Below, one piece after another: positions 1-61,323 of a DNA stretch of 61,323 bases. The notes below the pieces were generated by a model. It did not search any database. It was not told where the DNA came from and was given only the letters and a program-made list of their open reading frames with translations. The stretch comes from Nemertoderma westbladi (taxonomy: Eukaryota; Animalia; Xenacoelomorpha), in NCBI GenBank assembly GCA_032718475.1, contig JAUCBJ010002117.1, forward strand, positions 1 to 61,323. The letters run 5' to 3'. The translations under genes and the position numbers were made by a program. Every line of letters starts with the position of its first letter. Within the stretch, counting starts at the first letter, position 1.

Positions 1-142
1 ATGGATAAAATAAGGGGAGGGGAAATGAATGAATCATTTACTTCGAGTATATGTGGTTACAAATATCAGCAGAAATAAAGTGTTATATCAAAGTAAAAGA
101 AATGGGACGAATGAAAAGGCGTGCAAGTGAGTGGACGGGAGC

Positions 143-183
143 GGGCGAGCGAGCGAGCGAGCGAGCGAGCGAGCGAGCGAGCG
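143..183. repeat. (GAGC)n microsatellite
   Basis: Run of gcgagcgagcga...; produces the ERASERAS/SLARSLAR low-complexity ORFs. Confidence 0.9.
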
Positions 184-496
184 GTAAAAAACAATTTGTG
201 ACAACCGGTGGAGAAAATAGGAAGACTGACGAAATTGCTCAGAATGAAGTATTAGTATATAATGGTAAATTATTACATCGCGAGGTGATAACAGGAGGTC
301 AAGATGCTGAATGGAGGGGGTCAGGCCTAAAACATGAGGTTTGCATTGATGTAACACATGACAGGCATACTAGGGCTAACAAATTAGTAGATTCGACCAA
401 TGAATGTGCAGAGATTCAATAATTCTGTTTGAGGTTGATGGGCGTTGTGAAGGGTTATATTATTAATTATATAATATAATGTCAGTATATATCGAG

Positions 497-755
497 AGGG
501 GGGTGGTTATATGAGTGAACATGTGGCATCCCGCTTTCACCTGGGGCCACTTACAGTACTTGATAATGTTAGTGGGACTGAGGGGGGGTTTATTATATGA
601 ATGAAATGTGGAATCCCGCTGTAACCCGAGTCCACGTACTGTACAAAATGATCATGTTAGTAAGACAAGACTTGGGGGGTTTATTATATGAATGAAATGT
701 GGAATCCCGCTGTAACCCGAGTCCACGTACTGTACGAAATGATCATGTTAGTAAG
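497..755. repeat. Three ~88-bp tandem copies (one degenerate, two near-identical)
   Basis: ggggg..ttattatatgaatgaaatgtggaatcccgctgtaacccgagtccacgtactgtac..aatgatcatgttagtaag at ~585 and ~675; diverged copy at ~500. Confidence 0.8.
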
Positions 756-1044
756 ATGGATGGGTGTGTCGTACGTATTTTGATGATTTAAATGGTCAGA
801 TTATATTGAGGGTGCCGCACCAAGTCAAGGAATTTTGTTAGTTTCTGCTATAGATAGACTGGTCAATCTACGGGAATGAAAGTCTAGTTTTTCGGTATGT
901 GTGTGTACAAGTATGCAAACATGCGAACCTTTTGATTAAAATACCGGCGACAACAATGACATAATTTGGGGACGAAGTGAGTATTACAATTTTGGGACAA
1001 AACGATAAATACATAACTGAGGCGAAAATAAGAGAGGACAGGGC

Positions 1045-1305
1045 GTCAAGTACTAACACAATCAACTCACGTGTAGAGTTAGTAAGAAAGTGAAAGTAAT
1101 TGAGAGGGTGAGGTCAAGTACTAGCACTAACAACTCGCGATCGGAGTTAGTAAGAAAGTGAAAGTAATTGAGAGGGTGAGGTCGAGTACTACCACAATCA
1201 ACTCACGTGTGGAGTTAGTAAGAAAGTGAAAGTAATTGAGAGGATGAGGTCAAGTACTAGCACTAACAACTCGCGATCGGAGTTAGTAAGAAAGTGAAAG
1301 TAATT
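1045..1305. repeat. 68-bp tandem repeat x4 with alternating A/B variants, followed by a (GA)n tract to ~1351
   Basis: gtc(a/g)agtact starts at 1045, 1113, 1181, 1249; cores alternate actcacgtgt / actcgcgatc. Confidence 0.9.
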
Positions 1306-1446
1306 AACACAGAGTGAGAGAGAGAGTGAGTGAGAGAGAGAGAGAGAGAGAAATCGATTAAAGGCGGGTAAAGCGAGTGAGGTAAAGTAAATCGAGTGAT
1401 ATAAAGTGAATGTTAAAGGAAATGTTAGAGCGTTGGTTGACAGGCA

Positions 1447-1596
1447 CCCCTAAACATCAGCTGGAGACAACACATGATAAATGCCGATCTTTATGGTACA
1501 ATACCGCCTGTATCAACCACCCTCCGTGAACGCAGATTAAGATTCAGTGGGCACTGCTGGAGAAGTAAACATGAGGTCATACCAGATCTACTTTTC
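1447..1596 (+). mobile_element. Short fragment of an RTE-type LINE (same family as 24672-25615 and 56290-56850)
   Basis: ccctaaacatcagctggagacaacacat...gcagattaagattcagtgggcactgctgg closely matches 56548-56660. Confidence 0.85.
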
Positions 1597-1923
1597 CGGT
1601 CACGTATTTAATACGAAGGTAGCAAATATAATAAATAATCCGAGTGTTGATGGTTTTTCATTGAAATACAGGTATAGAGTTTTACGCAGGTTAGACACTT
1701 TAGTATCCCGGGACAAGTTCTACAATCACTGATGTCTGTCGCAACCCCTGTTGCATGTCCAGCAAATTAAGTCCTACGATGGTATCCAACATTTAATTAA
1801 ATAAAATCATTATCTTTCAATTTTTGAATAATATTGTGCTTCGCGCCTTATAAACAACACTTCCTACTACTACCTTCGGCATGCTGCATTTCAGCTGCAT
1901 TATATATATATATTACATATATA

Positions 1924-2860
1924 TTATGGATGCTGTGCCGGCTTGTCGACGACAAAATTGCACCGCCACAACTCCCTATCACACATGACATTTGCTAGAT
2001 CATCTGCATCCTCATGGTCAGTGTCCTTTAAGATGCATCTCAAGAAAGTCATGGGCTGTCCACCATGCTTATTCACTCCATGAGACCGCCAAAGCACAAG
2101 ATTATGCACTGGCTGGTCCTCACGGCGAAAGCAATGTCCTACAACGCGGAGACGGCTCTGTTATAGTGTCAAGATTGGGGGAACCAATGAGACACCTCCA
2201 ATATTATGGTGTCTGGTTGGCTATTTCTGCATTGTACTTGACACAGTGAACCCGGCGTAACATTCTTGTGAATGTACCATCCAGAGATTAGATGTCCTCG
2301 GCAGTTAGAGCCCAACATCCCATAGAGTAGTGCTGGAAATACTGCTGCTCTAAATATTCGGACCTTAAGTTTCCGAATATTTTTCTGTGACTTCCAAATC
2401 ATGGAAAGCCTATTCAAGGCTGCCCATGCCTTTCCCTTACGTGTTCGAAGGTCCTCACCTGACTTCCGGATCCATGATCCCAGGTAACAGAAGTTGTCCA
2501 CATGCTCAAGCATACCATCCTTTGAGCTTATGCTCATCCGGTCAGAGACTTGCTGAGGACTTTCAAAGTTAACTGTCAAAATTTTGGTCTTTTTGGAGTT
2601 AATAAAAAGACCAACACTAGAAGCAGCCTGTTCTAATGAGCTGAGGAGCCGTAGGGCTCCCTCTTGTGATTCTGAGAGTACTCCTAAGTCATCAGCAAAG
2701 TCTAGATCAGTTAGGTACCTGGCAGGATTTCCTCGACTTCTGGAGCCAATAGGAGGAGTTACCATCACCCCATCATCATTATGATGATATAAGGACATGC
2801 GTAGAACCCTAACACTTAGAATGGGTCTGTGTCACCGTCAACAGTAGACACTTCATAAAG
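1924..2860 (-). mobile_element. Degenerate RTE-type LINE, 3' part of reverse transcriptase (second family)
   Basis: YLTDLDFADDL catalytic motif, VGLFINSKKTK, VDNFCYLGS, RKGKAW..L..IWKS, IFRAAV.P.LLYG; frameshifted 3' end (LVLW...HG...GGQP) followed by (TA)n. Confidence 0.85.
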
Positions 2861-3307
2861 TAACTACTGTTTTATATTAACGTGATTTTTAGATTTATTT
2901 GGCCAATGAGAGAACGCTAAAGGACCTAGGCATTATCACGTCAAACTGTATGGGGTCGTTGTGAATTTGATGGTCCGAATCATCCAATTAGAATCTGATG
3001 TGGATTTACCGTTCGGAAACTTCACGGTTTAATCGCAGCAGTCGGACGACTTCTCACGGCAAATTCACGGTTTATCCTCGAAAAATCTTCAACTTATTCA
3101 CTGCAAAGCTTACCGCTTAATCATAATCATGGCTAATCCTGACTTATTTACTATAATTCCTGTGGTTTATTCACGATAAATATTTTGCCGTGCGACAATC
3201 CACAGCTTACTCACGAAGTATCACGCCTGTAGGTTTATATTTGGTGTGTATTTGTTGTACATTTGGCCCCTGTAGGTTAAAACTTAGCAGTTGGTAATTA
3301 TTTCCAG

Positions 3308-3401
3308 GAACTAAAAGAAATCAACCTTGATTCATTGGTTCGCTTTGAAGTCACCGCCAAATTTCCCATTATCCAGGCCCATCTCGCGTGGGCTCAACCG
3401 G
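3308..3401 (+). CDS. Internal exon A of a single-pass membrane protein gene (ELKEINLDSLVRFEVTAKFPIIQAHLAWAQP)
   Basis: tttccag|GAA acceptor, G|gttagt donor; 94 nt, phase 0 to 1, joins exon B in frame. Upstream exons not identified. Confidence 0.6.
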
Positions 3402-4307
3402 GTTAGTATTTTACTTAATTTACTGCGTAAATATTCGAACATTATTAATTAAAATATTATTTAAGCGAAAAAAAGGTTTGTATTATTTTATGACAACAAG
3501 GAACGAAACGTAATCAAGGACCTCGGCTTGTCAGCTGTCACATTTTTTGATAATGGTTTTCAGGTAGAAAACTGGGCCAAAAGCGTTCCAGGATCGGGAC
3601 AGATATTTCAAAAGTTACAGATATTCTGCGTATTTCGAAAATTTCCTCATTAAACCATTTTAATTAAATATCATTATCATTATATTTGCAAATTAATCGA
3701 AAAATCAAAATCGTACAAGGTAATGTAGTATGTATCAAGGCCATCGTAATTACGATGTATTACAATGGCCTTCTTGGTAGTATCTATGAATCAGATGTAA
3801 ATAAATGTTGCCCAGCTACGCAGGTGCCTGATGCTCTATTGTACTAGAGGATACGATCCTCCAGATAGTCCCACTACAACAAATAATAATCATATTACCC
3901 CCAACATAGGACTACCACTACTATTGTTGGCCTAGAAGCCACTATCTACTAACCACTATCTCAATTTCATTTCTGTCTTACTGTCGGTCGGACGGTTGGT
4001 CTGTCTGTCTGTCTGTAGATTTGATCTTTGAAAGATTTATGTTCTCCAATCTGCCGTTAGAACCCGCGGTCAATCTTATTGAAATCGCTTGCTACTTCCG
4101 CTCGCGGCCCTGGGATTTAAGTGATTTCTGGGCGAGCGGTAAATTAAGCTTTTTTTATTTACCGTACAATAAATAGTTATAATGGGGAAGTTTTAAAAAT
4201 GTTTTTAATTATTTTATTTTTATAGCACACCTACTACTTTAAATTTATGGATATATATATATATTTTTTAGATATATTTATATTTAGATATATATTTATT
4301 ATTGTAG

Positions 4308-4424
4308 ATAAACTGGTGTTGGGACCGGTACATTGCGCCCTAGAGTTTTGGGCTGATGGTCATCACAAACTTAAGTATTTCACATTCAGTGTAAACAACT
4401 CTGCGAACGATCCAACCGATATAG
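4308..4424 (+). CDS. Exon B (DKLVLGPVHCALEFWADGHHKLKYFTFSVNNSANDPTDI)
   Basis: ttgtag|AT acceptor, AG|gtaagt consensus donor; 117 nt, phase 1 to 1, open frame. Confidence 0.7.
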
Positions 4425-5086
4425 GTAAGTTGTGAAATACTGTACGCCTACAGTATAACGGTTCTTTATATCCCGCCCTACAGTATAACGGTTCTTTATA
4501 TCCCACCTTACTTTTATCTCTCTAGGGCAATAAATAACATTCTAAAATACTCAAAGATCGCCAATATTTCGTATATAAAGGCAATTGTTTTATGAATATA
4601 ATACTTTATGCAGAAATTCAAACCTTCTTAGACACTTAGTCTAATATGTCCCACGGACTACAAGTCCGGAATACAGATTGATCTTTATTCCTACGAATAC
4701 GTAGAAAAGAAACAAAGGGAACTTATTTTCTTAAAAATATCGGGTTTTTACCTTCCGATACATTTAATGGATAAGAGCTGATTTATATTCCTAAAAGTTG
4801 CAGAACTACCTGTGTGGTGTGCTAATACCGCTGTTAAAACATGATATCCTAATCGTCGGTAACTGAAATCGGTTGTTTTTCCTGGTACTTCGGCATACTG
4901 GTACGTCAGACACACCACCTAACGTTACTTACTACAAGGAGCGTGGAGTTACTATGAATCCGATGCGATGAAGGGTGCCGCTACCGGTACAACAGTTCAA
5001 TGCCAACAAAGGGGAGGTGGATATTACGGATCCCGGGAGGGGACATGACAAAAATCAGCATATATTATATATTAATTGGTTTACAG

Positions 5087-5193
5087 ATGTAACTTTTAAC
5101 ATGACGTACAACGCTTCCTTACTACCGACATCCGTACAATGTTTCGTTGATGTCTGCAGTAATTCTACAGCCTATGGAAATCCATACTTACCT
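5087..5193 (+). CDS. Exon C (DVTFNMTYNASLLPTSVQCFVDVCSNSTAYGNPYLP); A-C together resemble a divergent fibronectin type III-like ectodomain
   Basis: tttacag|AT acceptor, CCT|gtaagt donor; 107 nt, phase 1 to 0; N-glycosylation sequons NMT, NAS, NST. FN3 resemblance (L-x-W-x-x-P ... F-N-M-T-Y) is inference. Confidence 0.7.
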
Positions 5194-8100
5194 GTAAGTT
5201 ATTATACAACCTATGGACTGCCATACTTAAAGCCTGTAAGTTATTATACAACCTATGGACTGCCATACTTAAATCCCGTAAGTTATTATACAACCTATGG
5301 ACTGCCATACTTACAGCTTGTAAGTTATTATACAACCTATGGACTGCCATACTTAAAGCCTGTAAGTTATTATACAACCTATGGACTGCCATACTTAAAT
5401 CCCGTAAGTTATTATACAACCTATGGACTGCCATACTTAAAGCCTGTAAGTTATTATACAACCTATGGACTGCCATACTTAAATCCCGTAAGTTATTATA
5501 CAACCTATGGACTGCCATACTTAAAGCCTGTAAGTTATTATACAACCTATGGACTGCCATACTTAAATCCCGTAAGTTATTATACAACCTATGGACTGCC
5601 ATACTTACAGCTTGTAAGTTATTATACAACCTATGGACTGCCATACTTAAAGCCTGTAAGTTATTATACAACCTATGGACTGCCATACTTAAATCCCGTA
5701 AGTTATTATACAACCTATGGACTGCCATACTTAAAGCCTGTAAGTTATTATACAACCTATGGACTGCCATACTTAAAGCCTGTAAGTTATTATACAACCT
5801 ATGGACTGCCATACTTAAATCCCGTAAGTTATTATACAACCTATGGACTGCCATACTTAAATCCCGTAAGTTATTATACAACCTATGGACTGCCATACTT
5901 AAAGCCTGTAAGTTATTATACAACCTATGGACTGCCATACTTAAAGCCTGTAAGTTATTATACAACCTATGGACTGCCATACTTAAAGCCTGTAAGTTAT
6001 TATACAACCTATGAACTGCCGTACTTAAATCCCGTAAGTTATTATACAACCTATGGACTGCCATACTTAAATCCCGTAAGTTATTATACAACCTATGGAC
6101 TGCCATACTTAAATCCCGTAAGTTATTATACAACCTATGGACTGCCATACTTACAGCTTGTAAGTTATTATACAACCTATGAACTGCCGTACTTAAATCC
6201 CGTAAGTTATTATACAACCTATGGACTGCCATACTTAAATCCCGTAAGTTATTATACAACCTATGGACTGCCATACTTAAATCCCGTAAGTTATTATACA
6301 ACCTATGGACTGCCATACTTAAATCCCGTAAGTTATTATACAACCTATGGACTGCCATACTTAAATCCCGTAAGTTATTATACAACCTATGGACTGCCAT
6401 ACTTAAATCCCGTAAGTTATTATACAACCTATGGACTGCCATACTTACAGCTTGTAAGTTATTATACAACCTATGAACTGCCGTACTTAAATCCCGTAAG
6501 TTATTATACAACCTATGGACTGCCATACTTAAATCCCGTAAGTTATTATACAACCTATGGACTGCCATACTTAAATCCCGTAAGTTATTATACAACCTAT
6601 GGACTGCCATACTTAAATCCCGTAAGTTATTATACAACCTATGGACTGCCATACTTACAGCTTGTAAGTTATTATACAACCTATGGACTGCCATACTTAA
6701 AGCCTGTAAGTTATTATACAACCTATGGACTGCCATACTTAAATCCCGTAAGTTATTATACAACCTATGGACTGCCATACTTAAAGCCTGTAAGTTATTA
6801 TACAACCTATGGACTGCCATACTTAAATCCCGTAAGTTATTATACAACCTATGGACTGCCATACTTAAATCCCGTAAGTTATTATACAACCTATGGACTG
6901 ACGTACTTAAATCCCGTAAGTTATTATACAACCTATGGACTGCCATACTTAAAGCTTGTAAGTTATTATACAACCTTTGGACTGCCATACTTAAATCCCG
7001 TAAGTTATTATACAACCTATGGACTGCCATACTTAAAGCTTGTAAGTTATTATACAACCTTTGGACTGCCATACTTAAATCCCGTAAGTTATTATACAAC
7101 CTATGGACTGCCATACTTAAAGCCTGTAAGTTATTATACAACCTATGGACTGCCATACTTAAATCCCGTAAGTTATTATACACCCTATGGACTGACGTAC
7201 TTAAATCCCGTAAGTTATTATACAACCTATGGACTGCCATACTTAAAGCTTGTAAGTTATTATACAACCTTTGGACTGCCATACTTAAATCCCGTAAGTT
7301 ATTATACAACCTATGGACTGCCATACTTAAAGCCTGTAAGTTATTATACAACCTATGGACTGCCATACTTAAATCCCGTAAGTTATTATACAACCTATGG
7401 ACTGCCATACTTACAGCTTGTAAGTTATTATACAACCTATGGACTGCCATACTTAAAGCCTGTAAGTTATTATACAACCTATGGACTGCCATACTTAAAT
7501 CCCGTAAGTTATTATACAACCTATGGACTGCCATACTTAAAGCCTGTAAGTTATTATACAACCTATGGACTGCCATACTTAAATCCCGTAAGTTATTATA
7601 CAACCTATGGACTGCCATACTTACAGCTTGTAAGTTATTATACAACCTATGGACTGCCATACTTAAAGCTTGTAAGTTATTATACAACCTTTGGACTGCC
7701 ATACTTAAATCCCGTAAGTTATTATACAACCTATGGACTGCCATACTTAAAGCCTGTAAGTTATTATACAACCTATGGACTGCCATACTTAAATCCCGTA
7801 AGTTATTATACAACCTATGGACTGCCATACTTACAGCTTGTAAGTTATTATACAACCTATGGACTGCCATACTTAAAGCTTGTAAGTTATTATACAACCT
7901 ATGGACTGCCATACTTAAATCCCGTAAGTTATTATACAACCTATGGACTGCCATACTTACAGCTTGTAAGTTATTATACAACCTATGGACTGCCATACTT
8001 AAAGCTTGTAAGTTATTATACAACCTATGGACTGCCATACTTAAAGCTTGTAAGTTATTATACAACCTTTGGACTGCCATACTTAAATCCCGTAAGTTAT

Positions 8101-9190
8101 TATACAACCTATGGACTGCCATACTTAAAGCTTGTAAGTTATTATACAACCTATGGACTGCCATACTTAAATCCCGTAAGTTATTATACAACCTATGAAC
8201 TGCCGTACTTAAATCCCGTAAGTTATTATACAACCTATGGACTGCCATACTTAAAGCTTGTAAGTTATTATACACCCTATGGACTGCCATACTTAAATCC
8301 CGTAAGTTATTATACAAACTATGGACTGCCGTACTTAAATCCCGTAAGTTATTATACAACCTATGGACTGCCATACTTAAATCCCGAAAGTTATTATACA
8401 ACCTATGGACTGCCATACTTAAATCCCGTAAGTTATTATACAACTTATGGACTGCCATACTTAAAGCCTGTAAGTTATTATACAACCTATGGACTGCCAT
8501 AATTAAATCCCGTAAGTTATTATACAACAACCTATGGACTGCCATACTTAAATCCCGTAAGTTATTATACAACCTATGGACTGCCGTACTTAAATCCCGT
8601 AAGTTATTATACAACCTATGGACTGCCATACTTAAAGCTTGTAAGTTATTATACAACCTATGGACTGCCATACTTAAAGCTTGTAAGTTATTATACAACC
8701 TATGGACTGCCATACTTAAATCCCGTAAGTTATTATACAACCTATGAACTGCCGTACTTAAATCCCGTAAGTTATTATACAACCTATGGACTGCCATACT
8801 TAAAGCTTGTAAGTTATTATACACCCTATGGACTGCCATACTTAAATCCCGTAAGTTATTATACAACCTATGGACTGCCGTACTTAAATCCCGTAAGTTA
8901 TTATACAACCTATGGACTGCCATACTTAACTCCCGAAAGTTATTATACAACCTATGGACTGCCATACTTAAATCCCGTAAGTTATTATACAACTTATGGA
9001 CTGCCATACTTAAAGCCTGTAAGTTATTATACAACCTATGGAATGCCATATCCAAAGCCTGTAAGTTATACAACCTATGGACTACCATACTTAACGCCTG
9101 TAATATATGTTATATAACCTATCGTGTGCCATATTTAAAGCCTGTAAGTTATACAACCTATGGACTGCCATAATTAAAGCCTAAAAGTTA
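5164..9190. repeat. 42-bp minisatellite (~95 copies) derived from the exon C / intron junction
   Basis: Unit tatacaacctatggactgccatacttaaa(gcct/tccc)gtaagttat; the first, diverged unit is the exon end tctacagcctatggaaatccatacttacct|gtaagttat. Confidence 0.97.
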
Positions 9191-9315
9191 GTCTACAGCC
9201 ATTGCCATATTTGCATTAAACATTCCGGCCTATAATTTCCTATAATTTTATGAATGCCATAGATTAGTTTATATTACATAATTATTTATTTTATAATCAA
9301 ATGGATTTATTGCAG

Positions 9316-9406
9316 TGCAGTACCAACAACAAACACCACGCAGTGCCTCACTCGAGTAAAATAGACACAAGAAAACATGTATTTGATGATGATGATCTTA
9401 TTGAAG
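9316..9406 (+). CDS. Exon D, juxtamembrane stalk (CSTNNKHHAVPHSSKIDTRKHVFDDDDLIE)
   Basis: ttattgcag|TGC acceptor, AAG|gtttgt donor; 91 nt, phase 0 to 1, bridges exons C and E exactly. Confidence 0.65.
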
Positions 9407-9635
9407 GTTTGTTTAATTAAATGAATAATTATTAATGCCATTCAATAAATTATTATTTATTCATTATTAAGAGTTTTTAATACAATTATTGTATTGAAAT
9501 ATTTTCACGCTCTTCTAGAATATATTTTTCAAAACAAACTGATTATGTGAGAGCAGCTGTATCTGTTCTGCCGTTCCTTAGTTACCGGATTCCATTAGAT
9601 ATCTTTACGTTTACAGTAATCATTCTTTATCACAG

Positions 9636-9767
9636 CACCATCACAGACCTCGCCGATGCCGCCGTATAAGGAACTCCATATCACTTACTTGGCTATCATT
9701 GGCGTTGGCTCTGTTGTAGTTTGTGGGATATTGTTCATTGTTATTATTTGTGTATACAAGTGTACAG
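9636..9767 (+). CDS. Exon E, transmembrane segment (APSQTSPMPPYKELHITYLAIIGVGSVVVCGILFIVIICVYKCT)
   Basis: ttctttatcacag|CA acceptor, CAG|gtgagt consensus donor; 132 nt, phase 1 to 1; ~23-residue hydrophobic stretch followed by YKC. Confidence 0.8.
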
Positions 9768-9930
9768 GTGAGTTCATTAGTATGTTATATTATATTCATT
9801 GTAAATGTTATATTTTTTATATATTATATTCGCTTATTTAACTGTACAACTTGATTAATTACGCTGTCCAATTAATTCACGGCAGACAAGCTCCGAATAA
9901 TTTAATATGCAGTATTCGAACGGCATCCCG

Positions 9931-9994
9931 AAGAAAAATGTGGCAGCACGACACCGGGGGTTCAACCCCCGGTGACGTGCTTCCTCATTTTTTC
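9931..9994. repeat. ~64-bp imperfect palindrome (hairpin) in intron
   Basis: aaaaatgtggcagcacgacaccgggggtt-c-aacccccggtgacgtgcttcctcattttt. Confidence 0.85.
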
Positions 9995-10231
9995 AATTTC
10001 TGAACAAAACCATTACATTACAACATTCATTATTATAGTTACATTAACTGCTCAACTCAAATGTTTTCTAACCAAAACAATACACCAAAGTCAATAGCCC
10101 ATGTTTCTGTTTGATTCTAGCTCTTAATCAGTTGAATTTTGCGCTGGTTTACACCTGGTGAGGTTTTCAATTTGCCAAGTGTGTTTCAAGTAACAGCCAC
10201 CCCTTGTAAATCCTGGATTCTTGTAAACAGG

Positions 10232-13200
10232 GACTCCTGTTACCATGGATTCCTGTTACCATGGATTCCTCCCTGCGGATCATTGACTGTTAGTATGTCC
10301 CTTCTCTTTTGTTTTCATGGATTCCTGTTACCATGGATTCCTGTTACATGGATTCCTGTTACCATGGATTCCTGTTACATGGATTCCTGTTACCGTGGAT
10401 TCCTGTTACATGGATTCCTGTTACCATGGATTCCTGTTACCATGGACTCCTGTTACCATGGATTCCTCCCAGTGGATCATTGACTGTTTGTGTGTCCCCT
10501 CACTCCTGTTACCATGGATTCCTGTTACCATGGATTCCTCCCAGCGGATCATTGGCTGTTAGTTTGTCCCCTCACTTCTGTTACCATGGATTTATGTTAC
10601 CATGGATTTCTGTTACCATGGATTCGACCCAGTGGATCATGGACTGTTAGTGTGCCCCCTCACTTCTGTTACCATGGATTCCTGTTACCATGGATTCCTC
10701 CCAGTGGATAATTGACTGTTAGTGTGTCCCCTCACTTCTGTTACCATGGATTCCTGTTACCATGGATTCCTCCCAGTGGATCATTGACTGTTAGTGTGTC
10801 CCCTCACTTCTGTTACCATGGGTTCCTGTTACCATGGATTCCTCCCAGTGGATAATTGACTGTTAGTGTGTCCCCTCACTTCTGTTACCATGGATTCCTG
10901 TTACCATGGATTCCTCCCAGCGGATCATCTACTGTTAGTGTGTCCCATCACTTCTGTTACCATGGATTCCTGTTACCATGGATTCCTGTTACCATGGATT
11001 TCTCCCAGCGGATCATCTACTGTTAGTGTGTCCCCTCACTTCTGTTACCATGGATTCCTCCCAGCGGATCATCTACTGTTAGTGTGTCCTCTCACTTCTG
11101 TTAACATGGATTCCTGTTACCATGGATTCCTCCCAGTGGATAATTGACTGTTAGTGTGTCCCCTCACTTCTGTTACCATGGATTTCTGTTACCATGGATT
11201 CCTGTTACCATGGATTCCACCCAGTGGATCATGGACTGTTAGTGTGCCCCCTCACTTCTGTTACCATGGATTCCTGTTACCATGGATTCCTCCCAGAGGA
11301 TAATTGACTGTTAGTGTGTCCCCTCACTTCTGTTACCATGGATTCCTGTTACCATGGATTTTGCCAGTGGATCATTGACTCTTAGTGTGTCCCCTCACTT
11401 CTGTTACCATGGATTCCTGTTACCATGGATTCCTCCCATCGGATCATCTACTGTTAGTGTGTCCCCTCACTTCTGTTACCATGGATTCCATTGACTGTTA
11501 GTTTGTACCCTCTCTTCTGTTACCATGGATTCCATTGACTGTTAGTTTGTACCCTCTCTTCTGTTACCATGGATTCCTGTTACCATGGATTCCTCCCAGA
11601 GGATAATTGTCTGTTAGTGTGTCCCCTCACTTCTGTTACCATGGATTCCTGTTACCATGGATTCCTCCCAGCGGATTATCGACTGTTAGTGTGTCCTCTC
11701 ACTTCTGTTAACATGGATTCCTGTTACCATGGATTCCTCCCAGTGGATAATTGACTGTTAGTGTGTCCCCTCACTTCTGTTACCATGGATTTCTGTTACC
11801 ATGGATTCCTGTTACCATGGATTCCACCCAGTGGATCATGGACTGTTAGTGTGCCCCCTCACTTCTGTTACCATGGATTCCTGTTACCATGGATTCCTCC
11901 CAGAGGATAATTGACTGTTAGTGTGTCCCCTCACTTCTGTTACCATGGATTCCTGTTACCATGGATTTTGCCAGTGGATCATTGACTCTTAGTGTGTCCC
12001 CTCACTTCTGTTACCATGGATTCCTGTTACCATGGATTCCTCCCAGCGGATCATCTACTGTTAGTGTGTCCCCTCACTTCTGTTACCATGGATTCCATTG
12101 ACTGTTAGTTTGTACCCTCTCTTCTGTTACCATGGATTCCATTGACTGTTAGTTTGTACCCTCTCTTCTGTTACCATGGATTCCTGTTACCATGGATTCC
12201 TCCCAGAGGATAATTGACTGTTAGTCTGTCCCCTCACTTCTGTTACCATGGATTCCTGTTACCATGGATTCCTCCCAGCGGATCATCTACTGTTAGTGTG
12301 TCCCCTCACTTCTGTTACCATGGATTCCATTGACTGTTAGTTTGTCCCCTCACTTCTGTTACCATGGATTCATGTTATCATGGATTCCTGTTACCATAGA
12401 TTCCTGTTACCATGGATTCCTCCCAGCGGATCATCTACTGTTAGTGTGTCCCATCACTTCTGTTACCATGGATTCCATTGACTGTTCGTGTGTCCCCTCA
12501 CTTCTGTTACCATGGATTCCTGTTACCATGGATTCCTCCCAGCGGATCATCTACTGTTAGTGTGCCCCCTCACTTCTGTTACCATGGATTCCTGTTACCA
12601 TGGATTCCTCCCAGCGGATGATCTACTGTTAGTGTGTCCTCTCACTTCTGTTACCATGGATTCCTGTTACTATGGATTCCTCCCAGCGGATCATCCACTG
12701 TTAGTGTGTCCCTTCACTTCTGTTACCATGGATTCCTGTTACCATGGATTCCTCCCAGCGGATCATCTACTGTTAGTGTGTCCCCTCACTTCTGTTACCA
12801 TGGATTCCTGTTACCATGGATTCCTCCCAGCGGATTATCTACTGTTAGTGTGTCCTCTCACTTCTGTTACCATGGATTCCTGTTACCATGGATTCCTCCC
12901 AGCGGATGATCTACTGTTAGTGTGTCCTCTCACTTCTGTTACCATGGATTCCTGTTACCATGGATTCCTGTTACCATGGATTCCTGTTACCATGGATTCC
13001 TCCCAGCGGATCATCTACTGTTAGTGTGTCCTCTCACTTCTGTTACCATGGATTCCTGTTACCATGGATTCCTCCCAGCGGATCATCTACTGTTAGTGTG
13101 TCCCCTCACTTCTGTTACCATGGATTCCTGTTACCATGGATTCCTCCCAGCGGATTATCTACTGTTAGTGTGTCCCCTCACTTCTGTTACCATGGATTCC

Positions 13201-16200
13201 TGTTACCATGGATTCCTCCCAGCGGATCATCTACTGTTAGTGTGTCCTCTCACTTCTGTTACCATGGTTTCCTGTTACCATGGATTCCTCCCAGCGGATC
13301 ATCTACTGTTAGTGTGTCCCCTCACTTCTGTTACCATGGATTCCTGTAGCCATGGATTCCTCCCAGCGGATTATCGACTGTTAGTGTGTCCTCTCACTTC
13401 TGTTACCATGGATTCCTGTTACCATGGATTCCTCCCAGCGGATGATCTACTGTTAGTGTGTCCCCTCACTTCTGTTACCATGGATTCCTCCCAGAGGATA
13501 ATTGACTGTTGGTGTGTCCCCTCACTTCTGTTACCATGGATTCCTGTTACCATGGATTTTGCCAGTGGATCATTGACTCTTAGTGTGTCCCCTCACTTCT
13601 GTTACCATGGATTCCTGTTACCATGGATTCCTCCCAGAGGATAATTGACTGTTAGTGTGTCCCCTCACTTCTGTTACCATGGATTCCTGTTACCATGGAT
13701 TCCTCCCAGCGGATCATCTACTGTTAGTGTGTCCCCTCACTTCTGTTACCATGGATTCCATTGACTGTTAGTTTGTACCCTCTCTTCTGTTACCATGGAT
13801 TCCATTGACTGTTAGTTTGTACCCTCTCTTCTGTTACCATGGATTCCTGTTACCATGGATTCCTCCCAGAGGATAATTGACTGTTAGTGTGTCCCCTCAC
13901 TTCTGTTACCATGGATTCCTGTTACCATGGATTTTGCCAGTGGATCATTGACTCTTAGTGTGTCCCCTCACTTCTGTTACCATGGATTCCTGTTACCAGG
14001 GATTCCTCCCAGTGGATAATTGACTGTTAGTGTGTCCCCTCACTTCTGTTACCATGGATTCCTGTTACCATGGATTCCTCCCAGCGGATCATCTACTGTT
14101 AGTGTGTCCCCTCACTTCTGTTACCATGGATTCCATTGACTGTTAGTGTGTCCCCTCACTTCTGTTACCATGGATTCCTGTTACCATGGATTCCTCCCAG
14201 CGGATCATCTACTGTTAGTGTGTCCCATCACTTCTGTTACCATGGATTCCATTGACTGTTAGTGTGTCCCCTCACTTCTGTTACCATGGATTCCTGTTAC
14301 CATGGATTCCTCCCAGCGGATCATCTACTGTTAGTGTGCCCCCTCACTTCTGTTACCATGGATTCCTGTTACCATGGATTCCTCCCAGCGGATGATCTAC
14401 TGTTAGTGTGTCCTCTCACTTCTGTTACCATGGATTCCTGTGACCATGGATTCCTCCCAGCGGATCATCCACTGTTAGTGTGTCCCTTCACTTCTGTTAC
14501 CATGGATTCCTGTTACCATGGATTCCTCCCAGCGGATCATCTACTGTTAGTGTGTCCCCTCACTTCTGTTACCATGGATTCCTGTTACCATGGATTCCTC
14601 CCAGCGGATTATCTACTGTTAGTGTGTCCTCTCACTTCTGTTACCATGGATTCCTGTTAACATGGATTCCTCCCAGCGGATGATCTACTGTTAGTGTGTC
14701 CTCTCACTTCTGTTACCATGGATTCCTGTTACCATGGATTCCTCCCAGCGGATTATCTACTGTTAGTGTGTCCCCTCACTTCTGTTACCATGGATTCCTG
14801 TTACCATGGATTCCTCCCAGCGGATCATCTACTGTTAGTGTGTCCTCTCACTTCTGTTACCATGGATTCCTGTTACCATGGATTCCTCCCAGCGGATCAT
14901 CTACTGTTAGTGTGTCCCCTCACTTCTGTTACCATGGATTCCTGTAGCCATGGATTCCTCCCAGCGGATTATCGACTGTTAGTGTGTCCTCTCACTTCTG
15001 TTACCATGGATTCCCGTTACCATGGATTCCTCCCAGCGGATTATCTACTGTTAGTGTGTCCCATCACCTCTGTTACCATGGATTCCTGTTGCCATGGATT
15101 CCTGTTACCATGGATTCCTCCCAGCGGATCATCTACTGTTAGTGTGTCCCCTCACTTCTGTTACCATGGATTCCTGTTACCATGGATTCCTCCCAGCGGA
15201 TCATCTACTGTTAGTGTGTCCCCTCACTTCTGTTACCATGGATTCCTGTTACCATGGATTCCTCCCAGCGGATCATCTACTGTTAGTGTGTCCTCTCACT
15301 TCTGTTACCATGGATTCCTGTTACCATGGATTCCTCCCAGCGGATCATCTACTGTTAGTGTGTCCCCTCACTTCTGTTACCATGGATTCCTGTAGCCATG
15401 GATTCCTCCCAGCGGATTATCGACTGTTAGTGTGTCCTCTCACTTCTGTTACCATGGATTCCCGTTACCATGGATTCCTCCCAGCGGATTATCTACTGTT
15501 AGTGTGTCCCCTCACTTCTGTTACCATGGATTCCTGTTACCATGGATTCCTGTTACCATGGATTCCTCCCAGCGGATCATCTACTGTTAGTGTGTCCTCT
15601 CACTTCTGTTACCATGGATTCCTGTTACCATGGATTCCTCCCAGCGGATCATCTACTGTTAGTGTGTCCCCTCACTTCTGTTACCATGGATTCCTGTAGC
15701 CATGGATTCCTCCCAGCGGATTATCGACTGTTAGTGTGTCCTCTCACTTCTGTTACCATGGATTCCTGTTACCATGGATTCCTCCCAGCGGATGATCTAC
15801 TGTTAGTGTGTCCCCTCACTTCTGTTACCATGGATTCCTCCCAGAGGATAATTGACTGTTAGTGTGTCCCCTCACTTATGTTACCATGGATTCCTGTTAC
15901 CATGGATTTTGCCAGTGGATCATTGACTCTTAGTGTGTCCCCTCACTTCTGTTACCATGGATTCCTGTTACCATGGATTCCTCCCAGAGGATAATTGACT
16001 GTTAGTGTGTCCCCTCACTTCTGTTACCATGGATTCCTGTTACCATGGATTCCTCCCAGCGGATCATCTACTGTTAGTGTGTCCCCTCACTTCTGTTACC
16101 ATGGATTCCATTGACTGTTAGTTTGTACCCTCTCTTCTGTTACCATGGATTCCATTGACTGTTAGTTTGTACCCTCTCTTCTGTTACCATGGATTCCTGT

Positions 16201-19200
16201 TACCATGGATTCCTCCCAGAGGATAATTGACTGTTAGTGTGTCCCCTCACTTCTGTTACCATGGATTCCTGTTACCATGGATTTTGCCAGTGGATCATTG
16301 ACTCTTAGTGTGTCCCCTCACTTCTGTTACCATGGATTCCTGTTACCAGGGATTCCTCCCAGTGGATAATTGACTGTTAGTGTGTCCCCTCACTTCTGTT
16401 ACCATGGATTCCTGTTACCATGGATTCCTCCCAGCGGATCATCTACTGTTAGTGTGTCCCCTCACTTCTGTTACCATGGATTCCATTGACTGTTAGTTTG
16501 TCCCCTCACTTCTGTTACCATGGATTCATGTTATCATGGATTCCTGTTACCATAGGTTCCTGTAGCCATGGATTCCTCCCAGCGGATCATCTACTGTTAG
16601 TGTGTCCCATCACTTCTGTTACCATGGATTCCATTGACTGTTAGTGTGTCCCCTCACTTCTGTTACCATGGATTCCTGTTACCATGGATTCCTCCCAGCG
16701 GATCATCTACTGTTAGTGTGCCCCCTCACTTCTGTTACCATTGATTCCTGTTACCATGGATTCCTCCCAGCGGATGATCTACTGTTAGTGTGTCCTCTCA
16801 CTTCTGTTACCATGGATTCCTGTTACCATGGATTCCTCCCAGCGGATCATCCACTGTTAGTGTGTCCCTTCACTTCTGTTACCATGGATTCCTGTTACCA
16901 TGGATTCCTCCCAGCGGATCATCTACTGTTAGTGTGTCCCCTCACTTCTGTTACCATGGATTCCTGTTACCATGGATTCCTCCCAGCGGATTATCTACTG
17001 TTAGTGTGTCCTCTCACTTCTGTTACCATGGATTCCTGTTACCATGGATTCCTCCCAGCGGATGATCTACTGTTAGTGTGTCCTCTCACTTCTGTTACCA
17101 TGGATTCCTGTTACCATGGATTCCTCCCAGCGGATTATCTACTGTTAGTGTGTCCCCTCACTTCTGTTACCATGGATTCCTGTTACCATGGATTCCTCCC
17201 AGCGGATCATCTACTGTTAGTGTGTCCTCTCACTTCTGTTACCATGGATTCCTGTTACCATGGATTCCTCCCAGCGGATCATCTACTGTTAGTGTGTCCC
17301 CTCACTTCTGTTACCATGGATTCCTGTAGCCATGGATTCCTCCCAGCGGATTATCGACTGTTAGTGTGTCCTCTCACTTCTGTTACCATGGATTCCCGTT
17401 ACCATGGATTCCTCCCAGCGGATTATCTACTGTTAGTGTGTCCCATCACCTCTGTTACCATGGATTCCTGTTGCCATGGATTCCTGTTACCATGGATTCC
17501 TCCCAGCGGATCATCTACTGTTAGTGTGTCCCCTCACTTCTGTTACCATGGATTCCTGTTACCATGGATTCCTCCCAGCGGATCATCCACTGTTAGTGTG
17601 TCCCCTCCCTTCTGTTACCATGGATTCCTGTTACCATGGATTCCTCCCAGCGGATCATCCACTGTTAGTGTGTCCCCTCCCTTCTGTTACCATGGATTCC
17701 TGTTACCATGGATTCCTCCCAGCGGATCATCTACTGTTAGTGTGTCCCCTCACTTCTGTTACCATGGATTCCATTGACTGTTAGTTTGTCCCCTCACTTC
17801 TGTTACCATGGATTCATGTTATCATGGATTCCTGTTACCATAGATTCCTGTAGCCATGGATTCCTCCCAGCGGATCATCTACTGTTAGTGTGTCCCATCA
17901 CTTCTGTTACCATGGATTCCATTGACTGTTAGTGTGTCCCCTCACTTCTGTTACCATGGATTCCTGTTACCATGGATTCCTCCCAGCGGATTATCTACTG
18001 TTAGTGTGTCCCATCACCTATGTTACCATGGATTCCTGTTACCATGGATTCCTCCCAGCGGATCATCTACTGTTAGTGTGTCCCCTCACTTCTGTTACCA
18101 TGGATTCCCGTTACCATGGATTCCTCCCAGCGGATTATCTACTGTTAGTGTGTCCCATCACCTCTGTTACCATGGATTCCTGTTACCATGGATTCCTGTT
18201 ACCATGGATTCCTCCCAGCTGATCATCTACTGTTAGTGTGTCCCCTCACTTCTGTTACCATGGATTCCTGTTACCATGGATTCCTCCCAGCGGATTATCT
18301 ACTGTTAGTGTGTCCCATCACCTCTGTTACCATGGATTCCTGTTACCATGGATTCCTGTTACCATGGATTCCTCCCAGCGGATCATCTACTGTTAGTGTG
18401 TCCCCTCACTTCTGTTACCATGGATTCCCGTTACCATGGATTCCTCCCAGCGGATTATCTACTGTTAGTGTGTCCCATCACCTCTGTTACCATGGATTCC
18501 TGTTACCATGGATTCCTGTTACCATGGATTCCTCCCAGCGGATCATCTACTGTTAGTGTGTCCCCTCACTTCTGTTACCATGGATTCCTGTTACCATGGA
18601 TTCCTCCCAGCGGATCATCTACTGTTAGTGTGTCCCCTCACTTCTGTTACCATGGATTCCATTGACTGTTAGTTTGTCCCCTCACTTCTGTTACCATGGA
18701 TTCCTGTTACCATGGATTCCTCCCAGCGGATCATCCACTGTTAGTGTGTCCCCTCCCTTCTGTTACCATGGATTCCTGTTACCATGGATTCCTCCCAGCG
18801 GATCATCTACTGTTAGTGTGTCCCCTCACTTCTGTTACCATGGATTCCATTGACTGTTAGTTTGTCCCCTCACTTCTGTTACCATGGATTCATGTTATCA
18901 TGGATTCCTGTTACCATAGATTCCTGTAGCCATGGATTCCTCCCAGCGGATCATCTACTGTTAGTGTGTCCCATCACTTCTGTTACCATGGATTCCATTG
19001 ACTGTTAGTGTGTCCCCTCACTTCTGTTACCATGGATTCCTGTTACCATGGATTCCTCCCAGCGGATCATCTACTGTTAGTGTGCCCCCTCACTTCTGTT
19101 ACCATGGATTCCTGTTACCATGGATTCCTCCCAGCGGATGATCTACTGTTAGTGTGTCCTCTCACTTCTGTTACCATGGATTCCTGTTACCATGGATTCC

Positions 19201-22200
19201 TCCCAGCGGATCATCCACTGTTAGTGTGTCCCTTCACTTCTGTTACCATGGATTCCTGTTACCATGGATTCCTCCCAGCGGATCATCTACTGTTAGTGTG
19301 TCCCCTCACTTCTGTTACCATGGATTCCTGTTACCATGGATTCCTCCCAGCGGATTATCTACTGTTAGTGTGTCCTCTCACTTCTGTTACCATGGATTCC
19401 TGTTACCATGGATTCCTCCCAGCGGATCATCTACTGTTAGTGTGTCCTCTCACTTCTGTTACCATGGATTCCTGTAGCCATGGATTCCTCCCAGCGGATT
19501 ATCGACTGTTAGTGTGTCCTCTCACTTCTGTTACCATGGATTCCCGTTACCATGGATTCCTCCCAGCGGATTATCTACTGTTAGTGTGTCCCATCACCTC
19601 TGTTACCATGGATTCCTGTTACCATGGATTCCTGTTACCATGGATTCCTCCCAGCGGATCATCTACTGTTAGTGTGTCCTCTCACTTCTGTTACCATGGA
19701 TTCCTGTTACCATGGATTCCTCCCAGCGGATCATCTACTGTTAGTGTGTCCTCTCACTTCTGTTACCATGGATTCCTGTTACCATGGATTCCTCCCAGCG
19801 GATGATCTACTGTTAGTGTGTCCCCTCACTTCTGTTACCATGGATTCCTGTTACCATGGATTCCTCCCAGAGGATAATTGACTGTTAGTGTGTCCCCTCA
19901 CTTCTGTTACCATGGATTCCTGTTACCATGGATTTTGCCAGTGGATCATTGACTCTTAGTGTGTCCCCTCACTTCTGTTACCATGGATTCCTGTTACCAG
20001 GGATTCCTCCCAGTGGATAATTGACTGTTAGTGTGTCCCCTCACTTCTGTTACCATGGATTCCTGTTACCATGGATTCCTCCCAGCGGATCATCTACTGT
20101 TAGTGTGTCCCCTCACTTCTGTTACCATGGATTCCATTGACTGTTAGTTTGTCCCCTCACTTCTGTTACCATGGATTCATGTTATCATGGATTCCTGTTA
20201 CCATAGATTCCTGTAGCCATGGATTCCTCCCAGCGGATCATCTACTGTTAGTGTGTCCCATCACTTCTGTTACCATGGATTCCATTGACTGTTAGTGTGT
20301 CCCCTCACTTCTGTTACCATGGATTCCTGTTACCATGGATTCCTCCCAGCGGATCATCTACTGTTAGTGTGCCCCCTCACTTCTGTTACCATGGATTCCT
20401 GTTACCATGGATTCCTCCCAGCGGATGATCTACTGTTAGTGTGTCCTCTCACTTCTGTTACCATGGATTCCTGTTACCATGGATTCCTCCCAGCGGATCA
20501 TCCACTGTTAGTGTGTCCCTTCACTTCTGTTACCATGGATTCCTGTTACCATGGATTCCTCCCAGCGGATCATCTACTGTTAGTGTGTCCCCTCACTTCT
20601 GTTACCATGGATTCCTGTTACCATGGATTCCTCCCAGCGGATCATCCACTGTTAGTGTGTCCCTTCACTTCTGTTACCATTGATTCCTGTTACCATGGAT
20701 TCCTCCCAGCGGATCATCTTCTGTTAGTGTGTCCCCTCACTTCTGTTACCATGGATTCCTGTTACCATGGATTCCTCCCAGCGGATTATCTACTGTTAGT
20801 GTGTTCTCTCACTTCTGTTACCATGGATTCCTGTTACCATGGATTCCTCCCAGCGGATGATCTACTGTTAGTGTGTCCTCTCACTTCTGTTACCATGGAT
20901 TCCTGTTACCATGGATTCCTCCCAGCGGATTATCTACTGTTAGTGTGTCCCCTCACTTCTGTTACCATGGATTCCTGTTACCATGGATTCCTCCCAGCGG
21001 ATCATCTACTGTTAGTGTGTCCTCTCACTTCTGTTACCATGGATTCCTGTTACCATGGATTCCTCCCAGCGGATCATCTACTGTTAGTGTGTCCCCTCAC
21101 TTCTCTTACCATGGATTCCTGTAGCCATGGATTCCTCCCAGCGGATTATCGACTGTTAGTGTGTCCTCTCACTTCTGTTACCATGGATTCCTGTTACCAT
21201 GGATTCCTCCCAGCGGATTATCTACTGTTAGTGTGTCCCATCACCTCTGTTACCATGGATTCCTCCCAGTGGATCATCTACTGTTAGTGTGTCCCCTCAC
21301 TTCTGTTACCATGGATTCCTGTTACCATGGATTCCTCCCAGCGGATCATCTACTGTTAGTGTGTCCTCTCACTTCTGTTACCATGGATTCCTGTTACCAT
21401 GGATTCCTCCCAGCGGATCATCTCCTGTTAGTGTGTCCCATCACTTCTGTTACCATGGATTCCTGTTACCATGGATTCCTCCCAGCGGATTATCGACTGT
21501 TAGTGTGTCCTCTCACTTCTGTTACCATGGATTCCTGTTACCATGGATTCCTCCCAGCTGATTATCTACTGTTAGTGTGTCCCATCACCTCTGTTACCAT
21601 GGATTCCTGTTACCATGGATTCCTGTTACCATGGATTCCTGTTACCATGGATTCCTCCCAGCGGATCATCTACTGTTAGTGTGTCCTCTCACTTCTGTTA
21701 CCATGGATTCCTGTTACCATGGATTCCTCCCAGCGGATGATCTACTGTTAGTGTGTCCCCTCACTTCTGTTACCATGGATTCCTGTTACCATGGATTCCT
21801 CCCAGCGGATGATCTACTGTTAGTGTGTCCTCTCACTTCTGTTACCATGGATTCCTGTTACCATGGATTCCTCCCAGCGGATCATCTACTGTTAGTGTGT
21901 CCTCTCACGTCTGTTACCATGGATTCCTGTTACCATGGATTCCTCCCAGCGGATTATCGACTGTTAGTGTGTCCTCTCACTTCTGTTACCATGGATTCCT
22001 GTTACCATGGATTCCTCCCTGCGGATCATCTACTGTTAGTGTGTCCCCTCACTTCTGTTACCATGGATTCCTCCCAGCGGATTATCTACTGTTAGTGTGT
22101 CCTCTCACTTCTGTTACCATGGATTCCTGTTACCTTGGATTCCTTCAAGCGGATGATCTACTGTTAGTGTGTCCCCTCACTTCTGTTACCATGGATTCCT

Positions 22201-22612
22201 GTTACCATGGATTCCTCCCAGCGGATGATCTACTGTTAGTGTGTCCTCTCACTTCTGTTACCATGGATTCCTGTTACCATGGATTCCTCCCAGCGGATCA
22301 TCTACTGTTAGTGTGTCCTCTCACTTCTGTTACCATGGATTCCTGTTACCATGGATTCCTCCCAGCGGATTATCGACTGTTAGTGTGTCCTCTCACTTCT
22401 GTTACCATGGATTCCTGTTACCATGGATTCCTCCCAGCGGATCATCTACTGTTAGTGTGTCCCCTCACTTCTGTTACCATTGATTCCTCCCAGCGGATTA
22501 TCTACTGTTAGTGTGTCCTCTCACTTCTGTTTCCATGGATTCCTGTTACCATGGATTTCTCCCAGCGGATCATCTACTGTTAGTGTGTCCCATCACTTCT
22601 GTTACCATGGAT
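10232..22612. repeat. 12.4-kb compound minisatellite: 72-bp unit built on a 16-bp core (ctgttaccatggattc), with 40/56/88-bp variants and kb-scale higher-order duplications
   Basis: Unit actgttagtgtgtcccctcacttctgttaccatggattcctgttaccatggattcctcccagcggatcatct; the same variant series restarts at 12488, 14262, 16644, 19008 and 20295. Confidence 0.97.
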
Positions 22613-23525
22613 TTTGGATTCTGAGATCTGCTGAAGACCTCCGAATTAAACGTGAAACGTGGTCTGGATTAAATATTACATCAAGGGTTTGGAAATCACC
22701 TAATCATTTTCAATCTTTCTATTTCCCGTGAACCGACTTGTAAATTTACGTACATTGTGACTTTACCATTAGTACTAGTAATTTTTATTTTCCACATGTT
22801 AATATCTTCCTTTTGATAATAAATGCGGTAATCTTACAAATAAAATGAAATAACCTCTGGGAAGAGGAAAAAGAGAACCGGGTGAGGGGGACTTTGGCCG
22901 TTATGAGACAAAGTGGCCCTCGGAATTGTAATTACGGCCAAAAGTGGTCGTAATTATATCAATCTTTCATAAAATTATAATAGTATATCTAGTCTATAAT
23001 ATAAAACGCAAGTCTATGTCGTAAAATACTTGGTGCTGCTTCCCCGCTATAGGAAACACTGCTTGCAAACACTCTCGGTTATCTCTATGTCCAACAGCAG
23101 CGGTGGTACCGTTTGGGCATATGAGATTAGCGAAACTTTACCCCGAGAACTCTATCCGTTACAAATAACAATAGGCCACTTGGTAAAGGGCGCAAAGCAG
23201 CGGGCCCAGAGTGAAGACTGGGATCAGTTTACTACAGGCACTCCCGAGCAAGATCTGGCGACCTGCGTCCCGGCTAGTTAGTAAGCTAGACAACGACACC
23301 AGAAGAGTAAGCCAGATAACATACGAGTAAAAGTGAAGAAAACGCAGCATTTTATAGACTTAGATTGACGCCACGCCCGTTAAACTCGACCAGTGCACAT
23401 TAATAATTAATATGTTTCCATTAACCAGTAAGTAATTTTTATTAATATTGATTCGCCCAGTTAATGAATTGTTATCACCGGGATGTGAAACATGTACAGT
23501 ACAATGAAAGGAAGAGCTAGAACAC

Positions 23526-23822
23526 TAACAAACTAACCACAGGGAAGCAGTACCACAAACTAGCACTAATCACGTTTCTGCTTTCTGATTGCTTGCCACC
23601 AATCACGTTTCTGCTTGCTGGTACTGGGCCGACGGGTATGCAAATATAAACACATTTCAAGCTTTGTAAAACGGGCAGTAATGGATGCCTTGCAACAGCT
23701 TGTGCTATAAAAACTTAAAAAGTAATATATTTACACCGGCCGTGCGCCGGCACAATATACCAACAAGTAGATACGTGATTGGGGCAAGTTTATGGTGCTG
23801 CTTCGCAGTGGTTAGTTAGTTA
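23526..23822. mobile_element. MITE-like element with ~55-bp imperfect terminal inverted repeats
   Basis: aactaaccacagggaagcagtaccacaaactagcactaatcacgtttct vs reverse complement of agatacgtgattggggcaagtttatggtgctgcttcgcagtggttagtt; TSD not resolved. Confidence 0.6.
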
Positions 23823-24671
23823 AGCGTCAAACTTGCTTGACAATTATAGGCATAATAGAATATAAATTAAATATAAATATCTAGTCCACATCTACTTGCT
23901 TTATTTAATTTCCTGTTAGAAATCCGAAATATAATCGAATTGGCAACTGGGTATGTATATTAGGAGCAGGATATCCTTCCCACAGCTTCGCAATCATATC
24001 CGTTGTGTAACTCCTTGCTAATGGAATCATCGGACATGCCAAATATTAATTATTTTTTTACTGCCTTTTCATGCTAACATGGGGTAGCAGTCGTAGCAGA
24101 GCTAAGAAGGCGCGCATCACCGTGCCACTAATACCACACCACCCAGAATACTCTTGTTAAATTGTATTTAATGACGGATCTCCGTGAGATGCAGCTAACT
24201 GACTCGTGTCGGCTAGGGGTGTTTGTGTGCAGTGCATTAGCGGATCCATGGGTGGGTGGGGCCGACACCAGCCGGTGTCAATATAACCTCCATTTTAATA
24301 TATCTTCAGTAATTAGTATTATCTACTAATAAGGCAGATTCATGGAAGAAAGGAATGTAAAATATATCCTATTAAATCATTTGCGGGTGTCAAACGCAGA
24401 TTCATAATATTGCTTCTATTATGTTTATTTAATTAAATGTAGACAAAGTCAGTTTGTAGAATTTATATTTCTATAGGTGATGGATAATGGAAATATGTTG
24501 AAATAAAATTGATTAGTATGTGTGATCCGCGTTTAGATGCATACATTTAGATGAATTCGACCTTGTCAAACTAAGCTAACGAGACAACACATCTGTCCAT
24601 CCAAATAATATCTTTGATAGGAGATCAACGTCATCACCAATGCAATCCACATCTTTCTCTACACTCTACAT

Positions 24672-25615
24672 TCTACTACTATCACTATTACTAGGTTGAG
24701 CGCGTTCGGACAGTGTAAATGAGATCCTTAGAGGCTTCCCGATTCTCCATAGTTGTCGCAATTTCGTTTCTCCCAAGTTCAGTATCCCTTTCAAGTTGAT
24801 CTATATATTTTATGGCCGGTCGTCCACGACTACGCTTTCCCTGAGTTGGTTGCCAGAAAAGTAGATCTGGTATGACCTCGTCTTTACTTCGCCAGCAGTG
24901 CCCACAGAATCTGAATCTGCGTTCACGGAGGGTGGTTGATACAGGTGGTATTGTAATTGTACCATAAAGCTCGGCGTTTGTCATGTGTTGTTTTCAACTG
25001 ATGTTTAGGGCTGCCCTTAGTAGTCTTGTGTATCAACCATCAATTCGTTGTTCAAGTGATTTCGCCAGTGTCCATGTCTTTGAAAGTACACTCTCCACTG
25101 TGGCTCAAAATCGGGTGACGGATGAGCTCCATGATTTCAAGATCAATTGTGATACCTTGATCTTGTCTTTGCTTTCTTAACTTCTATGTATTTTTCGCTG
25201 CTCCCTATCCATGACCCAATATACTAGAAGTCGTAAAATTTCCTTGGTGGATTTTTATCAATTGTTTTCAAGTAAATATTAAAAGTCATGAATTCGGAAT
25301 TGGTATGATGCAATCCATCTTCCTTAGCAGCCTTCTCCACTTTATTCAGTAGAAGCTATGCATCTGTTAGCGTATTAGAAATCTGGGCGATATCATCCGC
25401 AAAGTCGGTGTCTGTGACTGTAGTTGACATATATCTACTACTTCTTCTGTGTTCTTGTAGTAGTGTGCATCGAATATCTTCTCACTTTGTGGCAGTCATC
25501 GTTGCGTAATACAATATAATTATGAATGGTAATGGCTATAATGTGTCACCTTGCAGTACGCCAGCCAGGATTGAGAAGAACTCAATTTCACCAGCTGGTG
25601 TGAGTACCTGACTAT
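24672..25615 (-). mobile_element. 5'-truncated, degenerate RTE-type LINE with short (TAG/TAA)-like tail
   Basis: Minus strand gives LAGVLQGDT (~25545-25570), VTDTDFADDIA (~25387-25420) and C-terminal LRERRFRFCGHCWR...LLFWQPTQGKRSRGRP; near-copy of 56290-56850. Confidence 0.9.
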
Positions 25616-26184
25616 AAAGTCCCGTTCGCACTCGATCGCCGTGGCATGAGCGGTAAATCCACTATTGACAGGTAGTTTGGTCCCAATGGTTAGTCTAGCA
25701 GAACTCAAGCGGTAAGACAGCGGTACACTACCCGGAACACATCCAACGGTACCGTTGCGGTAAGTAAGTCGACCGCTATCCGTTCACAGTTAATTCAACA
25801 GTCTAGACAATCATTTTATTATCATATTTCAATGGGAAGCTGTAAACGGAGCGGTGTACCGCACAACTACAGACTTTATGTTGGGTTGTTCAAATCCCCC
25901 CCCCCCCCCCCCACAACTTGCCTGTTCGAACTCTATATCTCATACTATTATAATACTTCACTTCCTGGGTGAGAGAGCTTACTAGCTATGCTGTTTGCTG
26001 ATACCCAGGATATCATAGACAATAATTAGTTCACCATGCCATTCTCATCCCAACTTAATACTTCTTATAAGATTATAAAAAGAATGGTGTTGAGGTGCAG
26101 GTGCATTATTATGTATTCACTAACTATTGATGGGAAATACGGTTAAAGTTAAAGTCAACCGTAATCAAAATCATTTACCGCAGA

Positions 26185-27640
26185 AACACCGCTCGTATAC
26201 CGCAGGGTCGTTCACACTCAGCGGTGTACCGTTAGCCCTGCTGCACACTGCTCGTATACCGCAGGGTCGTTCACACTCAACGGTGTACCACTAGCCCTGC
26301 TGTACACCACTCGTATACCGCAGGGTCGTTCACACTCAGCTGTGTACCGTTAGCCCTGCCCTACACCGCTCGTATACCGCAGGGTCGTTCACACTCAACG
26401 GTGTACCGCTGGCCCTGCTGTACACCGCTCGTATACCGCAGGGTCGTTTACACTCAGCGGTGTACCGTTAGCCCTGCTGCACACTGCTCGTATACCGCAG
26501 GGTCGTTCACACTCAACGGTGTACCGCTGGCCCTGCGGTACACCGCTCGTATACCGCAGGGTCGTTCACACTCAGCTGTGTACCGTTAGCCCTGCTGTAC
26601 ACCGCTCGTATACAACAGGGTCATTCACACTCAACGGTGTACCGCTGGCCCTGCGGTACACCGCTCGTATACCGCAGGGTCGTTCACACTCAGCTGTGTA
26701 CCGCTAGCCCTGCTGTACACGCTCGTATACCGCACGGTCGTTCACACTCAACGGTGTACCGCTGGCCCTGCGGTACACCGCTCGTATACCGCAGGGTTGT
26801 TCACACTCAGCGGTGTACCGTTAGCCCTACGGTACACCGCTCGTATACCGCAGGGTCGTTCACACTCAGCGGTGTACCGTTAGCCCTGCGGTACACCGCT
26901 CGTATACCGCAGGGTCGTTCACACTCAGCGGTGTACCGTTAGCCCTGCGGTACACCGCTCGTATACCGCAGGGTCGTTCACACTCAGCTGTGTACCGTTA
27001 GCCCTGCGGTACACCGCTCGTATACCGCAGGGTCGTTCACACTCAACGGTGTACCGCTGGCCCTACGGTACACCGCTCGTATACCGCAGGGTCGTTCACA
27101 CTCAGCTGTGTACCGCTAGCCCTGCTGTACACGCTCGTATACCGCACGGTCGTTCACACTCAACGGTGTACCGCTGGTCCTGCGGTACACCGCTCGTATA
27201 CCGCAGGGTCGTTCACACTCAGCGGTGTACCGCTGGCCCTGCAGTACACCGCTCGTATACCGCAGGGTCGTTCACACTCAGCGGTGTACCGTTAGCCCTG
27301 CGGTACACCGCTCGTATACCGCAGGGTCGTTCACACTCAATGGTGTACCGCTGGTCCTGCGGTACACCGCTCGTATACCGCAGGGTCGTTCACACTCAGC
27401 GGTGTACCGTTAGCCCTGCGGTACACCGCTCGTATACCGCAGGGTCGTTCACACTCAACGGTGTACCACTAGCCCTGCTGTACACCACTCGTATACCGCA
27501 GGGTCGTTCACACTCAGCGGTGTACCGTTAGCCCTGCGGTACACCGCTCGTATACCGCAGGGTCGTTCACACTCAGCCTGTGTACCGCTAGCCCTACGGT
27601 ACACCGCGCGATGTACCGTTCCGTTGAGTGTGAACATACC
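26185..27640. repeat. 59-bp GC-rich, internally palindromic minisatellite (~24 copies) closed by an inverted copy of its core
   Basis: Unit acaccgctcgtataccgcagggtcgttcacactcagcggtgtaccgttagccctgcggt; ccgttgagtgtgaacatacc at 27621-27640 is the reverse complement of the gttcacactcaacgg core. Confidence 0.95.
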
Positions 27641-28295
27641 TTTATTCCTCTAGACTAAATCTTTCAAATTCCTCGATATGACGAAAGACAGGGTAGTCTA
27701 CTTTTCTTGGGGACTGGGACTTGCCAATCTTTCTTAAATTCTCGTTGCCACACCATTGCCGAATTGGCTAAGCTGTCAAGCTGTGCCCAACGATCAACGA
27801 AAATAACGATACTATGAAACCTCTCTTTCATTTGATTTCATTTGGTTTCATATACACAAAATACCAATAATTATTTATTTTTATCATACTCTGATATTTG
27901 ATCATGGGAACCAAGGCAACTTGGGAAACAGAGTGGAAGGGTTTACTGTGATTAACTTTTTACTAAGATTACCCGTGGTGGTGAACAGGCATTCCTTGAC
28001 TTAACGAGCCTAAAAGATTCTCCCATTCATATTTTATCATTATTTTATAGATATATTGCAACATTTTTTTTATAACTCATAGTGATCCCCCCCAAACTAT
28101 TTTTATCATAAATTGAACTTAACATTTCAGAAAGGGCTTTTTAAATTACAGCCTGTATTTTTAATTACTTCATGATTTTATTCCTTTAAGTTCTATATCC
28201 ATGAACTATCTTTTTATAACAATACTTACTACTTGACATTCTATTCGTAGTTTTTCTCGTTTTTTATCTTTTAATATTTATTTTAATTATTTATT

Positions 28296-29065
28296 AGTAG
28301 TAATAGTATGCCACTCTCTGCGACAGTTGGACCTACTTCGCACCTTGGGTGTTAAGTAGGTCATTAATTAATCAACCAATTAATTAATTGGTCGATTAAA
28401 CAATTAATTAATTGTTTAATCAATCGATTTGTATCAAATAATGTTGCCAAAGGCAATTTAATTTGACACAAATCAATCAGATAGGGACGCGAGATGAATA
28501 AATTGTACTATAACAAACGAAATATACAACACAATAGGAACCATACAATATAATATACAATACATTTGTATTATTTTTGCCGTACAGTAGGTAAAGGTAG
28601 AATTAAATATAAAGACACGAGCGGGGCCCAAAACATAAATTACCCTCACTCGAAAATAAAGTGGACCAGTTTGGCCCTGAGTCATCCATCAATAATCTGC
28701 GGTCGTTGCATTAGCTCAACAACAAAGGCAATACCCAAACACCATGTCTCAAATTAACCCCAACCTTCTCTATACTAGTTACTGGAGTTTTTCTCGCGCA
28801 TACCAACTTCAATCCCACACCTCTTCTCCCCACGCCATCGAACATTCTCCTTTCTTCTCTACCTTTTTTTCTTTTTTCTCTTCTTTTTTCTCCTCTTTTA
28901 TTTTCTGAAAAATTGAGTTCCTGTTCCTATATTCGCAATACCGCAGATGGTGGTCCTTTTCAGCTTCTCTAAAGCTGTGTGCGGCTTCAAAAGGACACTG
29001 AACCATTTTTTCGCTGGGAAAGTTCTTACGACATTTTCTTAAATGGTTGACATATTTTTCTGAAT
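28296..29065 (+). repeat. Left terminal inverted repeat
   Basis: Reverse complement of 31325-32106; mirrored identical ORFs in the track (28473-28685 vs 31717-31929; 28566-28757 vs 31645-31836). Confidence 0.95.
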
Positions 29066-29108
29066 GAATTCGATGTGTGGCGTCATATGGACATATAAAA
29101 TATTCCAT
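28809..29108 (-). CDS. GTSF1-like: GTSF1/Asterix-like protein, 99 aa, two CHHC (U11-48K-type) zinc fingers, intronless
   Basis: MEYFI-CPYDATHRIHSEKYVNHLRKC-RKNFP...CPFEAAHSFREAEKDHHLRYC...WGEEVWD*; CPY/CPF-x3-H-x9-H-x3-C tandem with the RKN linker typical of GTSF1. First ATG at 29108 (track ORF starts at an upstream TTG). Confidence 0.88.
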   Translation of the reverse strand: MEYFICPYDATHRIHSEKYVNHLRKCRKNFPSEKMVQCPFEAAHSFREAEKDHHLRYCEYRNRNSIFQKIKEEKKEEKKEKKVEKKGECSMAWGEEVWD

Positions 29109-29203
29109 AGTAACAAAAGACAAAAGACAAAAGACAAAATTTATTTAGATTTACTTTTTAAAAAAAAAAAAAAACTTTGAAAAACCTCGCTTAATATTTT
29201 TTA

Positions 29204-29241
29204 GAGATAATGATCTAACTTTACATGGTTTTATTTATATA
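29204..29241 (-). promoter_or_regulatory. Candidate TATA box plus initiator for the GTSF1-like gene
   Basis: Minus-strand TATATAAA (29241-29234) with TCATT about 26 nt downstream, ~130 nt upstream of the ATG. AT-rich context, so could be chance. Confidence 0.4.
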
Positions 29242-29839
29242 GAAAGGTCCACCTTAACATTTCAAACAGAACCATAGTTTTTGGTATGGCATGCGTGAAG
29301 GATTAAGCATCCCACGGAATCCCACGTTGAGTTATACTCTAGAATGAAATATAAAGACACAATCGGGGCCCAAAACATAAATTACCCTCACTCGAAAATA
29401 AAGTGGACCAGTTTGGCCCTGAGTCATCCCTCAATAATCTGCGGTCGTTGGGCTCTTATTAACCATAGCATGACTAATCCAAACATCGAATCCTATACTG
29501 TATGTCAACGCGTGAATGGGACCTGCGATAGAGTTTAAATTATTCAAACCTATAGCTTCGTTATTACATCAATTCGCCTAAGAAAATTATAATAAACATC
29601 TGCTCTTGCAATAGATTGCATTCTTTCGCATTGTATTGCGAAGCAGTCCACGCGCATATTAGCTAAACAACAAACCATCGCCCAAACGCCATGTGTCAAG
29701 TCCATGTGAGGGTTGAACCCATGACATGCGGGAGATGTGAATTCAAAGCAACCACTACACCAAGGTGAAACAGTAACGTTTGAATTTGTTCGTTAACGTT
29801 CGAATTTGTAAGACTCTGATTTAAGACCTGAGGCACTCC

Positions 29840-30334
29840 CCACAACCACAGCCACAGCCACAGCCACAACCACAGCCACAACCACAACCACAGCCACAGC
29901 CACAACCACAGCCACAGCCACAGCCACAGCCACAGCCACAACCACAGCCACAGCCACAGCCACAACCACAGCCACAGCCACAGCCACAGCCACAGCCACA
30001 ACCACAGCCACAGCTACAGCCACAGCCACAGACCACAGCCACAGCCACAACCACAGCCACAGCCACAGCCACGAGCCACAGCCACAGACCACAGCCACAA
30101 CCACAGCCACAGCCACAACCACAGCCACAGCCACAGCCACAACCACAGCCACAGCCACAACCACAGCCACAGCCACAGCCACACCACAGCCACAACCACA
30201 GCCACAGCCACAGCCACAACCACAGCCACAGCCACAACCACAACCACAGCCACAGCCACAGCCACAACCACAGCCACAACCACAGCCACAACCACAGCCA
30301 CAACCACAGCCACAGCCATAGCCACAACCACAGC
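29840..30334. repeat. (CCACAG/CCACAA)n hexamer microsatellite at the centre of the element
   Basis: ~80 copies of ccacag/ccacaa; source of the WLWL/CGCG/VAVA ORFs. Confidence 0.97.
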
Positions 30335-30439
30335 CTCACCTTCACCCACTTTATTGTTAAATACGCCTGAGAAAAATTCAAGAAACATCTGGTTTACAAT
30401 AGATTATTCTTTTTTCACAACTCCATTCTAGCCTCCCTC

Positions 30440-30475
30440 TATAAAAGCCCCCATTCACCGCATTCTCATTCATTC
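30440..30475 (+). promoter_or_regulatory. Candidate TATA box plus initiator for the C2H2/acidic ORF
   Basis: TATAAAAG at 30440-30447 followed by cattctcattcattc at 30461-30475; ATG at 30587. Confidence 0.55.
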
Positions 30476-30586
30476 TCTAATTTTTATTTTTAAAAGTTTT
30501 ATTTATTTTCATAAAAGTTTTATTTATTTAAAATTTTGTAAAATCATTCAGCGAAAATTCATAATATCAATTGACATTGCTATATA

Positions 30587-31351
30587 ATGCCTAGCTATGA
30601 AAGATGTTTGGTTTGTAATAAAGAAATGAGACGAGACAGTATATCCCGTCATATGAGTATACATAGAAAGGAAGGTGTAATGGAACCATTACCAAAGAAA
30701 TTAAAAAATAATGATGATATTTTTAGTGAAGAAGAAAACAAAAAGAGAGTTGAGAGTGATTTTCTAGAGATTAAACAAATGATGAAACATAAATTCGAGA
30801 AAATCATGAATATTTTGAAGAATATACAGAAACAGCCACATAGTGAAAAGGACGATGAGAGTGAGGAAGAGAATAAATCAGAGGAAAGTGAGAATGATGA
30901 AACGGAGAGTGAGATAGAGAAAGAAGAAAATGAGAGTGGTGGTGAAGAAAATGAGAGCGAGAAAGAAGTCGAGGAACATGAAAGTGGTGAGGATAATGAC
31001 TCAGATAATGAGGAGATATTAAGACATGTATTAGGAAATAAAAATAAATTGCAGAAAATAATTAGACAATTGAATGAAATGCAGAAACATTCGCATAAGG
31101 AGAGTGATAATGATGGAAATGAGAGTGATGAGGATGAATCGGAGGAGAGTAGCGATGACAGTGAGGAAGAATCAAAGGAGGGTAGCGATGACAGTGAGGA
31201 AGCATCAGAGGAGAATGACAATGAAAATGGACAGAAAATCAGAGTAGGGAATGGAAAAGTTATATCTCCAGCAACTGTTGTATATCGACCTAGGATTATG
31301 AACAGTAACAGTCGTACAGTTAAAATTCAGAAAAATATGTCAACCATTTAA
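30587..31351 (+). CDS. 254-aa protein: N-terminal C2H2 zinc finger, NLS-like PKKLK, two Asp/Glu/Ser-rich tracts; probably 3'-truncated at the TIR junction
   Basis: CLVCNKEMRRDSISRHMSIH (C-x2-C-x12-H-x3-H); last residues IQKNMSTI are read out of frame from the right TIR. Confidence 0.7.
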   Translation: MPSYERCLVCNKEMRRDSISRHMSIHRKEGVMEPLPKKLKNNDDIFSEEENKKRVESDFLEIKQMMKHKFEKIMNILKNIQKQPHSEKDDESEEENKSEESENDETESEIEKEENESGGEENESEKEVEEHESGEDNDSDNEEILRHVLGNKNKLQKIIRQLNEMQKHSHKESDNDGNESDEDESEESSDDSEEESKEGSDDSEEASEENDNENGQKIRVGNGKVISPATVVYRPRIMNSNSRTVKIQKNMSTI

Positions 31352-31593
31352 GAAAATGTCGTAAGAACTTTCCCAGCGAAAAAATGGTTCAGTGTCCTTT
31401 TGAAGCCGCACACAGCTTTAGAGAAGCTGAAAAGGACCACCATCTGCGGTATTGCGAATATAGGAACAGGAACTCAATTTTTCAGAAAATAAAAGAGGAG
31501 AAAAAAGAAGAGAAAAAAGAAGAGAAAAAAGAAAAAAAGGTAGAGAAGAAAGGAGAATGTTCGATGGCGTGGGGAGAAGAGGTGTGGGATTGA
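31325..31593 (+). pseudogene. 5'-truncated inverted duplicate of the GTSF1-like gene in the right TIR
   Basis: Begins mid zinc finger 1 (SEKYVNHLRKC), keeps finger 2 and WGEEVWD; has one extra 12-bp EEKK unit; internal ATG at 31384 gives a 69-aa ORF. Confidence 0.85.
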
Positions 31594-32106
31594 AGTTGGT
31601 ATGCGCGAGAAAAACTACAGTAACTAGTATAGAGAAGGTTGGGGTTAATTTGAGACATGGTGTTTGGGTATTGCCTTTGTTGTTGAGCTAATGCAACGAC
31701 CGCAGATTATTGATGGATGACTCAGGGCCAAACTGGTCCACTTTATTTTCGAGTGAGGGTAATTTATGTTTTGGGCCCCGCTCGTGTCTTTATATTTAAT
31801 TCTACCTTTACCTACTGTACGGCAAAAATAATACAAATGTATTGTATATTATATTGTATGGTTCCTATTGTGTTGTATATTTCGTTTGTTATAGTACAAT
31901 TTATTCATCTCGCGTCCCTATCTGATTGATTTGTGTCAAATTAAATTGCCTTTGGCAACATTATTTGATACAAATCGATTGATTAAACAATTAATTAATT
32001 GTTTAATCGACCAATTAATTAATTGGTTGATTAATTAATGACCTACTTAACACCCAAGGTGTGAAGTGGGTCCAACTGTCGCCAAAGAGGGGTAACCATT
32101 ACTACT
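31325..32106 (-). repeat. Right terminal inverted repeat
   Basis: Reverse complement of 28296-29065; mismatches concentrated in the outer ~50 bp. Confidence 0.95.
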
Positions 32107-34908
32107 TCTATTGTACCAGCATACCCATAATGATTTTATTTGAAACTGCTATCTAATTCCGTCCATCTGAATTTTTTACCCACGAACCCAAAATTATTAT
32201 TTTATATGCTGATATTTTATTCTATAAATTTTACGAAATATTTTATTAACAATTTTATGTGGTGCCTTTGTTTAGTTACATACTATTTACTTATTTACTA
32301 TATACATACAGTAGTTAGGTGTGTATTACTTATTTACTACATACATACACTAGTTAGGTGTGTATTACTTATTTACTACATACATACACTAGTTAGGTGT
32401 GTATTACTTATTTACTACATACATACAGTAGTTAGGTGTGTATTACTTATTTACTACATATATACAGTAGTTAAGTGTGTATTACTTATTTACTACATAC
32501 ATACAGTAGTTAGGTGTGTATTACTTATTTACTACATACATACAGTAGTTAGGTGTGTATTACTGATTTACTACATACATACAGTTAGTTAAGTGTGTAT
32601 TACTTATTTACTACATACATACAGTAGTTAGGTGTGTATTACTTATTTACTACATACATACAGTAGTTAGGTGTGTATTACTTATTTACTACATATATAC
32701 AGTAGTTAAGTGTGTATTACTTATTTACTACATACATACAGTAGTTAGGTGTGTATTACTGATTTACTACATACATACAGTTAGTTACGTGTGTATTACT
32801 TATTTACTACATACATACAGTAGTTAGGTGTGTATTACTTATTTACTACATACATACAGTAGTTAGGTGTGTATTACTTATTTACTACATACATACAGTA
32901 GTTAGGTGTGTATTACTTATTTACTACATACATACAGTAGTTAGGTGTGTATTACTTATTTACTACATACATACAGTAGTTAGGTGTGTATTACTTATTT
33001 ACTACATATATACAGTAGTTAAGTGTGTATTACTTATTTACTACATACATACAGTAGTTAGGTGTGTATTACTTATTTACTACATACATACAGTAGTTAG
33101 GTGTGTATTACTGATTTACTACATACATACAGTTAGTTAAGTGTGTATTACTTATTTACTACATACATACAGTAGTTAGGTGTGTATTACTTATTTACTA
33201 CATACATACAGTAGTTAGGTGTGTATTACTTATTTACTACATATATACAGTAGTTAAGTGTGTATTACTTATTTACTACATACATACAGTAGTTAGGTGT
33301 GTATTACTTATTTACTACATACATACAGTAGTTAAGTGTGTATTACTGATTTACTACATACATACAGTTAGTTAAGTGTGTACTACTGATTTACTACATA
33401 CATACAGTAGTTAGGTGTGTATTACTTATTTACTACATACATACAGTAGTTAGGTGTGTATTACTTATTTACTACATACATACAGTAGTTAGGTGTGTAT
33501 TACTTATTTACTACATACATACACTAGTTAGGTGTGTATTACTTATTTACTACATACATACACTAGTTAGGTGTGTATTACTTATTTACTACATACATAC
33601 AGTAGTTAGGTGTGTATTACTTATTTACTACATATATACAGTAGTTAAGTGTGTATTACTTATTTACTACATACATACAGTAGTTAGGTGTGTATTACTT
33701 ATTTACTACATACATACAGTAGTTAGGTGTGTATTACTTATTTACTACATACATACAGTAGTTAGGTGTGTATTACTTATTTACTACATACATACAGTAG
33801 TTAGGTGTGTATTACTTATTTACTACATACATACAGTAGTTAGGTGTGTATTACTTATTTACTACATACATACAGTAGTTAGGTGTGCATTACTGATTTA
33901 CTACATACATACAGTAGTTAGGTGTGTATTACTGATTTACTACATACATACAGTAGTTAGGTGTGTATTACTTATTTACTACATACATACAGTAGTTAGG
34001 TGTGTATTACTGATTTACTACATACATACAGTAGTTAGGTGTGTATTACTTATTTACTACATACATACAGTAGTTAGGTGTGTATTACTGATTTACTACA
34101 TACATACAGTTAGTTAAGTGTGTATTACTTATTTACTACATACATACAGTAGTTAAGTGTGTATTACTGATTTACTACATACATACAGTTATTTAAGTGT
34201 GTATTACTGATTTACTACATACATACAGTAGTTAGGTGTGTATTACTTATTTACTACATACATACAGTAGTTAGGTGTGTATTACTTATTTACTACATAC
34301 ATACAGTAGTTAGGTGTGTATTACTGATTTACTACATACATACAGTAGTTAGGTGTGTATTACTGATTTACTACATACATACAGTAGTTAGGTGTGTATT
34401 ACTGATTTACTACATACATACAGTAGTTAGGTGTGTATTACTTATTTACTACATACATACAGTAGTTAGGTGTGTATTACTTATTTACTACATATATACA
34501 GTAGTTAAGTGTGTATTACTTATTTACTACATACATACAGTAGTTAGGTGTGTATTACTTATTTACTACATACATACAGTAGTTAGGTGTGTATTACTTA
34601 TTTACTACATACATACAGTAGTTAGGTGTGTATTACTTATTTACTACATACATACAGTAGTTAGGTGTGTATTACTTATTTACTACATACATACAGTAGT
34701 TAGGTGTGTATTACTGATTTACTACATACATACAGTAGTTAGGTGTGCATTACTGATTTACTACATACATACAGTAGTTAGGTGTGTATTACTGATTTAC
34801 TACATACATACAGTAGTTAGGTGTGTATTACTTATTTACTACATACATACAGTAGTTAGGTGTGTATTACTGATTTACTACATACATACAGTAGTTAGGT
34901 GTGTATTA

Positions 34909-35617
34909 CAGTACAGGCCACCAGATAACGCAGATTTGTACAATTGTGAACACATTTTATCAAATGTGTACCAGTGTAATGTAATGTTGTTGAACGGGAC
35001 AATTGAACATAATTGAACATAATTGAATTGGCAACAACCAAAATTTTTTCGCCAAAGGATACAATTGAATACTTTTGAAACGCTTAGTAATCTGGAAACT
35101 CTCTGTAGTTTGCCGCCAACTGTCACTCACTGCAGCTGGAAATGCAATAAGGATATTGTTTACCTTTATAGTGTGCGGTTAATAGTGTCTAGTAGGCAGG
35201 CCTATAGCTAGTGATGTTAAAGCATGTTTCTGGTCTTTCTCTGTGCCCTCTCGGTGTCAGACTAATGGCGCGACATCTCCCTGCACTAAATTAATTATTC
35301 AATGGTCTAGGCTCCTCCATCCACATACCCATCCACTTCCATACACTCCATGAACCTCCATGTGGTCTTGTATGTAGTTCTCTCTCTACCAATACAGCCC
35401 ATGTCCGCAATGTTACGCCCTGGGGGCTCTCTCATCTACCTGATATCAGACATACAGGCGCACCACACGCAAAGCCTTTGTCGGTCCCAGCAAGTTAGCC
35501 TCCTGCTGTGTGATCTAGAAGATAACTCGCCATAACCTGCCAATCAGATGACTTGAACAAATGTGTTAACATGTGATCACATTGGATGAAATCTGCTTTT
35601 TCTGGTGGCCTGTACTG
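34909..35617. mobile_element. Tc1/mariner-type MITE, 709 bp, copy 1
   Basis: TA-cagtacaggccaccagataacgcagattt ... aaatctgctttttctggtggcctgtactg-TA; ~29-bp TIR, TA duplication of the satellite's gtgtatTActtattt site; no transposase ORF. Confidence 0.9.
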
Positions 35618-37344
35618 TACTTATTTACTACATACATACAGTAGTTAGGTGTGTATTACTGATTTACTACATACATACAGTTAGTTAAGTGTGTATTACT
35701 TATTTACTACATACATACAGTAGTTAAGTGTGTATTACTGATTTACTACATACATACAGTTAGTTAAGTGTGTATTACTGATTTACTACATACATACAGT
35801 AGTTAGGTGTGTATTACTTATTTACTACATACATACAGTAGTTAGGTGTGTATTACTTATTTACTACAGACATACAGTAGTTAGGTGTGTATTACTGATT
35901 TACTACATACATACAGTAGTTAGGTGTGTATTACTGATTTACTACATACATACAGTAGTTAGGTGTGTATTACTGATTTACTACATACATACAGTAGTTA
36001 GGTGTGTATTACTTATTTACTACATACATACAGTAGTTAGGTGTGTATTACTTATTTACTACATACATACAGTAGTTAGGTGTGTATTACTGATTTACTA
36101 CATACATACAGTAGTTAGGTGTTTATTACTGATTTACTACATACATACAGTAGTTAGGTGTGTATTACTTATTTATGTACTACATACATACAGTAGTTAG
36201 GTGTGTATTACTGATTTACTACATACATACAGTAGTTAGGTGTGTATTACTGATTTACTACATACATACAGTAGTTAGGTGTGTATTACTTATTTACTAC
36301 ATACATACAGTAGTTAGGTGTGTATTACTTATTTACTACATACATACAGTAGTTAGGTGTGTATTACTGATTTACTACATACATACAGTAGTTAGGTGTG
36401 TATTACTTATTTACTACATACATACAGTAGTTAGGTGTGTATTACTGATTTACTACATACATACAGTTAGTTAAGTGTGTATTACTTATTTACTACATAC
36501 ATACAGTAGTTAGGTGTGTATTACTGATTTACTACATACATACAGTAGTTAGGTGTGTATTACTTATTTACTACATACATACAGTAGTTAGGTGTGCATT
36601 ACTTATTTACTACATACATACAGTAGTTAGGTGTGTATTACTGATTTACTACATACATACAGTAGTTAGGTGTGTATTACTTATTTACTACATACATACA
36701 GTAGTTAGGTGTGTATTACTGATTTACTACATACATACAGTTAGTTAAGTGTGTATTACTTATTTACTACCTACATACAGTAGTTAAGTGTGTATTACTG
36801 ATTTACTACATACATACAGTTAGTTAAGTGTGTATTACTGATTTACTACATACATACAGTAGTTAGGTGTGTATTACTTATTTACTACATACATACAGTA
36901 GTTAGGTGTGTATTACTTATTTACTACATACATACAGTAGTTAGGTGTGTATTACTGATTTACTACATACATACAGTAGTTAGGTGTGTATTACTGATTT
37001 ACTACATACATACAGTAGTTAGGTGTGTATTACTGATTTACTACATACATACAGTAGTTAGGTGTGTATTACTGATTTACTACATACATACAGTAGTTAG
37101 GTGTGTATTACTTATTTACTACATACATACAGTAGTTAGGTGTGTATTACTTATTTACTACATATATACAGTAGTTAAGTGTGTATTACTTATTTACTAC
37201 ATACATACAGTAGTTAGGTGTGTATTACTTATTTACTACATACATACAGTAGTTAGGTGTGTATTACTTATTTACTACATACATACAGTAGTTAGGTGTG
37301 TATTACTGATTTACTACATACATACAGTAGTTAGGTGTGTATTA

Positions 37345-38053
37345 CAGTACAGGCCACCAGATAACGCAGATTTGTACAATTGTGAACACATTTTATCAAA
37401 TGTGTACCAGTGTAATGTAATGTTGTTGAACGGGACAATTGAACATAATTGAACATAATTGAATTGGCAACAACCAAAATTTTTTCGCCAAAGGATACAA
37501 TTGAATACTTTTGAAACGCTTAGTAATCTGGAAACTCTCTGTAGTTTGCCGCCAACTGTCACTCACTGCAGCTGGAAATGCAATAAGGATATTGTTTACC
37601 TTTATAGTGTGCGGTTAATAGTGTCTAGTAGGCAGGCCTATAGCTAGTGATGTTAAAGCATGTTTCTGGTCTTTCTCTGTGCCCTCTCGGTGTCAGACTA
37701 ATGGCGCGACATCTCCCTGCACTAAATTAATTATTCAATGGTCTAGGCTCCTCCATCCACATACCCATCCACTTCCATACACTCCATGAACCTCCATGTG
37801 GTCTTGTATGTAGTTCTCTCTCTACCAATACAGCCCATGTCCGCAATGTTACGCCCTGGGGGCTCTCTCATCTACCTGATATCAGACATACAGGCGCACC
37901 ACACGCAAAGCCTTTGTCGGTCCCAGCAAGTTAGCCTCCTGCTGTGTGATCTAGAAGATAACTCGCCATAACCTGCCAATCAGATGACTTGAACAAATGT
38001 GTTAACATGTGATCACATTGGATGAAATCTGCTTTTTCTGGTGGCCTGTACTG
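37345..38053. mobile_element. Tc1/mariner-type MITE, copy 2
   Basis: Appears identical to copy 1 at offset 2436 (identical ORFs in the track), same position in the satellite unit. Confidence 0.9.
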
Positions 38054-38477
38054 TACTTATTTACTACATACATACAGTAGTTAGGTGTGTATTACTGATT
38101 TACTACATACATACAGTTAGTTAAGTGTGTATTACTTATTTACTACATACATACAGTAGTTAAGTGTGTATTACTGATTTACTACATACATACAGTTAGT
38201 TAAGTGTGTATTACTGATTTACTACATACATACAGTAGTTAGGTGTGTATTACTTATTTACTACATACATACAGTAGTTAGGTGTGTATTACTTATTTAC
38301 TACATACATACAGTAGTACCGGGTGTATACGTGTGTATACCGGTTTGACTTAAACTTTCTGTTCTGTGTCGCGCCTTAGAGTACAACCCCTATGTAATTT
38401 CGGCACTTTATAAATAATTATATATTATTATTATTATATTCTTTTGATTATGAAATAACTTTTTGTTTTTGATTTAG

Positions 38478-38638
38478 GACGACATTTAAAAACCTCATCC
38501 TGCCAGAATATCCTGTATCCGCCGCACATCTACAGCGAGCAAATCGAAAGTCAAAACGAAATCGTTGACGATATTGGCGATAACGAATTGATGGGGGCCT
38601 GGGGTGGGGAGCCGCTTACAAACTCGTCCTCTGTATGA
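38478..38638 (+). CDS. Terminal exon F, cytoplasmic tail (GRHLKTSSCQNILYPPHIYSEQIESQNEIVDDIGDNELMGAWGGEPLTNSSSV*)
   Basis: ttttgtttttgatttag|GA acceptor; 161 nt, phase 1 matches exon E; ends S-S-V-stop (class I PDZ ligand); followed by AT-rich UTR-like sequence. Linkage across a 28.7-kb intron is inferred. Confidence 0.6.
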
Positions 38639-39510
38639 GCTTATCAATAAGTTTATCATACCTACGGACAATACGGCACTGTCACGTATGACATGTTGTT
38701 GAATACATTGTTTCGCGTCTTTTCTTTGTTTATGGTATTGTGATTAAGTATTAGTAAAGAACTTAAATCCGTTTACACAATTATTCTCTTGTTGTTGTTT
38801 TCGCCTGTCATTTTTATGTCCGTATTTTTCTAAAGAGTAATGAGTTCTTAATAACCGCGGAATTATCATGTAACATGGCATATAACTATTAACAGCAGTA
38901 TATTACGCTTATTACAGTAATTATTGTTATTATTTAATTACTTACCTGTATATATTTTCTATTTATATTTAATGTAATCTGTCTCTACTGCCTTAGTCGA
39001 TTATGAAAATCGACTTGACTATTTCTAGTGTTTTTCGATGTTCTTTACAATGTTAATTTTTTAAATATGAAAAATTAAGTTTTTAAATGTATTCACTGTA
39101 TAGTATGTAGGACCTGTTTATTTTTTGTTATTAATCTACGATGTTTACTGACTTATTATTTACTATGCTTAATTACCGAAATGAACTCTTTATTTTGTAC
39201 AATCCCATTAGTCATGTAATTTTTTCAATAAGCCTATAGTTTATGTATGTGTAATCTATGTCCGTTATTTTGTATTTGCTTTACTGTACGTTATTATGTA
39301 TGTGCGACTCAGAGAGACCTTAATTACAATATAGCCAGCCAAATGGTGAAATCAGGGACATTTCAGGGAATTTAGAAAAATAGGTTTCGGTATTTTTTGT
39401 GGATATTTTCATTTAAATTTCTCCATTAGGATTTTAAAAACTTTGTTCTCAAAACATCATTCATTGAAATTAGTCTAACTGAACCAACTAAACTAAACCA
39501 ATTCATCAGT

Positions 39511-42500
39511 CGTGACACTGTTCTGTAACCGGCACACACCTAAACAATGCACCGTGACACTGCTCTGTAACCGACACACACCTAAACAATGCACCGTGAC
39601 ACTGCTCTGTAACCGGCACACCACTAAACAATGCACCATGACACTGCTCTGTAACCGGCACACACCTAAACAATGCACCGTGACAATGCTCTGTAACCGG
39701 CACACACCTAAACAATGCACCGTGACACTGCTCTGTAACCGGCACACACCTAAACAATGCACCGTGACAATGCTCTGTAACCGGCACACACCTAAACAAT
39801 GCACCGTGACACTGCTCTGTAACCGACACACACCTAAACAATGCACCGTGACACTGCTCTGTAACCGGCACACACCTAAACAATGCACCGTGACAATGCT
39901 CTGTAACCGGCACACACCTAAACAATGCACCGTGACACTGCTCTGTAACCGACACACACCTAAACAATGCACCGTGACACTGCTCTGTAACCGGCACACA
40001 CCTAAGCAATGCACCGTGACACTGCTCTGTAACCGGCACACACCTAAACAATGCACCGTGACACTGCTCTGTAACCGGCACACACCTAAACAATGCACCG
40101 TGACACTGCTCTGTAACCGGCACAAACCTAAACAATACACCGTAACAATGCTCTGTAACCGGCACACACATAAACAATGCACCGTGGCACTGCTCTGTAA
40201 CCGGCACACACCTAAACAATGCACCGTGACACTGCTCTGTAACCGGCACACACCTAAACAATATACCGTGACACTGCTCTGTAACCGGCACACACCTAAA
40301 CAATGCACCGTGACACTGCTCTGTCAACAATGCACTGTGACACTGCTCTGTAACCGGCACACACATAAAACAAAGCACCGTGACTCTGCTCTGTAACCGG
40401 CACACACATAAACAATGCATCGTGACACTGCTCTGTAACCGGCACACACCTAAACAATGCACCGTGACACTGTTCTGTCAACAATGCACGGTGACACTGC
40501 TCTGTAACCCGCACACACCAAAACAATGCACCGTGACACTGCTCTGTAACCAACACACCACTAAACAATGCACCGTGACACTGCTCTGTAACCGGCACAC
40601 ACCTAAACAATGCACCGTGACACTGCTCTGTAACCGGCACACACCTAACTAAACAATACTCCGTGACACTGCTCTGTAACTGGCACTCACCTCAACAATG
40701 CACCGTGACACTGCTCTGTAACCGGCACACACCTAAACAATGCACCGTGACGCTGCTCTGTAACCGACACACACCTAAACAATGCACCGTGACACTGCTC
40801 TGTAACCCTCACATACCTAAACAATGCACCGTTACACTGCTCTGTAACCGGCACACACCTAAACAATGCACCGTGACACTCCTATGAAACCGGCACACAC
40901 CTAAACAATGCACAGTGACACTGCTCTGTAACCGGCACACACCTAAACAATGCACCGTGACACTGCTCTGTAACCGGCACACACATAAACAATGCACCGT
41001 GACACTGCTCTGTAACCGGCACTCACCTCAACAATGCACCGTGACACTGCTCTGTAACCGGCACACACCTAAACAATGCACCGTCACACTGCTCTGTAAC
41101 CGGCACTCACCTCAACAATGCACCGTGACACTGCTCTGTAACCGGCACACACCTAAACCCTAAACAATGCACCGTGACACTGCTCTGTAACCGGCCCACA
41201 CCTAACTAAACAATACTCCGTGACACTGCTCTGTAACCGGCACACACCTAACTAAACAATGCACCGTGACACTGCTCTGTAACCGGCACTCACCTCAACA
41301 ATGCACCGTGACACTGCTCTGTAACCGGCACACACATAAACAATGCACCGTGACAATGCTCTGTAACCGGCACACACCTAAACAATGCACCGTGACACTG
41401 CTCTGTAACCGGCACACACCTAAACAATGCACCGTGACAATGCTCTGTAACCGGCACACACCTAAACAATGCACCGTGACACTGCTCTGTAACCGACACA
41501 CACCTAAACAATGCACCGTGACACTGCTCTGTAACCGGCACACACCTAAACAATGCACCGTGACAATGCTCTGTAACCGGCACACACCTAAACAATGCAC
41601 CGTGACACTGCTCTGTAACCGACACACACCTAAACAATGCACCGTGACACTGCTCTGTAACCGGCACACACCTAAACAATGCACCGTGACACTGCTCTGT
41701 AACCGGCACACACCTAAACAATGCACCGTGACACTGCTCTGTAACCGGCACACACCTAAACAATGCACCGTGACACTGCTCTGTAACCGGCACAAACCTA
41801 AACAATACACCGTAACAATGCTCTGTAACCGGCACACACAAACAATGCACCGTGGCACTGCTCTGTAACCGGCACACACCTAAACAATGCACCGTGACAC
41901 TGCTCTGTAACCGGCACACACCTGAACAATGTACCGTGACACTGCTCTGTAACCGGCACACACCTAAACAATGCACCGTGACACTGCTCTGTCAACAATG
42001 CACTGTGACACTGCTCTGTAACCGGCACACACATAAAACAAAGCACCGTGACTCTGCTCTGTAACCGGCACACACATAAACAATGCATCGTGACACTGCT
42101 CTGTAACCGGCACACACCTAAACAATGCACCGTGACACTGTTCTGTCAACAATGCACGGTGACACTGCTCTGTAACCCGCACACACCAAAACAATGCACC
42201 GTGACACTGCTCTGTAACCAACACACCACTAAACAATGCACCGTGACACTGCTCTGTAACCGGCACACACCTAAACAATGCACCGTGACACTGCTCTGTA
42301 ACCGGCACACACCTAACTAAACAATACTCCGTGACACTGCTCTGTAACTGGCACTCACCTCAACAATGCACCGTGACACTGCTCTGTAACCGGCACACAC
42401 CTAAACAATGCACCGTGACGCTGCTCTGTAACCGACACACACCTAAACAATGCACCGTGACACTGCTCTGTAACCCTCACATACCTAAACAATGCACCGT

Positions 42501-43292
42501 TACACTGCTCTGTAACCGGCACACACCTAAACAATGCACCGTGACACTCCTATGAAACCGGCACACACCTAAACAATGCACAGTGACACTGCTCTGTAAC
42601 CGGCACACACCTAAACAATGCACCGTGACACTGCTCTGTAACCGGCACACACATAAACAATGCACCGTGACACTGCTCTGTAACCGGCACTCACCTCAAC
42701 AATGCACCGTGACACTGCTCTGTAACCGGCACACACCTAAACAATGCACCGTCACACTGCTCTGTAACCGGCACTCACCTCAACAATGCACCGTGACACT
42801 GCTCTGTAACCGGCACACACCTAAACCCTAAACAATGCACCGTGACACTGCTCTGTAACCGGCACACACCTAACTAAACAATACTCCGTGACACTGCTCT
42901 GTAACCGGCACACACCTAACTAAACAATGCACCGTGACACTGCTCTGTAACCGGCACACACATAAACAATGCACCGTGACAATGCTCTGTAACCGGCACA
43001 CACCTAAACAATGCACCGTGACAATGCTCTGTAACCGGCACACACCTAAACAATGCACCGTGACACTGCTATGTAACCGGCACACACCTAAACCCTAAAC
43101 AAAGCACCGTGACAATGCTCTGTAACCGGCACACACCTAAACAATGTACCGTGACACTGCTCTGTAACCGGCACACACCTAAACCCTAAACAATGCACTG
43201 TGACACTGCTCTGTAACCGGCACACACCTAAACAATGCACCGTGACACTGCTCTGTAACCGACACAGACATAAACAATGCACCGTGACACTG
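39511..43292. repeat. Second 42-bp minisatellite with a 1668-bp higher-order duplication
   Basis: Unit cgtgacactgctctgtaaccggcacacacctaaacaatgcac; identical variant blocks at 40296/41964, 40663/42331, 40915/42583. Confidence 0.97.
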
Positions 43293-44234
43293 ACATCTGA
43301 CACTGACACTTGATCGTTCTTGCGGTAGCAGCATCCATCAAATCTGTTTTGGCTTATATGTTGTTTAGGCAGGGTGATGTCGGTTGTACGAGTGGTCCTT
43401 TGGTAATTACGTCATCGTAGAGTGTTTCCGAAGCCTGTGTAGATATCATGATGGTTCGTGTATGAGCCTAGGTCGGGCTTCCCAACTCCCTGCTGTGAAT
43501 CGTGATAAATTCCTACCGACAGCGGAGGAATACCAGTTGTTAGACAGTTGGTTACGTGCCGCTAAAAGCTTCCCCTCTTTTCACCGATGGGCCAGGGTAG
43601 CAATGTCAGGTAGATGTTGCGTATTTATTTCCAACTTTTTTATATTTCGTACGATGTATTCTGCGGGGCGGGAGTCCAGAATTTTTCGCCGAACTTTTCC
43701 GGCATCCACGTCTCACTACGTCGCTTTCGGCTGTGATTTCGTAGTATAGAATTAAGCTGGTATCCAATCACGGCCGCGCAGGGGCTTATTATTTCGCATT
43801 TATATAAACTCAATAAAGGAAACAGTTATTGGCTATGCTGTATATAACACGGATTAAATAAATCGTATAGAAAATTTGCATGTTTATGTGGTCTACCTAT
43901 TAATTGGTGCTTTGTGCAATTATTATTATATTGCTACTTTACATAATTAGCAGTAAAGTTATTGTTATTAAATGTTTTGTAATTATTATTATATTTTTGA
44001 GTAATAATGTATTACCCAATAAGTTGCGATCGTGTATTCGACCAGCAAACTATCCCGAAATAAAATTTTGGAATTCATTTAACTTTTTTATCTCAATTAT
44101 TTGTAATATTAATTAACCCTTAGTCTCAGCTTGATATTAGCTGATTTTGGTAACACCGCAACTTCTCGTAACAGGTGAGACAAAGGGAGAGCTTACAGAA
44201 GATTAGCTCTTACACTGCTGCACTATACTGTACT

Positions 44235-45492
44235 TGTACGCGCTTTTGAAGACCTTTAGCAGTTTAACCTGCCAAAATTTATATGTCTTTTGGTTTATAA
44301 ATAGACTTTAGAAGTTGACAAATATTTAATACCAATAAACACAACATTAGCAGAAGCCAGCCTAGTGCGCGTCCATTCACCCGCTGGATATACCCGGGAG
44401 ACTGGATTCTGAGGGCTTAGATTATTATTGCAGTGTAAGCTTACTGTATTATTCGATTGATCGTTAATAAATAATTTCTGACTAATATTATTCACTTTCG
44501 GGAAATATTAACAGTTCCTTTAGGACGTGGCGCTCTATCTAGGTAAACAGAGATATGACTTATACTAATCACAACGGTAAGTCGGTAAGGCTTATGATTC
44601 ACGTATGAGGCGCATTCTTTAGGAAATGCTTAGTTATCAGTAACAATCAGGCACACTACCGGTAACACACAATACTGCTCACTAATTTGCCGACCGTCAA
44701 TGAATTTTATCATATATAAAGAGAACAGCAACTGACTCATGTAGTGCTTATCAAATAGCATTAAATTCACTACAAACCACAATAATATAAGTCGCAATCG
44801 CTATATGTAACCTGTCTCTCTAACCTGTAGTGTATCAAGAAAATTGGGAAATTTGGGTTCTTTATAAATGTTCTCCAAATAATATTCAACCAACTGATAC
44901 AAAATATGACAACAGTAAAAAGCATTAAGACGGTAGGTTAAGATATGATATGTTATGAATTGAACTGATATGGACCGATAACAGTTATACGCTCTATAAT
45001 CTTAAGCCTACTAATGTTTCTTCTAAAAGTCTTAAACGAATTGACTCTAGAGCCGGTGTTCCTGGCCTAGATAGAAACAACACAACAGTATCAAGAAAAA
45101 ACAGTAAGACTGAACACTCCCAGCACGATCTGCCAAAAAATCTCCACATCGACAGAAAAAATCGCTCTGATTGGCTGTTAAGCTAAACAAAGAACCATGT
45201 GTCCAATGGCCGTTTCCATGTCAGCAACCAGCTGTTAGATGTCGTAATCTGAATCATCAAGGTTAAGCTGTGCCAGGGTATTCGGTGCATTGCGGGTTTT
45301 TTGCCTTACCATGTCCGCCAAAGCACGTATATAGAAGAATGACTTTTATGTCCGTTAAAACACCTATAACGGTACCTTGCGGGCGAGGGGGATATATATA
45401 TAGTTAGAGAGCTTTTTAGAGTATTCCAGCGCCTGGGGGGAAACTGGATTGCAAAGCAAAAGGGCCAGTTATATCCCACAGAAGCTTTTACA
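44235..45492 (-). repeat. 3' LTR (left boundary may extend to ~44102)
   Basis: tgtacgcgcttttgaagacc ... cagaagcttttaca, repeated at 55035-56289. Confidence 0.9.
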
Positions 45493-45570
45493 CCGCTCCC
45501 AGAAAATGGGATTTGAGTCTATAAAATATACAAAATCACAGTTTCTAATATACGTAAATACTCTAAACAG

Positions 45571-47020
45571 TTAGTCTTTCTTACGCGGACGGCGTTTACG
45601 CAGTTTTTTAAAGCTAGCCAGAGTCTTTTTCTCTTTGGGGCGAGCCACTTTACAAGGAGGGCTATAACTCCTGGGTGAAGGGTGCAATATGATTGCATCA
45701 GAGGGTGTAGGATTATGGTCGGTGTATCCGCCAGTCGAAGTACCGGGTTGATTGACATCAACGTCGGGGGAGAGGGGTCTAACGGCTTTGAGAGCTCGTT
45801 TTAAGACAGCCGCTCTTACGGGTCCTTTACGAGTGGTCTGAACGAGAGCCGTGGGTGGACCATAGGCAGTTAGAAACCTCCGGGGTTTAATGGTTCTTTC
45901 CAACTCGCGTTCGCAGGCTCGGTATTCATAAGGCCGTCGATATACTTCCTGTAACTCGGGGTGTGAGTTAACAAATAAGTCTCCATAGTCCGGGTCCTGA
46001 CGGATATAATTGATTAAGCTATAGGAATGAAGGTCGCTAGGATTAACACTCCTGAGAAATTTGCGTACGAACTTGGTTGAAATACATTCTCCGACGCGCT
46101 TCAGTAGTTCGTAACTCGATATGCGTGATTTCTGTTCGACAGAAGCGAATAGATAAGGATGGAACGCATAAACTCCTTCGTAAGCGCGTCCAGGATAATA
46201 ACGATGGCGCGAATCACAATGTAAATCAGCGTTCGCTTCCCAAGCTCTGATGTAACGTAGTGTGATCATTTCATCTACGCTTTCCAAATCGTGATTAAAA
46301 AGGGCAATCGAAACTGGCGCGTCCCTTTAGTTGACAATGGTGCCATTGAGTCATAAATTGAGGGCAAACCGCAAAAATGTGCAAGTTATTGAGTCTGCAA
46401 TACGCGCAATAAATTTCCATCGCCGGTTGTTCGTGGAAATAGGAACAGCGGACGTTTGTGTCCATGGGCGTAACATGGTCTCTCGATGCGCATAACCGAC
46501 AACGTTGCCGAGAAACATAGTTGGCATGGCGATAATCGTACGCAGTGAGACACTGTGGACCTTGATACCATTCTAGGATGTAATCGTTGTCGCTGTTCCG
46601 GGCGCGATAGGCTGAATCTCCTCAGATTCTAGGCATATTGGTTCGTCTTCCCAGTCTGTTACGAATAGAATTTTCGTGATCTATTCTCGGTTTATCGTTA
46701 CGACTCCGCTGGGTATGATATTTAAATAGAACCATTTCCCTTTCGGTGTCTACATCGTCCGTATCATGTAAATCGATAGGATGGCCGGTAGTTAGGAAGT
46801 CCATATACGTACCATTACGATGCGTATAGCGAGCGGTGAATTTTCGATAGTCCAATTCACGCGTAAGTTGCTCTTGGGACATCGGCGGTTCGATATAACG
46901 ACCATCGTCCTCCGTAATGGTTGGATCGGTTTCACCGCGTATCAAGCTATCCACAAATGCTTGTAAAGGTAGAGTATATCGCTCCCTGATACCAAGATCA
47001 TCTTCTATCAACTCCGTCAT
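45571..47020 (-). pseudogene. Accessory ORF of the BEL/Pao element (~482 aa reconstructed) with three zinc-knuckle-like motifs and a basic tail
   Basis: Track ORFs 46622-47020 and 45571-46287 join through one in-frame TGA (46624-46622) and one extra T in a homopolymer (~46297-46301); the linker reads CRLCASRDH...C, CAYCRLNNLHIFAVC, WHHCQLKGRASFDC. Confidence 0.7.
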
Positions 47021-48647
47021 ATCTGCTATCTGAGTTTATTAATATCGAAATGAGTTTATGTTTAGGCGAGCGGACGTCGCTGCCTACCTCTCTTTGCCCC
47101 CGGACAGTGGGATTCTCAGCGCCGATGTACCGTCGTCGCGGTGTTTACGCCAACATGTAGCAACAGCACGACAACGATAACCGGCACAAGTCACTCCACT
47201 GTCCGTCCCAAAGGCTTGAATCCACTTTAGGTTCTTTCTATAGGAGAGTTGGGCTACTTTCACAATTGCGACTAGCTACTGTAAACATACTTTAGCAGTA
47301 ACATTCACCTATAAACGCACAAATTCCACACAACTGTCACCAATTGTACACATACAGGCCATTTGTCCGTTAGTCAGTGCCTTCCAGAATGTCACGTTAT
47401 TACTGTGTATCTTTGGATACTAACAGTGTGCTATGTATTCTCTATGCTATGCAATGGGACAAGCTTTCTATTGTTCTTTTAACTTGCTTCTAATTCTAGC
47501 GTGGGTGTTGCTATGGTGACATTATGGAAAGCTAGCGGTAGAATTAGGGTAATTCTCATGCATACAGATCTGGAATGCTATTTAATAGTAATTCTTTAAT
47601 TGTCAATATCCTCTTTATGCATGATTTTATTAATTTTATCGGCTATTGACTATATGTTGGAGATTCTCGCACTCTAATACACTCAATAGGATGAATCTCC
47701 GCTCCCATGATCTATTAATTAATGGAATTTTGGGAATGTTATAAATTGCACAAAATGACAATTTATGAAATTCATTTAAAATATGAATTTAAATTTATTC
47801 CCGTGAATTTTATTATTTGATGTTAAAATTGACACAATTTTTATTCCAGAGCATGTCTGGGGACTGAGGATCCTTAATTCTATAAAATTGTCTTTTAAGA
47901 GTATCGGTAAGTGCTGCGATATCTTAATTGACTAGAAATTTTAAAGGATCTGAATTTTACAGATTTTAATAAATATTAAATTAATATTTAAGATGGGCAC
48001 CGATTTATTCCAGAACTTGTCTGGAGACGTTAACCATTGATTCTAGAATTTGTCTTTCAAGTATATCGGTGGGTGCCGCGATATCTTAATCGACTAGAAT
48101 TACAGATGGTCAAAAGGTTTAACAGATTTATTTGCGTTTCACGCTACTGTTAGAGGGACATCACGCTACTATATGTATTATTATATATGGTATGAGAGCA
48201 ATATCGCACGAAGCAATGTCAGTGTGAAGAGGCAAGTCGTTTCCAAGGTCTACCCAGAGCTTGGTTTAGCCGAGACACGAGGATCTGAACTTTGCATTCC
48301 TAATACTCTGCCTACCAATAATACTTAAGTATAGTAGGAGCTTTATTGTACTTTAATAAGTACGGACATTTCATCTTACTGTAGTCACGTATTTATAATA
48401 TGATACGGACAGTAAGGAAAGAGAAAAAATAATTATTTCTCGCCGTCGCACTAAATATATTATAAGTAATTACGTACGTAATAAACACTAATATATTGCA
48501 CTAATCTACTAAATAATCACTAAAATAACATTCTACTAAATAAAATTAAAGGAAACGATTATAATAAAATTACATAATAATACATACATAAATATAAAAT
48601 AAAAACAAATATAAAATGATATAGTCACACGCCCACTCCATATGTTA

Positions 48648-51434
48648 TTACGTTATGGAGTCCCTAGATATTTGTCGGATTAGGGAAGTGGTCGTAGGAA
48701 GAGTATCTTGCCTTCCATAGTTTCCGGACAGTTTTCGGTCTCTTTCCAGTAAACATAAACGACTAGCTGGGCGATTGAGTTGTTGTGTTACTTTCTCCGC
48801 TCCCTTGGCCTGTCTAATCTCCGCCGTGGTAAGATGAGGAGGCCATTCTTCTTCTTCTTTACTTAAGGAGTCGGATCCACCTAACCAGCCTGGAGTATCT
48901 ATCAGTTCTTGAGGAGTTGCTCCTCTGGAAGCGATGTCGGCTGGATTAATCGTCCCAAGGCAATGTCTCCATTGATCTACATTGGAGTTAATATCGTCAT
49001 TATCTGAGGAGTATGGTGTTCCCTCAGTTGGATCGTCCACATCACTGCTCTCCACTTCCCATTCCTTTACTTGGTATACCTGTTGTTGAGGTAATCTCTC
49101 TTTGAGAGTTCTACGGGAAGGGCCAGTGAAGTACCAACCTACTCTAGTTCTTACCGCATAGGTTTGTAGTGGCTGCGGTTGAGCAGGCCGTTTCTCCAAT
49201 GTCTCGAGCGCCTCATGCGCGTTTTGGCCGATGAGTATTTGCACTCCAGGATAATCTGTCTGGAATCGAGGTATCTTAAGATGTTGGATGCTCTCATCCT
49301 CGTCCCAATTATAGAGGTCTGCTTGGGTAGTAGCGAAGTTCTTTATAGCCACCATTTTTACCGACCTTATACCTTGTGCTCCTAATTTATCCTGGGGGGT
49401 GGACAACACACCTACATAGTAATCTGCCGTTATGGTAGATTTCCAAACCTGCATAATTCCGGACATATTCAACTTAGTTTGGAATTTGGGTTGTCCAGCA
49501 AAGATGTCTTCGGCTAGTTCTTGATCGATGAATGTTCCTGTGCTGCCGGAGTCAAGGAGGGCGTTCACTATGTAACTTTTGGTAGGACCGTGAACTCTTA
49601 CCTGCACTACAGGAAATTCTCTGATTCCTACGTTGGAAGTTGGAGGTTTCCAAGATGGTTGTCTGTCAAAGGTAGTTAGGGGGAACTCATTGTCGGTGCC
49701 CTTCTCGCAAGCAAGCGCTCGATACACCGCGGTATTGATTAGGTAACAGGATTCGTTGGCGTCGGAGAATTCGTCAGTATAGAATCCTTCCATCTCAGAC
49801 TCTTGATCAGTGTCATTTACATCACTGAATTGGACATGTAGTTCGGGCTCACCTACCTGACTCGGGTTGTTTCGTTCGAACTCACTGTGTAACAAGATGT
49901 GATGTTTCGCGCCACACTTTGCACACTTTTCGTCGGAGTAACAGGTTCGCCGTTGGTGTCCTGATCTAAGGCAATTATAGCATAACCGCTTATTCCACAG
50001 GACTGCACGTCTGTCTACAAGGGATTTCTTTAGAAATTCAGCACACGCACTCAAACGGTGGGGCCCGTCGCACAGCGCACATTTTGGTTTGATATTACTC
50101 ACTTTACCTTGGGTAATGTTATGCACTCTCGTTCTTTCTTCGGGCTTTCTTCCGTGAATTCTCTTAGGAGACGTAGGAGGAGTTGTTGTTACCTGTTCTC
50201 TCCTGTCACTGGTTCGAGACTTGTATTTACTTACGTCTTTATAGGTCTTGTTGTCATAGTAAGATTTTGCTGTGTCTTTCCCGCTGTCCTCTTCTTGAGA
50301 AGCTTGGCTTTCGCCGTCGTCAGTATAACACACTGGTATTATCCTTCTCCTAGAAACGGGTTTCTCACTTACCTTATTTTCCCATGTTTTCTCTCTGGAC
50401 TGCTTTATGAGTTGTAATTTTACTTCACTATCTAAGAAGGACATGAGATCAGCCATGGTAGGGCTTCGTCGTTGTTGTTCATTCATGTACAACACTTTCT
50501 TGTCCCAGCGTGTACATACTCCACCCTTTGGTAAAGTAGAGACTACGGCTCCAATAACCATGGAACTCTGATATTCATGAGACTTACCTAACCAGTCCAA
50601 TTGTCTACAGAGCTCCTGAATCTCATCGGAAAACTCTATAATCCCGTTACTAAGGAAGTTTCGGGGGGCTACTAATTTTGCATACAAATACTTAGCTATG
50701 TTATCCTTGTTACCATACCTGATGTTTAATGTGTCCCAAACTTGTCTTAATCCATCTGGATGTCCAATAAACTTTAACGCCATTAACTTGGGAGGTCCTT
50801 CCAAGCACTTGATGAGGAATCTAAGTTTCTCTCCATTAGATAGTACAGAGTTCTGTATGCTATCTTTGTAATATTCATTGAAAGGTAACCATTTCATCTC
50901 ATCTCCATTGAATTGGACGATCTCTCCCACTTTAACCGCTTGGTGGGCTTCTGTACTAGCCATCTGACGCGTAAAGCTTTCTTGGGCCATCGTGTTATTT
51001 AATATCGAATTATCGGTATATAAATTTCTCGGATCATTATCAGGTCTATAGGGAATATCATTAACAACAGGTTTATAATCACCCTTAGTAGGGTTTGCTA
51101 TAGGAGTTTCTACTTCACTAGCAGTATAGATGCGTGTAGGCTTCACACCTTGCGCATGTAATACTTCAGACCTAACAGGTTGACACGATGTTACAGGGGG
51201 TATTGGTATACCCTTTTGTATATTGACTAATTTGTCGCGTTCCAGCGCGATACTTTGCTGCACTTCTTGCAATTCTGCCCTACCTTCCCTTACTGTTCCC
51301 TTAAGTTGGTGGACAGTCTCCTGCATCTGTCCGAGCAGGAGATTCATCCCCCGACGTCCCTCCTCTACCCACTCGACCGCCGAAGCGGGAGTCGCCAACA
51401 TTGTAGCGGGCCGACGCGGGACGACGGGAGACAA
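48648..51434 (-). CDS. BEL/Pao Gag-protease with short in-frame remnants of RNase H and the integrase C-terminus
   Basis: FNGDEMKWLPF...LSNGEKLRFLIKCLEG (DUF1759-like gag), triple knuckle CALCDGPH..C / CYNCLRSGH..C / CAKCGAKHHILLH, protease ALLDSGS, then QWRH...NPADIASRG...WLGG...WP and RPASRLCLLE; no RT or DDE core. Confidence 0.9.
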   Translation of the reverse strand: MSPVVPRRPATMLATPASAVEWVEEGRRGMNLLLGQMQETVHQLKGTVREGRAELQEVQQSIALERDKLVNIQKGIPIPPVTSCQPVRSEVLHAQGVKPTRIYTASEVETPIANPTKGDYKPVVNDIPYRPDNDPRNLYTDNSILNNTMAQESFTRQMASTEAHQAVKVGEIVQFNGDEMKWLPFNEYYKDSIQNSVLSNGEKLRFLIKCLEGPPKLMALKFIGHPDGLRQVWDTLNIRYGNKDNIAKYLYAKLVAPRNFLSNGIIEFSDEIQELCRQLDWLGKSHEYQSSMVIGAVVSTLPKGGVCTRWDKKVLYMNEQQRRSPTMADLMSFLDSEVKLQLIKQSREKTWENKVSEKPVSRRRIIPVCYTDDGESQASQEEDSGKDTAKSYYDNKTYKDVSKYKSRTSDRREQVTTTPPTSPKRIHGRKPEERTRVHNITQGKVSNIKPKCALCDGPHRLSACAEFLKKSLVDRRAVLWNKRLCYNCLRSGHQRRTCYSDEKCAKCGAKHHILLHSEFERNNPSQVGEPELHVQFSDVNDTDQESEMEGFYTDEFSDANESCYLINTAVYRALACEKGTDNEFPLTTFDRQPSWKPPTSNVGIREFPVVQVRVHGPTKSYIVNALLDSGSTGTFIDQELAEDIFAGQPKFQTKLNMSGIMQVWKSTITADYYVGVLSTPQDKLGAQGIRSVKMVAIKNFATTQADLYNWDEDESIQHLKIPRFQTDYPGVQILIGQNAHEALETLEKRPAQPQPLQTYAVRTRVGWYFTGPSRRTLKERLPQQQVYQVKEWEVESSDVDDPTEGTPYSSDNDDINSNVDQWRHCLGTINPADIASRGATPQELIDTPGWLGGSDSLSKEEEEWPPHLTTAEIRQAKGAEKVTQQLNRPASRLCLLERDRKLSGNYGRQDTLPTTTSLIRQISRDSIT

Positions 51435-51525
51435 ATCCTTGATTTCTCTCTCTGCTTCCAGGACAGGGATATTCTCATGGACTGTTCTACCAGGTACAGG
51501 CAGTGTAGTACCGTGTAAAGGGAAT

Positions 51526-52773
51526 TTAGAGTACAGGGGTCTCTAGCACAGGAGTGGCTTTGGGAACGACAGGCCTAATTATTTCAGGCTCATCAACTAT
51601 GGTAGGGAGTCTTTTGACCTTAATAATTTGGTCTGTGGGTTCTGTACTACCTAAGTCTGTGCTAGCTAGTTGTCTTCTAACCGCTGGGGGCAAATCAGGC
51701 AATTTGTGACGGTAAGATGTTTTTCTACGCCTGCTTAGACGAGATCTATTTCCTCCGCCTTCAGGATCTGTAGTCTCGCCTTCTTCCGATGATGTGTATT
51801 CTTGGCGTTTGGGAGTAGATTGACTCATCATCTGCATTTGACTAGCAGTTAACTGTTTATTTATGCAGTCTTGCGTCTCTTGCAGATTTTCCAACTCCAG
51901 TTGGGTAGTCTCCTCAGACGCTCTCAGTTCTGCTTCTGCCACCGCTGCCTTTCTTTCTGCTTCTGCAGCTGCCGCTGCCTTTGCTGCTTCTGCTTCTGCC
52001 GCTGCCGCTGCCTTTGCTGCTTCTGCTTCTGCCGCCGTTACTGCTGCTGCCTTTCGGTCCTCTATCCGTTTTTTCTTTATTTGTTCTTCTTGGACTCTAA
52101 CGAGGCGGAGTTTTTCATCAAATTTAGCTTGGTTTGCAGCTAACATTTCCGCATCGATTGCGTCCAACACAAGCTTGGTTCCTTCACTATTAGGGCGAAG
52201 TCCAGACAGTCGTCTCCTCAACTCTTCGTCTCCTATGAATCGCTGATAGTCTGACAGATAGATGTCAATGGCGTCTCTAGTTCGCGGTTTCTCTGCTGCT
52301 GTTAATTCGCTTTCCACTTCGCTTTCCACTTCGCTTTCCACTTCGCTTTCCACTTGAGAAGAAGTGGCGTCGGTTGATTCTTCATAGGTTGGCCGTTCAT
52401 CATAAACCGTATCCGCCATCTTCGCTCTGCGTTCGGGCGTCCGCTCAACAGTATCCGAACTACTGGAGCTATCGGGCTGCTGAGAACTAGGTTCTTGGCT
52501 AGGATGTTGCTGCTGTTTGATAGCTGCTTCTTGATCCCGCTTGACTTGGGCCCGAGTGCCGATGATAGACCTACGCTGTTCTACTAGCCTAGGGTCTGAC
52601 ACTACTACTGTAGGGATGGCCTTTCTTACAATAGTAGGTGACTTAGACTTGGATCTAGGATGTTCTATACTTGGATCTTGGTCACAGATCCTTTTAATAC
52701 GCTGTCTAAGTCTAATACTCATTCTAACACTTTCTAAGAGACTATCTGACAGTGATTTGGTTGCGTCTGACAT
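51526..52773 (-). CDS. 415-aa N-terminal extension of Gag (coiled-coil, Ala/Glu-rich), separated from the main ORF by a +1 frameshift
   Basis: ATG at 52773; ESEV and AAAAEAEAAK repeats; the downstream frame is open from ~51542, overlapping the TAA at 51528-51526. Confidence 0.65.
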   Translation of the reverse strand: MSDATKSLSDSLLESVRMSIRLRQRIKRICDQDPSIEHPRSKSKSPTIVRKAIPTVVVSDPRLVEQRRSIIGTRAQVKRDQEAAIKQQQHPSQEPSSQQPDSSSSSDTVERTPERRAKMADTVYDERPTYEESTDATSSQVESEVESEVESEVESELTAAEKPRTRDAIDIYLSDYQRFIGDEELRRRLSGLRPNSEGTKLVLDAIDAEMLAANQAKFDEKLRLVRVQEEQIKKKRIEDRKAAAVTAAEAEAAKAAAAAEAEAAKAAAAAEAERKAAVAEAELRASEETTQLELENLQETQDCINKQLTASQMQMMSQSTPKRQEYTSSEEGETTDPEGGGNRSRLSRRRKTSYRHKLPDLPPAVRRQLASTDLGSTEPTDQIIKVKRLPTIVDEPEIIRPVVPKATPVLETPVL

Positions 52774-54144
52774 GTTTGTTTACACAGTTGAATGCCAGAA
52801 ATAAATACAGTTAAAGTAAGTCTAGTAATTCAGTATCACTGTTAGCCTAATAATTAATTACCGATACTGCTACTCAGTGTAGCGTGATATATATATAATA
52901 TATTAGAATACCGGTATGCTTATAGTATATATATAAGTATTATTACAGACTAGATTTGTCACAGAGTACCGGTATATAAATTTAGCACAAATATATATAA
53001 ATATATAATAGGCCTATCGTGAATACCGGTATACAGCTGACACTTATAGTATATATAAGTATAATTATTACAGACTAGAATTAATTACAGAGTACCGGTA
53101 TGATTTCAGCCTAAATTTATAGAATAAATATAATAAGCCTATTGTAAATACCGGTATGTCAATTATTTTAAAATAATTGAATTTCTGAATGTTAGGGGTT
53201 ACTTGGTTACTTTACTTACTTTATTACCGTTATTTGAGCAGCAGTCGAACTGATATTAAGACCTAAGTGTTGTATAACAGGCCTACTATTTTATTAATAG
53301 ATTTAGTGGATTTATATGTACCCGTATGAGGGGTTTTGTTACAATATTGAAATAGATGTTACTATTTCTGGGAAGTAATCACTACACAAAAGCTGTGCGC
53401 TCTCAGTGAAGTGCTACTCATTAGACACTAAAACAGATAATTCTACTTCCTAAGTTACTTATCTACGAATTACTTACGATACGGGTGAGATTAAATCTCT
53501 AATTAAACTCAACAAATTACAAAAAACACAAATACGAAATTTTAGGGTAATTTTACAAGGAACTACAAACCAGTCTAACAGAGTGTTAGATTTTCTGGTT
53601 ATTACATCGGACAGGATACTACGGTATTTGAAAATAATAAGTAGTAGTAAATATATTGCACTGTCCAGATAGGAAAATACCACCGCCTGACGACCTATAG
53701 CCATATCGCTATAGGTACTACGTTATGTATCACGGAGTGTTCCTACCTGGAAGTTAATTACCGCGGACTACCAGATCCAACGTGCCTATTAACCACTTTA
53801 CAACACAAATATACTGCCTACACACTAATTACTTCGGAAAGCACTGTACACTAAACCCTAAATTAGGTACAAGTACTGATACAACAAATAATCAGTAGTT
53901 AAATATACTTGAACAGTTAAAAGAACCACGGCATCTGCTGGAGTGACCGAAGCACAAAGTCACCAGTCTTTTCCTACGCCAAGCAGCCCGTGTAGTACCG
54001 GGGTTAATTTAACTATAACGGTATGTGTAACAAGCACAATTACTGTAGGAATAAACTTGGGGACATGAATGTTGCGAATAATCGCATAAACTCTGAATAA
54101 TAAATATTACGCTACCTGTACAGAATACTCAAACAAATACAAAC

Positions 54145-54670
54145 CAAACGCTGGCAGACTACCACCAAGCCTAAATAAACTACAGTATGTGCAGATTCCA
54201 AAATGGTTAGTTAGTATGCGTTCTAACACGGTAGTACGACTTATTCTTTAAGAGGGGATTGACCTTACAGCTATGGCTGCCCCAACTTACTAACTGGCAC
54301 TTTATCAGACAAACTCTACACACGCAGCAATCTCTTCAGACCTAATAATAGCTAGACAACAATCCAGCCTACAAAATATCTGAGTAATAACTATTACGGT
54401 ACCTGAACAGACCACACAAACAAACACAGGCCAAAACGCTGGCAGAATACTGTCAAGCCTAAATAAACTACAGTATGTGCAGATTCCAAAATGGTTAGTT
54501 AGTATGCGTTCTAACACGGTAGTACGACTTATTCTTTAAGAGGGGATTGACCTTACAGCTATGGCTGCCCCAACTTACTAACTGGCACTCTATCGGACAA
54601 ACTCTACACACGCCGTAATCTCTCCAAACCCAACAACAATCTAACAACAGTCCGGCCTACAATTATCTGA
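54145..54670. repeat. ~288-bp tandem duplication in the 5' leader of the LTR element (also three ~39-bp repeats at 54843-54970)
   Basis: gattccaaaatggttagttagtatgcgttctaacacgg at 54194 and 54482; gaagtaccggtt...cagttgggcctacggacctaca x3. Confidence 0.85.
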
Positions 54671-55034
54671 ACAATCTGAGCAGACTTACACGTCTTCAGC
54701 TCAATATTAACTTACATGTAAATAAAACCGACAGAAATAAGTAAAATCTCAATAAAAAACCAGGGCTGCAGTCCCTGATTAAATACTAAGACCTACCGGT
54801 ATACAATAATCAAAATCGAATAATACTAATGTACTTATACTGGAAGTACCGGTTAGGACAGTTGGGCCTACGGACCTACAGAAGTACCGGTTCTGACAGT
54901 TGGGCCTACGGACCTACAGCAGTACCGGTTCTGGCAGTTGGGCCTACTGACCTACAGAAGTACCGGTTCAGGTTTACCGGTCGACCAGTACTTTCAATTT
55001 TATTGCTTACTGCAATAAAGACAATAACTGTTAT

Positions 55035-56289
55035 TGTACGCGCTTTTGAAGACCTTTAGCAGTTTAACCTGCCAAAATTTATATGTCTTTTGGTTTATAA
55101 ATAGACTTTAGAAGTTGACAAATATTTAATACCAATAAACACAACATTAGCAGAAGCCAGCCTAGTGCGCGTCCATTCACCCACTGGATATACCCGGGAG
55201 ACTGGATTCTGAGGGCTTAGATTATTATTGCAGTGTAAGCTTACTGTATTATTCGATTGATTGTTAATAAATAATTTCTGACTAATATTATTCACTTTCG
55301 GGAAATATTAACAGTTCCTTTAGGACGTGGCGCTCTATCTAGGTAAACAGAGATATGACTTATACTAATCACAACGGTAAGTCGGTGAGGCTTATGATTC
55401 ACGTATGAGGCGCATTCTTTAGGAAATGCTTAGTTATCAGTCACAATCAGGCACACTACCGGTAACACACAATACTGCTCACTAATTTGCCGACCGTCAA
55501 TGAATTTTATCATATATAAAGAGAACAGCAACGGACTCATGTAGTGCTTATCAAATAGCATTAAATTCACTACAAACCACAATAATATAAGTCGCAATCG
55601 CTATATATAACCCGTCTCTCTAACCTGTAGTGTATCAAGAAAATTGGGAAATTTGGGTTCTTTATAGATGTTATCCAAATAATATTCAACCAACTGATAC
55701 AAAATATGACAACAGCAAACAGCAGCACAACAATGTATGTTGAACCGATAATGCAAGACTGAACGGAGTTGCACCGATAACAGTTATACGCTCTATAATT
55801 TAAGCCTACTAATGTTTCTTCTAAAGTATGAAAACGAATTGACTCTAGAGCCGGTGTTCCTGGCCTAGATAGAAACAACACAACAGTAACAAGAAAAACA
55901 GTAAGACTGAACACTCCTAGCATGATCTGCCAAAATATCTCCACATCGACAGAAAAAATCGCTCTGATTGGCTGTTAAGCTAAACAAAGAACCATGTGTC
56001 CAATGGCCGTTTCCATGTCAGCAACCAGCTGTTAGATGTCGTAAGCTGAATCATCAAGGCTAAGCTGTGCCAGGGTATTTGGTGCATTGCGGGTTTTTTG
56101 CCTTACCATGTCCGCCAAAGCACACATATAGAAGAATGACGTTTATGTCCGTTAAAACACCTATAACGGTACCTTGCGGGCGAGGGGGATATATATATAG
56201 TTAGAGAGCTTTTTAGAGTATTCCAGCGCCTGGGGGGAAACTGGATTGCAAAGCAAAAGGGCCAGTTATATCCCACAGAAGCTTTTACA
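55035..56289 (-). repeat. 5' LTR (U5 end may extend to ~54989)
   Basis: Direct repeat of 44235-45492; minus strand starts TGTAAAAGC; AATAAA then TGG PBS-like motif lie just inside. Confidence 0.9.
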
Positions 56290-56850
56290 GGAGGGTCGAC
56301 GACTTCCAGTACCTTGGACTATGGATAGAGAGTAGCAAAAAGGACATAGAAGTTAGGAAAGCAAAGGCTTGGGTAGCTCTATCAAAAATGGATACCATCT
56401 GGAAATCAGATCTCTCCAGGCACCTGGAGACTAAGTTCTTTCGAGCCACAGTGGAAAGTGTATTTTTATACGGGGGTGAGACCTGGACACTGACTAAATC
56501 ACTTGAACAACGAATTGATGGTTGCTACACAAGACTACTAAGGGCAGCCCTAAACATCAGCTGGAGACAACACATAACAAACGCCGAGCTTTATGGTACA
56601 ATACCACCTGTATCAACCACCCTCCGTGACCGCAGATTAAGATTCAGTGGGCACTGCTGGCGAATACCAGATCTACTTTTCTGGCAACCAACTCATGGAA
56701 AGCGTGGTCGTGGACGACCTGCCATAACATATATAGATCAACTTGAAAGGGATACTGAACTTGGGAGAAACGAAATTGCGACAACTATGGAGAATCGGGA
56801 AGCCTGGAAGGATCTCATTTCCACTGTCCGAGTTCGCTCGACCTAGTAGT
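56290..56850 (+). mobile_element. RTE-type LINE 3' fragment abutting the LTR
   Basis: RVDDFQYLG..., IWKS, FFRATVESVFLYGGETWTLT, IDGCYTRLLRAALNISW, RRLRFSGHCWR, WQPTHGKRGRGRP. Confidence 0.9.
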
Positions 56851-57000
56851 TGAATAATTTTCAATAAAAAGCAATAAGTGTTTCTATTTATTTATAATAT
56901 AAAATTCATGTATATCTCTGTAGCACTGACTCTAGGTAGTTGTAAAAGCAAAACCCGAACCTATACTTTTTACTTTATTATTCATTTTGTTATTGGCAAT

Positions 57001-57961
57001 AATAGGGTTGGTGGGCGAAAAATTGTTGGTCTAGAAACATTCGAATAAGGGGTAACAAGGTGCCCTGAATCGAGTGGCGGAGTGTGTTGTTTGTAAAAAC
57101 GAAACGGTCGAAATGGCGGGTTTAAGTAAGCCCGGGGAGGACATTTTGAAATTCGGCTGTGATTGGCTGCTACATATTTGACGTCATTACGCAGTGCTAT
57201 GATAATTTCTTATATTGTTTTCTATGGAGGGTGATTTTCGATCGATTTAAATTCACATTAAATCTCACTGACCGAAGCAACAATACAGCAATATGCCTAC
57301 TCCAAGGACTACTATACTACTATATATATATATATACTATACCATAACATCAAAATATACTTTAATGTAATTTTTTATATACTATACCATATATACTATA
57401 CTATATAGTATACTATACTATATAGTATACAGTACTATATACTATACCATATACTATACTACTACTACTGTACTAGTATAGTAGTCCTTGGCCTACTCCG
57501 ATAATGCAATGCAATAGGTGGTTAGGGCTGAGTTGGTGAGTGCTTGCGTACGGGGTCAGGCAATCTACCAAGTTTGCAAAATTGCAAACAGTATTTTATA
57601 AATGTTCATGATCATGAATTTAAGTGATTGTAATGTTAAAAGACGCGCAAGACTCTCCGCTTTCAATTGATATAAGCCACGTGTAAAATGATTGAGATAA
57701 AATGTGTATTTAAATCGATCGAAAATCACCCTCCATAGAAACCAATATAAGAAATTATCATAGCACTGCGTAATGACGTCAAATATGTAGCAGCCAATCA
57801 CAGCCGAATTTCAAAATGTCCTCCCCGGGCTTACTTAAACCCTCAATTTCGACCGTTTCCTCGTGTTTTTACAAAAAACACACCCGCCACTCGATTCAGG
57901 GCACTTTGTTACCTCTTATATTATTTCTAGCCCAACTATTTTTTCGCGGACCAACCCTATT
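57001..57961. mobile_element. Foldback/MITE-like element with ~260-bp TIRs and a central (TATAC)n-like tract
   Basis: aatagggttggt...atcgatttaaattcacatt (57001-57260) inverted at 57700-57961 (...accaaccctatt); mirrored ORFs 57159+/57801-. Superfamily and TSD not resolved. Confidence 0.85.
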
Positions 57962-58167
57962 GTACATTTTTTTACAATTTTACAAATTTTAACCTGCAGG
58001 GCAAAATAATTCAGATATAGCGAATCCCGATATTTTGCCATCGGGATCCCGTTGCAACACTACTTTAGTTTATTGTTGTGGTTAGAACAAAGTGCCACTG
58101 TCACTTGCTCCTTTCCCTTAATTGATATTAACATTGAGTCGAGATATTAATTCACAGGATCTGCGTC

Positions 58168-59570
58168 AAGTCCCCACCCCCTGTCTCCAAGTCCCTACCC
58201 CCAGTCTCCAAGTCCCCATCCCCTGTCTCCAAGTCCCACCCCTGTCTCAAAGTCCCTACCTCCTGTCTCCAAGTCCCACCCTTGTCTCCAAGTCCCACCC
58301 CCTGTCTCCAAGTCCACATCCCCTGTCTCCAAGTCCCCACCCCCTGTCTCCAAGTCCCCACCCCCTGTCTCCAAGTCCCCATCCCCTGTCTCCAAGTCCC
58401 CACCCCCTGTCTCAAAGTCCCCACCCCCTGTCTCCAAGTCCCTACCCCCTGTCTCCAAGTCCCACCCCTGTCTCAAAGTCCCTACCTCCTGTCTCCAAGT
58501 CCTACCCTTGTCTCCAAGTCCAACCCCCTGTCTCCAAGTCCACATCCCCTGTCTCCAAGTACCCACCCCCTGTCTCCAAGTCCCCACCCCCTGTCTCCAA
58601 GTCCCACCCCTGTCTCAAAGTCCCTACCTCCTGTCTCCAAGTCCCACCCTTGTCTCCAAGTCCCACCCCCTGTCTCCAAGTCCACATCCCCTGTCTCCAA
58701 GTCCCTACCCCCTGTCTCCAAGTCCCCACCCCCTGTCTCCAAGTCCCCACCCCCTGTCTCCAAGTCCCCACCCCATGTCTCCAAGTCCCTACCCCCTGTC
58801 TCCAAGTCCCCATCGCCTGTCTCCAAGTCCCACCCCTGTCTCAAAGTCCCTACCTCCTGTCTCCAAGTCCCACCCTTGTCTCCAAGTCCCACCCCCTGTC
58901 TCCAAGTCCACATCCCCTGTCTCCAAGTCCCCACCCCCTGTCTCCAAGTCCCCACCCCCTGTCTCCAAGTCCCCATCCCCTGTCTCCAAGTCCCCACCCC
59001 CTGTCTCCAAGTCCCCACCCCCTGTCTCCAAGTCCCCATCCCCTGTCTCCAAGTCCCCACCCCCTGTCTCCAAGTCCCCACCCCCTGTCTCCAAGTCCCT
59101 ACCCTATGTCTCCAAGTCCTTACTCCCTGTCTCCAAGTCCCACACATTCTCAAAATCCCACCCCCTGTCTCCAAGTCCCCATCCCCTGTCTCCAAGTCCC
59201 CACCCCCTGTCTCCAAGTCCCCACCCCTGTCTCCAAATCCCAACCCCATATCTCCAAGTCCCTACCCCCTGTCTCCAAGTCCCCATCCCATGTCTCCATG
59301 TCCCTACCCCTGTCTCCAAGTCCCTACCCCCTGTCTCCAAGTCCCCATCCCATGTATCCATGTCCCTACCCCTGTCTCCAAGTCCCTACCCCCCTGTCTC
59401 CAAGTCCCCACCCCGTCTCCAAGTCCCCACCCCCTGCCTCCAAGTCCCCACCCCCTGTCTCCAAGTCCCCACCCCCTGTCTCCAAGTCCCCACCCCCTGT
59501 CTACATCCCCACCCCCTGTCCCCACCCCCTGTCTCCAAGTCCCCACCCCCTGTCTCCAAGTCCCCTACAA
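58168..59570. repeat. 21-bp C-rich minisatellite (20-22 bp variants)
   Basis: Unit ctgtctccaagtccccacccc. Confidence 0.95.
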
Positions 59571-60169
59571 CCTCTATCTTGGGTATCCCCCATTATCTTG
59601 GATGTTGTTCTTCCTCGATTCTGGGTAATCTTAGACGTTAATCGTGGATGAATTGGTTTCTATGAACCCTGCGCGACCCAGTAAACCTTTTGTAAGGCTA
59701 TAAATTATAGGAGTCGTGTCATTCAAGAATAAAATAATACACATTCTAAGACCTCGCGCAAGCACCATTTATAATTATAATAATTAATATTATTAGATTC
59801 ATTGTAACAAATTGATACATCAAAGCACCAAATATTTATATAACATGTTGCCCAACTACTAATACAGGGAAAAACCAAATAAACAATACTAAAACACTTT
59901 GAAAACAACCGATATGGAAGTGATTCAACTTGCCAAAAGTGGAATAATTACGTTAGGAAACAGCCAGAAACTGTACCGATTGAACTTGAATTCGAAATGC
60001 ACACTGCAGTGCTTTTAGAAAAATATTAAAAAAATTAGATAAAAAAGTCAATAAATAATCATCTGGTGTTGAAACGAAGAACCGTGAGATGAATTAAACA
60101 TTGAGTATGGAGTCCCAGTATCAACAATACCATAAAACATTACCCAACTAACTAATATAAATTCCGACA

Positions 60170-61231
60170 TTAACTGATTGCGCCAGAACCGGTAAGAGTG
60201 GCCGACAGGAATTCCCGGTAGACGCGGAAATATGTCTCATCGGGGAAGACGCTAATCAGTTTGGAGCAGAAAGTTAGTAGATTCTGGTAGCGTTGCTGGG
60301 CGGTGAATCGCAGAGCGTAATGGAGTTTAGCGTGACAGACCGGGCAGAGTGTTATAGGCTGGTCTAACATACCGGAGACTGTGTCACTGGAGTTCATAAC
60401 ACAGCGGAAGTACACGCAATGCGCCAAGCCAAACACGTGACAGACCTCGTGCACTGCGCTCTTCATTAGTCTGTAAATGGCGAGGGAATCAAGGCGATAC
60501 GTACTGTTGCCATGGGAACCCGGTTCGAAGGATTTCGGTTCGCATTTCCCGAAGCAAAGAACCGCGGCGAAATGGGTGACGGAAGCCTGGCCTAGGATAA
60601 AGTTCTCCTGCTCGCTGGGGTACAAATCGGTCCAAGAGAGACCAAGAGTGACCACGGAGTCAGAGGGAGACCGTCTCCTAAGCAACGGGAAGAAGTCAGA
60701 AACGAAAGCCTGACGGGAACCGGTCAGCTTGTGAATCCGGGTCCGACACTTTACTGAGTCCAAAGAAACCTCCGGGAGCAGATTAACAGGGAGACAGAAG
60801 AATAAACTAAGGTATTCCTGCAGCAGGGAAAATAATTCTGGGATGTTAGTTTTAGTTGTTGGGTCTAATTCGTTGCTAGGGAACGGACCAACCGGCTGGA
60901 TGTATATCGATTTACTCTGGGCTCGTTTCCAGCCGCCTTTACGTAGTATCTCTAGACTCATTATGGATCGCCATTGCGTCCTTGTCTGCTGGTCCCGCGG
61001 TAAGCTAGCCCCAGCTATCGTTTCGAAGAGATCGCAGACTGTCTGACTGCACACTGCTGGGTCGCATTCTCTACGGTAAACCTTGTGAGCCGCCCCGACT
61101 ACCAGAGCGAGGGTGGGGTCCGTGCTGTAGAGCTCACCGCGCCAATGACTCGATACCAGTTTGTGTAGCTGGGGGTCCGGACATTCTTTAGATCCAGTAA
61201 ACCACGCTAATATTTCACTAATTAACTTCAT
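60170..61231 (-). CDS. AMZ2-like: Archaemetzincin (peptidase M54) zinc metalloprotease, 353 aa, uninterrupted ORF
   Basis: HEVCHVFGLAHCVYFRCVMN...LCPVC (HExxHxxGxxH-C-x4-C-x-M...CxxC); also IYIQPVG, DLYP..NFILGQAS, RY..L..F motifs of eukaryotic AMZ1/2. Confidence 0.92.
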   Translation of the reverse strand: MKLISEILAWFTGSKECPDPQLHKLVSSHWRGELYSTDPTLALVVGAAHKVYRRECDPAVCSQTVCDLFETIAGASLPRDQQTRTQWRSIMSLEILRKGGWKRAQSKSIYIQPVGPFPSNELDPTTKTNIPELFSLLQEYLSLFFCLPVNLLPEVSLDSVKCRTRIHKLTGSRQAFVSDFFPLLRRRSPSDSVVTLGLSWTDLYPSEQENFILGQASVTHFAAVLCFGKCEPKSFEPGSHGNSTYRLDSLAIYRLMKSAVHEVCHVFGLAHCVYFRCVMNSSDTVSGMLDQPITLCPVCHAKLHYALRFTAQQRYQNLLTFCSKLISVFPDETYFRVYREFLSATLTGSGAIS

Positions 61232-61323
61232 TCTGTCATTACCGGTACAAAAGACAGTAAGCTGATCAGGTCTTCTTTAGCCATTATCATTCAGCCACTA
61301 TTACTTACTGCTGTACTGGCTTC

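Follow-up and report, generated by a model that had tools for sequence, protein, structure and literature searches.

An insertion with Maverick-type ends

Within the window, the 61,323 nucleotides of Nemertoderma westbladi DNA that were analysed, lies a mobile element with two open reading frames, one of which encodes a GTSF1/Asterix-like protein (Table 1). The AGTAGT...ACTACT termini, the inverted repeats of about 770 bp and the near-perfect 6-bp target-site duplication described in the first-pass annotation were all recovered. The arms are identical in 762 of 769 aligned columns; their outer 45 bp contain eight differences (six mismatches and two one-base gaps) and their inner 725 bp one base difference and one in-frame 12-bp indel. 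The flanking 6-mers agree at five of six positions, for which the chance estimated from flank composition is about 0.02. Contigs from the sequencing runs X1 and X2, which belong to two studies and one of which is possibly the source of the window, connect position 28289 to 32107 and thereby skip 3817 bases, that is, 3811 plus 6. Since exactly the element and 6 bp are skipped, the insertion was precise and was accompanied by a 6-bp duplication. The empty site could represent either an allele or paralogous flanking sequence. A chance palindrome was rejected as a reading of the element.

According to depth bins of the run contigs, the outer ~410 bp of the left arm are the high-depth terminus of the family; further in, the arm consists of 3' sequence of a GTSF1-like cassette (28709-29339), which is bracketed by the two copies of a 111-bp sub-terminal module.

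Table 1. Positions of the element and its features in the window
Feature	Position	Strand	Basis or remark
Mobile element, 3811 bp	28296..32106		Inserted DNA between target copies
Left target-site copy TTTATT	28290..28295	.	Arm alignment and empty-site joint 28289-32107
Left inverted arm, 770 bp, begins AGTAGT	28296..29065	+	Arm alignment
111-bp sub-terminal module, copy 1	28598..28708	+	Direct repeat downstream of gene; 96% to 29340-29450
Intronless 99-aa GTSF1/Asterix homologue	28809..29108	-	Pfam, sequence matches, model, differences
TATA-like box TATATAAA	29234..29241	-	126 nt upstream of ATG; putative promoter
111-bp sub-terminal module, copy 2	29340..29450	+	Upstream of gene
(CCACAG/CCACAA)n microsatellite	29840..30335	+	Sequence
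ORF2, 254 aa	30587..31351	+	N-terminal C2H2-like finger, long acidic tract
Right inverted arm, 782 bp, terminates ACTACT	31325..32106	-	Arm alignment
5'-truncated second GTSF1-like ORF copy	31327..31593	+	Residues 16-99 plus 4 linker residues
Right target-site copy TCTATT	32107..32112	.	Arm alignment and empty-site joint

The hallmarks given for Mavericks in the cited section are (AGT)2//(ACT)2 ends, arms of 46-1447 bp and a 6-bp target duplication (PMC8097293). The end motif, the inverted-repeat length (within ~50-1500 bp) and the 6-bp duplication of the element all correspond to those of Mavericks/Polintons, as do its intronless accessory ORFs adjoining the termini, whereas its length of 3.8 kb contrasts with 13-25 kb and its accessory gene is a piRNA-pathway cofactor (parts of PMC8097293, PMC6431247 and 10.1101/2023.08.22.554363). 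The genes for pPolB, integrase, ATPase, protease and capsid are absent from the element, neither ORF of which matches any of them, and a Pfam scan of nine window ORFs revealed no core Maverick genes. As polymerase, integrase and capsid genes are lacking, Maverick ancestry rests on the ends, and because protein-primed PolB and the retroviral-like integrase are missing, the element is not classed as an autonomous Maverick. Of the mini-Maverick with GTSF1 proposed initially, the ends, the insertion and the GTSF1 homology are thus upheld, but neither the element nor the window supplies the core genes. Two terminal motifs had no match in viral contigs and a sub-terminal motif none in metagenome contigs.

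ORF2 is preceded by TATAAAA at 141 nt and is likely cut at the arm junction, with its last residues derived from the right arm; an X3 contig departs from the window sequence at 31323. No Pfam match above cut-off was obtained for ORF2, and none of 12 candidates from a word-based protein search with residues 1-90 was a close relative. In an Atlas search the best value was 0.85, and large DNA viruses appeared with C2H2 clusters at 0.81, both being leads only. Among the differences listed for ORF2, three of nine are synonymous, an uninformative proportion.

The GTSF1-like gene and its copies

The 99-aa ORF has the make-up attributed to it: it is intronless, follows a TATA-like box and contains two CHHC fingers (residues 6-26 and 38-58), a charged, helical Lys/Glu linker and a terminal WGEEVWD, the acidic motif of W93 and W98, directly after which comes the stop codon. 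A domain-profile comparison, as had been suggested, identified PF05253 twice (E 1.4e-10, 41.3 bits against a cut-off of 21.1), and the ORF matches mouse GTSF1 at E 2e-13 and the GTSF1 of 9nhb at E 2e-10. Judged by its sequence, it is a true GTSF1 homologue. An identity as U11-48K or TRM13 was rejected: each of these is a larger protein, spliceosomal or methyltransferase, that has just one CHHC finger, whereas the ORF encodes two fingers in 99 aa, and U11-48K gave E 0.047 versus 2e-13 for GTSF1. As residues 16-99 are encoded inside the left arm, a 5'-truncated second copy is present in the right arm, with no start codon or promoter ahead of it and its first Met within the inter-finger linker. 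The first-pass annotation had overlooked this copy, the 111-bp direct repeat and ORF2.

All eight zinc ligands are retained. W98 does not vary across 40 aligned sequences, and W93 is likewise present, five residues away. The inter-finger linker of 11 residues is shared with 107 of 132 homologues, and the finger-to-Trp distance of 39 equals their median. RNA binding by finger 1 of mouse GTSF1 has been assigned to R26, R29, K36 and K39 (PMC9385479, in part); three of these basic residues are kept, with K18, K25 and K28 matching R29, K36 and K39. The position of R26 is occupied by H15, a change pointed out in the first-pass annotation; since Arg occurs there in just 34 of 132 homologues, an argument from it is weak, and the change was rejected as a sign of inactivation. 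The charged linker is proline-free and 31% basic, compared with 11% basic residues and 8% Pro in the homologues. Over 61 finger columns the protein has at most 48% amino-acid identity to any of the 132 homologues, and in a tree of 71 rows and 61 columns its end branch is 1.34, against a median of 0.35. The tree does not place the protein, so the donor is not named. Of the 97 homologues that have the Trp motif, eight likewise end no more than nine residues past it; some of these may be partial. The structure model (pLDDT 86) most resembles 6x46 (E 4.6e-4) and 9nhc_E (E 1.3e-3, TM 0.50) in Foldseek, a match that is not independent of the sequence because a GTSF1 alignment underlies the model.

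The exact protein is absent from the collection searched, and none of 942 candidates from a word-based search was a close relative. Viral contigs yielded no GTSF1 relatives among 601 and 49 candidate stretches, and a viral structure library nothing at E 0.001 or better. The 12 metagenome GTSF1 loci show neither resemblance to the element at the DNA level nor long viral ORFs. Six of them, genomic genes of host type, are interrupted inside the fingers, whereas the element gene is intronless; the other six are uninterrupted contigs of 1-2 kb. The first-pass annotation knew of no described Maverick-borne GTSF1, and in our literature search no transposon-borne GTSF1 was found.

In the species the ORF is multicopy, with variants 81-98% identical among the matches listed (31 of ~9580 pieces from run contigs). 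All seven ORF pieces listed are free of gaps, and among these matches their depth in X1/X2 is 38-269, compared with 26 and 16 for an exact-match flank contig. In a 92%-identical variant, homology extends to the stop codon and is followed by sequence resembling the sub-terminal module (joint 29676-28811, X1); a similar joint, 29585/31589, occurs in X3. To judge from these joints, elements carry other variants as well. Part of the ORF is deleted in two variants (joints 28836-28986, X2, and 31398-31570, X3), and some copies therefore decay. The depth of the cassette is far below that of the terminus or ORF2, from which it follows that most family members lack it. A sole host GTSF1, one of two outcomes that would have spoken against the first-pass annotation, was rejected, as the ORF is multicopy and intronless and lies in a real mobile insertion for which an empty site exists.

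The other was neutral evolution. Sixteen distinct differences, pooled from several variants, were available from the 40 of 301 rows listed. Among those in the fingers, eight of ten are synonymous, where 2.6 are expected by change type (p 2.4e-4), so that purifying selection has acted on the protein, which has not evolved neutrally. In the linker and tail only one of six is synonymous, those of the linker being mostly non-synonymous, and residues 84-99 are untouched by all 16. That anatomy and selection together are as described here is highly probable.

Possible actions of the element protein

In the model that we favour, which is plausible and may well be wrong, a non-autonomous insertion with Maverick-type ends encodes an intact GTSF1 homologue, conserved among related copies, that binds to target-engaged PIWI in competition with host GTSF1, thereby weakening piRNA silencing of the element family. 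A spliced host GTSF1 would have been taken up by a Maverick ancestor as a cassette adjoining a terminus, as suggested by the intronless gene and the 111-bp direct repeat around it. The present copy would be the product of an internal deletion plus duplication of the end, mobilised by the integrase of a helper. Transcribed in the germline, outward from its own TATA box, the gene would yield a protein that holds the piRNA-target duplex with finger 1 and attaches to PIWI through its Trp motif, by analogy with host GTSF1. Because it is divergent, we propose, the protein could fill this site yet not fully permit slicing, or Maelstrom-dependent silencing, by element-targeting PIWI. It is possible, and put forward tentatively, that the GTSF1 encoded by a Maverick lineage is a dominant-negative mimic, which blocks the PIWI complex once this has engaged its target and which selection has retained across sub-families. 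Selectivity among PIWI proteins is known for GTSF paralogues, mouse GTSF2 activating MIWI and not MILI (PMC9385479, in part); a paralogue that looks intact can thus fail to activate. The host's own GTSF1 is absent from the sequences compared, which we count against the favoured model.

Arguing against inhibition is the finding that all features known to be needed for activation are kept or nearly so, with no lost function identified; the sequence therefore reads equally well as that of an activator. As the main rival, the protein would be a working PIWI activator, the extra GTSF1 serving to reinforce piRNA silencing of rival elements or to reduce damage in the germline that transmits the element. 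Both fingers, which are strongly conserved, three of four basic residues and the two Trp residues are retained, and the build equals that of silkmoth Gtsf1L, described as a functional host paralogue with fingers, a 39-aa tail and Trp99 (PMC10711660, in part). As Gtsf1L is equally short, the short form is no evidence of a decoy, and the 'minimal' length invoked in the first-pass annotation carries little weight. However, silencing of the activator's own carrier would also be strengthened, and the long branch and the basic, proline-free linker suggest altered use. We consider this explanation unlikely.

Passive cargo is quite improbable. Host GTSF1 retrocopies would have been amplified with the element, the synonymous excess being older than capture, for example if several host paralogues were captured separately. 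Mavericks are known carriers of cargo genes (parts of PMC11512509 and PMC11131425), the cassette occurs in only a minority of the family, and the ORF is deleted in part in two variants; yet the 81-98% variants adjoin element sequence, the listed pieces are gap-free, the finger differences are mainly synonymous and the gene has its own TATA-like box, positioned like that of ORF2. No less improbable is an RNA-binding role outside the PIWI pathway, on tRNA or element transcripts, or another partner. GTSF1 binds tRNA (PMC9539491, in part), nematode GTSF-1 has been rewired to bind an RNA polymerase (PMC13650160, in part), and the non-synonymous changes in the linker would fit such a role. The rewired nematode proteins, however, have lost the aromatic motif and the basic patch, and the element protein ends directly after a Trp motif that is free of the listed differences.

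Very improbable is an action as RNA, in which piRNAs from the captured sequence silence host GTSF1, as proposed, via antisense piRNAs, for the nxf2 fragment carried by TART-A in Drosophila (PMC7785250, in part); the present copy contains the ORF twice, in opposite orientations, but it is conserved as protein while third positions drift, both ORF copies face outward, and the identity of at most 48% to 132 homologues, the host's own gene being unseen, makes a near-perfect nucleotide match to host GTSF1 unlikely.

A GTSF1 mimic of 99 aa is small and soluble and suits existing slicing assays, which makes the question of transposon proteins that act on the pathway directly testable. An arms race with transposons is often invoked to explain why piRNA genes evolve fast. 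To our knowledge, animal transposon-encoded proteins that act on the piRNA pathway are hard to name. The precedent found in the literature, TART-A/nxf2, is RNA-based (PMC7785250, in part). If the dominant-negative reading is true, an animal transposon protein attacks the piRNA effector step directly and is built from the pathway's own cofactor. An inhibitor would be a natural antagonist of the pathway and a tool; an activator would be a case of an element arming host silencing. For Mavericks, either outcome would be without precedent in the literature searched.

Comparison with known systems

VANC of plant transposons and viral suppressors of RNAi are likewise proteins encoded by elements, and they dampen silencing by small RNAs or chromatin. 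They are not homologous to the element protein and, in contrast to it, none is known to be a copy of a cofactor of the pathway itself.

With GTSF1/Asterix, especially Bombyx Gtsf1L, the element protein shares tandem CHHC fingers of the same fold (parts of PMC9385479 and PMC10711660), the basic patch of finger 1 (3/4) and an acidic Trp motif, which is spaced as usual. It differs in being element-borne, multicopy and intronless, in an N-terminus that begins at finger 1, in its charged helical linker and in ending one residue past the Trp, against a median tail of 120. From rewired nematode GTSF-1 it is distinguished by the retained aromatic motif and basic patch. Nematode Mavericks likewise carry and spread host-derived genes (Widen et al. 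2023, as cited in PMC11131425 and PMC11512509), which in the citing passages are proteases, kinases and a fusogen, with no silencing factor. As in TART-A/nxf2, sequence of a piRNA-pathway gene has been taken up by a mobile element; here, in contrast, the carrier is a DNA element and the whole ORF is conserved as protein.

Structure and insertion of the element

The element opens with AGTAGT at 28296 and closes with ACTACT at 32106, and its inverted arms are identical in 762 of 769 aligned columns, which bears out the Maverick-like termini and the inverted repeats of about 770 bp described in the first-pass annotation. Eight differences fall within the outer 45 bp of the arms, against two in the inner 725 bp: a single base and a 12-bp indel that keeps the reading frame. 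Either the ends of the family are asymmetric, or those of this element derive from different copies. The 6-mers flanking the element match at five of six positions (chance about 0.02). In contigs of the sequencing runs X1 and X2, two studies under one species label, one of which may be the source of the window, position 28289 is joined to 32107, with omission of 3817 bases that correspond to the element plus one target copy. The joint shows that the element was inserted precisely with a 6-bp duplication, so that the near-perfect target-site duplication also stands and the element is real; the empty-site form may be allelic or stem from a paralogous flank.

These end features match the Maverick hallmarks in PMC8097293 and 10.1101/2023.08.22.554363, and judging from its ends the element very probably descends from a Maverick. 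It is not an autonomous Maverick, since genes for polymerase, integrase, ATPase, protease and capsid are absent from the element; none occurred among nine window ORFs scanned against Pfam. Its termini had no match in viral or metagenome contigs.

The 99-aa gene and ORF2 are both oriented outward. Residues 16-99 of the former fall within the arm, and the right arm therefore holds a truncated, start-less second copy. ORF2 enters the right arm and stops 27 bp inside it, and an abundant contig of a further run, X3, diverges from the window sequence at 31323; ORF2 thus likely continues differently in the parent element, the long arm having likely arisen in this copy by a deletion or by duplication of an end.

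Features of the element and of the surrounding window
Feature	Position	Strand	Remarks
Left terminus	from 28296		outermost left part of element
Left inverted arm	28296-29065
Outer 45 bp of arms	28296-28340; 32062-32106
111-bp module, copy 1	28598-28708		between left terminus and 99-aa gene
99-aa GTSF1-like gene	28809-29108	-
TATATAAA			126 nt upstream of 99-aa gene
111-bp module, copy 2	29340-29450		96% identical to copy 1
CCACAG/CCACAA microsatellite			between module copy 2 and ORF2
ORF2 (254 aa)	30587-31351		C2H2-like finger, acidic tract; TATAAAA 141 nt upstream
Right arm	31325-32106
Short repeat just left of element	27900-28030		very high depth (sum over 200,000 in three runs); internal head-to-tail joints
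LINE-like reverse-transcriptase fragments	1443-2798; 24689-25234; 56217-56848		one family, both orientations
Large tandem arrays	5158-9178; 10316-22613; 32300-38000; 39500-43000		units 42 bp, 72/16 bp, about 33 bp, about 36 bp; yield long spurious ORFs
Two ORFs (232 and 132 aa)	45571-47020	-	no Pfam matches; GC-richer than surroundings; downstream of BEL/Pao-like ORF
BEL/Pao-like gag-protease ORF (917 aa) and preceding Ala/Glu-rich ORF (415 aa)	48648-52773	-	DUF1759 E 4e-12 in the 917-aa ORF; no reverse transcriptase in frame
MITE-like fold-back element (875 bp)	57045-57919		inverted arms 36 and 167 bp; central TA-rich palindrome
Archaemetzincin-like ORF (353 aa)	60170-61231	-	uninterrupted; Peptidase_M54 E 1e-9; best match hemichordate, 39%

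Identity and origin of the 99-aa protein

The assignment to GTSF1/Asterix was upheld: the zf-U11-48K profile PF05253 matches the protein twice (E 1.4e-10), and mouse GTSF1 (E 2e-13) and the GTSF1 chain of 9nhb (E 2e-10) are matched as well. U11-48K itself was rejected, its match (E 0.047) being far poorer. A structure model (pLDDT 86) had 6x46 and 9nhc_E as first matches. The full search gave 636 matches, the best 150 at 28-58% identity; of nine checked by name, seven are labelled as animal host proteins and two are unnamed. The two-finger pattern could be parsed in 132 of these best 150. The inter-finger linker of 11 residues is the commonest length (107/132), the finger-to-Trp distance of 39 equals the median for the 97 homologues with an acidic Trp motif, and all 40 sequences of an alignment share W98. 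At the positions of mouse R26, R29, K36 and K39, required for RNA binding and activation (PMC9385479, in part), the protein has H, K, K and K; the His is no sign of loss, since Arg occurs there in only 34 of 132 homologues. Three traits are out of the ordinary: the tail after the Trp is a single residue (homologue median 120; nine or fewer in 8/97), the linker is proline-free, 31% basic and predicted to form a long helix, and the end branch is long, at 1.34 versus a median of 0.35 in a tree of 71 of 133 rows, in which placement is poorly supported. Some host GTSF1 records (P0001, P0002, P0007) have, before the usual two fingers, one more finger or a duplicate of the pair.

Host genomic GTSF1 loci in metagenomes break within the fingers in six of 12 cases, the other six being short, uninterrupted contigs of transcript-like appearance. 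Set beside these broken loci, the lack of introns in the element gene suggests that it was captured via RNA or has long resided in a replicon without introns.

Copies and selection

Comparison with contigs of four runs places the element, by depth, in a large family of repeats. In X1 the summed depth reaches the tens of thousands at the terminus and at the ORF2 start; it is 450-700 at the left copy of the gene, compared with 26 for a flank contig that matches exactly. Although depth tracks copy number only roughly, these values indicate that most members of the family lack the gene cassette, which is present in perhaps some tens of copies. Among the 31 pieces listed of about 9580, seven are ORF pieces, each gap-free, with identities of 98, 98, 92, 92, 86, 86 and 81%. 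In one X1 variant homology runs to the stop codon and is followed by sequence resembling the sub-terminal module (joint 29676-28811), which on sequence grounds makes this variant element-borne; X3 has a similar joint (29585/31589).

The differences listed, 40 of 301, include 18 within the two ORF copies of the element (16 distinct), several variants being pooled. Eight of the ten listed finger differences are synonymous, versus a site expectation of 18% (p 3e-5) and 2.6 expected when matched by change type (p 2.4e-4); neutral evolution of the copies, named earlier as an outcome that would speak against the reading, is not what was found. Zinc ligands are unchanged in all listed differences, and one of six linker and tail differences is synonymous. 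ORF-internal deletions in two variants (28836-28986 in X2, 31398-31570 in X3) count against conservation. The original observation is confirmed and is strengthened by the copy and selection evidence.

Possible action on PIWI and known systems

According to PMC13650160, PMC13269885, PMC13618286 and PMC9539491, GTSF1 binds target-engaged PIWI, and GTSF1, Maelstrom and PIWI form the active complex. A selected, element-borne GTSF1 copy with a basic patch and Trp motif would likely engage PIWI, where it may compete with host GTSF1. Competition is the reading we tentatively favour over a working activator, at somewhat under even chances, because the pathway targets the carrier, the sequence of the protein is divergent and intact paralogues can fail to activate a given PIWI, as mouse GTSF2 fails with MILI (PMC9385479, in part). 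That the protein is instead a working PIWI activator, the main rival, seems rather unlikely; in its favour, the protein lacks no feature known as required for activation, and silkmoth Gtsf1L is equally short (excerpts of PMC10711660). Passive cargo is improbable; Mavericks are known to carry cargo (portions of PMC6431247, PMC11512509 and PMC11131425). An RNA role outside the PIWI pathway would be marginally less probable still, and RNA-level targeting of the host GTSF1 gene is very improbable.

Titles and the openings of abstracts revealed no transposon- or virus-borne GTSF1; an annotation could still sit unnoticed in supplementary tables of accessory genes, in Repbase or in papers behind subscription. 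The parts examined of texts naming both GTSF1 and Maverick held only unrelated mentions, the zf-U11-48K literature has no title on mobile elements, and 'zinc finger' and 'piRNA' are absent from the main text of the adintovirus and coral polintovirus papers. Anti-silencing proteins are known from plants (VANC) and from viruses (suppressors of RNAi). The nearest precedent is TART-A/nxf2, which is RNA-based (PMC7785250, abstract).
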